DNA of 64,000 nucleotides, taken from Marsupella aquatica. Lineage: Eukaryota > Plantae > Marchantiophyta. The notes below the pieces were generated by a model, which saw only the letters and a list, made by a program, of their open reading frames with translations, searched no databases and was not told where the DNA came from. The stretch's first letter is position 1; each line of letters opens with the position of its first letter. The position numbers and the translations under genes were made by a program. Below, one piece after another: positions 1-64,000 of the stretch. The stretch lies in the NCBI GenBank assembly GCA_973895155.1, contig OZ316899.1, forward strand, positions 13,333,934 through 13,397,933, written 5' to 3'.

Positions 1-477
1 ACTCACTCTCCTCTGCTTGCCATAGATGCAATCTTCACAGAAAGGAAGTTTTCCAGATTGTGCGCCTTGCAACAATTCTTTATTTGCCAAGGTTGCCAAT
101 CGATCCTTTACCACTCAAGTGCCCTGGACGTGCATGCCATAAATCTATGGCCTGTGTGCGACCAGATGTCGATGGTGCTTCAATTGAAGCAACCAACAAT
201 GCCACTGCATCCAATGTTCCACCACAAAATCCACATGCTCCACTCTAGGAGCAATGACATCTCCTTGCAAGATGTACAAATTATTCTATCGGAGGGCCTT
301 AATCAAAGATACCTCACCTTTGACAACAAGGAGCGCACCATCACGTGCAGTGAAATGATATCCACCAGCTTCCAAAGCACCAAGAGAAATCAAGTTCTTA
401 GAGATGTCTGGTATGTGCTTGACTTCCGTCAATGCTCGTACAACACCATCATTGACGGAAGTCAACACACTTCCGTC

Positions 478-632
478 AAGATGATTGATTATTCCCTTAA
501 GCCAATGTGGCTTATTATATGTTGTACATTGGGGTAGTTGTAACTACCCTTTCCTAGTCTTGTGTCTCTTTATATCTAGGTATTGCATACCTCTTTGTAT
601 CATATGGGCTAAGGGTTAAATATATTCTAACA
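478..632 (-). mobile_element. Truncated copy of the Bianca-type LTR inserted in the old copia
   Basis: Reverse complement of the first ~155 bp of the LTR at 7650-7835. It carries the 5'-LTR allele GAGACACAAGACTAGG and lacks the last ~30 bp. Confidence 0.95.
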
Positions 633-1044
633 AACATCAACATTTTCTCGAGGAAAACATCAACCCAAGACCCGTAAGAGATCAAGTCGAGCACAAAGAC
701 TCCATAGCCAAAGAGATTAGGCTACAAACAACAAAACATAAAATGATATTGCTCCGCACTCGCCGAATGAAATGCTGTGAAACTTTCATTGAGACAAAGT
801 GCCTGCCGCTGCACACAATGAAATGCAAGATTGTCCGCCTGACAGTACATTCACAAAACCAAAGACACATCCGACACTTCTAATATGAAGTTTCAATCAG
901 GAAACAGTCACTCCTTCTGAACGCAAAACCTCCAGCACACAACGACCAGTGACACAATCACACGAAAACAATCTGATCCGTCACCATGATTCAACACAAA
1001 GAATACTCTCACCACTGTCCAGGCAACTGAATGTCAAACACAAA

Positions 1045-1056
1045 GCTCTGATACCA
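1045..1056 (-). promoter_or_regulatory. Primer binding site (tRNA-iMet)
   Basis: gctctgatacca on + equals TGGTATCAGAGC on -, 2 nt inside the LTR end. Confidence 0.9.
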
Positions 1057-1058
1057 CT

Positions 1059-2840
1059 TGTAGGAAACCGTCAGCTCCAGACTAGACAGCAATGCGGGAC
1101 ATGAGAAGTCGCGGAACTCGACTACCTTAACACTTAGCTCCGGCATTGCTGACTCCGACACCGAGCTCCCTTATGGTCCAGGCCCGGATAGGCCATCCGG
1201 GGAGGACTTAGCATGGGGAGACTTGTGGGCAATGAGACGTGGCACTAGCGAGGCAAGGGGCCAAGTTGGGGACACAAACTAAGGACTTGGACTAGCCTAT
1301 GGCTGGTCGGGTCAAGGGGAAATGGGCCGAGCTCAAGGATGGCCGTCCAGACTGTCGGATGGGCTTTGAGTTTTGAGGGCTTGGGAGTGAGCTCCTCTTG
1401 GGCCCAAGGCCAATGGAGTTGACGCCGTTGGTAACGGACGCTTGGGGCGCAAGTTGTGGCCCGATCTGGGTTGGGCCGGTCAGGGGCCCCAAGCGGCAAT
1501 CAGACCTAGGCATGAGCACTGGGTCGGCCCGGTCACAACGGGCTAGGGCACTCTGCTTGCGGATGCCTATCAAGAAAGTTATAGGCGTTGTCAGTTGGTG
1601 GCGCACCCATTATGCGCGATGGGATCCGGGTTGGGGGCCAAATGTTTAGGGACCAAAGCTGGTCCGGGGGTGGCAGGTCTCCAGAATCATATATGAGGGG
1701 AGTGGTGTCTCCCTGGGGGCTAAGGTCGAGCCGAAGTCGTGAGCCGCGGCGATCGCGACACTAAGGGAAACCGCCAAACGGAAATGGCGATATCTCCCCA
1801 ACGGGAAGTCCGTTGGAGGACTTCTTAGGTGTGTTGGAAAGCTCTTGAGGAGGGCTACGCCCTCTTGAGATCAGCTGGGTCTGGAGGTGCCATGGGTTCT
1901 TGTGGTTTGCGGGTGTTAGCTCGCCCGTTTGCCAAATCCTACCGAATAGTAGCCAAGCCGCGTTCAGCCTCCCAAGGGAGCTTGCGTTGGGGAGGAAAGG
2001 CCAAGTAGGTATGGAGGCTGAGTCCCAAGGGCGCTCGGTCCCTAGACCATCAGTGGGGCAAACCGGGAGCGATTGTTAGAGTCCGGGCCATTCTGGTCCC
2101 GGCGTGTTGAGACAAGTTTGGACAACCTTTAGGACAAGCTATGCTATTTGGGCCATGAGCATGTCCTGGGGTCAGGGCGGTCAGTTGGTGATGGATAGGT
2201 ACGAGGGGGAACCCGGGCCGCGCCCAAGGAAGGAGCTGTCCTGGACGGACAGTGGGCGTGGGTTCTGATTCCAGCTTATGGCATCGGGAGGACCTATCGC
2301 TGACCTATTTACCAACGTCTGTTGAGCTTGAGTTAGGATGCTAGACTTGGCGAGTTCTAGATCCGGTGGGGTTACTTACCGAGGTGCTTGGTTGCTTGTG
2401 CAGACAGTGAGGACCGTTGAGTAGCGGTCGTGTAGGTGAGCAAGTGCGGCTTCGTATGGGAGTGGCCACAGGTGGTGCTAGAGGCACTTGGATGCTTGCT
2501 CGAAGTAATTCCGTGGAGGCGTTCGGGCACCAAGGGCACCTTAGGCGCAAGTGCTAGGATTGGTGAGGGCGCTGGGTGGCTAGGTCCACCACTTGAGAGC
2601 ACTCAATCTCACACTACACCAACAAGACACCACGATCATGGAGAAAATCCTGAAGGATCCATAGCGATTGAACATGTGAAGAATGAGGGAGAGAATGCTC
2701 TCTCTCCAACTTATACCCCCCAAGGGGGACAAAGATGTGTGGGCCTAAATAAGTGGATCTTATCCTAAACTAACCAAGGGTCAATTAACCCTAGTAAGGC
2801 CAAACTAACTATAGTCGGAAACGAGAGTCAATTCCTAACA
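1059..2840 (-). mobile_element. 5' LTR (~1.78 kb) of the old copia element
   Basis: Bounded by TGTAGGAA...TTCCTAACA terminal inverted motifs and adjacent to the PBS. A diverged second copy lies at ~5535-6865. Confidence 0.8.
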
Positions 2841-2899
2841 CTTTCCTGGCACCTTCTTGGCATCTAGCAAAGTGACTAAACTTCTCATTTTATGGAGAA

Positions 2900-3270
2900 C
2901 TAGCCCCATGCCTGTGCGTTGCACAAAAGATGTTGAGGCGAGGAAAAGATGTCAATGAGAAAAAAGGAAGTTGAGGAGAGAAAAAAAAGTTGAGGTGAAA
3001 AAAAGATGTTGAGGTGAGAAAAGGGTGTTGAGATGAAAAAATATGTTGATGAGAGAAAAAGAAGTCCAGGTGAAGAAAAGTTGTTGGGGAGAGAAATGAT
3101 GGCGAAGTGAAAAAATGTAAAAATGAGGAAAATATGTTAAGGAAAGAAATGTTGAGCATGAGGGAAAAATGTCGCAGTGAGATAAAGATGTCAAGGTGAG
3201 AGAAGATGTGGAGGAGAGAAAAAGATGTCGAGGGGAGAAAAAATGTCAAGTGAGGAAAAAATGTCATGGT
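2900..3270 (-). mobile_element. Helitron 3' terminus with internal purine-rich ~19-20 bp tandem repeats
   Basis: The minus strand reads TGTGCAACGCACA (hairpin, 2913-2925)-GGCATGGGG-CTAG|T, the canonical Helitron 3' end. An AAAAGATGTTGAGGTGAG-like array follows at 2926-3270. The 5' end was not identified. Confidence 0.65.
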
Positions 3271-3989
3271 GAGGTAAAGATTCCATTTAAAAATAATAAT
3301 AATTTTATCCCCATTTTTCTAAAGTTGATAATTTAAAGTTAAGTTATTATCTTGGGTAGGTGCAGGCAGGCTAAATTGTAGTTAGGGTAGACATTTATTT
3401 GAAATGGTGTGTATGGATAGATCTGACAGTGTAAAAAAAAACAATGTTTTGATAAAGGTCTAAGATTGATTCCCATTTTTTTATGAATTTGGAAAAGAAC
3501 TATTTCATCTTCTTGGTAGAATGGGGTATTATTGGGAGACACTCCTTTCCCCCTATCATTACATCAAAGATACATTAAAAGGGAAAATCAAATTTTAGCT
3601 TTTTGAGAAAGAACAAAAAAACAAAACTACAAAATTCCCTTCCCACTAGTAAATATATTGTTCAAAATTATCTAAACCCATTTAGCTGGAGAGTATTTCT
3701 AATTATACATCTATTTACTTCCAATAGCACAAAGTATTTTCACATCTAATGATTGCATAGACTATTAAATATTCATATGTGATAAAAAATTATGCTCTAG
3801 TACCTGCTAGGTGTTCACTCACAATTATTATGACCTAGTTACCACCTACAGTAGGTACCTTATTGTCTTGTTTGCTTTGGTTACACTCATTCTGATCAAA
3901 GGTGGGAATCAAGGATAACATAAATCCAATGGTGAGCCAATGTTCCCACCAAATCTCATTTTGCAATGGGACGATTGACGACTTTTGGC

Positions 3990-5251
3990 GGGATCCAGTA
4001 TTTTATATGTAGATGAATAGTGTAAATGAACATTGACCACTCTGGATAGATGCCATCCACTAGAAGATACACTCTATTATACTCAACACCATTGACATGG
4101 AATGAAACATTTGCAGAATCATTGGACAACCATTCATTCAAAAGAGGGGATCTATCAAGCACATTCAAGTCATTGTTGCCCCCAGCCAAACCCCAGAATG
4201 CATGCCAAATCCAAAGTTCTTGATCTACAATTGCCTCCAATATGATAGACTTGGTCTTATCCTTGTCACTATACTGCCCCTGCCAAGCAACTGGGCAATT
4301 TTTCTATTGCCAGTGCATGCAATCCAAGGATCCAAACATTCCTGGAAATCCCCTCTCTTGATTAATTTCCAAATGATTATGAAAATCTTGAGCATTTGGC
4401 TTTCTCAAGTACCTGGCTTCATAGATTTCCCTGATGGCTTTTGTAAATCGATACAAAGACTCCAAGGCTATGCTCTCTCCGATTCTGCAATATTCATCCA
4501 TGGCATCTGCCCCTATACCATAAGCTAGTTGTTACAGAGCTATTGTTATTTTCTGGTGTGGAGATAGACCTGGTTTTCCTGTAGCATCAAACTTCACACA
4601 AAACTAATCATCATGTTCACATACTGCAAGAAGGATTTTATTGAATAATCTACTGCTCATTCAAAACCTTCTTCAAAATTTGAGTTCTCCATATGTAGGA
4701 CTGTCAGAGAAATAATTGTTTCACATATCATGTGCATTCTTCTCTCTATTTCGGTTGACATTCATGCTTCTGCCTGGCCTTGACCCTCCATTGTTTCTTA
4801 TCGTTGGAGGTGCCAGAATATGTTGGATGGACAATGGTCCACTATACATCATCATCCCCCAAAATTGATCCTCCTCGTCCCGATTGTCTTCATCATCTTC
4901 CACCATGTTCAAGAAATTTTCCCTCCATGCCTCCATAGGATCCATAGCAGCAAACCCGCGCAACCAAAATCTGAAAAACATAGCACAAGCGATGGCGCAC
5001 GACATCTGTGATGAGAAAGACACCAAGAAATAAATTTGTTGTCTCATCGCAAACATGACTGTGAGAAGATTGACCGGTTTGACCGGGACTATACCAGTTC
5101 AAACCCTGGTTACAGAATACAGGTTGTATTTTGGAGGCGATCGGTGGGGAACGCTCATTTTGTCGCATGCCCCGCTATTTCCCAGGCGTCTTTCTAGTGG
5201 TCAAATTTTTGGCTATAGCCGCCAACGGCTGCCAAATCATTGGAGATGCTC
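3990..5251 (-). pseudogene. PIF/Harbinger transposase remnant with one TIR
   Basis: Fragments GFPGMFGSLDCMHW, EAIVDQELWIWHAFWG..NNDLNVL and YLLVDGIYP are broken by stops and frameshifts. The TIR TTGGAGATGCTC at 5240-5251 is followed by TTA. The 3' part is truncated. Confidence 0.9.
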
Positions 5252-5534
5252 TTAGGGACATGCAACTCCTCATTCAACACCTCAAATTGAGTTTGAGCTT
5301 TGAGCGGAGGCGACAAGCAATAGTGCCCAACAATGTGGTCTTGTCAATGAGAAGATTGATAGCACTAACAAAGAGCTTGCATTGAATGCAATGGAGATAA
5401 ATGAGGTGGAGATCAATTGAACACAATGACGATGAGTGGGGAATGGCAAATTTGGGTTGAAATTACTTTGAGCCAAGAATTGTGAGTTTCTTGGAGTAGA
5501 GAATGGCAAACGACAATCTCAAAATGGCCATTTG

Positions 5535-6865
5535 GAGGGGACTAAGTATGGGGAGACTAGTGGGCAGCGAGGTGTTGCACTAGCAAGGGCAAGGCGCTAA
5601 GTTGGTGATGCACACTAAAGACTTAGACTAGCTTGGAGTTGATCGGGTCATGGGAAGGGCCGGACTCAAGGTGGATCGTTCGGACCCTTGGACAGACTTT
5701 GAGTTTTGAGGGCTTGAGGTGGGAGCTCCTCTTGGGTCCAAGGCTAACAAAATTTACTTCATGCAATGGACACTTGGCACATGAGATATGGCTGCATGGC
5801 CCCGGTGTGGCCGTCCGGAACCATCGGCTAACAACAGGTTTTGAGGGCCTAGACATGAGCATTGGTCGGTCCAATCACAATGGGCTAAGGCACTCCGCTT
5901 CTAAATGTCTAGCTAGAAAGTTATGGGCATAGCAAGTTAGTTGTATGCCCATGCGTGCGGGTTGGAGTCCAGATTGAGGGCCAAATATAGGGGCCAAAGT
6001 TGGTCCGGGGTGGCAGGTCTCCATAAGCATATACAAGGGGAGTGGTGTCTCCCTAGGGGCCAAGGGCAAGCCAAGTTGTGAGTCATAGCGGTCGCAACAC
6101 TAAGAGGAAAGATCAAACAAAAATGATAATAATTTCTCAATGGGAAGTCTGTCGGAGGACTTCTTGGATGCGTTGGGAAGCTCTTGAGGATGACTACATC
6201 CTCTTGAGTTGAGTTGGGTCTGGGGTGCCATGGATTCTTGGGGTTTACAGGGGCTATCTTGCCCGCTTGCCAAATCCTGCCAAAATAGTAGCCTTTCCCA
6301 TGGACCTATCCGTTAAGCGGGAACCTTGGAGTTGGTTGCTAGAGTCGGGGCCCTCTGGTCCCAACATTTTAGGAAAGCTTACGACAATCTTTGGGACAAG
6401 CCAGCTATTTGGGTTATGAGCAAGTCTTGGGGGCAAGGCGGTAAGCCAATGATGGATAGAAAGTGGGAACTCATAGGAGACACCCAAAGAGGGGTTGTCC
6501 TGAACAAACAATGGGTGTTGGCTCTAGCTTTGGCTTATGGCAAGGCCATGCGGGCCCAGGAAGTTTTATTTTCTGACCGACTTACCAATGGCTGTTGAGC
6601 TTGAGTTGGGATGCTAGTCTTGGAGTGCCTAGATCCTACAGGTTACTTACCAAGGAGTTTGGTTGCTTGTGCAGATAGTGAGGACCATTGAGCGATGGTT
6701 GTGTTAGGGAGCACATGCGGCTTCGTATGGGAGTTGCCGCTAGAGGTGCAAAAGGTACCAAGTTACTTGCTCAAGGAGTTGAGTGTAGACGGTTGGGCAC
6801 CAATGGCACTTAGACAAGGGTGTTGGGATTGGTGAGGGCACTGGATGGCAAGGTCCACCACTATT
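5535..6865 (-). mobile_element. Diverged partial copy of the 1059-2840 LTR family
   Basis: Colinear similarity to ~1200-2595 (e.g. TTTGAGTTTTGAGGGCTTG and GGTGGCAGGTCTCC blocks); termini missing. Confidence 0.85.
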
Positions 6866-7649
6866 GGGGAGTGACTCGTGGCAATATCTTGGGCAATATC
6901 CTTTTTGAATTTGTGTTTGTAAATGCAAGTTGCAATAGCTCCTTTAAGAACTTCTTTATACTTCAAATTGCATAGAGTGAAGTTGGTAGAAGACTCTCAT
7001 TCAATTGTTGTCTATTTGCAATCTTGACAGTAAGCATGTTTGCCCCAGTCAAGAGTTTGGTCTCATTCTCTTAAATGCTAATGTCAATAGAATCAATCGC
7101 AAAACTCTACTACCATACCACTTAGCTCTGGTGTGGTGCAATTCTCTCTCCTACACACAAGGAAAACATTGAGAACAAACCCATTCCTGTCAAAATTGGG
7201 CTGCTCTACGTCGTGAACTATGAATCCAACAATCGAGAATAGCACTTTTATGTATATTTACCTCAAAGATTCTTTGGTTTGGGGTTTAAGAAGATGGTGT
7301 ACACACTTACTAACTCTTCTATCCCCTGCATTGATATGTTTGGATTCCACCACTGATCGGCTTGATAACTCAAACCGTGTGAGGGAATCTTCAAAACTCG
7401 TACACACTCAACCCAACAACAAGCTCCTTGCCTTACAAGTAAATTGAATGGGCCAATTCCAATCAGAACTTAGATGCAACACACAACAAAAACTCAAAAA
7501 ATTTCTATACTAATTGGAGCCAACTCCAGTAATGCACTCAACCACGTACACAAAACATCAGGCATACATTCTATGAGCTAAGTTTTTCAGCCAACTCAAT
7601 TCAAACAATATACATGGGAATTGCAGTGAATTCTTTACTAAGTACTTTA

Positions 7650-10600
7650 TGTTAGAATATATTTAACCCTTAGCCCATATGATACAAAGAGGTATGCAAT
7701 ACCTAGATATAAAGAGACACAAGACTAGGAAAGGGTAGTTACAACTACCCCAATGTACAACATATAATAAGCCACATTGGCTTAAGGGAATAATCAATCA
7801 TCTTTGTTGGTGTATATACATTTCATAACTTAACACGTTATCAGCACATGATTTTGCTCCTCCAACAACTCTCGAGCTACTCATAGGCCTCTTGTGAATT
7901 TCTTTTTTTCTGCGAACGAAGCATCGAACGAAATTCCCCAAGACATATTTTTTCTTTTCTTTCGCCAAGTACACCACAAAAATTTTCATCGACTATGACT
8001 ACATTGGAGAAGCTCCAATTCCCATTGCTCACAACAGATGGCGACAATTATTTATCTTGGGCACAGAATACAGAAATTGTTCTCAACATGAAAGGCCTCG
8101 GCGACATTATCTTAGCAGATATCAATGGCACATTACAACAAAAGGCTCAGGCACTATATATCATTCGCCATCACCTCGCTGCCGAACTACAACTTGAATA
8201 CCTTACAGAGTTTAATCCTCGAGTCCTATGGGACGCTCTCAAATTGAGATTCGACCATCTGCGTCTAATTTCCCTACCAGCTGCACGAAATGAATGGATT
8301 CATTTACGAGTTCTAGACTACCCTACAATTGCGAAATTCAATAGCACCTTATTTTGGATAACTGCTCAGCTAGCAGCCTGCGGCAAACCAATCGATGAAG
8401 CAGCAAAGATCGAAAAGACTCTTTCTACATTCTCGGCAGCGAACATGCAGTTATCACAGATTTATAGACAACGTCATTTCACCCAATTCTCAGATTTGAT
8501 TGCAGTCATGCTCCTGGCTGAAAAGAATGACCTCCTCCTTCTGAGGAACTCTCACGAGCGACCACCAGGCACGCTTCCTAAACCGGAAATACAATTCACG
8601 AATACCAATAGAGGTAATTCCTCTTACAATCGACCTCGTGGCCAATTTAAAGGCAATCCAAGTCGTTTTAATCAATTCCACAAGAGACAACATTTTCGCA
8701 CAGACAAAGGCAAAAACTTCAAGCCTCTCATGAATTCTTGGTATCGTAACCCCAACCATATGCCAAATAAACCTGCACAGAATTACCCCACAAATAATCA
8801 GCCCAAGTGTTTCCGTTGCGGTGGGATAGGGCATATCCAAAAGAATTGTAGAATTCAAGCTCACCTAGTCAAACTATACCAGGCCTCCCTCAAAACATCC
8901 AACACCTTAACAGCCGCACATCACTTGGAGATTGATGACGATCTCTCCAAATATACGCTTGCACCTCCCCCACCAGAGGTCCATATAATATCACATGGAG
9001 TAAATGACACATCTCTCGCCGGTGCTGATATTTGCATTCTTGACAGCGGCACTTCTCACTCCATCCTAAAAGACAAATGTTATTTCCAGCACATATACCC
9101 ATCAAATAGACCTGTGACTACTATCACAGGTATAAACCAATTAGAGGAAGGCCATGGACCTGCCCAACTTACCCTTCCTCAAGGCACAACCATTAAAATT
9201 GCATCTGCCATATATGCCCCACTCACGACACGAAACTTACTAAGTTTCCATGATGTCCGTCAAAACAATCTCCACATACGCTCTGCACCCAACAACCACA
9301 GAAACTCTCTACAGATTTTTCGAGAAACTGATAATGGCCCCATCACAGTACTAGAGACATTACTACTCCATCCCCCCGGCGTTTATGCCACTAAGATCAT
9401 GTCTTACAATTCCCAACGACAACAATTATCCCCAACAGAATTATGGCATATCCGCCTAGGCCACCCAGGCCCAGGGATGTACCATAAAATTATGAAGAAC
9501 ACCATTGGCATACCAAAAGGAGTACACCCATCCACGAAGTTAGACACTTGCATCCCCTGTGCACAAGGCAAATTTATCACTCATCCAGCTTTCACTAAGA
9601 ACACCTATCAAATCCCTGACTTCCTCTCACAGATCAATGTGGACGTCTGCGGACCTATTGATCCACCGAGTGGACCATTTAGGTTTTTCCTAGTAATGAT
9701 CTGCTCCTCAACCAAATGGTCCTCTGTTTCTTTAATTTCCACCAGAAACCTTGTCTTTGCCAGACTGCTAACACAGCTTATACGTCTTCGCACTCAATTC
9801 CCTGACTCTCCTATCAAAATAATTCGAATTGATAATGCTAGCGAATTTACATCACCAGCATTCGATGACTTCTGTCAAGTCCTGGGCATCACAATTCAAT
9901 ACTCAGTACCATATGTACATTTCCAGAATGGTACTGCAGAGGCATTAATAAAACATTTACAGATGATCTCAAGACCTATGCTATTACAGACACAACTCCC
10001 ACTTACAGCCTGGGGACATGCTATACTCCATGGCGCTGCACTAGTGCGATATAGACCATCGGCTTTTAATATTTACACACCACACCAACTAGCATATGGC
10101 TCTATACCAGATATTACACACCTGAAAGTGTTTGGCTGCCTTGTTCTGGTACCCATTCTTGGCCCCAAGCACACCAAGATGGGACCACAGCGTCGACGTG
10201 GCATCTATATTGGCTACGACTCTCCCTCGATAATAAGGTATCTCGAACCCACCACTGCTGATGTGTTTCGAGCTCGATACCAGGACTGTAAATTCTGTGA
10301 AGACACCTTCCCAACACTTCTAACTCCAGCACAACTCTCCAAACAGCCTGTCTCAACACACACATTAGACTGGACAACAAAGGATCCATTCTGGAATGAT
10401 CCTCGTACTCAATTGACAAACGATGAAGTGAAACGCATTCTGAACCTCCATCAAATTATGGAGAAAATACCTGACGCATTTAATGATGCTACAAATGTAA
10501 CAAAATCACATATAGATGCAGCCAATACTCCTGCAAGAATTCATATACCAGATACTCGAGCCACAGACCTCGCTCCCAAGGCTAAGCGAGGCAGACCTTC

Positions 10601-13166
10601 AGGTTCCAAAGACTCTAGACCACGGCAGAAGACACCTGTATCAACACATTTATCCTTACAATTACCGCCAATTATACAAGATGACAATGAAGAAATATCC
10701 ATCCACTATATGCATACTGGACATTTATGGCATCGAAATTTAACTGAACCAGATGAGCATTTTGCTTTTCTTATATCCCAGGATATAACTAAAGATTTAC
10801 CAGAACCCCGGACAATTAAAGAAGCACAACAACGACCAGACTGGCCCAAATGGAAATCTGCTATTAACTCCGAACTTGATTCTCTGATATCTCGCCAAGT
10901 TTTTGGAGAACTCCGAATCGTCCCTGCTGCACAACACCTAACTGGGTATAGGATTATATTGATATGCAAACATAATGCCGCAGGTGAAGTAATCCGCTAT
11001 AAAGCCAGACTCGTGGCTAGAGGCTACACGCAAATATATGGCAAAGATTACGACCTTACTCATTCACCGGTCATGGACTCCATTACCTACCGATATCTGA
11101 TTGCTTTTACCCTCACACATCAAATTCGTATGCATCTTATGGACGTGGTAACTGCTTACCTTTACGGTATACTTGATACTGACATACAAATGCAAGCTCC
11201 ACCTGAATTAATTCAGAGGGTAATTTTCCACATTAAGGGGGAGCATACAACCTCCCCAACCCCGGACCTAAAGTCGGGTATTGATAAGATTGTCCCTACA
11301 CAGGACTTTAAGGACCATCTCATTCACTCAGGCCAGATGATACCTACTGAAATACATGACTCATCAGCGGTCCAAAATAAAAAGGCCCAGCAAATTGCTA
11401 GTGGTGAACAGTCAGCGGATTCACCATTGAATTATACTGACTTACTCGCTGAGGTAAATCCTGTTCACCACAGAATCAATAAAGCCAAGAAATCAGAGAA
11501 AGCATTTGCTGTACAGGTTCTTAGGTCACTCTATGGTTTAAAGCAGAGTGGCCGCATCTGGTATAAACGTTTTCGTGCAGAGATGCTTGCACTTGGTTTT
11601 GTGAATGAGGACATTGCCCCTTGCCTTTTTATCAAAAGACATGGCACTGAATTTATAATCATAGCCATATATGTCGACGATATTAACCTAATGGGTACTA
11701 AACTCATTATGGATCAAACCATTACCACACTTAAGAGCATATTCGAAATGAAGGATATTGGTCAACCCCTATTCTGTATTGGCATTCAATTTGAACATTT
11801 ATCCAGCGATATTCTTATTCATCAATCTACATATACCAGAAAACTATTAAAACAATTCAACATGGACAAAAGCTATCCAGTCACGACACCTATGGAAATT
11901 CGATCTTCAGACACATCCAGAGATCTGTATAAGCGCAGGACCGAACACGAACCAATCTTAGGCCCAGAGAAACCTTACCTCTCTGCTATAGGAGCCTTGA
12001 TGTACCTGGCGAATCAAACTCGCCCAGACATCTCTTTCGCTGTCCACTTGCTTGCTCGACACAGCTCCCAACCGACTATTAGACATTGGAATGGCATTAA
12101 GAGGATACTGCGCTACCTTCAAGGTACAATCGATACTGGCCTCTATTACCCTAAAGATGTGCCTAATGAATTGATTGGTTACGCAGATGCAGGTTACCTT
12201 ACAGACCCCGATGATGCGAAATCCCAGACGGGATATGTATTTCTACAAGGACATACAGCCATATCATGGAAAAGTACCAAGCAAACTTTGACGACCACAT
12301 CCTCCAACCATGCGGAAATCATAGCACTATACGAAGCTAGCCGAGAATGCCTGTGGCTTCGACAGCTTATCAATCATATCCAGTCGTCTACAGGCCATGC
12401 AATTCTTACCAAGCCTACTATCATCTACGAGGATAACAAGCCTTGTGTTGATCAGATAGTTAAGGGCTTCATCAAGGGCGACCGAATCAAACATATTGCC
12501 CCCAAATTTTTCCACACGCATGAACAACACGGGGACCAAATCAACGTTCAATGGATACCTTCTAAAGATAATCGCGCTGACCTTTTTACAAAGCCCTTAC
12601 CTCGCATTCTCCACGAAGCGCATTCGATTGGAATAGGACTCCGTAGATTATCGGACTTCACTGCAATCTGACTTTCCCACCTCTTCCACGATACCTCCTC
12701 TGTTCTATGCATATTCTACTGAACGTATGTTCTCCATACTCGAACATTTCGACACATCCTATCAAACACTCGTTTAGATTTAGCCATACATGATTACACT
12801 CCTTTCTTACTAGTTTTAACTCATTACATATAAGGTAGTGACACTCTTTTTACCCCAGAAGAAAGCAGGGGGTTTTTAATGAGGTCATACCCCAATGAGT
12901 TTTTCCATTATACTCAGAACTAGACTTAAATTTATTTCCTAAATGGTTACTTTAAGAAACATAAAGTAACCAAGGGGGAGTGTTAGAATATATTTAACCC
13001 TTAGCCCATATGATACAAAGAGGTATGCAATACCTAGATATAAAGAGACACAAAACTAGGAAAGGGTAGTTACAACTACCCCAATGTACAACATATAATA
13101 AGCCACATTGGCTTAAGGGAATAATCAATCATCTTTGTTGGTGTATATACATTTCATAACTTAACA
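7650..13166 (+). mobile_element. Intact young Ty1/copia retrotransposon, Bianca-like lineage
   Basis: LTRs 7650-7835 and 12981-13166 (186 bp, TG..CA, 1 mismatch). TSD CTTTA at 7645-7649 and 13167-13171. PBS CGTTATCAGCAC and PPT AAGGGGGAG (12972-12980). The gag start (KLQFPLLTTDGDNYLSW) is Bianca-like. Confidence 0.95.
7995..12671 (+). CDS. Gag-Pol polyprotein (gag with CCHC knuckle, protease, integrase, RT, RNase H)
   Basis: 1558-aa open ORF with CFRCGGIGHIQKNC, ILDSG, LWHIRLGHP, RIDNASEF, SLYGLKQSG, YVDD, GYADA and YEDN motifs in copia order. Confidence 0.97.
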   Translation: MTTLEKLQFPLLTTDGDNYLSWAQNTEIVLNMKGLGDIILADINGTLQQKAQALYIIRHHLAAELQLEYLTEFNPRVLWDALKLRFDHLRLISLPAARNEWIHLRVLDYPTIAKFNSTLFWITAQLAACGKPIDEAAKIEKTLSTFSAANMQLSQIYRQRHFTQFSDLIAVMLLAEKNDLLLLRNSHERPPGTLPKPEIQFTNTNRGNSSYNRPRGQFKGNPSRFNQFHKRQHFRTDKGKNFKPLMNSWYRNPNHMPNKPAQNYPTNNQPKCFRCGGIGHIQKNCRIQAHLVKLYQASLKTSNTLTAAHHLEIDDDLSKYTLAPPPPEVHIISHGVNDTSLAGADICILDSGTSHSILKDKCYFQHIYPSNRPVTTITGINQLEEGHGPAQLTLPQGTTIKIASAIYAPLTTRNLLSFHDVRQNNLHIRSAPNNHRNSLQIFRETDNGPITVLETLLLHPPGVYATKIMSYNSQRQQLSPTELWHIRLGHPGPGMYHKIMKNTIGIPKGVHPSTKLDTCIPCAQGKFITHPAFTKNTYQIPDFLSQINVDVCGPIDPPSGPFRFFLVMICSSTKWSSVSLISTRNLVFARLLTQLIRLRTQFPDSPIKIIRIDNASEFTSPAFDDFCQVLGITIQYSVPYVHFQNGTAEALIKHLQMISRPMLLQTQLPLTAWGHAILHGAALVRYRPSAFNIYTPHQLAYGSIPDITHLKVFGCLVLVPILGPKHTKMGPQRRRGIYIGYDSPSIIRYLEPTTADVFRARYQDCKFCEDTFPTLLTPAQLSKQPVSTHTLDWTTKDPFWNDPRTQLTNDEVKRILNLHQIMEKIPDAFNDATNVTKSHIDAANTPARIHIPDTRATDLAPKAKRGRPSGSKDSRPRQKTPVSTHLSLQLPPIIQDDNEEISIHYMHTGHLWHRNLTEPDEHFAFLISQDITKDLPEPRTIKEAQQRPDWPKWKSAINSELDSLISRQVFGELRIVPAAQHLTGYRIILICKHNAAGEVIRYKARLVARGYTQIYGKDYDLTHSPVMDSITYRYLIAFTLTHQIRMHLMDVVTAYLYGILDTDIQMQAPPELIQRVIFHIKGEHTTSPTPDLKSGIDKIVPTQDFKDHLIHSGQMIPTEIHDSSAVQNKKAQQIASGEQSADSPLNYTDLLAEVNPVHHRINKAKKSEKAFAVQVLRSLYGLKQSGRIWYKRFRAEMLALGFVNEDIAPCLFIKRHGTEFIIIAIYVDDINLMGTKLIMDQTITTLKSIFEMKDIGQPLFCIGIQFEHLSSDILIHQSTYTRKLLKQFNMDKSYPVTTPMEIRSSDTSRDLYKRRTEHEPILGPEKPYLSAIGALMYLANQTRPDISFAVHLLARHSSQPTIRHWNGIKRILRYLQGTIDTGLYYPKDVPNELIGYADAGYLTDPDDAKSQTGYVFLQGHTAISWKSTKQTLTTTSSNHAEIIALYEASRECLWLRQLINHIQSSTGHAILTKPTIIYEDNKPCVDQIVKGFIKGDRIKHIAPKFFHTHEQHGDQINVQWIPSKDNRADLFTKPLPRILHEAHSIGIGLRRLSDFTAI

Positions 13167-13171
13167 CTTTA

Positions 13172-15150
13172 CATAGTCAACCAGCCAAGAACTTACTAAA
13201 TCTCTAGTGCTTCAACTTGGGTGCATCTAACTTGACTAAGAACAAGCCCTAAGAGCCCCGCTATGAAGGTTTTTATCCTTGTAGCTTGCTCACAGAAGGA
13301 ACCTACAAAATCTGCAATGCTAAATGGGCAAGAAACACCTCTATAGTAGAGGACACCTCCCCATGCAATCCTATTGCATTCCCTGAAGTCATTGCATATT
13401 GCAATACTCATCAATCACTTTCCCTACTCCTGGCGAGAGAGCATAACCCTTGCCTGGACTTCTGGCATCGATGACCTACTCATCATTGCCAATGTCAGCA
13501 TCCACTTGGTGTTGTAATTGTCACGTTTGGGATACGCCTCCTAGAATAACTGATTCTAACCCTGTCTCTTCAGCAAGGTCATTGTCTCCAACGGCCAAAT
13601 TATTCATATCGGCCTGATGGTTGATGACGGGCCTAATCTCTAAATCAGGCACGTCACCAATTGTATTTACATTTCCAATATTGGGTATATTCTTGATATG
13701 TGTACTTGCTCCTGCAGGTCCTTCACTGACCAACCTCACTTCCTCCTCTCCAACGGTGGTGTGGTTCCATCCTTTTGGCTTCTCTAGCACATCCCTACTT
13801 TGGTAGTTTCTAAGTCAAACACAAAGTTGGAGACTTTATTGCAAGGTGGCAAGGGTGATAGAGGTATAGTTGCTTTTCCTTTAGTTCCTCCTCTTGCTTG
13901 GTGTAGTTGTAGAGCAAGATCTTGCAAAGTTATTGCTTGCTTGTCCACCTGCTCTTGGAGTTGATTGGCCACCGCATCCCTCAAACTTAGTACCATGTTG
14001 TGGTCCCTGAGTACTTGATCAAACTTGGTCTTTTACTCCTCTAGCTCAGCCTTCAACATGGCTTTCTCCACTTCCCATTGGTCCCGCTCCCTTGTCCACT
14101 TGGCACACTCAACATCCAAATTGGTCCGAGCCACCCTTGCTTCTTACTTCAGGGTAGAAATGTGATCTTCATTCTTTTTCAAGGCATCCACCAATGGTTT
14201 GACGGCTGCCTCATTTACCTTGGCCAAGTCTTTGGTCAAGCTTGCTTTTGCTGCTGAAATCTATTATGCATGGGCATCCTTCAGCTCATTGATTGTCTTA
14301 AATGCGATTGCAATGTCTTAGACTTCTCAAGGGCTAAGAGCTCTTCTTGTTTTTGGACAACTTTCTCATTATCTTTTTGCCCATCGGCCAGCTGCTTCCT
14401 TAACTCCCCAATAGCCATAAAGTAACCCTCAAGAATTCCACAATTTTCACTCTCCTTGGGTTGGTGCACTGAGTTTTGAGGAACCCATTATCCTTCAGCT
14501 ACCGTTGAACTCTATGAAGATGTCGTCGTGCTAGAAGAATTGAGTATCAATCTTGCTGCTTCTGCCCAACTCTAAATGGAAGGCCTCTACTATCACCTTC
14601 TCTGTCAATTGGAACTCCATGTTGTAGATATAGGTTAGGTTCCTATCAGCGTCCCAATTGCCTACAAACTCCATTAATTCACAATCAAGAATCTCCTTAC
14701 AAGCCATGGTAAGCAAATGAAACCCTCCAATCCTGAGTTTCTCACGAGGCCCAAGAACTTATTTGACTAAAAGACTACTATAGCCTCTACATTCTCCGTG
14801 GGTCTTACTAGCTTCAATCTGGCTTCTGTAGGTACAATTTCCATCCACCCCTTCCACTTCCAATACTTGGGTAGTGACGTGATTGCAATAGCCTTATGCT
14901 CTGCATCATTGTCCATTGCCTCCTGATTTGATCCCTAACCCCGACCAGCCTTTATTGCTGACAATTCTCTTCCTTGGCCATGCCCTTCTTGGTTGGCATT
15001 CCTTCCTTAATTTCTTTGTTGGTGGCTCAGCATCAGTTGCTTTGTGTGCTACCTTGTTCTTGCTTTTGACATCCTCCAAAGCCATGTTTTGTGCCATCTC
15101 TACTTTGGCTGCAATACGCTTTTTAGGTCTCCAAGAGCCCTCTGCTCCTC
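13172..15150 (-). repeat. Decayed repeat with coiled-coil ORF fragments, probably a retroelement extra ORF
   Basis: Broken Lys/Glu-rich ORFs at 13784-15097. The stretch 13365-13760 has an inverted homolog at ~47400-47810. Confidence 0.4.
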
Positions 15151-15789
15151 GGGGGGGTCACTGTATGTAGGGCTCTACATCACGTGCGACGTTTTAGGGT
15201 TTGGACCCCCTAACTTTTAAGTGAAATTTTTTTCCCCACTCCCTTACTTTATGAAAAGCAACCATTTTTTGAATTGTTTACCCCTATAAAACTTTATGGA
15301 AAGTTTTATGATGATATAAAAAATGTCTATTAAGGAAAGTAAAGTACCTCAATAGTGTAGAGCCAATTGTGCAAATTGATGCGCATTTCCAATACATTCA
15401 ATGAATTTACATCATGAAGCTGAATATCTTGTAAATAAATTGCATTCATCATCATCCAACAACTTGTAGTTTTCACTCTTGAATAGTGAAGCATGGTGGG
15501 TGCCAGATACTATGAATAGGTAACCAAACACCATAGATCGCCTATTCAAGGCATCGGTACTCTACCTTGTTTCACAAACTCCCGCATGATGATGTCCACA
15601 TCTCTACCTTCCTTCACAGACTCATGCATGATGATGTCCACATGACGGAGGGGAATTGAACCCCTGATTGAGCATAAATCTCAATTTGCCAATCCGCCAT
15701 CCCCTACTCTACTCCCTCCCACTAACCCTACACATGCATCACATACACACACAACAAACTACTTTTAATAAACAATAGTCAATTATATA

Positions 15790-16748
15790 TCACAATTTAC
15801 TCACACTTTGAATGTATGTAGTCAAAGCCTGCAAGTCACTTGCATCTAGTACATACACTCTGTCAACTATCCCAGACTTCATTGTCAAGTTCACATTTGA
15901 AATTATCATCTCAATATCAATCCATTGTCCATCTGTTGCATCATAAAAGAACAAAGTTTTGTTGTTACTAGTAGATTTGTACCAATTACACTACAAGCGG
16001 CACACACTTCCACTCTGTCCAATTGCAGGTACAGGCCTGTCCAACAGATCTATTGCTTTCCGACATCTGACCCAATGGGAGCCATTCTTCTGTATCATAA
16101 ACTCAATCCTACCCAACCAATATTCCTTCTTTGCAGATGTTGTGTCAACAACAGGTCCTTTATCTATTCCCTTCCTCTTCTTTGACTTGGATGATCTGGT
16201 AGAAGGACCAACCTCTACAGCAGACTCAAACAAAACTGCTATATCAGTACCAATGTCAACCAAACAAGTCACAGACTCACCATTTTCCTTCTCCTCACAA
16301 GTAGTGTAATAGGTCTTCTGGGCTATCCTAGTTAAACTATCCTTTGACATGAAAGGATTGCAGCACAATTGACTCACAAGCTAGAGTGAACTTGTAGATA
16401 GTCCTTCCCTCATAAGTTACGGTAGACACTACTGACCGGGGTGTCTGCACATTAGTTAAGTCTGCTTGAACTCCAGCCAAGACATGCCTTACTTCATGTC
16501 CTAGTGTCTCCATCTCACAAAATGGGTAGTGTCCACCTCAATCGAACAATCATCAATTGTTAGTGGCTCAATACAATCTTGACTGTCTAGAGTATCCCAT
16601 GAATCAATCCGATTGAGATCTTCTTTAGGTTCTTCAAACTCTAGAAACTCTCCAATTGGGGGCTCAGGTCTAGGGCCTACAGTAGATCGATGCTCAACTG
16701 TGTCTTCAACATCATCACATAACACAGCCTCTTTCATGACACTTGTAT
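15790..16748 (-). pseudogene. P-like transposase, C-terminal part
   Basis: Joins in frame across the gypsy TSD (ETWP|DTSVMKEAVLC). ORFs 16501..16737 and 15991..16377 contain stops. Confidence 0.75.
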
Positions 16749-17609
16749 CCGGTGTCGCGTGGACTTTAAGTTAGGGGCTACTCGGGCAAACTACACGCTT
16801 CTGGCTGCGATCAGAACAAGTGACAAGCACTTTTCGGAGCGAACTCTCACTCCTTTTAATTTTTTACTTTTCTCACAAAGGTTACAATAGGTGCCCTTGA
16901 GTAAGCTTGCCAGCAAGAGTCTGGTAGCTGGCCCTACGGCGGGCCGCTACCTCTAACTTGTTGGGTAGAACTCCTCGAGTGACTAACTACTCGAAATCTG
17001 ACGGAAAAACTATCCTCCTTAGCTCACAAAACCTAAACTCGACTAGCTACTCCACTAGTCTAAAACAGCTCGCACGGAACTCGGGCCTGGACCAACGAGG
17101 CTCCAAACTCAAGAAATTCCCGCCTGGATCAACGAGACTCCAGACTCGAGAAACTCCCCGCCTAGATCGAAAACTCCTTGCCTGGATCAAAAACTCACTC
17201 CGAACTCCAAAACCGACGCACCACAGCCGAGTCCCGTAGAATGGAGCGGAACTCACAGAACGTAACTCAACCGACCTCAATAGACAACCGTCAACCTCAA
17301 TGAGCCGAGGCTCAAGTCTTAAGTAGCATCAGAAACCCAACCATCCAGCCTGAGCCAGTTGCCATCAGCGAGGCTCATCCAAACTCCAAGCCTGGTGACT
17401 CACCCAAACACCAAACCTGGTGACGACGAGTCACCCAATCACCAAACCTCAATCCATCCAACCAAGCAGCCCCTCCGAGTCAGCATGCATGCAACCCAAC
17501 CGGGAGGCCTCGTCCATCATCCCCTATAAAAGCCATTCCTGAGCCGAAATCATTCGGCAGGATATCCTCCCCCAGTAAACCTGAGCAGCCTCCGGTCTGC
17601 TCCAATCCT

Positions 17610-20600
17610 TCAGATTTCCTCCAAGTCTGAGTCAAAACTCGAGCCATGCACCTGGACCACTTCCTCCTCAAGAAACTCAAACCCAAAGCCTTCAGACTCG
17701 GCCTTAGGCACTCCACTTTCCAGAAACCCGAAATCCAACTCATCCGAATCGGAACCAGTCAAGCCACTTCCGAAACTCAAGTCCATCGGATGCGCCTGGA
17801 CCAGCGCCTCGTCTTCAAACTCACTCAAGTCGGAACTTGAGTCCATTCCCTTCTCGGTCCTCCTCTTGAAGATCTTCACCCTTTTCCCTGCGTAAGGTAC
17901 TTGGTGAACCGTCCCATCCAACTCCCGAATAGTGTAGGTCGCATTCGCATGAACAGCAACCACCACATACGGACCTTGCCACCTCCGAGAAAACTTGTTT
18001 CGGCTCATGTGTTGCTCGTCCAACTTACTTTCGTAAACCAGAACCCAATCCCCTTCCTTCACCAAGACAGGCCTCAACCGATGAGTCCTGTCGAACCTGC
18101 CCTTGTTCCTTAACCTTGCCATCTTCAATTGCTTCTGAGCCACCTCAATCTTCGCGGGTAACAAGTTGAAGTGTTTGATCCTTCGAGCCAGCAACTCCTC
18201 TCTCAAAACTTCATCTTTCCATCCAATCAGTCGCCAGCTGCAAACATCTTCCTCGAGTGGCATCATCGGCAAATGCCCAGTAAGTAGCTCAGCCGGAACG
18301 TATCCGGTCACTGAGCTACATGTCATCCGATCCGCTAGCAGAGCAAGTGGAAGGAGACTCGACCACCTGCCCAAGTCCCCATCACAAGCCTTAGCCAAAG
18401 CGCCCACAATCTGGATGTGCCCCCTTTCAGACTTCCGATTGCCTTCCGGATTATAACTCGAAGTCAGCTTCAGTTTGATGCGGTATTGGTCGAAAAACTC
18501 TTGCACTTCCTTGGAGCTGAGCTCCCCCCTATCAGCCCTGATCCTCGTAAAGCACCCATGCCTTGCAATGATATCCTCAAGTATGAACTGGCAAACGGCA
18601 GCAATAGTGTTCGAAACCAACGCTCTCCCTTCCACATAAGAAGACAAGTCTTCTCTTGCCAAAACCAAGTATCTTGCCCCATTGCTCTCTCTCGGCATGT
18701 ACACCACATCAACAGCCCATTGAAAGTGTAGAGCCACGGGGTAAGTCGGAACCAATCCATCCCTATGTCGGATCCTCGAGTAAAACTGGCAAATCTCGCA
18801 AGTCTCGACATAGTCTCGAACGGCCAAGTACAAACCTGGCCACCAGTACAGCTTCCGAACCCTCTCGTAAGTCGAATGCACCCCTTTGTGCCCAGCCATG
18901 TCAGCATCATGGCTCTCTTTGAGAATTCGGTCTTTCTCACCCTTAGTATCCACAACCCTCTGCAACAACTGACTTGGGTCCTTATGCCTTCGCCACAAAT
19001 AACCCTCCCTCAATAGGAACTTGTAAGATCTCTTCCGGATCTTGACGAACTCCTGGTAACTCCACTCCGGTTGCTTCTCCAAAGTGCTAATGTAACGCCT
19101 GATATCCAGCAACTCTCCTGAGTAGAGTTCCTCCTTGAACTCTAGACTTCCAACACTTTTGGTTCTGGTCACCTCGCCAACTCTCGTTGCTACCTCATTT
19201 CCGAATCTCGCCCTCGACAGCATGTCGGCAACCGGATTATCCTTTCCCACAATGTGACTTAGCTCAGGGTTGAACATCCGAATGAAAGCGATCCACCTGA
19301 GCATCGCTATGTCAAGCGTGTCACAATTTGCGATCATCCCCAACAGCGATTGGCAATCAGTCTCAACCACCACCGGTGCCCCAATCAAATAGTTCCTCTC
19401 CTGATGGAGTGCCACCTTGGCACCCCAAAGCTCTCTCTTAACTTGGGCATATCTCCTTTGCCTTTCCGTAAATTTTTTTGCCCCAAATCTGATCGCATAC
19501 CTTTCTCCATTCTCGTCATCTTGCCCAACAGCCCACCCGGTTGCGAATGGACTCGCATCAACAGTCATGATCAGTGGTCGCCCGCTCTCATAGTCCGCAG
19601 CTCGGAGAACTGGTGGGCTCATGAGAGCGCTCTTAAGCTTAGCCATTGCTTCACTATGCTCGGGTAGCCATCTCCACTTAACCTTTTTCCTCAACAGCTC
19701 ATAGAGCGGGTCCGCCAGGTGCGAGAAGTGAGGGATCCAGATCTTGTAAAAGACACAAGCACCCATAAACCTTCGAACTTCCGGCACCGATTTGCAATCC
19801 TTCATCTCGCGAATAGCTCTCACCTTATCCATGTTCGGCTTCCTCCCATAAGATCCGCACATTTGCCCAACGACTTTCACCTCTTTCATCCCGAATTCAG
19901 ACTTCTCCCCCGAAAGAGTGACTCCCACATCAATCAGCTTCTCGAGAACCGCCTTAACATCCGCAATGTGATCCCACACAAAATGCCGGATCCCATCACT
20001 TCTCAAGGTCTCATCCCTCCCTTCAGCCAAGCACCCTTTTATTGGGACATCGTCAATAAATGGTCTCGCTTTTTCCGGAATGAACGGCTCCAAGATTTTG
20101 CTCATTGCATTTTGCATGTGTGCAACTGAGTTTGTCGCCCCTTGAGGAAGAGTGCACATCCTCAAGAGGCCCAACAGAGTCCTCATAGTCGTAATGTCTC
20201 GGCTCTCTTGCGCCAACTGGAACTGGTCGTAACCCAAAAACAAATCACCCATGGAGTAGATCGCCCTTCCAGCGAACTCCTCGGCAAACTCATCCACGAG
20301 TGGCCCAACTCTCACATTCCTGATGGTCACCTTGTTCGGAGGTTGCATATCCTGAATGAACCTCAAGCTTCCATTCTTCTTTCTCACCGTAAACCATCTG
20401 TTCGAGTAGGGAGCATCAGACCTCTCGAGAATCCTAGCACTCAGCTTCTCCTTAAGCAGTTCCACAAGCTTTGGAGCTAAAGCCCGCGGAACCAAAATCG
20501 GTTTCAGATCCCACGGAACATGAGGGATGGTAAAGATGACCATCGGTGTCACCTTACTCGGATCCGCACAACCAATCTCCTCAATCGAAAATGAGAATGC

Positions 20601-20951
20601 CTTACCATGCTCCACTATCATTTTTCAAAATGCCACTTGCTCCACCTCCGTAAGTAACCCATCCGAACCAATCTTTAGCTTTGCCAAACTCTCTTGAGTA
20701 AACTTATGCCCTATCCGATTAGTTGGCCTCAGCCTTGGTTCCAATCTCGCTCGATCCATAACCTCCATCGCATCGTCCGGCAAAGGTATCGCCGCCGGCC
20801 TCACCTTCTTGTCGACCGTTTTGTATTTGGTACTCGAGTATACAAGCACGGCCATAGACGAGTACTGCCTTTCCAACTCTTTCTCCAGCTTGTCCATTCC
20901 CAAGTTAGACTCCACACATTCGAGTGGCTCTTCCTCTCCATTATCCATCAT
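17610..20951 (-). pseudogene. Gypsy Pol (RT, RNase H, integrase) with one in-frame TGA at 20625-20627
   Basis: LPQGATNS and FIDD (RT), VDASP and ADMLSR (RH), HHCC zinc finger, D..D..E core and GPY motif. ORFs 20625..20951 and 17610..20621 are in the same frame. Confidence 0.93.
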
Positions 20952-21003
20952 TTTTCCCCTTCACAAGGAGCTAAGGAACGAGCACTCCGCTGATCCACTC
21001 TTT

Positions 21004-23424
21004 TCAGCGAAGTGCCAAGTCGTTTTCTGGACCTGGACCGGAATTGACACTCTCAGTCCTCAACCCTTTCCTATTCCTCTCGTTTCCAGGTAAAACAGCC
21101 AGAAATTGAACCACCTCTTTCCCATCTTTGCTCCGAACCTTCACCATGAAGGTAGTATCATCCAGAACCTTTGTCTCCATCCTCCATTCAGTGATGAACG
21201 GCATGCCCAGTATCACCGGAAATGACAAGTGCTCATGAACAAAAATGTTGCAAGCCTGCTTGACATTCCCAAACTTCACCATCACATTCGGACATCCGCC
21301 CCAAAGATAGTCCTTCATTGAACTGACCGAGTTCACACTCCAAAGCAACTCATTGTCCACTGGCCAATTCCCTTTTTGAAACACCTTTGGATCCATCAAG
21401 TTGATCTCCGAGCCAATATCAATGAGCGCCCGCACCTTGCCTTCCATTCCTTCCAACTGGCACTCGCTCTCCGGACTTGCTCGAGCCCAGTATCCATCCC
21501 GGTAAGCATAACCGTTTCCCTTCATTGAGCCCATGACATGAATGGTCCTTGACTCCGCGGTAATGCTTTCCCGTTCTCCCCATTCGGTCGGGTCCCTGTT
21601 TGCCACAGACTCAGCTTCGCTTCCGGCTCCCATGAGCTCCTCCTCCGCATCGAAGAACTCATCGTCCAAGTTCATGAGCTCCTCTTCAAGGGACTTGACC
21701 CTCTTTGGTTTTCCCAAGTCTGACTCTTGGGGGACAGCAAGCTTACTACCTGAACCCATGGACACCCCAGCAGTGTAAGTTCGGAAACTCCCAATTTCCG
21801 TCTCGCCAGCCTCCCCCATCAAGGTGTGAGGGCCCTCCTTGTAAATCCGTTTCCTCTTGGATCTCTCCAAGATCGCTTCCTGGATCTCTCGCCTCATACT
21901 GCCAAAGAACTCAGCGTTGGTAAACCCTTGAGCCTGTTGGCTCCAGAACTTCTCAGCTACAACCTCCGGGTACATGGTCTGGTCCACGTCCCTGCCAAGC
22001 ACCCAGCCCGGGTCCTTTCTGATCGGTTTCCCTTTCTCCGGCTCTTTCTCGCTCATTTCCTCTTCTTCGAACCTAACCCTCCTTTCCTTGTCTCGAGTGT
22101 CCCGCCTCTCTCGTTCCCCTGATTGAGACGGAGTGTCATCCTCGTCGGTTTTCTTCCTTTTTGACTCGACCGAGGCATCCCAACTAGCCCCAACCTCAAC
22201 CGTTATCGCATTGATCAGCACCGGGTCACTCCATCCGGATCTCTCTCGCACCAGAACCGCCAAGCGCTTGTAAAACTTGTTCGTTTCCGTCACGGGGCCA
22301 TCCAACTCCACATTGTAAACATTCGCTTCCAGGTGCTTCCCAGCTCGCTTCTCAGCCAAAGCCTTCATGCCTCCCTTGTTGGAGTTGAATGGGATCGGCT
22401 CTTCAGTATTGGCAAACGATATCTTTTTCTGACCAACTTCATCGACGAACTTGATCAGCCCTTTATCCGCAGCTTCCCTCAGGTCCAGGCACTCCCGTTT
22501 GTCATGCTCTTTGTTGTCGCACCACATGCATGGCCAACTCTGCATCTCTCGCTTCCTCTCGAGAGCACTCGCAACCCTCGGTTTCGGATTCTCGACCGCA
22601 TGTGCCGCCAAGATCTTCAGGTTCTGCATCATTTCTGTGAGATCATCCACCGATGGTTTGATCTCATCCTTCGCTGGTTCCCGCTTCCCTTTCCTCAATA
22701 TCGGTTCCGACGGCCTTAGGTCAAGAGTGGTAGCCTCCTTTTCTAGCTCTCGCCGCCGGTGTCGATTGCTCACTTTCGACACCGCTTTCTCAACTTGGTT
22801 CCAGTCGTTAGACAAGGTAACTCTCGAAGGTTCCAGCAGCTCCATCGCGTTCTCAAGCTCTTCTCGAAGGTCCTCATCGGCTGCCCGCAAGAAGAGCGTC
22901 GAGTGCTGCAACTCGATGATTCCCACATCCCGCTTTGGTAACTGAGACACCCTTCTCTTGAACTCCCTTAGGAGCTCTTGCGGCCCCTTCAGCTTCTTGT
23001 TCCTGTCATTCACCCAATCCAAGAAGGTAGCCTGCGTGACCCAATCAGCATCCTCAGCTTGGAACTCCTCTTTCATCTTCTGGTCGAAATCATCCCAGCC
23101 CTCAGCTGACTCAACGATGGTTCGCACCGTCAAACTCAACTCCTTCTCAACCAGCACCATGAACTCTTTCACGGCTGTCCCTTCGTCCAACTTGTAGATA
23201 GCTGCCTCTGTCAGGTAAGACTTAAGGTAGCTTGTCACATTTCTCCCATCGAACTGCCCATTCTCCTTCAGAACCTCTTGGAGACATCGAGTAGTTCTAT
23301 TCGCTTCTCTGTTTGCCCTTTCCGACTCAAGCTCTTCCTTCCTTATGGTTCTCATCATCGACATGACGATGCTCGATATCCGATCGACTTCGTCATAGTC
23401 ACCCATCTCATCCAATCGCCCCAA
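21004..23424 (-). CDS. Gypsy Gag-protease
   Basis: 806-aa ORF with FDGRNVTSYL gag start, CMWCDNKEHDKREC knuckle and ALIDIGSEINL / ILGMPF aspartic protease motifs. Confidence 0.9.
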   Translation of the reverse strand: MGRLDEMGDYDEVDRISSIVMSMMRTIRKEELESERANREANRTTRCLQEVLKENGQFDGRNVTSYLKSYLTEAAIYKLDEGTAVKEFMVLVEKELSLTVRTIVESAEGWDDFDQKMKEEFQAEDADWVTQATFLDWVNDRNKKLKGPQELLREFKRRVSQLPKRDVGIIELQHSTLFLRAADEDLREELENAMELLEPSRVTLSNDWNQVEKAVSKVSNRHRRRELEKEATTLDLRPSEPILRKGKREPAKDEIKPSVDDLTEMMQNLKILAAHAVENPKPRVASALERKREMQSWPCMWCDNKEHDKRECLDLREAADKGLIKFVDEVGQKKISFANTEEPIPFNSNKGGMKALAEKRAGKHLEANVYNVELDGPVTETNKFYKRLAVLVRERSGWSDPVLINAITVEVGASWDASVESKRKKTDEDDTPSQSGERERRDTRDKERRVRFEEEEMSEKEPEKGKPIRKDPGWVLGRDVDQTMYPEVVAEKFWSQQAQGFTNAEFFGSMRREIQEAILERSKRKRIYKEGPHTLMGEAGETEIGSFRTYTAGVSMGSGSKLAVPQESDLGKPKRVKSLEEELMNLDDEFFDAEEELMGAGSEAESVANRDPTEWGERESITAESRTIHVMGSMKGNGYAYRDGYWARASPESECQLEGMEGKVRALIDIGSEINLMDPKVFQKGNWPVDNELLWSVNSVSSMKDYLWGGCPNVMVKFGNVKQACNIFVHEHLSFPVILGMPFITEWRMETKVLDDTTFMVKVRSKDGKEVVQFLAVLPGNERNRKGLRTESVNSGPGPENDLALR

Positions 23425-24301
23425 GGAATCCCCAGTATGGTCGCCAATGTCGCATGGACTTTAAGTTAGGGGCTCCTCGGGCAAACTACACGCTTCTGGC
23501 TGCGATCAAGACAGGTGACAAGCACTTTTTGGAGCGAACTCTCACTCCTTTTAATTTTTTACTTTTCTCACAAAGGTTACAATAGGTGCCCTCGAGTAAG
23601 CTTGCCCGCAAGAGTCTGGTAGCTGGCCCTACGGCGGGCCGCTACCTCTAACTTGTTGGGTAGAACTCCTCGAGTGACTAACTACTCGAAATCTGACGGA
23701 AAAACTATCCTCCTTAGCTCACAAAACCAAAACTCGACTAGCTACTCCACTAGTCTAAAACAGCTCGCACGGAACTCGGGCCTGGACCAACGAGGCTCCA
23801 AACTCGAGAAATTCCCGCTTGGATCAACGAGACTCCAGACTCGAGAAACTCCCCGCCTGGATCAACGAGACTCCAAACTCGAGAAACTCCCCGCCTAGAT
23901 CAAAAACTCCTTGCCTGGATCAAAAACTCACTCCGAACTCCAAAACCAACGCACCACAGCCGAGTCCCGCAGAACGGAGCGGAACTCACAGAACATAACT
24001 CAACCGACCTCAATAGACAACCGTCAACCTCAATGAGCCGAGGCTCAAGTCTTAAGTAGCATCAGAAACCCAACCATCCAGCCTGAGCCAGCTGCCATCA
24101 GCGAGGCTCATCCAAACTCCAAGCCTGGTGACTCACCCAAACACCAAACCTGGTGACGACAAGTCACCCAATCACCAAACCTCAATCCATCCAACCAAGC
24201 AACCCCTCCGAGTCAGCATGCATGCAACCAAACCGGGAGGCCTCGTCCATCACCCCCTATAAAAGCCATTCCTGAGCCGAAATCATTCGGCACGACACCG
24301 G

Positions 24302-26332
24302 CCAAGTCTCTGCCTCCACCTCCCAAGGATGAACCCACCATCGTCTTTTCGCTGCTGGCAAAGAACTCCTTGGTGACATGTTCAGCTTGCACAACAAATC
24401 CTTTGCTTCCTGCAAACCTTCCTTTAGAGCATCAACAACCAGCTCATTAGTCTGAACTGTAGAGTAATCAAATAAATTTGGAGCTTGTTTTCCTTCTTCA
24501 AGAGGATGTAAAGTTGCCCAAACATGATCCTGTTTATCATGTGATCGACGTATCTTCAATCCCTTTGGTCCATACTCTAATCCAGCTAGTCAATTAAGTC
24601 CCACTGCACTGTCCAGTAGAGATCCAAAGTCATAATTTCTCTCATGGCCACTCATGCCACCTACCTTGCTGAAAAATATCTCACAATAATCTGATCCCAG
24701 CAAGTGAAATGGAACTTGCAGATATGGGAACTCGTCCCGAAAGGCACAGATTAACAATACTACAAAATGACAAGACATGTTGATATCATGGAAAGCCTGC
24801 ACAAAAATCATGTTCTTATTTGTGATAGATCCAGCATTCCTTGTCACAGAATGATCACCATACCTCAACCATAGCCTCCACAATTGGAAGAACCAAGATA
24901 CTTTGATGCCAAGACAACACGGGTTCTTAGGTCATGCTTAACAAAGAAGAAAATATCTATGTAGTCTGCACAAACCTCCAAGTATATCATGGTCCCAAAG
25001 CTTCTGTCATGACAAACATCTTGTCGCTCATACATATGCTGCAGGCAGGCCTGCACTCTCCTGGAAGCTATTCGTTGTGGGCCAGCCTAGTTTTGTCATC
25101 TTGTCCTATTCACATCATCCCAATGCAAACCATGCTCATGAATTGCATAATGGTTATAAACAGATGTGAAATATGACAAAGATGCATGCTGATCACCAAG
25201 AACTAACATAGCAGACACTCGGTCCAATGGGTTAATTGCCTTCTTGCCATTGTGAGGTGGGTCTTGGTCTCCAAAACCATATAGATCTCCATTCGGAAGT
25301 ATGGACACTGAGTATTGCCACCCAACCCATCCCACACTGTACCTAGGAAAGGAACCATTCACAACAATATAATCTTCCATCATCAATTTCTTGTGACAAG
25401 CATCACCATCACTAGCATGGCCCAACAAAGGACCAACACTATCTCTGCAATGTGTGTCCCACATGGACTTTAGCTGCACCCAATGCTCTCTTACCCAGGT
25501 AGCTTTAAACTTGTTACATGTTGGTAGAACACACAATGCCAATTTAGGCATCTTTGCATGCAAAGGATTGACAATGATTACTCTAGCATACATGCCTTTG
25601 GCATACTGCTCAAAAGTACTTACAATCTTGTCATACCCTTCAGTACCTGCTCCAACCAGTACTTCCAAGCCAAAAGAACATGTGTGCTCTTCTAAGGGGC
25701 CACAGAAACCAATGAGGGTGTCATATTTAGCTTCCCATCTGTCACACACAATACAATACTGACATTAGCTCATGACTTGCAGACTCACCCAACACATTCA
25801 AAAGAAGAAGCTAATTTACGGCAGAGACAAAAACACAAACTTGGGTCTTTCTTTTATCCTTGTTTCATCCTCAACAAACATTACTGGTACATCTCCTGAA
25901 ATTCCAAGTGACTGCTTTGATGCACATAGTACTCTGCACACCTCCTGGAATATCTCTTTGCGGATGCCAAGTCTAAAGGGTGGTAGTTTTTCTCTGTCAC
26001 GTTTCAAGGTCTTCAGACTTGGACCACCTAGGTTTGCCTGGAAACAATGGGCCATTTGTCTACCTCCAAACTGGAACATGGCTTGGGAAAAGGCCTTGGT
26101 TCTCTTACTATAACGATAACCCTTAGCAACTCTCTGCAAGTTCTTGGCTACATCTGTCAAGAAATCCCACAACCCTTCCTTGCCACCAAAAGCACCACAC
26201 TTATGTCCATTCACTATATTCCTCAAAAAAAGTCTTAAATCTTTCCTATCATGGGCTACTCCTAATAAATCTTCTAGCTTCTTTCACCTAACACTCAGGG
26301 CACAAATTTTTTGAGCCTGTTGTGCCAACAGC
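24302..26332 (-). pseudogene. P-like transposase catalytic core
   Basis: Motifs VEDETRIK, HASDGD, DQDPPHNGKK (DxxH) and GSDYCEIFFS match the P/THAP9-type RNase H core. A GT-AG intron is likely at 25739-25840. Several stops and frameshifts. Confidence 0.75.
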
Positions 26333-27187
26333 CACTAGAAGAATCCGAGGTGAACTGAGACCGCAATATATGACTCATTTTGGCTCATGTGACTTCATTG
26401 TGACTCAACGTGACTTGACCCACGCTGTGACCCTTGGAGTTGCAAAAGTTGAGACCAAAAAATGGAAGTCACTATTGATACTGGGCTTTGCAACTTGCTT
26501 GATACCCATTTGTGACTGATCTGTGACTTTATTGTGGAGTCTAGCCTTGTTTCGACGTGACTGCAATATGACTTCAGCGAGTCACATCGTAAGTCACATA
26601 CATGACTTACCCGCATTCAACAACGACTAGCGTGTGACTATTTAGTGTCACAGGAGAGACCAATGGAGACCCTGGCCCGCGTCACACAACAGAACCATTT
26701 GGGACTCTATATACTCATGTTTATAACTAATAAGGTTCACATGCAAGTTATAACCATGACTAATGAACACAGAGGGACAGTTCATAAGGAGAGAGAGCAC
26801 TCGACATTACAATACATAGAAACCTGATGTTCTAACTTTAGAAATATAACACATTGAATACAAGAAATGAACATAGCATGAATGACATCCACATGAAACA
26901 AAGCATCATATAAGCAGATCCTACATAAAACATTCATAAGAATTAAACACAATCACAATCTTGCTAAAAAATGAAGATCATTTGAATTCCAATGGAATAG
27001 TTTACAATGTGATCAATGTAATTTAGACAAAACAGGAACTCATAATTGATGACTGTAGGATGAGATAACTGAAAGCACATGCATGATACTATGAATCTCC
27101 AAGAGGACATGATTCTTGTACTGCTTCTTGACATCTAAAATCTACATAACATGACTCACACTACAAACAAATAATGGCATGACATTG

Positions 27188-30100
27188 TTATGGATCCTCT
27201 ATGAACTTGCTTGGCCATAATACCAAAGAACCTGCAGCATCTCCAAGTGTCTTTTGAGGAGGATCATCATTTGTGTTTGGAATGGGAAGGACAGCTTTAG
27301 GTTTCACTAGTAATGTGACTAACACTACTGAATAACCTGGGGGAATCCTCTTGCCATGGAACGTTGTGGAACCAACCTGCACTCTGGCAAATCCTACTCG
27401 TGTTCCACTCTCATCAACAGCTAACAAGCCACTTTGTCCCTCAGCATTAGGTGCTTTCCCCACTTCCACCTTAGATCTTTCTGCCAGCACTATTCTTGGA
27501 GGTTTGTATGAAACCTTTGACGTGGCTCTGCTCCCACCAGCAGACTTGCTTCGTGTGCGCATGCTTCCTCTCTTCACAGTAGTGAAGCTAGGCTCAGTAG
27601 GTTCCTCTATTAGGACTGTCACAGTAGCAGGTTCATCACCTGGGAGTGTCATACCAACTAACTCTTTGGTTGGATTTATCTCAACAAGAGGCACACCTGT
27701 CATTGAGAATGATACATTCTGCAAATCATTTATATCTGCAATGGAGTCAAGATCTACATAGCATGAATCTGGCTCAATGGTATCATTGTCATGCTTGCTG
27801 ATATCCTCATTTGCCCCAACATTGATATCATCCACTCCCTTGCCAATGTCATCCTCATCCAAACATGGTTGACTGCCCTCTGTCAAACAAGTTGCTTGTA
27901 CAGACTGCAACTTTGTTGCCTCTAAATTACAGCGAGTATTTGCCAGGTTCTCATACTTCTTCTCTGTAGCACCTGTCTTATTCTCTATGGACACAACAAC
28001 CACAATATATGTTACTGGAAATAACACATTCAACAAACAATGTCAATTCAAACTATACATTTAATAATCATATCCCACACAGTTGTAAAGGCCTTACCTT
28101 CAAGCCTACATGTCGTTGGCATGCCAGAAGAGTGCATCGACTTTGCCACCTCAAGTGGTGATGGTGGAACTCCTGCAGAATTGGAATCAATTTTATCTCT
28201 CACCGACACAACAGCTTCCATTAATGTCTTGAAGTTCACATGGAACAAGTCAGTCAATGAATTCAAACGTTCATTGATCTCTGGAAGACATGTTTCGACA
28301 GCCTTCAAACGACCACTTATCTCTGTAAGTGAAGATCCACCTCCCTACATGACACAGGGGTATAGGTTCAATCACTCCATATGAAATGTTGGGCAATATA
28401 TGCACAATCAATGTTATATACAGTGTACACCTGAAATTCAACGCAGGTCATTCAATTACCAATCAGAACTCATATAACTTACATGCTTGGAGGATTCAGA
28501 TGCACCCTCTTGAGCCCGGGTGTTCACAATTTCAGCCCTCAACTCTTCTTTTGAAGGGCTTTGCCCCAATTGGGCTTTCTGCACATGCATGGCAAACACA
28601 AGTTATCGATCAATATTCAGGGAACGTACACTAAAAAACAAAGTTTACATGTATGGGTTTACACTAAAAAATAGTATATAGTGTAGCATAAATTACATAG
28701 CTAGGCCATTCATTCTTACCAAACGTTTAGCTGTCGGTGCAGTGCCGGTCCTTCCTGTCAGATTAGGGTTCTGAACACTCAACCTGGCCTCGGTCATCTG
28801 TGAACTCTTCTTTTTTGAAGCATCTGTTACAAAATAAGCTACTAACCTTGCCCACACTTTATCATCACAACTGGCTGGTGGAGGCATATCTGGCTTCTCC
28901 CCACCTTCCTTCCAAGCCTTATGCATTCTCCACCTCTCTTGCTTGATAATTTTACCTGCTGTACTCTCTAGGCAACCTATGTCCACGCCATCATCACTGC
29001 CCACATAATTCCATTTGGTAGCAACATTTTCACATACAGTCTTCCAATCTTTTGGATGCTGTTTTTTAAAATTAATAACACTCACATCTAACCAACGCAA
29101 TACTTCAGCTTTCAAATCAGCATGCCATCGGTTCTTGCGAGGACACTCAGCATCCACCCATTGTCTCTCATTCAACTTTACGTTCCCTTTCTTTGTCACC
29201 TCCCCTCGTGCACTGCTCTCGGTAGTACTGGGCGTTGTATTGGCCACCCCTTCATTCACCCTACCTGGGGTTCTGAAGCCACCTGGGAAAATACAATGCC
29301 ATTCATGCTTGAGAACTACATATAGCAGAATGGATGACGACAACATTCAATGCTTCACTTCAAGAAAAATTCTTCAAACATACATACCTGTAGCTCTGCC
29401 TGTAGATGCCTGTGCATGGACTGCACTCTGAAATTGTTGCGACCCTGGACCACCTGTCCAGCCTAGTACAGGGGCCGGATGATGTCACTTTCTAGGTATG
29501 TGTGTGAAAACATATGTACTGAAAACTAAGTACAAACTGTAGGAAAACAACTGAACATTCACCGACATACCTGTCCCCCTTCCGTGCTGCATCTGCATAG
29601 GGGCATTAGTGAATACTTGAGTCGATGGTTCGACTGTCCAACCTGCACACATACATTTTCTATCATTATACATGTGCAGAGTCCCCCCCACGTGAATGGA
29701 CTCCACATATAATGAGTTCTTCCATTGCTGACAAGATCAGACATTACCTGCTCCTCTTCCAGAGTTTGTAGGTACTGAATTTTGATATCCCTGCCAATTA
29801 CCTTCACCACCTTCCCAACCTTGTTCATTCCATGACCCACCACCATCCTCCCAACCTGGTTCAACCCATGTCTGTCCTTGTGGACATTGGAACTGATCAT
29901 TACTAGCATTTGCCCAATCAGGTTGGGCAGAATCTGCATGCAATGGCAGGTGGACAGAATTTCATGTTGTCTGAATCCAATACATCCCAAACAATGTCAA
30001 AAATTGATATGCAGTCTGAAATTCAGGAGTGCCATGCCTTCACAAAGAACTGGCATATAGATATATACTCACATCCCCATGGTTGAGGTGGACGTCCATA

Positions 30101-30893
30101 CCCACGAGATTGTGGGTTTGGACCTGCTCTGCCTCTACCACGGGCATAACCTAGAGCTTGCCCCCTGCCATAGTATTGGGCACCAGCCTGGGATCTACCA
30201 CTACTACCACCTCGCCAACCTTGATCAGAGGTCAGCCCCCCTGCTGGTATGGTGCATGCACAGGCTTCGAAGGCAAAACAGAACTGGCAGGACGCTGCAT
30301 CACATCACCAACTACAATGTCAGGAACTAAGCAAGGTACATATGTGTAGTACTGAACATATGAAACCTCTAAACAAGAGTTTTTAACTCAAAACCTTGTT
30401 GGGAAAACTACTTACATGTTTCTTTTGGGGCTGCTCTGCAATGTATTCATCTTCATAACCCCCATCCTCATCCATTTCCTCTGGAAAATACTCATCATCT
30501 GCATCTTCTTGTCTAGTGTCTGCACCCACCTGTGCAGCATCAATGTCATCTCCACATTCTGCCATTGTAGGTACGACCTTCTTGCTCAACCTGTCACTCC
30601 GACGCATAGGCCCAGAGATAGTGCTGGTCACCCTTCTTGCGTACTCCTTTTGTTTCTTTGAAAATGCTGTGGCTCTGCGACATTCCAATATGAGAATACA
30701 GTCACAATTTCAGTGCCACATTGAACTATTCATGTCACACAAACTCAGCGGAGGGGTGTAGTTGAGAATCGTTCCCTTACAATTCAGCCACATCCTTTTC
30801 CAGATCCAGTTCTGCAATTTTGGCTTTCACGTATGCTCGTTGTTCCATAGCTTTCCTTTCATACTCACACATCTCTGTGTCACTCTGTTCCAT
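27188..30893 (-). CDS. TnpA/ORF2-like CACTA protein (multi-exon; exon boundaries approximate)
   Basis: Exon ORFs with GT-AG junctions downstream of TnpD. The segment PPPASCDDKVWARLVAYF..KKSSQMTEAR..NLTGRTG is Ptta/En/Spm-like, and the C-terminal FHGKRIPPGYSVV..LPIP..TLGDAAGSLVLWP domain is typical. Confidence 0.75.
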
Positions 30894-31049
30894 CCTACTG
30901 GACCACAAAAACATGTCATCTATGGTCACCCCGTATAACACAATGCAACCACAATCACCAGGCATCCATCCATACATCTGTGTTGCTTCAGAATTACTTT
31001 ATTACACATCCTTCCCCTCACTAATGTCCATGCAAACAATTCACATTAC

Positions 31050-34000
31050 TCATAGCACAGGCACACTGTTGGCATCTGCATCTCTGAATTCGCCTCCTTC
31101 AGCAAATGCATCTACCCTTGTCACAGGAATGAAGTCCCCGCTATCATGAACTATAGGCACTTGGTTTGAACGCCGACGATCAAAGGCACTATGAGAGTGT
31201 AAATGAAACTCAAGGTTTGATCCTTCCATCCGACGTTGCCTGGCCTGTTTATGACACACTACACGCCAACCTGGGGAGTCTTCCACATCCAGGAAGAAAG
31301 CTTGCTCCACCTGACTAGGAAACACAAATGGCTCAGACTATTCAGGCAATTTCCCTCTGAAATTGGCCAGCAAGAAACCATTGTTGTCTCTCTTCATGGT
31401 AGCCCTGTTACCAAGCCAATCCTGCCGCACCCATGAACCTTTCATAAGAATCACAGGACTGGACACCGCCCCATAGTCCAGAGCCCATATGTCAACTAAT
31501 TCTCCCACATATCCCATCTCCATCCAGGCCCTGTCGTGATTGTGGCTCTGTTGCTCAAATACAGTGATGAGCCCGCAGTCATTCGTCACCCTGTAGGCAC
31601 TGTCACCATCCTTCACTCGGAAGTGATTCCCATATGCTCTCATCCGTTTGTAAGTCTTCACTTTCAGGCTAGGGGCATTAGACAGTAGGTAAACATCTGC
31701 ATCCATGTCTGGGTGGGTCTCGTGATGCTCTCTAATTGCCACTCTGATCCACTCCATGAAACCTGGAAAAGTTGTTCCTGCAGTGGGATGGGCCGCCTTC
31801 AATGACTCATACTCCCTGAACGAACAACCACACAGCATTAGCTTGGGTAAACATGAACAGGCTGAAGGAGAAAACCACACGAACACAACATTTAAGCTCA
31901 TGAACTGGATTATAGCACATGTATGCACTCACTGTATCCAGGGTTCCATCACCACAGTGTTGTGCAATACAAAGTCATGTGCCAAGTCTCTCATAGATAT
32001 GGTCAGGTTCTTTGTGGTTGCAGCCGCTTCCAGTACTTCACCTATCACCCCTTCCTCCTCATCAGAATTCCACACCCTGGTCTTCACATGCTCATATTGT
32101 GCTATGTATTCGGTCAGAAATCCCAGAGTCTCATCCTTGATGTAACCTTTAGCCATGCTTGCTTCAGGTTTGTAATATGTTCTCACGTGACCTTTGAGTA
32201 GCTTCATGTACCGTTCCAAAGGGTACAACCAACGAGCACTCACAGGCCCAAATTGGTGTACCTCTTCCACAACATGGACAAGTAGGTGGGTCATGACATC
32301 AAAAAATGCGGGAGGAAAATAAATCTCCAGGTCACACAACACCTGAGCGACATCTTCTGTCAGTTGTGGGAAGTGTGTTTCATCCCAAACCTTCACACAA
32401 ATACGACGAAACACATCACTGAGTCGCATGATCACAGTACGAACAGGCTTCTGCAACAGGCCCCTCAGGCATAAAGGCAACACCTGTTGCATCAACATAT
32501 GGTAGTCATGGCTTTTCATACTACCAAGCTTTCTAGTCATGATATGCTTCTTGAAAGCACTGCCATAGTTTGAAGGAACCTTCAAAGAACTCAACCTCTG
32601 CACAAATAGTTCCCACTCTGTGTCTGTCAGAACATAGGGCGCTTGGTACTTCAAGAGCACATCAGCTTTGTGGGCATGTGGCCTCAACCAAAGATGGGGT
32701 TTCATTCCCCTCTGTTCAAGATCCAATCTCACTGAACCAGTGTCTTTCTCTCCACACAAGAATCTGAGTAGACTCTCACAAATATTCTTTTCAATGTGCA
32801 TAACATCAATGTTATGTTTGCTTGGCTCAAACTCCTGCATCGTTGCAATGCAAAAGCGTCAGGAAATGCCTCAAGTTTAGTCTCTCTCTTCGAAATGAAT
32901 GCACATGCTCTGAACCAAAACATGTATCCCAATTAGCATCAACTCCAAGAGGCTTACCCTCCAGTACTTGAGCTCCAAGTCCAATATGCTCAATCTTTTT
33001 ACACCATATCGCTTTATTGGATCACTCACTCCATCTTCCCTGCCCCCTCGTTTGATATAGTCATCCCTCAGTGCTCCCCACTGCCTGATCTCCTCTTTGG
33101 TCACTCGTGCCGGGGGTCCACGTTGCTCAATCTCATTGCCAAAGTGTGCAATCAGTGCCTGTCTTTCTCTGTAAGGGTGATCTGCCTTCAGAAAACGACG
33201 ATGGCCCATGTATATCACTTTCTGCAGGGCTCTGGAGTACTCACTGGTGACATTGCGCCCACAGATAGTACAAGCACAATATCCTTTTGTTGTTTGGCCT
33301 GATATCATCCCATGGGCTGGGTAGTCAGCTATAGTCAGAATGACAATGGCTCTAAGGATGAATGGGTTTAACCTCCCAAGCCTCTGTAGGACATCATATG
33401 TGAGAACTCCTTCCTCCCAAAGCTTTCTCAATTCCTCCACTAGGGGAGCCAGAAACACATCTATGTTGGTAGATACAGCACTGTCTGGCCCTGGTATCAG
33501 TAGGACCATCAGAACAAAAAATCGCTTTGTAGTCATCCAAGGAGGAAGGTTATAATTCAAAATAGTTACAGGCCAGCACGAAAATTTGTTGTTCTTGTCT
33601 CCAAATGGGTTTACCCCATCCAATGACAGCCCAAGTCTGACATTCCTCGGCTCAGCAGCAAATTCGGGATACATCTCATCTATGAGTTTCCATTGCCTTG
33701 AATCTGCAGCATGTCGTTGTAGCCCATCATCACTTTTCTTGTCAGTTGCCCAAGTCATCATCTCCGAGATGGCACGGCTTCTGAACATCCGCTGAAGTCT
33801 GGGAATGAGTGGAAAATGACGAAGTACCTTGGCGGGAACCATAGACTTTCCTGAGTTCCGATACCTGTGCTTCCCACACTTAGGGCATGTCAACGATTCT
33901 TTATACTCCTTTCTGAAAAGAACATGCCCATCAGGACAGGCATGGATCGAATCATAGTTCAATCCAAGATTAGATATGCATCTTTTTGCCTCGTACATGT

Positions 34001-34781
34001 TCTTGGGCAAAATATTACCATCTGGTAGCACAGTTGTTCGCAAGAATGCCAACAACTCAGAAACCAAAACGTTGGGGACATTGTGGTTGCCGCAAATGTT
34101 CAGGAACATGATGACAAATCCCAGTTTAGAACATTTGCTACCGGGGTACAAAGACTTCCTGCCTTCCTGTATTTGCAGGGGAGAGCCAAACATCCCATCA
34201 TGCCCAGGGGTTTCCTGCCCTATCTCAAACTCATCAAGAGGCTCTTCGACAGGGGGCACACTTGCATCTGCAACCGTATCCTCTTCATTGTCCAGCCCAT
34301 CATGAAATGCATCCAAGTCTTGGAAGATGTCTCTCACCATCTCTTCCACATGAATTCCTTCGTCACGTGGTGCTGCCTGAGCACCATCCCGTTGGAGAGC
34401 TGACAACCCACAGAGACCAGCTACAACATTTTCAAATGCACCAAGCAGAACCTCACTTGCCCGTCTTGCAGCATTGGCAGCATCAAATTCTAACCTCCAC
34501 TCCTCGTCGGAAGAATCTTCCTCTGCAGGATCATTCCAAACTCGATGTCGTGGATCTCTTCCATGAACCGCGATATGCCGCCAAACCTCATTCAGACCCC
34601 TGGTACGGGATCCTTGGCAGATTGCACAAGGACATCTCATCCTACTGGCTCCTGAAAGTCTGGTTCGTAACCTTTCACGCTGCCAAAGCTTATTATCATG
34701 GCGTGATATCCTTGTGGGATGATGCAAAGGCAGTGCCTGTGCCCTGGGCTGGGTCTGGGGAGGGTGGTGACCAGGGTGCAT
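31050..34781 (-). pseudogene. CACTA TnpD/Tnp2 transposase; one in-frame TAG at 31338-31340
   Basis: Transposase_21-type motifs (LRHFPLIPRLQR, LGLSLDGVNPF, DYPAHG, IDVMHIEKN, MKSHDYH, HLLVH, WLYPLERY). Introns at about 32835-32957 and 31816-31932. Confidence 0.95.
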
Positions 34782-35214
34782 TGTAACAGGCTGGGAGCTC
34801 TGCAGTCATGGACAGCAGTGAACAAGGATGCCTAATGGTGGTATTTGTGTTCCATATATCCCTGACTGTATCTGCCAAAAGAGTTAACATAACGTGTACT
34901 AAATTCTCACAAACCCTAAACCACCCCAAAAGAAAAAAACAGGTTCGCAAGTAGTGTACCTATTGTCAAGTGAATGACACAAAATTCCTAAATGTTGGAG
35001 GGTGTCACCACCTCCTCCGCTGTCCTCAAATGTACCGCCTCTGCATGTACGTTTATAGTGACACCCCCAGGCAGCAGGAAACAACAATCCGCCAACAGTA
35101 AAATAAGCCCAACTGCCACCAACCATAACAAGGTACATTAGTTCAAAGATCACATTTATTTCAATGATCTGATTTATACAAAAAAACTTGTGTCCAAACT
35201 GATGCTACTACTCC

Positions 35215-36093
35215 TCACTCTGATTCAGAATCGCTAATGACCCATTCCTCACTTGTTGTCTCATAGTCCTCTCTGTAAGGATCCTGACCCTTCCGTGGCC
35301 AGGCCTCAAAAAGATCATAGTCCATTGGGTTTTGACGCTTCCCAGCTGCTACTGATTCCACAAGCCAAGCATATGAAACCACAAACACATTATGGGACAT
35401 GACATAAAAGCGAATGTCTCCCTTCCCAAACTTGCGGCAGGCTTTGGGATATGACTTAGTAATGACATGAGTGGTGTCCTCTGTTATATTCTCCTCCACT
35501 GTCCCACCTAGGTCAAGCAATGTGGACTTGTACACTTTGCACTTAACCTCTCCAATTCCCGCCTCCACAAATACCATGCTCAGCCCTTTCAGAATGGGGG
35601 TTGGTTGCTTCGTCTCCTCAGCCAACATACTCTTCAGCCTTGTAGAGCTCTGTCCTTTGTTGAGTACAGGTCCATATTGGAGATCAGCAAGCCGTGCCTT
35701 TGCTTCCCAGACTTCTTGTTCAGCCCAAGCTGATGCAGTAGCTTCTTCATCCTCCCACAACTCATATTGCTCAGTATCCTGTACAATCTTATGTGCTATG
35801 GAATCTGTGATCCAAGAGGCCTCAACTACTTTTAGGCCTTGCTTAGTAATTGCAGAATTCATGTAGGACCATGACCACTTCTTTATCACTGATAGCCATG
35901 TCCCTGCAACAACATGTGTAGTCTCTGGAGTGATGTCCTGAACTACAGTGCCATGGAGCTCAGAGAATCGTTTCTGTACAGTTGGCCAATGCACTTTGGT
36001 CAACCCATGCTGGCCATGGACCAAAATCGCTCTGACCCCTGTAAACACTGCTGGGTGGTCACACTTTCTACGTTTACCAGGCTCCATGTACAC
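35215..36093 (-). CDS. Tandem BRCT-domain protein (DNA polymerase lambda-type BRCT x2)
   Basis: Intact 292-aa ORF with two repeats of F/L-x-G...GG/GTV...ITxxTTHV...VV-x3-W-x2-[DE]S..Y. The first true ATG is at 36085-36087. Confidence 0.8.
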   Translation of the reverse strand: MYMEPGKRRKCDHPAVFTGVRAILVHGQHGLTKVHWPTVQKRFSELHGTVVQDITPETTHVVAGTWLSVIKKWSWSYMNSAITKQGLKVVEASWITDSIAHKIVQDTEQYELWEDEEATASAWAEQEVWEAKARLADLQYGPVLNKGQSSTRLKSMLAEETKQPTPILKGLSMVFVEAGIGEVKCKVYKSTLLDLGGTVEENITEDTTHVITKSYPKACRKFGKGDIRFYVMSHNVFVVSYAWLVESVAAGKRQNPMDYDLFEAWPRKGQDPYREDYETTSEEWVISDSESE

Positions 36094-36679
36094 ACACCCT
36101 ACGTGATGACAGTGAATTTTGGAAGAATGGGTTCACCTGACAATACAAGGACAACAAAATTCCTGCTTTTTGAGTTGATCTGGCCCACTGGTGCTCAGGT
36201 CCGATTTTGATAGGTACAAGGGATATGTGAACAATACGTACTAGGCACCTGCACGGATGCAGGACATTGTTTGAATATATACTACAAAATCCATATCCGT
36301 GGTGAAATGAAGTGCAACCAACTTGTCATGGCACATACATATTTTGTTGTAAAGGAGGATACATTCAATGACAAACTTATAGGGCAATTTGATTAATTGC
36401 ATGCCTGATAATTTATACGCTTACAACTTAGAAGTCCTGTTTTAATTTAGCAGTCTGATGAAAGTGTTTATGAAAATGACCACTCAGCCTAAATACTTCC
36501 AAGAAGGCTTGTAAGGATAAGTTTGTATAGGCATGTACCCAGCCACTGACGCCAGAGCACAAGATAAGTGTTGCCTATATAAACTCGCCTACCCAACTCC
36601 TTTTCAAAATTGGAATCTTTGCAATCTCAAAAAATAGTACATCCACATCAGGTGCACTGTGCATGTACAATGTTCAGCT

Positions 36680-37360
36680 TCATAGCCAAGATATGTGATC
36701 TCTCACAGGAGTGCGCGAGGTAGGATCAATGGCATGGCGATGACAATAAAATATCCATCGATCAACACCATGTGCAGAGTGATCATAGATTTCTCTGTCA
36801 CAAGCATAACCCTCTGCTTGATGATCTTTCAGGCAATGATAGTGCCACATAGTGGGACACCTAGCACAGTGGACTATGTCAGTCCAGTAGTCATCATCAT
36901 GCTCACCACATGCCTTGCACCTATGAAGTGGGCAAGCTGTGGCATGAGCAGGCAAACACTCAAAACAGAAAAATCTCACACAAAAACGGTCTGGACATTT
37001 CCTAACATCTGCTGCAGCATCAACAGAGCCCTCATAGGACCCCAACTTCCTACACTATGCACACTTAGCCTGCTTCTCCAAACAATCAGTGCACATCCAG
37101 TCTCCCTGGTGTGTTGACGGGAGGCCCACCCCTGGACAGTTGTTTTCTGCAGCAAGGTCAGACTCCGGGTTGAGGTGGAAATGCCTCATGCAAGGGCCCT
37201 CACAAATGACCAGGCCCCCACCATCGTCACAAATGGCACAACAATGAGCTGCCTTCTGGAAAATCTGACTTGCAGAGAAGTTAGTAGCATCTGCCCCAAG
37301 TACACCTGTGTTTCTCACCTCTGTCACACGCTTTTTGGCTTGAATTTTAGGCCGTGCCAT
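36680..37360 (-). pseudogene. EDM2-like PHD-finger-only protein with H3-like N-terminus; one in-frame TAG at 37055-37057
   Basis: CAICDDGGGLVICEGPCMRHFH..., CPLHRCKAC..CARCPTMWHYHCL and FYCHRHAIDPTSRTPVRDHI closely follow the EDM2 PHD cluster. The two ORFs are in one frame. Confidence 0.85.
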
Positions 37361-37371
37361 GCCTGCGCATG

Positions 37372-37515
37372 AGATAGACTCTACAATTTAGCAGACTGCA
37401 CAGAAAGTAAAATATATTTAGCATTTAAGGTACAAAGGCATTTAGATAGACTCTACAATTTAGCAGACTGCACAGAAAGTAAAATATATTTAGCATTTAA
37501 GGTACAAAGGCATTT
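37372..37515. repeat. Perfect 72-bp tandem duplication
   Basis: AGATAGACTCTACAATTTAGC...AAAGGCATTT occurs twice. Confidence 0.95.
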
Positions 37516-38130
37516 GCTACTGCAATGAATTGGAATGGCCACACAAGGATGCAGAGCACACATACTTTTGGTATGTTGAGCCCACACACAAAACTGATCC
37601 CCTAATACAATTTCTCCACCAACACCTCAATTTTAATTGTGGCTATGATTCACCAAAGGAGATCTGCAACAACATTTCATGCATTTGAATCACATACAAT
37701 AGTCGTGACATGTAAAACAGGCATTCTTCGAAGAGGATTGGTATGAAGCAGTGTCATAAGGGTTGAAATTTATACATCCTAAATAGGTTATGATAGTGGC
37801 TGAGACAAATAAGTGAGGCATAAATCATTTTGCATATTATCACATGGCCCATTAATTCATTCAACGTTGCAATGTTCACCAGGTTAAAGCAGTCATGAAA
37901 GCAGTCTTTCAATAGAGACTTTTATGCGAGTTTGCTAGCCTCTTAAATTAGGATATTTTGCTTAGTGCAGGCATAATAGGATATAAGTTATGTACTGTTG
38001 ACCCTAAACCCTGGACCCAAAATTGCTCATACATCAAAATTTTAAGTAAATATCCTCTGTGTTGAAGTCAGAGTGTTAAGCTATAGGTCAATGGTATCTG
38101 GTCTGTGCATGCGGTGTGACAAGTGGTCCT

Positions 38131-38580
38131 CTAGAGCATGTGATCCAAACATGTGTAGACACCAAAGTCACCGGTGGTGGGGTCTGGGAGGGCAGGACAA
38201 GTGACATCACCAGGCACACTGCAGGATGGCGAGTGGTTCCAGATGATACATTGTGCTCTGTGCAAAAATCGGCATCCAAGAGAACGGTCATCCAACTCTG
38301 GGCCAGAAGCCCTACAGGCAGGACAGTCATATTGGCAACTGTGTACACACCCTTGGCACCTAATTTGTGGCGGGTCATGTACAAGAGACACAAATACCAA
38401 GGATGTCGGGAAGGGTACTGAAGCAGGTAGAGGCCGGCTGTAGTTGTTCCTGGAAACAACAGGGTACTCAAAGTACCATGCAGACTGGGCTGGAAGGATC
38501 CCAAGTCTGACATACTCAAGGCGCAACATCTCTGCCTTGCGTGCAAGTCGCACATGTTCAGCGTTGCGGGTCCTCACCAT
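38131..38580 (-). CDS. Small Cys/His-rich hypothetical protein
   Basis: 149-aa ATG-initiated ORF, co-oriented with the other CACTA genes, with CxxC pairs (CQGC, CPAC). No family recognised. Confidence 0.4.
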   Translation of the reverse strand: MVRTRNAEHVRLARKAEMLRLEYVRLGILPAQSAWYFEYPVVSRNNYSRPLPASVPFPTSLVFVSLVHDPPQIRCQGCVHSCQYDCPACRASGPELDDRSLGCRFLHRAQCIIWNHSPSCSVPGDVTCPALPDPTTGDFGVYTCLDHML

Positions 38581-39588
38581 AAGTGTTGCTTTCGTTGTGA
38601 TGTCCTCTGTTCACGTCCTTTGATGAGCAAGGTGAGCAGGAGGTCGACTTGCCTCGCCAACAGCAACCACCTAAACTAATCAGTTCCCACTCATTGTCTT
38701 GGTTCCAACTACAGGTCATAGTATACACATAGCATGAAACGTGCATAGTACATATTTGATTCTGAGTTTATGAGTTTCCTAAGACAAAGAGCTTGGTGAT
38801 AAACCCATATTCTCGACGGACATGTATATCAATCATATTAAACTCCTGTTTTTTCATCCAGAAAGACCGAAAGTCTCACCTTGCAGGTTGCAGCAGAGAG
38901 AAAATTCACTGGTTGTCGTGTTGTGCAAGTGAACCTCCACTGATGCCCCGGTGTAGCCCCTCAGATGCAGGTGACACTTACCAACTCCCAAGTTGCCTGG
39001 TCTAACAGAAAATGCTTATATCTTCAGAACTTTATAGAGCAAGTACATGATCACATACTTCTGGATCTATTCATATTTGGAACTCTTGCCAACTACAACT
39101 CCCATTATGCACAAGCTCACATCAACAGAGAAAGATACAGAATGCATACTTACTATGGCTCTAAGCACCTTCACTACCTTGTTGAACCCAGTCCTGAAGT
39201 CTTTTCAGCGTGTTTGTTGTGCTGTCTCCTTTGGCACCCAACACCTTAGTCCTTGATGTAACAGAATGCGATTTTACAAGTTAGATGCTTTGGAACCTTC
39301 TATGGTCTTAGCTGAATTGATGTCATCGTAAGTGGTGAAAGACAAGGAAGACGAAAGCTGGTTGAAGAGCTGTGGACAACACACTAGCATGAAGTGCTTC
39401 AACCAATCCACTGCCAAACGGAACTCTTACACAGTCACATTCTTTTAGTAAACAAAAACTCAGTCAAACTTCAGAATCAAAGTACAGACTCTGAAGGACC
39501 AAAGGAGGATGTTGTGAGTTTCTCTGTTGTTTAATGTGTTACCCTTCTAGTTTCGAAGTTAGCAAATGCTGAATAATGTGTCTACCAG

Positions 39589-39931
39589 ATCTTCGAAAAG
39601 AAGCCCACCACAATTAAGAACTTCGGTATCTGGGTCCACGTATCAGAGTCGTACAGGTTATCACAACATGTACAAGGAATATTGTGATACCACAAGAAAC
39701 GGAGCTGTAGAGCAGATGTATGATGAGATGGCTTCTTGTCATAGAGTTCGGTTCCCTTGCATCCAGATCATGAAGACTACGACAGTCCCTGTCTCTCTGT
39801 GCAAGCGAGAAAGTACCAAGCAGTTCCATGATTCAAAGATCAAGTTCCCCTTGACGTACTGCAAGATTCAACCTCCATTGCGAAAGCTAAAGAAGACTTA
39901 CAAGGCCACCAAGCCCAACACAATTGTTTGA
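39589..39931 (+). pseudogene. RPL18a: Captured last exon of 60S ribosomal protein L18a (eL20)
   Basis: CAG|ATC TTC GAA AAG.. encodes [15 protein letters not shown]; after a frameshift it continues [44 protein letters not shown]. Confidence 0.93.
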
Positions 39932-40213
39932 GTAGTGCGGGTGCAGGTTCCCAATTTTGAGACAATTTGGCTCATTTTATGTCCCGAGGGAATCCTGGAG
40001 TTTATGTATTGAGTTTCTAGGTGAAGATGCTTAATATAAGGAAATTCAATTATCACTTCGTTCCCAACTTCTATTAATTGAAAATACACAAGCTGGAAGC
40101 AAGAAGACAAGCCACAATCTAGCATCTTAGCCAAACACAATCGTCCCGACAAAGCAAAACTCAGCTGGACAGAAGTCACTCGGATCCACAAAAAATTGAA
40201 GATTCACCTCCAA

Positions 40214-41552
40214 GCCGGAGGCTGATCACTTCAGTACAGCAGCTTCTAGACGGAACAAACTCTGCTCAGCCCCACAGAAACACAAATGTTAAGGCTCAGC
40301 AACAATAGACAAATTCACTAGCCAGAGGGAGTGAAAAGCAAATGAGTACCAAGCCAACCAACTAAGACTGACTATGAAATGCAAGTGACGTCATTACAAC
40401 CAAAACAATACAACAAAGCACTTAGGCAACATTAATACAAAATTGTAGAGGAATTATATCATGCGATAGATAGTACTCGGTTCTACCTGAGGTGTACAGT
40501 CATACTCCCCTCAGGTAGAATGTGTATGCAATTACATACACATGACGATCCCCAAGAAAGCAGACAACAGTTCCTAGCAGACAACAGTTCTTGCTACGTG
40601 TCTCAGGCTGATTTTTACTTTCCAGACTTGAGAGTTGTGAAGGTAGTCTTAGTAACTTTCCTCTGACTCGATTTGGGAGCATTTGACCTATCTGCTAGCT
40701 TGTAGTTAGCTTCATGATGTCTGTACACTTTGGTGTCCGAGCCGAGCACTGATTCTTCCTCTCCTCTATTTTAGCTTCGTGATATCTGTACACGTTGGTG
40801 TCCGGGCTCTGATTCTACCTCTCCTCTGTTTTTGCATCGTGATAGGCTTCGATCACAGTAGCGTATTGGAGCATGGAAATTTGAGGTCCATTTCAAGGCA
40901 GCGGGAATAAGTACATTGATCAACTGGAGACCAGAAATGCGCATATGTGAATGTCATACCTTTCAGGCGGAAGTCGTAGGTAGCAGGTAGCAGGCGTGAA
41001 CTTGCAAGCAGCAACTTGCGCTCTGTTGCCCCCTGTAGCTTACTAAAACAACACTCCACTGAGAAGCAATGACAACGGATTGGAGCTCCTCCCCAATTAA
41101 TATAGTCTCCAACCAATCACGTTCATGATCTGAGGTGAGACATGACATACAATAATCGCTGATGCAGAGATCTAAGAATTGTCTCAATCCAAGGAACAGA
41201 ACATCTCACGACATCACGGACATTTTACAGTAACAAAATGCAACACCCACCCTATGCATCTATAACATTGAGTACAAACATTCATGGATTGCAAAATTAC
41301 TCTTCATGCGTCACCTTCAGGTCAAGTCGTAGCTCTAGCCACAACTCATAGGTCGTAGCTCCAAGACATAGCTGCAACCACGGCTCACAAGTCCAGCTCC
41401 CCTGTCAGCTCACATGAATAGCGCCTCCCTTCGCTGCACTCCATGCATCTGCTGCTAGTTGCAACACAAACCGGAGGCCGATCACTTCAGTACAGCAGCT
41501 TCTGGATGGAACAAACTCTGCTCAGCCCCACAGAAACACAAATGTTAAGGCT
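40214..41552. repeat. Dispersed ~83-bp direct duplication (40214-40298 and 41471-41552) in the CACTA cargo region
   Basis: CCGGAGGCyGATCACTTCAGTACAGCAGC...AATGTTAAGGCTC appears twice. Confidence 0.85.
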
Positions 41553-44500
41553 CCAAGTCAGAGCTCACAAACAGAAACTCAGATAAATAACATTCAAAAT
41601 CTGTCCAGGTTTGTGCAAAGTGTACATATTCATTCTTCTGGAATGAACACGCAATCCATAAGAACGAAAGTAGGAAGGCAAGCGCACGGGCCACCGAGAA
41701 AAGTAAAGGATGCATGTGTTAGTGGGGAGGGATCTTAGCAAAAACAGGGGAAAGCAAGGGAACTTGCTGCTAAAATCAGCTGAACGATTGCACGGTTCCT
41801 ATAAATTTAGTGGACCTTAAGGCCGTCTGTTCACCCCCCCACCCCACCGCCAGAGCACGGGGCACAAGGCATGTTCTGATACAGGGAGGAGCGAAACAGT
41901 CATGTCAAGCAAGAAGTGTGGAGAGACCAATCAGTAAGCAAAAATAGGGGAGAACATACATACATTAGCAGCAGCAGGAAACAAGAAAGATGATTTCGGG
42001 TGGCATCTTAGGGTCGGGGACACCACTGCAACACCGGGACTTAGGATATGACTAAATGTAAGCTACACAGTCCTCCGTTCTCTTCAACAATTACCTTAAA
42101 CAATGAAGTAATCTAAATGGATGTTGATCAAAATCAATTGCAACTACGCAGCCCTTGGTTCTACTGCGGCTACAACAGCCAAGAGAACAGCTCAGAGCCT
42201 TGATTGAAGACTGTGCTCTCAAACTAAGCTAAAGACAAAGAGATATAGAGAGAGACAAAAAAAAGTTGACAGGAGTGCAAAGCGAGAACCCACTCCCGTT
42301 CTTTCAACACCCTAAACCCCGCTGCCTGACTTAATTTGCATGGCGACAGAAGCAGTCATTGAAAACTTACCTTGTGATGACAAAAACGCTCTGGGATGGG
42401 CTGCTACTCCCAGGACTATCCCACACTCTTAGCGCCCCGTTGCTATTGAGCCACACTTCAGTTTAGCCGCGCACGCTCAATCTTTGTCATTCAGCTAAGT
42501 TCAGCTCCGCAGGGCCTGGACTCACTCTCATCCAATTTCAGTTGATCAGTATTGCAGCTCTCTGCTCCCAAGAACAGGTCCTTGCGTTTGTTGAGCGCCT
42601 CTATAGACTCACTTACCTCCAAAAACACTGAAAGTTTTTATCTGCATTACAATGAGCTCTAAAGACCAAAAACATTCCCGCCTAAACTGAAATAGAGTCC
42701 GCAACTACAAGCTTTGCAGCTCAACTCTCTGAGCTCTCCCAGCTCAAAGGTATCAGCATGTTGTACCCACACTTGATCGAACGCTCTTCCAATGCTCGCT
42801 AGGTTGATCTTCCAATGCTCACGGTAAGCTATGGACACCAAGCTCAGAAGACCGTGGGGAGACAACTAAACTTGCAGCGACGTAGGACCGCAAAGATAGG
42901 GATTGCAGCTTTACCTGGGGCGATGCAGCACCAAGCCGTGCTGCGTAGCAATCCGTAGCAAGAATAGTCCAAATGCAAGCCAAGTGACAAGCTCCTGGTT
43001 CTCAATCCCAAGTTGCAACTGAATATCAAATTCACTCTCCTAGCTTCAAGGAATGAGTGTCTATTGAATGTTGAATTAAATTCTCGCAAACTCTTCACAG
43101 TGCTTCCCGTAGTGCCTGTTGTCGATGCAACACACAATCACTCTTGATGCCTACTACTCACATTCCCTTTTCTCAATGCAACACACACTCGCTCTTCTTG
43201 CCTCCTACTACTCACATTGCCCAACGATCAATGAAAGCAGAAGGACAGGACAGGGAGAACCCTTTCGCAACTCAGGACGGCAAGGCTAGGAGTGTATACA
43301 CATCGGGCCGCAATAAGGTCCAACCTCAACTTCAAAAAGTGCAACGCCAAAACTGGAAGCTGGGTCCAATAACAGTCGTTAGTAGGATGTCGTAAAACCC
43401 CTAAAGTTGCAGCATTGCCATACTCTACTTCCTCACCCGGTAGCGCTAGGCATTCGACCTCTCTCTTCCAAAGACCTCGATGACCTCCCACCAGCTCAAT
43501 GACGATGGCACGCAAAGCTTCCGTTTGGCTTGCAAACCCTTGAGGCAAACCAACTCCCTTGGAGACCCTTCCCAAAACCCTGTGCGGGAGAGAAATGCCG
43601 AACGTGAAGACCACTCACTTGTCTTCCCATTGAAGTGGAGACATTAGTTCACAAAAGAGACACAAAAGTCTATGATTTGCCTAATTTGTTTTTTCCTTTG
43701 AAACCAAAGGACTTACGCAATAGTTATATGTGGGGTGAGTGATTAGTCACAACTTTGAACCACCCCCTTTGGTGAAAATGTGGCCAAATATTCAGGTATG
43801 ACCCCACATTACCATTATGAAGTACACTTTTTTAGGGTTGGGGTAGTGAAGAGCTGATCATATATATTTAAGTTGGACATTTAAGTTGGACTTATATTGG
43901 TCCTGAAGCATGCATTGGTTGTCATATATGAAGGGGGTCGGGGAAACATGGTGGTTTCTGGGGCATGGCAATAAGTAAACCCAACCTACATATGTGAGGC
44001 TGAAATTGGGTGATAATTAAGCACGCCTTTGGCACGACCAGAAGACGTCGATAGAAAAATTAGAGATTGACTACAAAAAGCATTAAGTTAGGTTAGCAAG
44101 CTTTGACAAATCCTTTTTGCAGTTGAATGGGGCTGGGGCGCTTCATGGTGTCTAGATGGGGGTAGGAATAATGATGGAATACTCAGTAATGGCATGGTTT
44201 AAAATGGTATGACCAAACTAGAATTAAATCTATGTGGAATGACATATGGTGTATCCAAAATCATATGTATTGGGTTAGATCTCATACTTTAAGGTTGAAG
44301 GGCTCAAATGTTGTGCTCTCATAAGTTGTACTCTAATGTAGAGTCGCTTGTATGACTTCAACCTAATTGCCTTAACTGAGTTATAGTTACAACTTCCCTA
44401 AAAGTTGTAAACATGACTCCTCAAAACTTCACCAAAACTCAGTCAAGAAGGTGTGACTAACATGACACCAATAACCTTGGAGTCGCTGTTTCATGAAGGT

Positions 44501-44553
44501 CTCGGACAAGTCACATTCTTTGTGGTCTCAGAAAGGGTGGGTTTCTTCTAGTG

Positions 44554-46144
44554 AGCCAACGTTGTTTCCTAAAGCGAGTGGTGAGGTTACCAACATGTTC
44601 CCTCAATTCAGTTTTGGTCAAGTATGCCAACCTCATCCCACCATGTGTAGTTCTTTCTCCTCTATGCACTAAAGCTTCCGCTTCCCTGTGCACCCAACCA
44701 CGAAAATCATCTTCACGTTTTATAGAATCACATAGAGTGCAAGTGAGGTTCTGAAAACCACCTCCATTAATGGACACCCTGTGCCTAAAACAACCTTGTA
44801 TATGTACAACTGACTGGCTAGTTACATTGAAAACCTCAGCACAGGCTGTACGATCACAGTCCCAGATATTTCCTCCCTCCTGATTATCAAGTATGCCCTT
44901 CACTTCCATAGAATCCCCTGTCCACTTGACCTCTGACTCCCACATGCCCCAACAAAGCAAATTGAGACTTGGCTCAATAGAGGAATACCCACCTCTGCCT
45001 GAACTGCTCCCTGCAGTAGAGCTGTCCTCTCTAAAGAAATTCAAAATAGAATTTTGAGATGGAAACAGATCATGAGCATCAGGCTTCCTTGGTCTTCCCT
45101 TCTTCCCTGCCTTCAGTGCAGCCTGGGTACTGGTTACAACGCTCTCAAGTGCATCCATATGATCTCGACTCACCAGGTGTTGTCTTAAATTGTGTTCCAA
45201 AATTGGATTTCTTAGGGCACATGTCAGTATGTAGCTTGCCACAGACTGTACATTTGACCTTAAACAAGAATGACCTTTGTGCAAATGTTGGACAGTGGGA
45301 GATGGTGTGATAGTAAACACTTCTACCACCCCACCTACCTCTGCATTCAACTTTCCCACTATTTCCACCCCAGCCCCTATTTGCATACTATGATCAAACA
45401 ATGGCTGCTGTATAGTGTTAGCAGCTATCACCAGAGCTCCAAGTAAACCCCTTCACTTACACCAGTTCTCCTTGTGTTTAGAGTTGGTCAGGTGCTTTGT
45501 CTTGAAATTGCTAAAGCAATTTGCAATGGACTTGAGCACCTGTGAATTGGCTGCATTCCCATAAGTCTCCCTACACTCTAAGCACTCTAGATGCCCTCAA
45601 AACTCCCCTCCCTCATCCCACGTCCGCACTCTCCACTTGTGGTCACCGAAGCCCTTCTGGTTTACCCACAAACGTAACTTCAACCACTCATCATTCCAGG
45701 TCTTTGATGCAACCTCAGACATGAGGTGAGACTCAAAGGAGCTTGTCACAGGCTGTACAGTAGCCTGTACTGGCACCCCTTGAGTTTGTCCTTGAGGCAA
45801 TGGAGGCATGCCTGCCACATTGGACACAGTGGCAGCAGATGAATGAGAGGAACCAATAGTGACCCTCTCAGGAGGCAAGGCAAGTGAGGGTAACTGTGCA
45901 ATCACATAAACTGTCCCTTGAAGTTCAGTCACCCCAACTGTCTTCTCTGAAAAGCGTCGGACTCAACCAAGCAACCTCTCAACCCAAAAATCAAAGTCAA
46001 ACTCTACTGCACCAACACATTTGGTATGGAAGTCTGCCAAAGTCTGCCCTTCTTTGAAGGACATGACACAGATTGGCATATCAGGCTTTCCTCCTCCTCA
46101 CCCTTTTCTACCAATCTGACAGAGCTCATGCCTAGGTTTGCCAT
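44554..46144 (-). pseudogene. P-like transposase N-terminal part with two C2H2-like zinc fingers
   Basis: Joins in frame across the CACTA TSD (KQRWL|LAQQAQKIC). Contains CLEC..KHLTNSKH and a frameshifted CTVC..QHLVSRDH. Confidence 0.7.
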
Positions 46145-46342
46145 GGTGGACAGTTATACAGGCTGTGAAAGTGAGGGACAGGGATCAGGTAGATGAACCT
46201 GTCATACAACAATGGACAGAGATGGAAAAGGATCAGGACTCGTTTCAACCATTCACAACTAGCATAATTCACTCAACTCTAAACTCAATCCATTGTAGTG
46301 AATAAAACACTTCAGTGAGTCCACTTTGTTACAGTCCATTTT

Positions 46343-46474
46343 CATTTAACCAAGTACTTAAGTCCATTTCATTCAACCAAATACTTAAGTCCATAGCATT
46401 CAACCAAATACTTAAGTCCACATCATTCAACCAAGTACTTAAGTCCTCAGCATTCAACCAAATACTTAAGTTCA
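46343..46474. repeat. Five ~27-bp tandem repeats (CATTCAACCAArTACTTAAGTCCA), subterminal to the P-like element
   Basis: Read directly from the sequence. Confidence 0.9.
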
Positions 46475-49139
46475 TATAATTTAGGTTGTCTTATGGGTCC
46501 ACTCCAAAAAAGGCTGACGTTATAAGATGTGTCTAGTCATGGGTACTAGGGATATCAGAACCGTCTGGAATGACATGGCGATTACAGTAAATCATGCGCC
46601 ACTGTCCAACATCCCAAGTGTCTTGGCCCCTCACCCCTCTCCTCAAGTGCCTGTCTACTGTTGGTCCTTCATCACGACACCATGCACGAGGGCATCTACG
46701 ACATTGGACAAAATCCCAAATGCCCTCCCGATACTCCTTACAGACCTCATAGTAAGGAGCTTTAAGTTGTTGTTGCTAAGTTGCATTCTTAGAGTTGCGG
46801 TCTGTGTTGATTTGCATTGCTGCGTCGTGGAGAATTGACTATGCAATCAACAACCAGATGTTGTTGTTGACAAATTTTGTGCAAGCCAGGTGATGGTGTT
46901 TGCTGCTATTTGGTGAAGGAAAATTAGTCAGGCGTATGACTCCTTGTGGTCTTGATTGAAGCGGTTCTGGTTGAGGAGCCAACAATTGAATGTGTTTAAA
47001 ATTTGTGTAGGATGCAATTTTGATTTGCCTCAAGTTCTATGCTGATGGATATTGTGTTTCTACTTAGAAAACAATGTTGAATGTTGGTGCATTGTATTGT
47101 TGGCAAATAGGGCATAGAGGTAATGACAAAATAGGGAATAGTACTTTGACCATAATTTCCCTCATATTTAGTGCATGGCTTGAGTGAGTATAGAGCTCAG
47201 TGCAACCCACAGTTTGTGAGATCTTAGCTAGAGTGGGAAGATAGCCCACGACCCACAGTTGGTGAGGTCTTTGTTTGAGTGAGTATAGAGCTCACAATCC
47301 ACAGTTATGAGGTCTTACTTTGATTGGGAAGAGATCCCACAACTCATTGTCAGCAAGGTCCTGGAAGGCGGATAGTGCTAGCAAAGCTAGAAGGACCAGA
47401 CAAAACCACCATTGGAGAAGAGGGACTTCAGCCGGTCAATGATGAATGACCCGTAGGAGTAAGTCCCAATATCAGGAATGCACCCAATATTGGGAATGTA
47501 AATACTATTGAGAAAGTACCCAATTTAGATATTAGGCCCAATATTTGCAACCAGACCAATATGAATAATCTGGCCGTTGGAAACAGTGACCTTGGTGGAG
47601 AAGCTGAAGAGACTAGTTAAGATTCAGTTATCCTAGGAGGCGTGTCCCAAATGTGACAACAACAACACCAAGTGGATGCTGACAATCTCAAGGATAAGGA
47701 GGCCACCAATGCCGAGCAAACAGGGGGTTATGATCTCCTGTCAAGAGTAGGGAAAGTGATCAATGAGTTATGCAACATGCAATGACTCTGAGGAATGCAG
47801 TTAGGATCCAGTTGCCACAGTTGATCCACCTCCTTCAAAGCTTTTCAATTGCTACAAACGAACTACTGTTCTGAAGCCAACCTGCCAATTTCAAGGCGGT
47901 CTATGTAATAGAAGAAAAGCGGCCAAAGTTCAAAAGCAACAACCGGGAAGGGAATACAATCTGACATTTCAATCTAATTGCTTCCGACATAGACACAAAA
48001 TCAAATGTTTGACAGTTTGACAAAAGCAAGATGCACATACATTCCACAACAAGGCTCGGATGAAAAATTTGGCGAGAATGAATGTTAGAGCAACAAGCAT
48101 TAAGGCAACAATGCTGGAGCACACTACAAAGCAAAGCATTCTAGCAGTGATTATGCATGCAGCAAAACAGCAACATGCAACTTCTTCACTGCCGCGGTAG
48201 AGACTACATAGACAGACAATCAGCGCATGCAAGAAAGAGAGAGGTCATTCCAGAATAGAAACAAAACAAAAGAGAATAGAGTCCAGTCTTGAGAGAGCTA
48301 AAATTACACTTTTGCGCTCCAAATTTGATTTTAATCAATTAATCATAATACAGAAAATTTTAATATTAAGTACATTTGAAATAAAATAGATAAGTCACAT
48401 GTACATGTATCATTTGGTCAAATACTCATGATTAAATTCAAAGTGAGATTAATCATCTCATTTATCATAGCATATATTCAAGGTTGGCTAGCCATAATCT
48501 CGATCCTACTTCAATGGTCAAGCTTATGTAAAGTCCAAAGTAGTTCTATCACCTGCCCAAATAGAATAAATGATTGCATGACTTCAATCTTGTGTCCTAC
48601 AATGTACAGAAACATAATGATTAATCATCTAAAAATTCTATGCCTCCATGAACATGTCTACATGACTTATTTAAACAAGTGAGTCGTTCTCCATTTGGGT
48701 TGTATAGTCTGTCACAAGTGCAAGTGTCTTTGGGATAACGGTTTTTAAACTTAGAGGTGAGCTCCCTAGTCTTTAGAACTTCCCAAACAAATTGGCGAGG
48801 ATTCTCTCTAAAGGGACCCGAATAAGACTCGCCCAAACAATTGTTGACCACACTTTTTATATCATCTTTGGTCAGGTTCTCAAATGTAGGGTAGGATTGT
48901 ACCATACCCCTCACGTCCCAACATATCTCATCTACAGTGACATCCAAGATGGTATAGTCAATCTTTGAATGCCAAATCTTACTTCCCCACCTATGGGAAA
49001 GTAAAGCATAGATTGCAACATTACTTTCACGGTCATCATTTATATGAAGAAATGGCCAAAGTGTTGAGAGGTGGAGATAATTCTTAGGAGAGAAAATGTC
49101 AAGTACACCAACAATCAAGGTTCATCCATTCATGGGGGG

Positions 49140-49253
49140 TTTACTAATACCTCCTTAGGTATACATATAGTGGTAGTTATAGTAACTACCTTAATTCCCT
49201 AACTAGGGTTGGATGTTGACCTAACCTATGGGTTATAGCACTCCCCCTTGGTT
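49140..49253 (-). mobile_element. Copia 3'-LTR/PPT remnant related to the Bianca-type element
   Basis: The minus strand reads AACCAAGGGGGAG|TG, identical to the 12968-12982 junction, and shares the GGTAGTT...AACTACC hairpin. Confidence 0.55.
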
Positions 49254-49299
49254 GTTAGAACACTTCCCCAATGCAATGAGCCCAAACTCATCCCATCCA

Positions 49300-50400
49300 G
49301 GTGGGTCTTTCTAGTTCAAGAGAGATGAGCCCAACCCGAGGCCCAAAATCTTGCACCCATGGCTTCCGTCCCCGCCCCAACCCTGCAACCAACTATTGGA
49401 GCCCCCCCTTCCGTGCCGGACACAACAGTCATTGCGATCTTGGATGCCCAAAACCAAGCCTGGGCAATCGTCGCGACCGACCTTGTTGAAGTTGACCCCA
49501 AGCTGGTAGCCCCAGTTGAGGAGGACACACCTGCATCCCCTGTGCCGGCACGAATGGAGCCCCCCTCCTCCGCACATCCAACTACCCCTATCCTCATCAA
49601 CCCCAAGTTGGATTTGTCTACCCCCAAACCCAACCATATAGAGGAGGGCCAGTGCCCAAGAGCAGGAGGCCACGACCTAATGAACCCACAATACTTTTCT
49701 CTAGGTACATTTCTGAATGGGTTGCTTGGCAACATCTCCGTCAAAATTGGTCAGGACGTGGGGGTGTTTATGGCCTAGAAGGTGGCATACTTCTTCAGCC
49801 AAGATTTGGTTGTGGTAGTAAGGGCAGGGCGAGCACAATCCAAGGCCACCAGGAGAATAGAGCAGTATCGGGGTGAGGCAACCCAGCTGTTAAATGAAGC
49901 CTTAGCCCAAGAGACCAAGCTTCAACTCCTCCGGCCCCAGCTTGCAATTGCTTTGGCCAAGATCACCGAAGCCAAAGCCAAGGCAACCTTGGCTGCACAA
50001 GCTGGAGCCGGAAAGGATGCCAAAATCTCACGGCTTTGGACCCAGATTGACAACTTGAAAGGACAAGCTGTCATCTGGCAGAAGGACCTGGAGGAAGCCA
50101 AGGCTTGGGCCCAGGGAGATGCGGTGGAGGTTGACGCCCTAAAGGTTGAGGTGGCACGGCTTCTACAAGAAACCACTAAAAAGGACCAACTGGTGGCTCA
50201 ACTGACGAGCGATGCCCAGTAGTTGAAAGAGGCGTGTCAGGATGCCGTGGAGGAGACAAACACAACAAAGTGAGAGAATGAGTCTCTCCTGGATCAAGTC
50301 CAACTACTCAAGCAAGACGTAGACCATCTGAGGAGATAATGGGATGGTCGTTCCAGGTCCAACTTGGATGGGTCTGGCAAGCGTGCCAGACATTAGCGGT
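49300..50400 (+). repeat. Decayed Pro-rich plus coiled-coil ORF, probably a gypsy extra ORF
   Basis: ORFs 49359..49778 and 49782..50222 are in one frame, separated by a stop. No catalytic motifs. Confidence 0.35.
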
Positions 50401-51765
50401 GGACCCGATTGTAGAATAGAGTTAGGATTAGACAGGGAGGTCAGACACTAGGGACAAGCGCCAAAACTAGTTAGCGGTGTTGTCCTATCTGACGGACCCC
50501 TTTAGCATAGAATCTTAGAATAAGACACGCTGCTTTTTGGCCTGACAATTAGAGGAATTTAGGGTAGATTAGATTCAAGCATCATGGCCATTCCCAGTCG
50601 CAGTCCTTAGTCAGTATTTAGTGCACCCCCCCCCCCGATAGAGGCAGGGGGATTTTTGGTTCAAAAATGGGTATCCGTAGGATGTGCGGGGAGTCCCGGC
50701 CTTTGTGAATAGAGAGAGCACCAAGGGGTGAGTGTATGACTAATCTCATCGGGCGAGTGTGGAGCCGGGCTCCGTTATAGTGTACAGCTCACCGCCGTTG
50801 GGCCCGCTGATTCAAAAGAAGTTGAGTCAACCGCGTGTATGTGGATAATGGATTTTTGAAGTAAAGTCTTTGCCCCATCATTTCCTTTGTGCAAATCGGG
50901 ATTGTATGTTGTGAAGTCCGGTCACAGTCATCAATCTTGTATATGGGCAGAAAACACTTGGTCAAACGCATTATGCAAGTTGTGCACGGGGTCTTGGCTG
51001 CAGATAGTGGTTGCCAACCTGGGTTGGACACCCGTATCATTGGATCCAAATTGGAGGCGGACAGCACGAAGGCTTAGAAGTCCTTAAGTTGAGATCAATT
51101 TAGCTATCGACTTAAGGTATGTTCCTGTGGCAAAACACAAAGTATACCTATGGTGTGCCTAAGTGTAGAGTTGGGCACAGTTAACCCCAAGTTACAAGAA
51201 TAAAGTACCGTTTGCACATCTCTCCTTGCCCAAACCCTCAATATATACTAACAAAGTTTATGGTGGATTGCATGATTGAGGACTACCAACGGAGGCAAAA
51301 ATATCTCCACTCCTTTTAAATGTCCTTGCATTGCCAACGGCCAAGATTAGGCTGATCTAAAGCAAAAAGTACTTTTACAAATCAAATACATATGAGGCGC
51401 ATTCATTACTGTGTTGAGCTCCTGAGGGAACTCCTTTCTTGTCTCAACATGTATTTTATGGTTGGACAACTGGTTTTATGGGAGAGTGTCGGCGCTATTT
51501 GTTCCCTTAGGACTTTTTGAAAACAAGGAGTTAGACTCCTTTGGACTTAGGTGTGAGACAGAGTAGTAGCAAATAGAAGTACTTGGGCGCTTTTGGTGTT
51601 CAAGATTCTTGTCTTTCCACTTGCAACTCGTCGAGAAAGTATCAAAGCTGAGCCTTGTGGGGTGCAAATGGGTAGTGAAGTCCTCTAGAATTGTTGCATT
51701 CACATCTAGCTACATGGGTTGAATTGATTCAAAGAGTAGTCGTGCGGTGTGAGCCCAGATGCAAA

Positions 51766-52072
51766 GGCCAATCAAGCATGAAAAGGGACATTGATGAATG
51801 CAAAAAGAAAGGCCTTGATTGAGCTGCAGATTTAATTTAGGGTCTAGAGCCCTCTCTTGGCAAATGACATTCAAATCCAGACAGGAGTGGCGGGAACATG
51901 CAAAGAAAGGAGGGCCAATCAAGCGCAAAAAGGGACATTGAGGAACGCAAAAAGAAAGGCCTTGATCAAGCTGCAGATTTAATTTAGGGTCTAGAGCCCT
52001 CTCTTGGCGAATGACATTCAAATCTAGACAGGAGCGGCGGGAACAAGCAAAGAAAGGAGGACCAATCAAGCT
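51766..52072. repeat. ~147-bp tandem duplication
   Basis: GGCCAATCAAGC...GCAAAGAAAGGAG units start at 51766 and 51913. Confidence 0.9.
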
Positions 52073-52589
52073 GCAAATTTGATTACGCTGTGAGCTTGTA
52101 GGTTTGTCGATGACATTTGATTCCGGAAGGGAACATTGGAAAAGAGCACAGAGAGCATAGTTGAGCAGTCACTCAATCACTAGGTGCCACTTTAAATCTT
52201 TCTTTGCTTTTGTTTGGAAATAGGATCTAAAGTTGCATTGGAATTGACAGAATTGAAATAGTTTAAATGCAAGTTTGCTTTTGTTTTTCAAGAGAACAAA
52301 ACAGATCTAGGTTGTGTTGGCCTCGGGAAGGGTAGCAGGAGAGATTAAATGCGTTCAGATTTTGTGAGGTATTCATTATAAATTGAAATGCATGGTATGT
52401 ACTAGGTGACAAGGAAGTTCAATGCTAGGCTATCAAAGTGGGACTGTCAAAGCGGGACTTTTGTGATTGTTTCAAGCCATTGATTGTGCCGATGTTGAGT
52501 CACGCATGTTAATTTGCATTGCGCTCCTTGACATGCGAGCAAAGAGTGGGAGCATGGGCCGTGTAGAGCTTCTCAATCCCTTCTTTATG

Positions 52590-55500
52590 TTACATGAGTA
52601 GGCCAAAATGGTCACAATTAATCAGGTATCTGATGCCCAAGCAAGAGAGAAGCTGGAGAAGCAAAGATTGGCAAACCGCAAATCCAAGTTGAAAAAACAA
52701 GAGCAGATAGCAAGTGGTTAGCAAGGAGGTGGTCACCAACCATCTATCTTTGATGAAATGATTCTTGAAGCACAAAAGCAATGCGATCTCATGATGGAGA
52801 GTGCAAAGCAACAATGCCAAGATTTAGTAATTGATGGCAACCAAAGGCAAAGAGAGATATTGGCTGCTGGGCAATTAGAGGCGATCAGAATTAGTAATGA
52901 GGCTCATGAAGCTGCCATTGTGGTCTTGCGTACAGCCCAAGAAGAAAGTGAAATTCTAATGGAGACTGCACATTCATGCCTTGCCGAGCTTTTGGAATCT
53001 AGGTAGGGGTCCCTAAGTGCAAGCATTCTAGAACAGGATGCCCACATTCAAATGGTAGAATAGAGCACCCAAACTGATTGCAAACAAGCGCAGGCAGCCC
53101 ACATTGGTCCACTTAATGAAGGTGAGCAAGGTCACAACTCTGGTTGTGATCACCAAGTGCAGCAAGCTGCCATGCTTGAGAAGAGAAGGAAGGATGCAGG
53201 CAGGCAGGAAGAGAATTGAATATGAAAGGAAGAAGCGCCCTGCTGCTGATACTGTGAAACTCCCAATCAAAAGCGTAGGTGTATTACAACAGTCTCATCA
53301 GATATAGTTAGGTACATTCTGGAGAAGACTGCTACATTCAATCTAGGTGCAAGGAGGGCAGTACTATCTGGGGTCTGGTTACACAAATATTTGAAGAACT
53401 ACCAGCCAACACGACTAGGTTCACCTAAAGTAGATGGGGCTGTAGCTGCTACATTGATTGATGTGAGAAAAACCTTGAGCATAGTGAAGCCAAGGAAGTG
53501 CAAAGACCACCTCGCTGCAAAGTACCAAGTTTTGTCAACACTTGTAGGAAAGACATGTGTAAATAAAAGGCAGCAGACCTCTCTAGCGAAAGCTTTGGGT
53601 ATACAACGGCAAAATCTTCATAGAGCATCTAAGATGAGGATACAGATTGATGCAGACAGTACAAAAATGTATCCTGTGGGGGAAAGAAAGGTACGTCGAG
53701 ACAAGATTTCTGATGAAGTTTGAATCCAGGTGGAACACTTTTGGCAAACTCACTAGGGCTTATCCATGTAAGAATAATGAAGCCAGATTCTGACTAGGAC
53801 GGAAAATGGTTCAAACACATCAAGTGCACTGGCTGGAGGATACACAGGTGAGAAACTCTGTGATTGATGTAACTGTTATGTCCATTTTGCCAGATTTGAT
53901 TGAACTCTTATCTCCACTCCTTGATGAGTAGTTTTCCTTGTTAGTCAGCCATTGTGATCGCTACAAGTACCCAGTGTGTTGTAAAGGTAAGATTTGAATA
54001 AATTTTGTGGACTGATGTCTTGTATATAGTCCTTTAGGAAGAAGTTTGGTCTTTGACAAAGGCGTAAACTCCTTTAGGAGGGACTATGTACAGGACTAGG
54101 GACTTTAGTCCTTTGTCAAAGTCTTTCCTTATGGTCCTTTGACAAAGGACTAAAGACTGTTAGTAGTCCCTAGTCAAGGACTATTAACAGTCCTTAATGA
54201 AGGACTATGGTCAGGACTGTAGTCTTTCCCCAAGGACCTTAATAGTCCTTCCAAAGGACTGTATAAAAGGACTATACTCCTTTTCCAAAGGACTCTACTC
54301 TTTTTCCGAGGACTATAGTCCTTTCTCAAGGACTTTACTCCTTTTCCCAGGACTGTACTCCTTTTCCGAGGACTATAGTCCTTTCTCAAGGACTTTACTC
54401 CTTTTCCCAGGACTGTACTCCTTTTCCCAGGACTGTACTCCTTTTCCGAGAACTATAGTCCTTTCTCAAGGACTTTACTCCTTTCCAAGGACTCTACTCC
54501 TTTTCCAAGGACTATAGTCCTTTCTCAAGGACTCTACTCCTTTCTCAAGGACTCTACTCCTTTTCCAAGGACTCTAATCTTTTCTGAAGGACATTACTCC
54601 GTTTTCAAGGACTCTACTCCTTTTCCGAGGACTATAGTCCTTTAAGTCAAGTGCATTGAGTACTTGAGTCCTTCCAGATTGATTCTACTCCTTCCCTAAG
54701 AACTTTAGTCCTTCACCTCTCCTGGTAGAGTCTTCCAATAAGAGCTTGGACCCTTACTGAAGGACTGTAGTTGCAGGCAGAACTGAAGTCCTTCGGGAAG
54801 TAGTAGTACCCACATACATGGGTTTTTGTGGCTGCATATTTGAGGGTATCCGTTCCTAACAGTCTTTCTAACAAAAATAATGTATGTCTTGTATATGTGC
54901 AATTCCAATTTTTTCAGCATTTCGTGACTGGTCCACAAGGGAGCAGAATGGGGTGTCTATAGGGATGTGGTCATTTATATACTTCAAGCCATATTATGTT
55001 CATAAGATGAAAGACAGAAATGTTTGTTGCTGCAAACAACATGTGGAGATGGACTTACTCACAGAGGCAATTAACAAATTCAGGCGGCACCAGCACAATA
55101 AGGACTGTCCTTGTGAATGTGATACCTGTAGACCCTTGGGTGTTGTACCCATCTCTTCTTGTATGGCATCTACAAAGTTTGGTGCACGGATGAAATGGTT
55201 CTTCCATACCTCTGGCCATGGGAAGGGTGTTGCTGTAAGTATCTATAGGGAACATTCTCTACACCCAATTCTATGCATGCCTTAGTTTCTAATGAGTGAC
55301 GTATCTACTGGAATTGGATGACCAAACTTGCAGTCTACGTAAGAAACTTTCTAATCTGTGTTCCTTGTATGCTTTAATAGGATGCTCTTGGCAGCCACAT
55401 TAAGACCGGGCTTGCAACTGAGCAACTAAAAGGCATGAATGGTCATTGTCTAGAGGGTGGATCAGATGTGGTAAAGTTTTGCAAGGACAAGTTTGCCCTT

Positions 55501-56228
55501 GGTCAATTGCAGGAGTATGGTGATGTGCAGCTTGTTCGACGTATATTTTGGGAAATTCCTGTTGGCACTGTAAATAGAAGGAAGAAGTGGGATTGTGATC
55601 CAATCAAGGATTGTAGATCTTTGCACTGCTTTGATGGATTTAGTAAGAGTTTGTCAACACTGTTGCAAGTTTGGGCTCAGTTGTTTTTGTGTAGCTTGTG
55701 TTGATGAAGATCCAATGAATTGTGAGAACAAGGAATGGGTAGGCAAGTATCGCCTGGAGATGGTCAAAGGGGTACTGTAGGCAGATGTCAGAGCTGATGT
55801 GGAGAACATGGGAGAGGGCAAAGGACTGCTTGACAACGTCTCTCTACCAGAATGTGTCCAATTGGGAGATTTCTATGCATGCTGTGCAAGTCAACCAAAT
55901 GAAGATAATGTAGATTTCTACATTTATCAGTGTGAAGAGGTGCTCCACACAATCACAAAGAGTTTCACTGATGGGTACAAGGTACAATTCAAGGCAAGGG
56001 ACATGGCCTTTAAAGGGAAGGTGGTTCCAACCATATCCAGGATCAGAAAAAAAGTTTGTCTTCAATTATGCTTCTCCTTTCAGCTACTGCCATTTAGGGG
56101 AAGTAATTCACATTCGATTTGGTTTGACACCATGTGAGGTGCCCAAGGGAGGCAAGGGACAAGGTGCTAGATTTTACACACAAGATTCAGACACTTTCGA
56201 AGCAATTTATGAATCGCTGCAGGTATAG
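52590..56228 (+). pseudogene. Degenerate Sola2-like DNA transposase
   Basis: FKPYYV..DRNVCCCKQH, FFHTSGHGKG..DALG and LSCFCVAC motifs recall Sola2-type transposases. Many stops and deletions. Confidence 0.6.
54027..54795. repeat. AGGACT/AGTCCT-rich ~20-bp repeat array (AAGGACTCTACTCCTTTTCC)
   Basis: Read directly; it interrupts the Sola2-like gene. Confidence 0.85.
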
Positions 56229-56941
56229 CTTTTGTAAAACTAATGGATCATGTTGTACATGACAACATACAGAAGTTCATTGTAGTAGGGTAGGCTAGTT
56301 ATTTAGCATTTCATGAGGCTCCTAGACAATGAGATTGTAAAGGAGTTCCTAAATTTAATGTAAGGCTATCAGTTCTTTTCCACCTTTATTTCATTTGAGG
56401 ATCAATAGTATGTTGTTAACATGTGTTGGTGGCAACTTGTCGGACAATTGGAACCAGTAAGCTTGTCCAGTGCATTGGAATGTTCATTTTTTGTTTGCAC
56501 CCAACTACCCCTGCAGAAACTTCAAAATTCACCAAACTGTGTGTTATCTAGTTCAACCATTGCCTTAATTTTTCCCAAGTGGAATATAACCTCTTGGAGC
56601 TCTTTTCTACTATTTTGTCGTGCCAAAATTGGTTGTGTAAAGCAGAGTGGTCCATAAAGAACAACAACAAAACCCTTCCAACTTTGATTAGAGGACAACA
56701 TCAGTACAAAATTCACCTGAGAATGTGATGGGCCAAGACGGTAGCAGCATGCGGAATAGCTGCTTTTATTAGAGGATGAGAGGACTAAATTAACCTGAGG
56801 CATTCACACAGCTCAAATTTCCCTCGTACTAAGGGTAATTGTGGCTAATGATCTTGTTACTGATCATATTCAGTTGGCACAAGTTGACAACAACTAAATG
56901 TGGCTTTGTAATCAATGGCGCTTGAGCTCCACATTGAGCTA

Positions 56942-58260
56942 CACTCTTTACAATATTTAGTGTCACAAAATAATTAGTGTCACTAACAATTAGTGTCACA
57001 CACACTAATTAGGGGTAGCTCTTGATTTTCAGCCAAGTGACACTATTTACAGTCACCCTTAATTTTGAAAAATAAATTGATATATTGAAAAATATTGATA
57101 ATTAGAGGTGACAATGTTATTACCCTAAACTGCTCTAACTCCAAAGTTATCAGTTACCAACGACATCTCTTTGTGTGTATGTTCTTCAAAAGTTTCTTTG
57201 TGTTTTATCTTGTCAGTCTTTGTGAAACGAGGTTGATAGATTTATAACATGGTGGGAATGGATTGGCCGACATAGTTGGATTTGCTAGCACAAGGGAAAG
57301 AGAATCAAGACTATGTCAAAATGTCACTGGTAATTAGTCTGCAACTCGTTTGGGTTATCCTTGCTGCATTTCAAAAATGATAAATGGAGACTTAAAAAAT
57401 GTGGGGAGTGGGACACGGGGCACATTTGGGAAATTTGATAAATTTAGGCAAACATGAAGGCAAACATTGATTTTTGACATTGACAAGGGACTTTGTAGCT
57501 GAGGTGAACAGTTCTGTTGATAGACATTACATGTCTTATGCACAAAATTCAATGATAAACACCGGTTTGTCTCTAAATGTCAATGGTTTATAGTCTAAAA
57601 ATCAACTTACACCGTCCTGAGCTTCAAAATATCATAGCAAAGTATCGAGTGAAGTTTTAAAGGAGTCAAGTTGGCCTTGACATTGATGCTACTGTTGAAG
57701 TGGCTCCTGATATTGGTGAACCAGATGAAGAGCCAGCTCAACCCTCTTCTCTTGGGGCTATACGCCGTCTTGCAAGGATGAGACACAAGGGACAGATTGT
57801 AGGAGAGTGAAAAGAATGTTAGTTTGTAGCTTATGTGAGACAACATCTACTACTCATAGTTGATTGAAGTGAATCAAACAGATCTTGTTTGCTCAATGTG
57901 GTTACAAGAGTACCCGAAACTGCAAATGTGAGGAGGAGTTGTAAATTTCTGAAGTTTGCTCAATATTTGAGTAGGATATGGAAGGAGTTATAAGTTTCTG
58001 AAGTTTTCTCAATGCTTGAATGAGTAGTAAGTTTTGTAAATTGTAATCAAATATTGTGCACACTTTTAGCTTTTTTTATAAGCAAATTTTAACTATTGTC
58101 CATTCTTTGTTTTTAACTTTAAGTATGTGTGACACTATTTGACTTGTGACCACAATTAGTGTCATACTATATTAGTGTCACACACCTTAATTACTGTCAC
58201 TTACTTCAAATATAACCTCACACTAATTAGAGTGTGTGAGACTAAATAGTGTAAAGAGTG
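56942..58260. mobile_element. Non-autonomous TIR element (MITE), 1319 bp, TA TSD
   Basis: TIR CACTCTTTACA-ATATTTAGTGTCACA vs reverse complement CACTCTTTACA-CTATTTAGTCTCACA. Flanked by TA on both sides, with subterminal TAGTGTCAC repeats. Confidence 0.88.
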
Positions 58261-58617
58261 TAGTTACCTTCTGATTTTTCAATATTACGTGACATCAAGC
58301 TCAGTTTCAGTCGTTGCCATACAAAATGATAGAAGATCACCGATTACAATTTAACCATACAACTCTTTGAATGAGAGGAACAAACTTCCAATCACCACTA
58401 GGGCTGACAATCGTTGTTGCATTATGCAAGACACGTGAGCTCACACATTGACCAATAGACAAAGGAGAGATTGAATTGTGGAGTATACAAAGTGACAAAA
58501 GATAAGGTGCATAAAATGCTCATCCCGTTACAATCAAAACTAGGCTTTGAAGGCCTCAATCCAAAACAAAGTATCATTGAACCAACCATCCTCAAACCCC
58601 TTGCTTGTAGAGGCTGC

Positions 58618-59204
58618 CTACTTTCTGATGTTAAAAGATACGAACAAATCCACTATATCTGACCCTAGGTCAACAACAACATTCTTTAGCCTGCTAAGGC
58701 CACCTAGCGCCACAGGTGACTTGTCTACTGGATCCTTGACTTTGCTTTCTTCAAAGTACAAAGCTCGAGACAGATCAGCTTCCCTGTCACCCTTGACATA
58801 CCTGATTATCCAAGTCCCAGCCAAAACCTGATCCCTAATCTGGTCTCTCCTATCAATGTCTGAATCCCTGTACTCCTGGCCCGTGATCCCCATCAATTGC
58901 TGACCATTAGCTTCATTCACTTGAAGCACAATGTTGCCAACCTGCACAGCAAAACAGTACATGTAAGTTGCTTCCCCATCCCTTGTACAGGTGTGTTGAG
59001 TCTCCTGCGAGATCGAGGACCCAATGGTGACTCAGGATTCTGCATTCTCAACCTGTGTTTGTACTTCCCCAAAGTGCAGGGACAACCATCACTCAAAACT
59101 CCCCCACAGCCTTCACAAGTAAAGCCTCCAGCACATAGACCCCATATCCCATTAATCCTGACTTCATGAAGAGTATCATACAGGCTAAGCTTCTCCATCT
59201 GCAA
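58618..59204 (-). pseudogene. RPA1 C-terminal-like OB-fold with zinc ribbon (relic)
   Basis: CEGC..CPC..KYKHRLRMQ, then after a splice acceptor VGNIVLQV..GQQLMGITGQEY; the spacing resembles RPA70 DBD-C. Confidence 0.45.
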
Positions 59205-59289
59205 AACTCAAGCACCTCATTCTCAGAAGCAAGAATTCAGAAGTGTCCGCAGAAGTTCCAGTTACAAGAAACCAGTTACAAGAGCCCCA

Positions 59290-59935
59290 TGGATGTCAAG
59301 TCCTTCCTTGAGTACTTGCAGTCATTCCCCCAGCCAGTACTTAAAGCCCTTTCCACAAGGATTTGGAGTCATTCCACAACGACCCAGAGTTGTTCCAGGA
59401 CTTTGAGTCCTTCAAAATCCTTCGATAAGGACTCAAACTCCTTTGGAGTCCTCCCACGAGGACGCGGGGTTCTTGCCCAAGGACCCGGAGTCCTTTCGAG
59501 TCCTTTGAAGTCCTTGCCCAAGGATTCTAAGTCCGTTCCCAAGGACTCAGAGTCCTTCCACGCGGACTCAGAGTCTTTTCCCAAGACTCTGACTCCTTCC
59601 ATGAGGACTCTGACTCCTTGCCCGAGGACTCTGAGTCCTGCCCGAAGACAACTCATAGTCCTTTCCCCAAGACTGGCAACCCTTGCCCAAGGACTCGTGG
59701 TCCAATCCTTGCCTGAGGACCTCCAACTCCTTGCCCAAGGACTCCAAGTCCTTCAAAGTCCTTCCACGAGAACTTGGGGTCCTTCAGAGTCCTTTGACAA
59801 GGACTCAGTCCTGGACCAAGGACTCTATCATTGACTCTACCAAGACCCTAAGGACTGAAGCTCTTGCCCATAGACTTCAAGTCCTTAGGCTAGGACTTGG
59901 GTCCTATAAAGGACATGAACTCCTCAGGCCTTGCT
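59290..59935. repeat. Second AGGACT/AGTCCT-rich array (~21-bp units)
   Basis: AAGGACTCnGAGTCCTT palindromic units read directly. Confidence 0.85.
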
Positions 59936-59964
59936 GTCCAAGCTAATTTCAAACAAAATAGTCA

Positions 59965-61848
59965 AGACATAAATATCTTGGTGCACCATTTGGGGTGGGC
60001 TTGAGCACGGAACAACTGCACAAATTCTGCCTCGACAAAATTTGTGCCAGGCTTGCTATTTGGTCCAACAAGTTGCTTTCCTTTACTGGCCGATCATTAC
60101 TAGTTAAACAGGTACTGCTTGCTATTCCGATCTACCATGTAATGTATTGCAAGGCGTCTGCTGGTCTAGCCAAGAAGCTTATTGCTCTCAGTAGAGATTT
60201 TCTATGGGGATACAACGACTCAGGAGGGAAGAAAGTTCCGTTGGTGGCTTGGGACAGGATGGCACTGCCACGAGTGGAGGGGGGACTGGGATTTTGGGAT
60301 TTCCGCAGCCACTCTGATGCCCTGCTCTCTCAATGGTTCACTAAGGCACTGAATCGCCTGAACAGGAATGGTCCAACATGTTGGCGGCCAATCTGGGATT
60401 GTTGGGGTGGATGAACTACAAGGTTATTAGGAGAAATGGTTACTCCTTCCAGGACTAGTTGCTTTTATGTACACCTCGTTCCTTTAGTGGGCTTTCCTAC
60501 ACTACGGGTCTCTAGTGATGCTAGGAGCTAGTGAGAGCTCATCTATCCTTTGAGCCTGGTCAGGGGGGGTTGCCTACCCGGTGGAGCATCACTGACACAC
60601 TCAGATGCATGGTGGGCTTTCATTCTCTTCCTAATTTGGCCATTACGGACATTGCAACGATCTGTGGCCGGCTGGGAATGAGATCGATTGGTGATGGTTG
60701 GTCGGCGGAGGAAGGATGTTGGAAGGACCTCCCGCTTAGATGGAGCAACATGCGTGGCTTCTCTGCAGAGCATCGATTGCTTGCACGGAAGTTCTTGGAA
60801 AGGATATGGAGCGCTTCACACTGCCGTCAGAGTACTTCCTGTATGCCAAACAGTGGAGGTGGACAGATAGACCTGAACCATTGAAGGATTTCAGAATTCA
60901 GAACTGCAGAGTGTATGACTTCCTGCGGCCCACGGCCTCAAATCACGAATGCCTGAATAGGATCTGGTCTCTTACCCGAGAGGAGAGAGGATGGAATGAG
61001 AGTTGGTCCAGATTGCGGAGATCGGATTTACCAACCAAAGGCAAGACCTTTATATGGAGGATCATTGTGGGGGACTTGTTCACTGGGGCCCGTGCGCTTA
61101 GATTAGAGGTGAGCAACAGTGACTGCAAGTTGTGCAATGGACGGCTAGAAACCATCCCTCACCTTTTTTTCCAATGTGCACATGTTGCCTGCTGCTGACG
61201 TCTCTGTTTGACCTCGTTGAGTGTGCTGGATATGCCAATTGGACAAGGGCTGATGGCCCTTTTAGATGCAGCCTATGGAAGGGAGCCGATCCGAGTGGCG
61301 CAACTTTTTGTCCTGCACCAGATTCTCTGGAGGCTCTGGATTGGGAGAAACACTCACATGTTTCAGACGGGGGCGGGAGACGTGTGTTTGACCTGGGACT
61401 TGTCCTGTCGGAGGCAGTGGAGAACTTATTTGCTGCTGGTCGGCGTTGCCCCCGGGGTAGGAAGTGCACTCGCTTGCTACGAGCCAAATCATGTATCGAT
61501 GGGCTTTGCAGGAGCTGGCTTGGCAGTGGGGGGATCAGTTTCACTTCTGTTGGGTGACTCTGATTTTGCAGTGATGTTTGAACATTGAGACCAATGAATG
61601 TATGGTTCTAGGGGCATTGATGCCCTTAGGCTGGTTGTGAGATTGTGTGGTCTGTGTTTGGGTTGCTGGCCATCCTCTTTTGCTGTTAGGTGTCTCCGGG
61701 GAGGTTAATTCCTTGCCTGAGGTGGGATTGGGTTGGATTTTTTAGGTTTGGTCCTATGTTCTATCTTGGCTGCCTCCCGTGAAATCTGATCTGTTTGTGC
61801 GCCCTCCCTGTGGGGCTTTTTGCGGGGGAACTGAACCAATTTATAAAA
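59965..61848 (+). mobile_element. 5'-truncated L1-type LINE (RT thumb and zf-RVT), degenerate
   Basis: KYLGAPFG..LSFTGRSLLVKQVL..VAWDRMALPRVEGGLG and CKLC..ETIPHLFFQC motifs; short A-rich 3' end. Confidence 0.9.
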
Positions 61849-62042
61849 TGGCTACCATTCCAAGGAAGACATAAAGGGAAACGGTTTGAGATAGAAAACC
61901 AAAAGTTACCTGCTTGATTGTTTAGACTCCGTTCATAGCTTTGGCTCTTGTTTTCCGCCCTGATTTTATCTGCTACGTGACATGAAATAATATTCTATGT
62001 TATTCAGTTCATAGTACCCAAAAAACCCTCAGATTGCATTTG

Positions 62043-63560
62043 CTATGGGTCTCTTACAAGAAGCTGCAATCGTTTCTTGGAGTTCGAGCACTTGGGAGGA
62101 AGAACAAGGGATTCAGTTGTACTACTGGACCGTGGAGGTGTTTCTCCTGCTTCAGTTTGAACAAGGCTCAACAGTTGCCTGAATGAAACACGAGACACAA
62201 ACTCAGGAGTAAAGGGTAAGGTGCCAAGCTCAAGAGGTGTCAATGGGGTACTGGTCACCTTGCTAGCTAATTCACTCTCCTGCTTCTGTTTCTTCCTCAC
62301 ATGCAGTTCATTGGTCAATGTGGGATCCAACGCTGGCATTTCAGGAGAGTCATCCTCATGAGCACCCTGTTCATGCACATAAATAGTGTGGTTCACATTG
62401 CACAACCGCACAACTTGGACTTGGGCTTCTTCCTGCACACACAAATGAAGACATAATGTACTACATGGCCCAAAACCGGAACCTTAGAAACCAAATACCA
62501 ATGAAAACATGACAGTGTGCCTCTACATACCAGAGCTTGCGTGGACTGCATTTGTTGCACAAGGTGACGACGTCTGCCCAAGCAGGCACTGTTTACCCTG
62601 TATGTTCCCTTCATCTCTTGAATATAGCCCACCTTCACCCGATGGCAACTTGTCCTGCCCTATGTTTGGAAGACCGCAACTTCAAACCCAATCTTCCAAA
62701 AAGGGTTTCAATTCCCACATGCAAAGCAACAGGGTGCTCTTGTTTTATCCCCCAACAATGTAAATAAACAATGTGGATGATACATGTGGCCACAACTTGC
62801 TGAAACCCTTGCTGGAACCCAGTTGAAACAATGGTACCCGTGGCAACAAATTGGACAATTACTCACAAGCACTTATGTTCCCACTATTGCAGTTGATGTG
62901 GGAACAAAGCGAGGTTGCATCATTGGACATGGATTGGACAAAAGAGACTCCAAAATAACCAGTTCAGACTTTTGAGCTGCTACAGACAACTCAAGGGGCT
63001 TCAAATCTGCTTCCAACTGTGACTCCACAACTTTTAGACGAGCAACCTTCTCTGGTACCCGTTCAAAGCGCTTGTTGTTGGTATCTATGAGCTTGTCAAA
63101 TGTTGCCATCCCCTTCGAAATAGACGATTCATTGTTCTTCAACGCCTCCATGTCCTTGTTACCATCCTCCAACTTCTGCCGTAAGATAACAATGTAGCTA
63201 TCCTGCCCCCCAGAAAAGAAAACAGCACATGGCAACATTATTTTGCAGTTCATTGTGCATCAATGCCTCGTCCTGCCAAACCGAATCCAACCACCCAACA
63301 AAACATACATAGCCTACAGGTATTTTGAGCAGCACAAGGACAGGCCTATGGTCTGACAAGCAATATACCTCCTTGTCTTGCTCTCCCTTCAACTCCTTGA
63401 GCTCCATTTCTATTGACAAGTCATCATGTAGGGTGTCCCTTGCCTGCATTTTGCTTCTCACCTCACCCAAGTCTTCCTCTAGTTTGTTACATTGCTCTTG
63501 AATGACAGAGATGACTGCTGGATGATCCCATTTTGACCCCTCCAAGCTTTCCACAGTCTT
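62043..63560 (-). pseudogene. Coiled-coil plus RING-H2 protein relic
   Basis: 62717-62857 translates to CPIC..CGHMYHPHC..CFAC (C3H2C3), in frame with coiled-coil ORF 62873..63253 across one TAA. Confidence 0.65.
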
Positions 63561-64000
63561 CTGAACCGCACTGATGCGCTACGAGTCTCTTTTAGACTAC
63601 ATTCAATCGTGACAATTTGCCCATCCAGAATGGACAACAAAAGACTTCTTGGCAATGCAGGGAGAACAGGAGCCTCTTAGTAGGGAGAAGCTTTATATGG
63701 GGGACACAAAGGGCCGCAGCTTCCAATGGTTTGGGATGTGGGCTCCCCTTGCTACAAGAATCCACTATCCCTGGGCAAGCTTTGTCCCTCGCCATTTCAT
63801 TCTTGGTAGAAATCCGTGGGACGGGCTGTGGGAGATGCATTGAAGGGTCATCCACAAGCCACTTGTGGAATGGCAAAAAGGAGCATTGGAGTGAAAATGG
63901 CAGATTTTCAAACATTTAAACCTTACTTGAAGCTTCTTTTGGTCTATCTGTCACCCCTTAATCCATTTTAAGCCTCAAAGAAATGTTTTGGAGAAAGTTA

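Follow-up and report, generated by a model that had tools for sequence, protein, structure and literature searches.

Imitation of the N-terminus of histone H3 has been described among human proteins by the H3 N-terminal mimicry (H3TM) rule, in which a small residue (A, G, S, C, T, P or V) follows the initiator Met, with Arg at position 2 and Lys at position 4 (M-Z-R-x-K); 48 N-terminal cases were found among 20,996 human proteins (Chen et al. 2021, PMC8166343). Histone mimics named elsewhere, such as influenza NS1 and SARS-CoV-2 ORF8, are viral or cancer proteins (PMC13165374). The unmodified H3 end itself is read by AIRE PHD1 and by the UHRF1 PHD finger (PMC2261226, PMC3214078): in AIRE, D312 binds H3 R2 and D297 binds H3 K4 (PMC2261226), and in UHRF1 the reading is centred on R2 and ignores the state of K4 (PMC3214078). 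Among plant PHD proteins, Arabidopsis EDM2 binds H3K9me2 and affects transposon silencing (PMC7529245).

In the present study we describe an H3-like tail at the start of a PHD gene in the liverwort Marsupella aquatica. The window, by which we mean the whole stretch analysed, comprises 64,000 nucleotides of contig OZ316899.1 (GenBank assembly GCA_973895155.1, forward-strand positions 13,333,934 to 13,397,933), and positions are counted from its first nucleotide. Judged from sequence comparison, the motif is genuine, and a PHD family conserves it selectively; the member of that family described here is carried by a transposon, and the function of the motif is putative.

The tail, the PHD gene and the CACTA element

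The start codon and the tail, M-ARPKIQAKK, occupy 37331..37360 on the minus strand, with mature residues 1-9 at 37357-37331; the minus-strand translation starting at 37360 is MARPKIQAKKRVT. Compared with H3 residues 1-9, taken as ARTKQTARK as quoted in the sequence-only reading, A1, R2, K4, A7 and K9 are identical and position 8 carries Lys for Arg, which confirms the identities and the basic position 8 claimed in that reading. In a shuffling test on the 40-residue leader, uncorrected for the match having been picked beforehand, the score was reached in 0.22% of 20,000 trials. Among the window's 1,763 10-codon stretches that start with ATG and contain no stop, five fit M-Z-R-x-K, the finding included, and two fit M-Z-R-x-K-x-x-A-[RK], namely the finding and one stretch elsewhere. 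One tail match in the window, taken alone, is suggestive only and proves little, so that the weight of the argument lies on conservation among homologs.

The tail opens a 226-codon EDM2/NSD-type triple-PHD gene, which is broken in the window copy by an in-frame TAG at codon 102 (37055..37057, minus strand), a Gln in the intact relative P0001. The 5' part (37055..37360, minus strand; 101 codons plus the stop) encodes the tail, a variable linker and PHD1, the latter matching Pfam PHD-1st_NSD above the cut-off (E 4.5e-07). The 3' part (36680..37054, minus strand; 124 codons) continues in the same frame with PHD2 and a PHD-variant finger, its matches to PHDvar_NSD (E 4.8e-05) and PHD_NSD (E 7e-04) both being below the cut-off; beyond the TAG, 109 of the 124 codons are identical to P0001. 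Intact relatives measure 217-245 residues and end just past the PHD cassette. AlphaFold2 models of P0001 and of the window gene with the stop read through reached a mean pLDDT of 87.0 and 87.5, respectively, and the best matches in a fold search were the NSD2/NSD3 tandem fingers (PDB 4gng, 9gbf; Z 5.9, rmsd 2.6 over 84 residues, and Z 5.2, rmsd 2.6 over 75). Two and a half atypical PHD fingers, as in the EDM2 family, are thus present according to the Pfam matches to NSD-like PHD families and the NSD-type fold of the model, and the fusion of the tail to a PHD cassette stands on the same two grounds.

As it is written, the window copy would yield, barring read-through of the TAG, at most the tail and PHD1 (101 residues). 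In the 40 of 58 differences listed from four runs and three organisms, the stop codon shows no alternative base, and base 37051, close to it, differs in all covering contigs. The TAG may be common to many close copies, and a high-copy subfamily may encode only the tail and PHD1 or may be read through.

The gene lies within a CACTA transposon of 18.2 kb (26333..44553, minus strand), recognised by its ends, inverted repeat, target duplication and transposase domains. At one end an AGC target-site copy (26330-26332) adjoins the 11-bp terminal inverted repeat CACTAGAAGAA (26333-26343; together 26330..26343, plus strand), and at the other the repeat (44543-44553) is followed by the second AGC copy (44554-44556; together 44543..44556, minus strand); 26333/44553 is the only listed pair of ends with at least nine matching end bases and a duplication. 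In minus-strand order the element carries a Cys-rich ORF, the PHD gene, a BRCT gene, Transposase_21, DUF4218 and a weak Transposase_24. The BRCT-domain ORF (35215..36087, minus strand; 290 codons) contains two BRCT stretches (Pfam BRCT, E 1.5e-13), and is located between the PHD gene and the transposase, whose Transposase_21 part (32877..34781, minus strand; E 1.5e-70) and DUF4218 part (31929..32840, minus strand; E 2.3e-28) precede a TnpA-like Transposase_24 fragment (28693..29346, minus strand) with E 1.5e-04, below the curated cut-off. Terminal inverted repeats starting with CACTA, a 3-bp target duplication and a TnpD-type transposase (Transposase_21, DUF4218) were therefore all found, as expected of a CACTA element. 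Contigs cover coding and non-coding parts of the element alike and contain many variants, which fits a multi-copy DNA element. The Cys-rich ORF (38131..38580, minus strand; 149 codons) belongs to no family that we could match: there was no Pfam match at E 0.01, one match at chance level (E 0.096) and no usable Atlas match. It starts with MVRTR, as had been pointed out; this putative weaker H3 echo has Arg in place of Lys at position 4 and so falls outside the M-Z-R-x-K rule.

Several further features were observed in and around the element. Within the CACTA ends, and opposing the element genes, a degraded copy of ribosomal protein L18a is found at 39566-39931 (plus strand; Pfam E 4.2e-19), which may represent a captured or retro-inserted host fragment. 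On both flanks there are long open frames without Pfam matches (24593-26283 and 44514-45962, minus strand), possibly one older element hit by the CACTA insertion; in an empty-site reconstruction the flank frame runs 16 codons beyond the junction, against 14 with the element present. An inverted pair at 13368-13794 and 47370-47807, 75% alike over 442 bp, was considered as the element ends, a view given up when the CACTA ends were identified. Outside the element we observed a Gypsy-type retroelement with long direct repeats and pol on the minus strand (16753-24295), a Copia-type element with 191-bp terminal repeats 99% identical and an unbroken 1,558-codon ORF (7650-13171), a third, inverted copy of 155 bp of the Copia-type terminal repeat (478-632), and arrays of ~20-bp units sharing an AAGGACT..AGTCC core, partly palindromic (54212-54713 and 59371-59884).

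Conservation in short and long relatives

Protein searches yielded a family of short PHD proteins that are 28-79% identical to P0001. The alignment used below was made without H3 as a guide and has 19 rows, one for the window and 18 for short homologs; it derives from a 23-row alignment from which P0063 and P0064, near copies of P0009, and P0025 and P0046, with a missing or unalignable leader, were dropped. The transposon context is established for the window copy, and the homologs are known as protein sequences. In these rows position 1 is A in 10, S in 5 and T in 2, R2 and K4 occur in 17 each, A7 in 14, and position 8 is basic in 13 (K in 8, R in 5). The linker, in columns 10-26, has no residue shared by more than 7 of the 19 rows. 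K9 is present in 7 rows, with 6 gaps, and at positions 3 and 6, where H3 has Thr, Pro and Lys respectively are the most frequent. The sequence-only reading held that loss of the H3 register among homologs would speak against it; the register is kept at R2, K4, A7 and the basic position 8, so that no such loss was found there, and it is weak at K9. In the 22 family members the full motif including K9 occurs in 5 and M-Z-R-x-K, with the Met directly ahead, in 10. Examples of homolog tails are ARTKVQSSK (P0005), TRTKQKSKM (P0006), ARSKQKAKG (P0029), ARPKKMAKK (P0007) and SRPKVVARK (P0010). The motif is lost in two otherwise intact relatives, P0002 by a deletion and P0003 by a change of K4 to E, and in 7 of the 19 rows (P0008, P0009, P0010, P0011, P0013, P0017 and P0022) it stands 2-8 residues behind the likely start, so that the free A1 assumed in the sequence-only reading cannot be extended to every homolog.

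The order of the residues was assessed by permutation. Over the 19 rows the H3 letter order tied for first, being reached by 2 of 22,680 permutations of its letters; with A1-R2 held fixed it was reached by 2 of 1,260, with the window and its two closest relatives removed by 3 of 22,680, and in each subgroup alone by 9 of 22,680. As the rows are kin, these ranks show a kept pattern and do not represent independent probabilities. Sibling copies of the gene, in assembled contigs from four runs (40 of 58 difference rows listed), give a second line of evidence: tail codons 1-10 show 6 silent rows and 3 replacement rows, with every replacement at position 6, which does not match H3, versus 1 silent and 13 replacement rows in linker codons 11-25 (Fisher p 0.005). 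Among the rows listed, R2, A7, K8 and K9 carry silent changes only. A protein search limited to proteins of 30-38 residues gave no match, and a metagenome scan with 276 candidate stretches gave one locus, an unrelated 2,925-codon remodeller-like ORF.

The short family forms one clade, 12 of 29 tree rows, with support of 100/100. A larger, quick and unrooted tree, built from 37 of 68 proteins and the window and leaving out short, frame-shifted, duplicate and unmatched rows, joined the short family with four liverwort proteins and one fragment (16 rows, SH-aLRT 95). P0001 and Marchantia MPTK1_1g03210 are 35% identical over 206 residues. A MAR[TV]xxxA start is found in 6 of 10 long non-EDM2 relatives, liverwort and algal, with the same PHD cassette (Riccia sorocarpa 2, Marchantia polymorpha 2, Calypogeia fissa 1 and Mesen1 1, the last label presumably denoting a zygnematophyte alga), whereas in the EDM2 clade 1 of 15 rows starts with MAR, and lacks A7; A1-R2-A7 thus travels with this PHD branch. 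K4 is absent from all six long MAR[TV]xxxA relatives. From these comparisons A1-R2-A7 is a feature that the short family has in common with a host branch, and K4 with the basic position 8 is the mark of the short family. In P0024, P0027, P0033, P0044, P0045 and P0051 the MAR[TV]xxxA start lies hundreds of residues ahead of the PHD cassette; Marchantia MPTK1_1g03210 and MPTK1_2g00350 are among these long proteins. It is possible that this long liverwort and algal start serves as an H3-like plug in the host, and our literature search found no report of such a MAR[TV]xxxA plug.

Candidate roles of the tail

The conserved N-terminal A-R-x-K-x-x-A-[KR] likely works as a built-in imitation of the H3 tail. 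The mechanism that we favour, with rather less than even confidence, is that this pseudo-ligand folds back and gates the protein's own PHD1. Removal of the Met would free Ala1, and Ala1 and Arg2 would dock in PHD1, which aligns to AIRE PHD1 with E 0.00089. The residue aligned with AIRE D312 is acidic in 18 of the 19 rows (17 Asp and, in the window, Glu, with Gln in the remaining row), whereas the position of D297 is His in 18 rows and Gln in one, and hence carries no K4-binding acid. Between the motif and the first zinc ligand there are 29-40 residues, unconserved in their mid-part, a length that should be sufficient for the tail to loop back. With the finger plugged, nucleosomes would be bound only at sites where genuine H3 tails displace the plug by competition or where host enzymes modify its K4, and the element's reader would thereby respond to the chromatin state, for targeting or for escape from silencing. 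Both AlphaFold2 models contain a short strand or bridge at tail residues 5-6, whose partner strand is unnamed, and the pLDDT over tail residues 1-10 is 66 and 55, compared with 47 over residues 11-20; the strand and the raised pLDDT are a weak hint of a docked tail. Fold searches gave no position for the tail, and a prediction of the complex between tail residues 1-30 and the PHD part of P0001, run without alignments, returned a score of 0.02 that holds no answer about an interface.

Several observations stand against such a plug. In the seven rows with an internal motif there is no free Ala1, yet R2, K4 and A7 persist; K4 is conserved though its D297-equivalent partner in PHD1 is His in 18 of 19 rows; and the motif is gone from P0002 and P0003. 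The start codon, moreover, is predicted from the DNA, where 3 of 13 strong donors have an in-frame ATG. Ala after Met is common in plant genes for reasons of start context.

A possible, if doubtful, second reading is that the tail is an H3 mimic directed at the host, luring or soaking up H3K4 writers, readers or WD40 co-repressors while the PHD cassette anchors the protein on chromatin. We place it close behind the plug because K4 is kept, in 17 of the 19 rows, without a partner in the protein's own finger, PHD1 lacking the usual K4-binding acid. K4 is also special to the short family, being missing from the six long MAR[TV]xxxA relatives, and the internal motif of the seven homologs would suit partners that need no free amine. 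Human M-Z-R-x-K proteins offer a precedent, as they are reported to bind PHD/Tudor readers when methylated and NuRD when unmethylated, although the same study saw no direct in vivo K4me3 on its mimics (PMC8166343). Against a host target, long relatives that share this cassette likewise start with A1-R2-A7, an indication that the partner lies within the protein. The more specific proposal of a decoy for K9 writers, also put forward in the sequence-only reading, has become doubtful: K9 is found in 7 of the 19 aligned rows and the full motif with K9 in 5 of 22 members, and the window has K8-K9 and not R8-K9. As a main role it was set aside, K9 being poorly kept.

We consider it unlikely that the likeness to H3 is incidental and that the tail is a basic arm for localisation or nucleic-acid binding, or a plain structural strand. 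The tail is certainly rich in Lys and Arg, Pro and Lys are more frequent at positions 3 and 6 than any other residue, in place of the Thr of H3, the motif persists where it is internal, and one chance M-Z-R-x-K-x-x-A-K start exists elsewhere in the window. The classical monopartite nuclear localisation signal follows the consensus K-[KR]-x-[KR]; this is missing from the window leader and present in 2 of 22 leaders, which speaks against the simple localisation signal once offered as an alternative. A basic arm would likewise leave unexplained why 14 of 19 rows have a non-basic Ala as residue 7 and why the H3 order, with A1-R2 fixed, still ranks in the top 2 of 1,260, and the long relatives keep A1-R2-A7 without a basic cluster.

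The remaining alternative concerns the start itself. A CAG resembling a splice acceptor (37363..37365, minus strand) lies 2 nt ahead of the ATG, and the genomic frame upstream runs for 9 codons without a Met, for which reasons an intron likely ends just before the ATG; this 5' intron end is a prediction. None of the splice joints listed from the sequencing runs fell at this acceptor, a result that carries no information about expression. A perfect 72-bp tandem duplication lies directly upstream of the acceptor, at 37372-37515, in the likely intron. Were the acceptor to join an upstream coding exon, the ATG would not be the start and the motif would be internal, with no free Ala1. The window, P0003 and P0005 all have Gly-Met ahead of the motif, as an AG|GC-ATG layout predicts, a fit that for the two homologs is inferred from protein letters, and of the 13 strong candidate donors in the element, 3 are preceded by an in-frame ATG. 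However, the strongest donor (42371) and the donor at 38880 have none, and the best phase-compatible donor within the Cys-rich ORF scores 6.0 of 8.5. The 10 of 22 members with Met directly ahead of Z-R-x-K include P0005 and P0029; in both, the gene call started upstream of that Met, which was therefore not imposed by the call. The BRCT gene has an acceptor-like site 11 nt ahead of its own ATG, as expected with a shared non-coding leader. A non-coding leader is thus the likelier arrangement, and a coding exon spliced onto the ATG appears improbable.

The gated PHD1 that we favour can be placed within a wider picture, which we offer as speculative: plant DNA transposons would carry a miniature "tail plus reader" protein, an EDM2-type PHD module plugged by its own H3-like tail, which host histone enzymes would modify so that it acts as a sensor or decoy of silencing, and this module would descend from the little-studied liverwort/algal A-R-[TV]-x-x-x-A PHD branch, sharpened by K4 and the basic position 8.

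Comparison with known systems

Documented histone mimics come from viruses and from host chromatin proteins (PMC13165374, PMC8166343), and none was found reported for a plant transposon in our search of open-access main text. Likewise, word searches of the main text of the transposon surveys PMC13547354 and PMC12973397 gave neither "PHD" nor a histone mimic. If the proposal is true, a transposon exploits the histone code itself, beyond DNA-sequence-specific anti-silencing. The protein, of 25 kDa and encoded by a single exon, combines an H3-like tail with H3-type fingers and is small enough for binding and methylation tests, and the comparison draws attention to liverwort host genes, so far unstudied, that share this N-terminal pattern.

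With viral mimics and VANDAL transposons the locus has in common that a selfish element copies H3 motifs or brings along accessory proteins acting on chromatin (PMC13165374, PMC12973397); for the VANDAL anti-silencing proteins, an H3 mimic and a PHD finger go unmentioned in the main text of PMC12973397. The NSD2/NSD3 PHD5-C5HCH tandem fingers (PDB 4gng, 9gbf) are the best fold matches, with middling Z and for the rear fingers only, but they sit in large SET methyltransferases for which no H3-like N-terminus was noted. EDM2 and EDM2-like proteins have the same atypical multi-PHD cassette, assigned through the Pfam NSD-like PHD families, whereas the protein described here is a cassette-only protein of 226 residues without the RFD, acidic, PGR or methyltransferase-like (ELP) parts, and falls in a separate clade (100/100), nearer to the long liverwort PHD proteins. 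With AIRE it shares the alignment of PHD1 and the acidic position that binds R2; since the K4-binding Asp is a His here, its reading of H3 is predicted to be nearer to the R2-centred mode of UHRF1. Finally, its M-A-R-P-K start obeys the M-Z-R-x-K rule of the H3TM proteins, and it differs from these in a likeness to the tail that extends to A7 and the basic position 8, and in being a plant protein, borne by a transposon and equipped with PHD fingers of its own.
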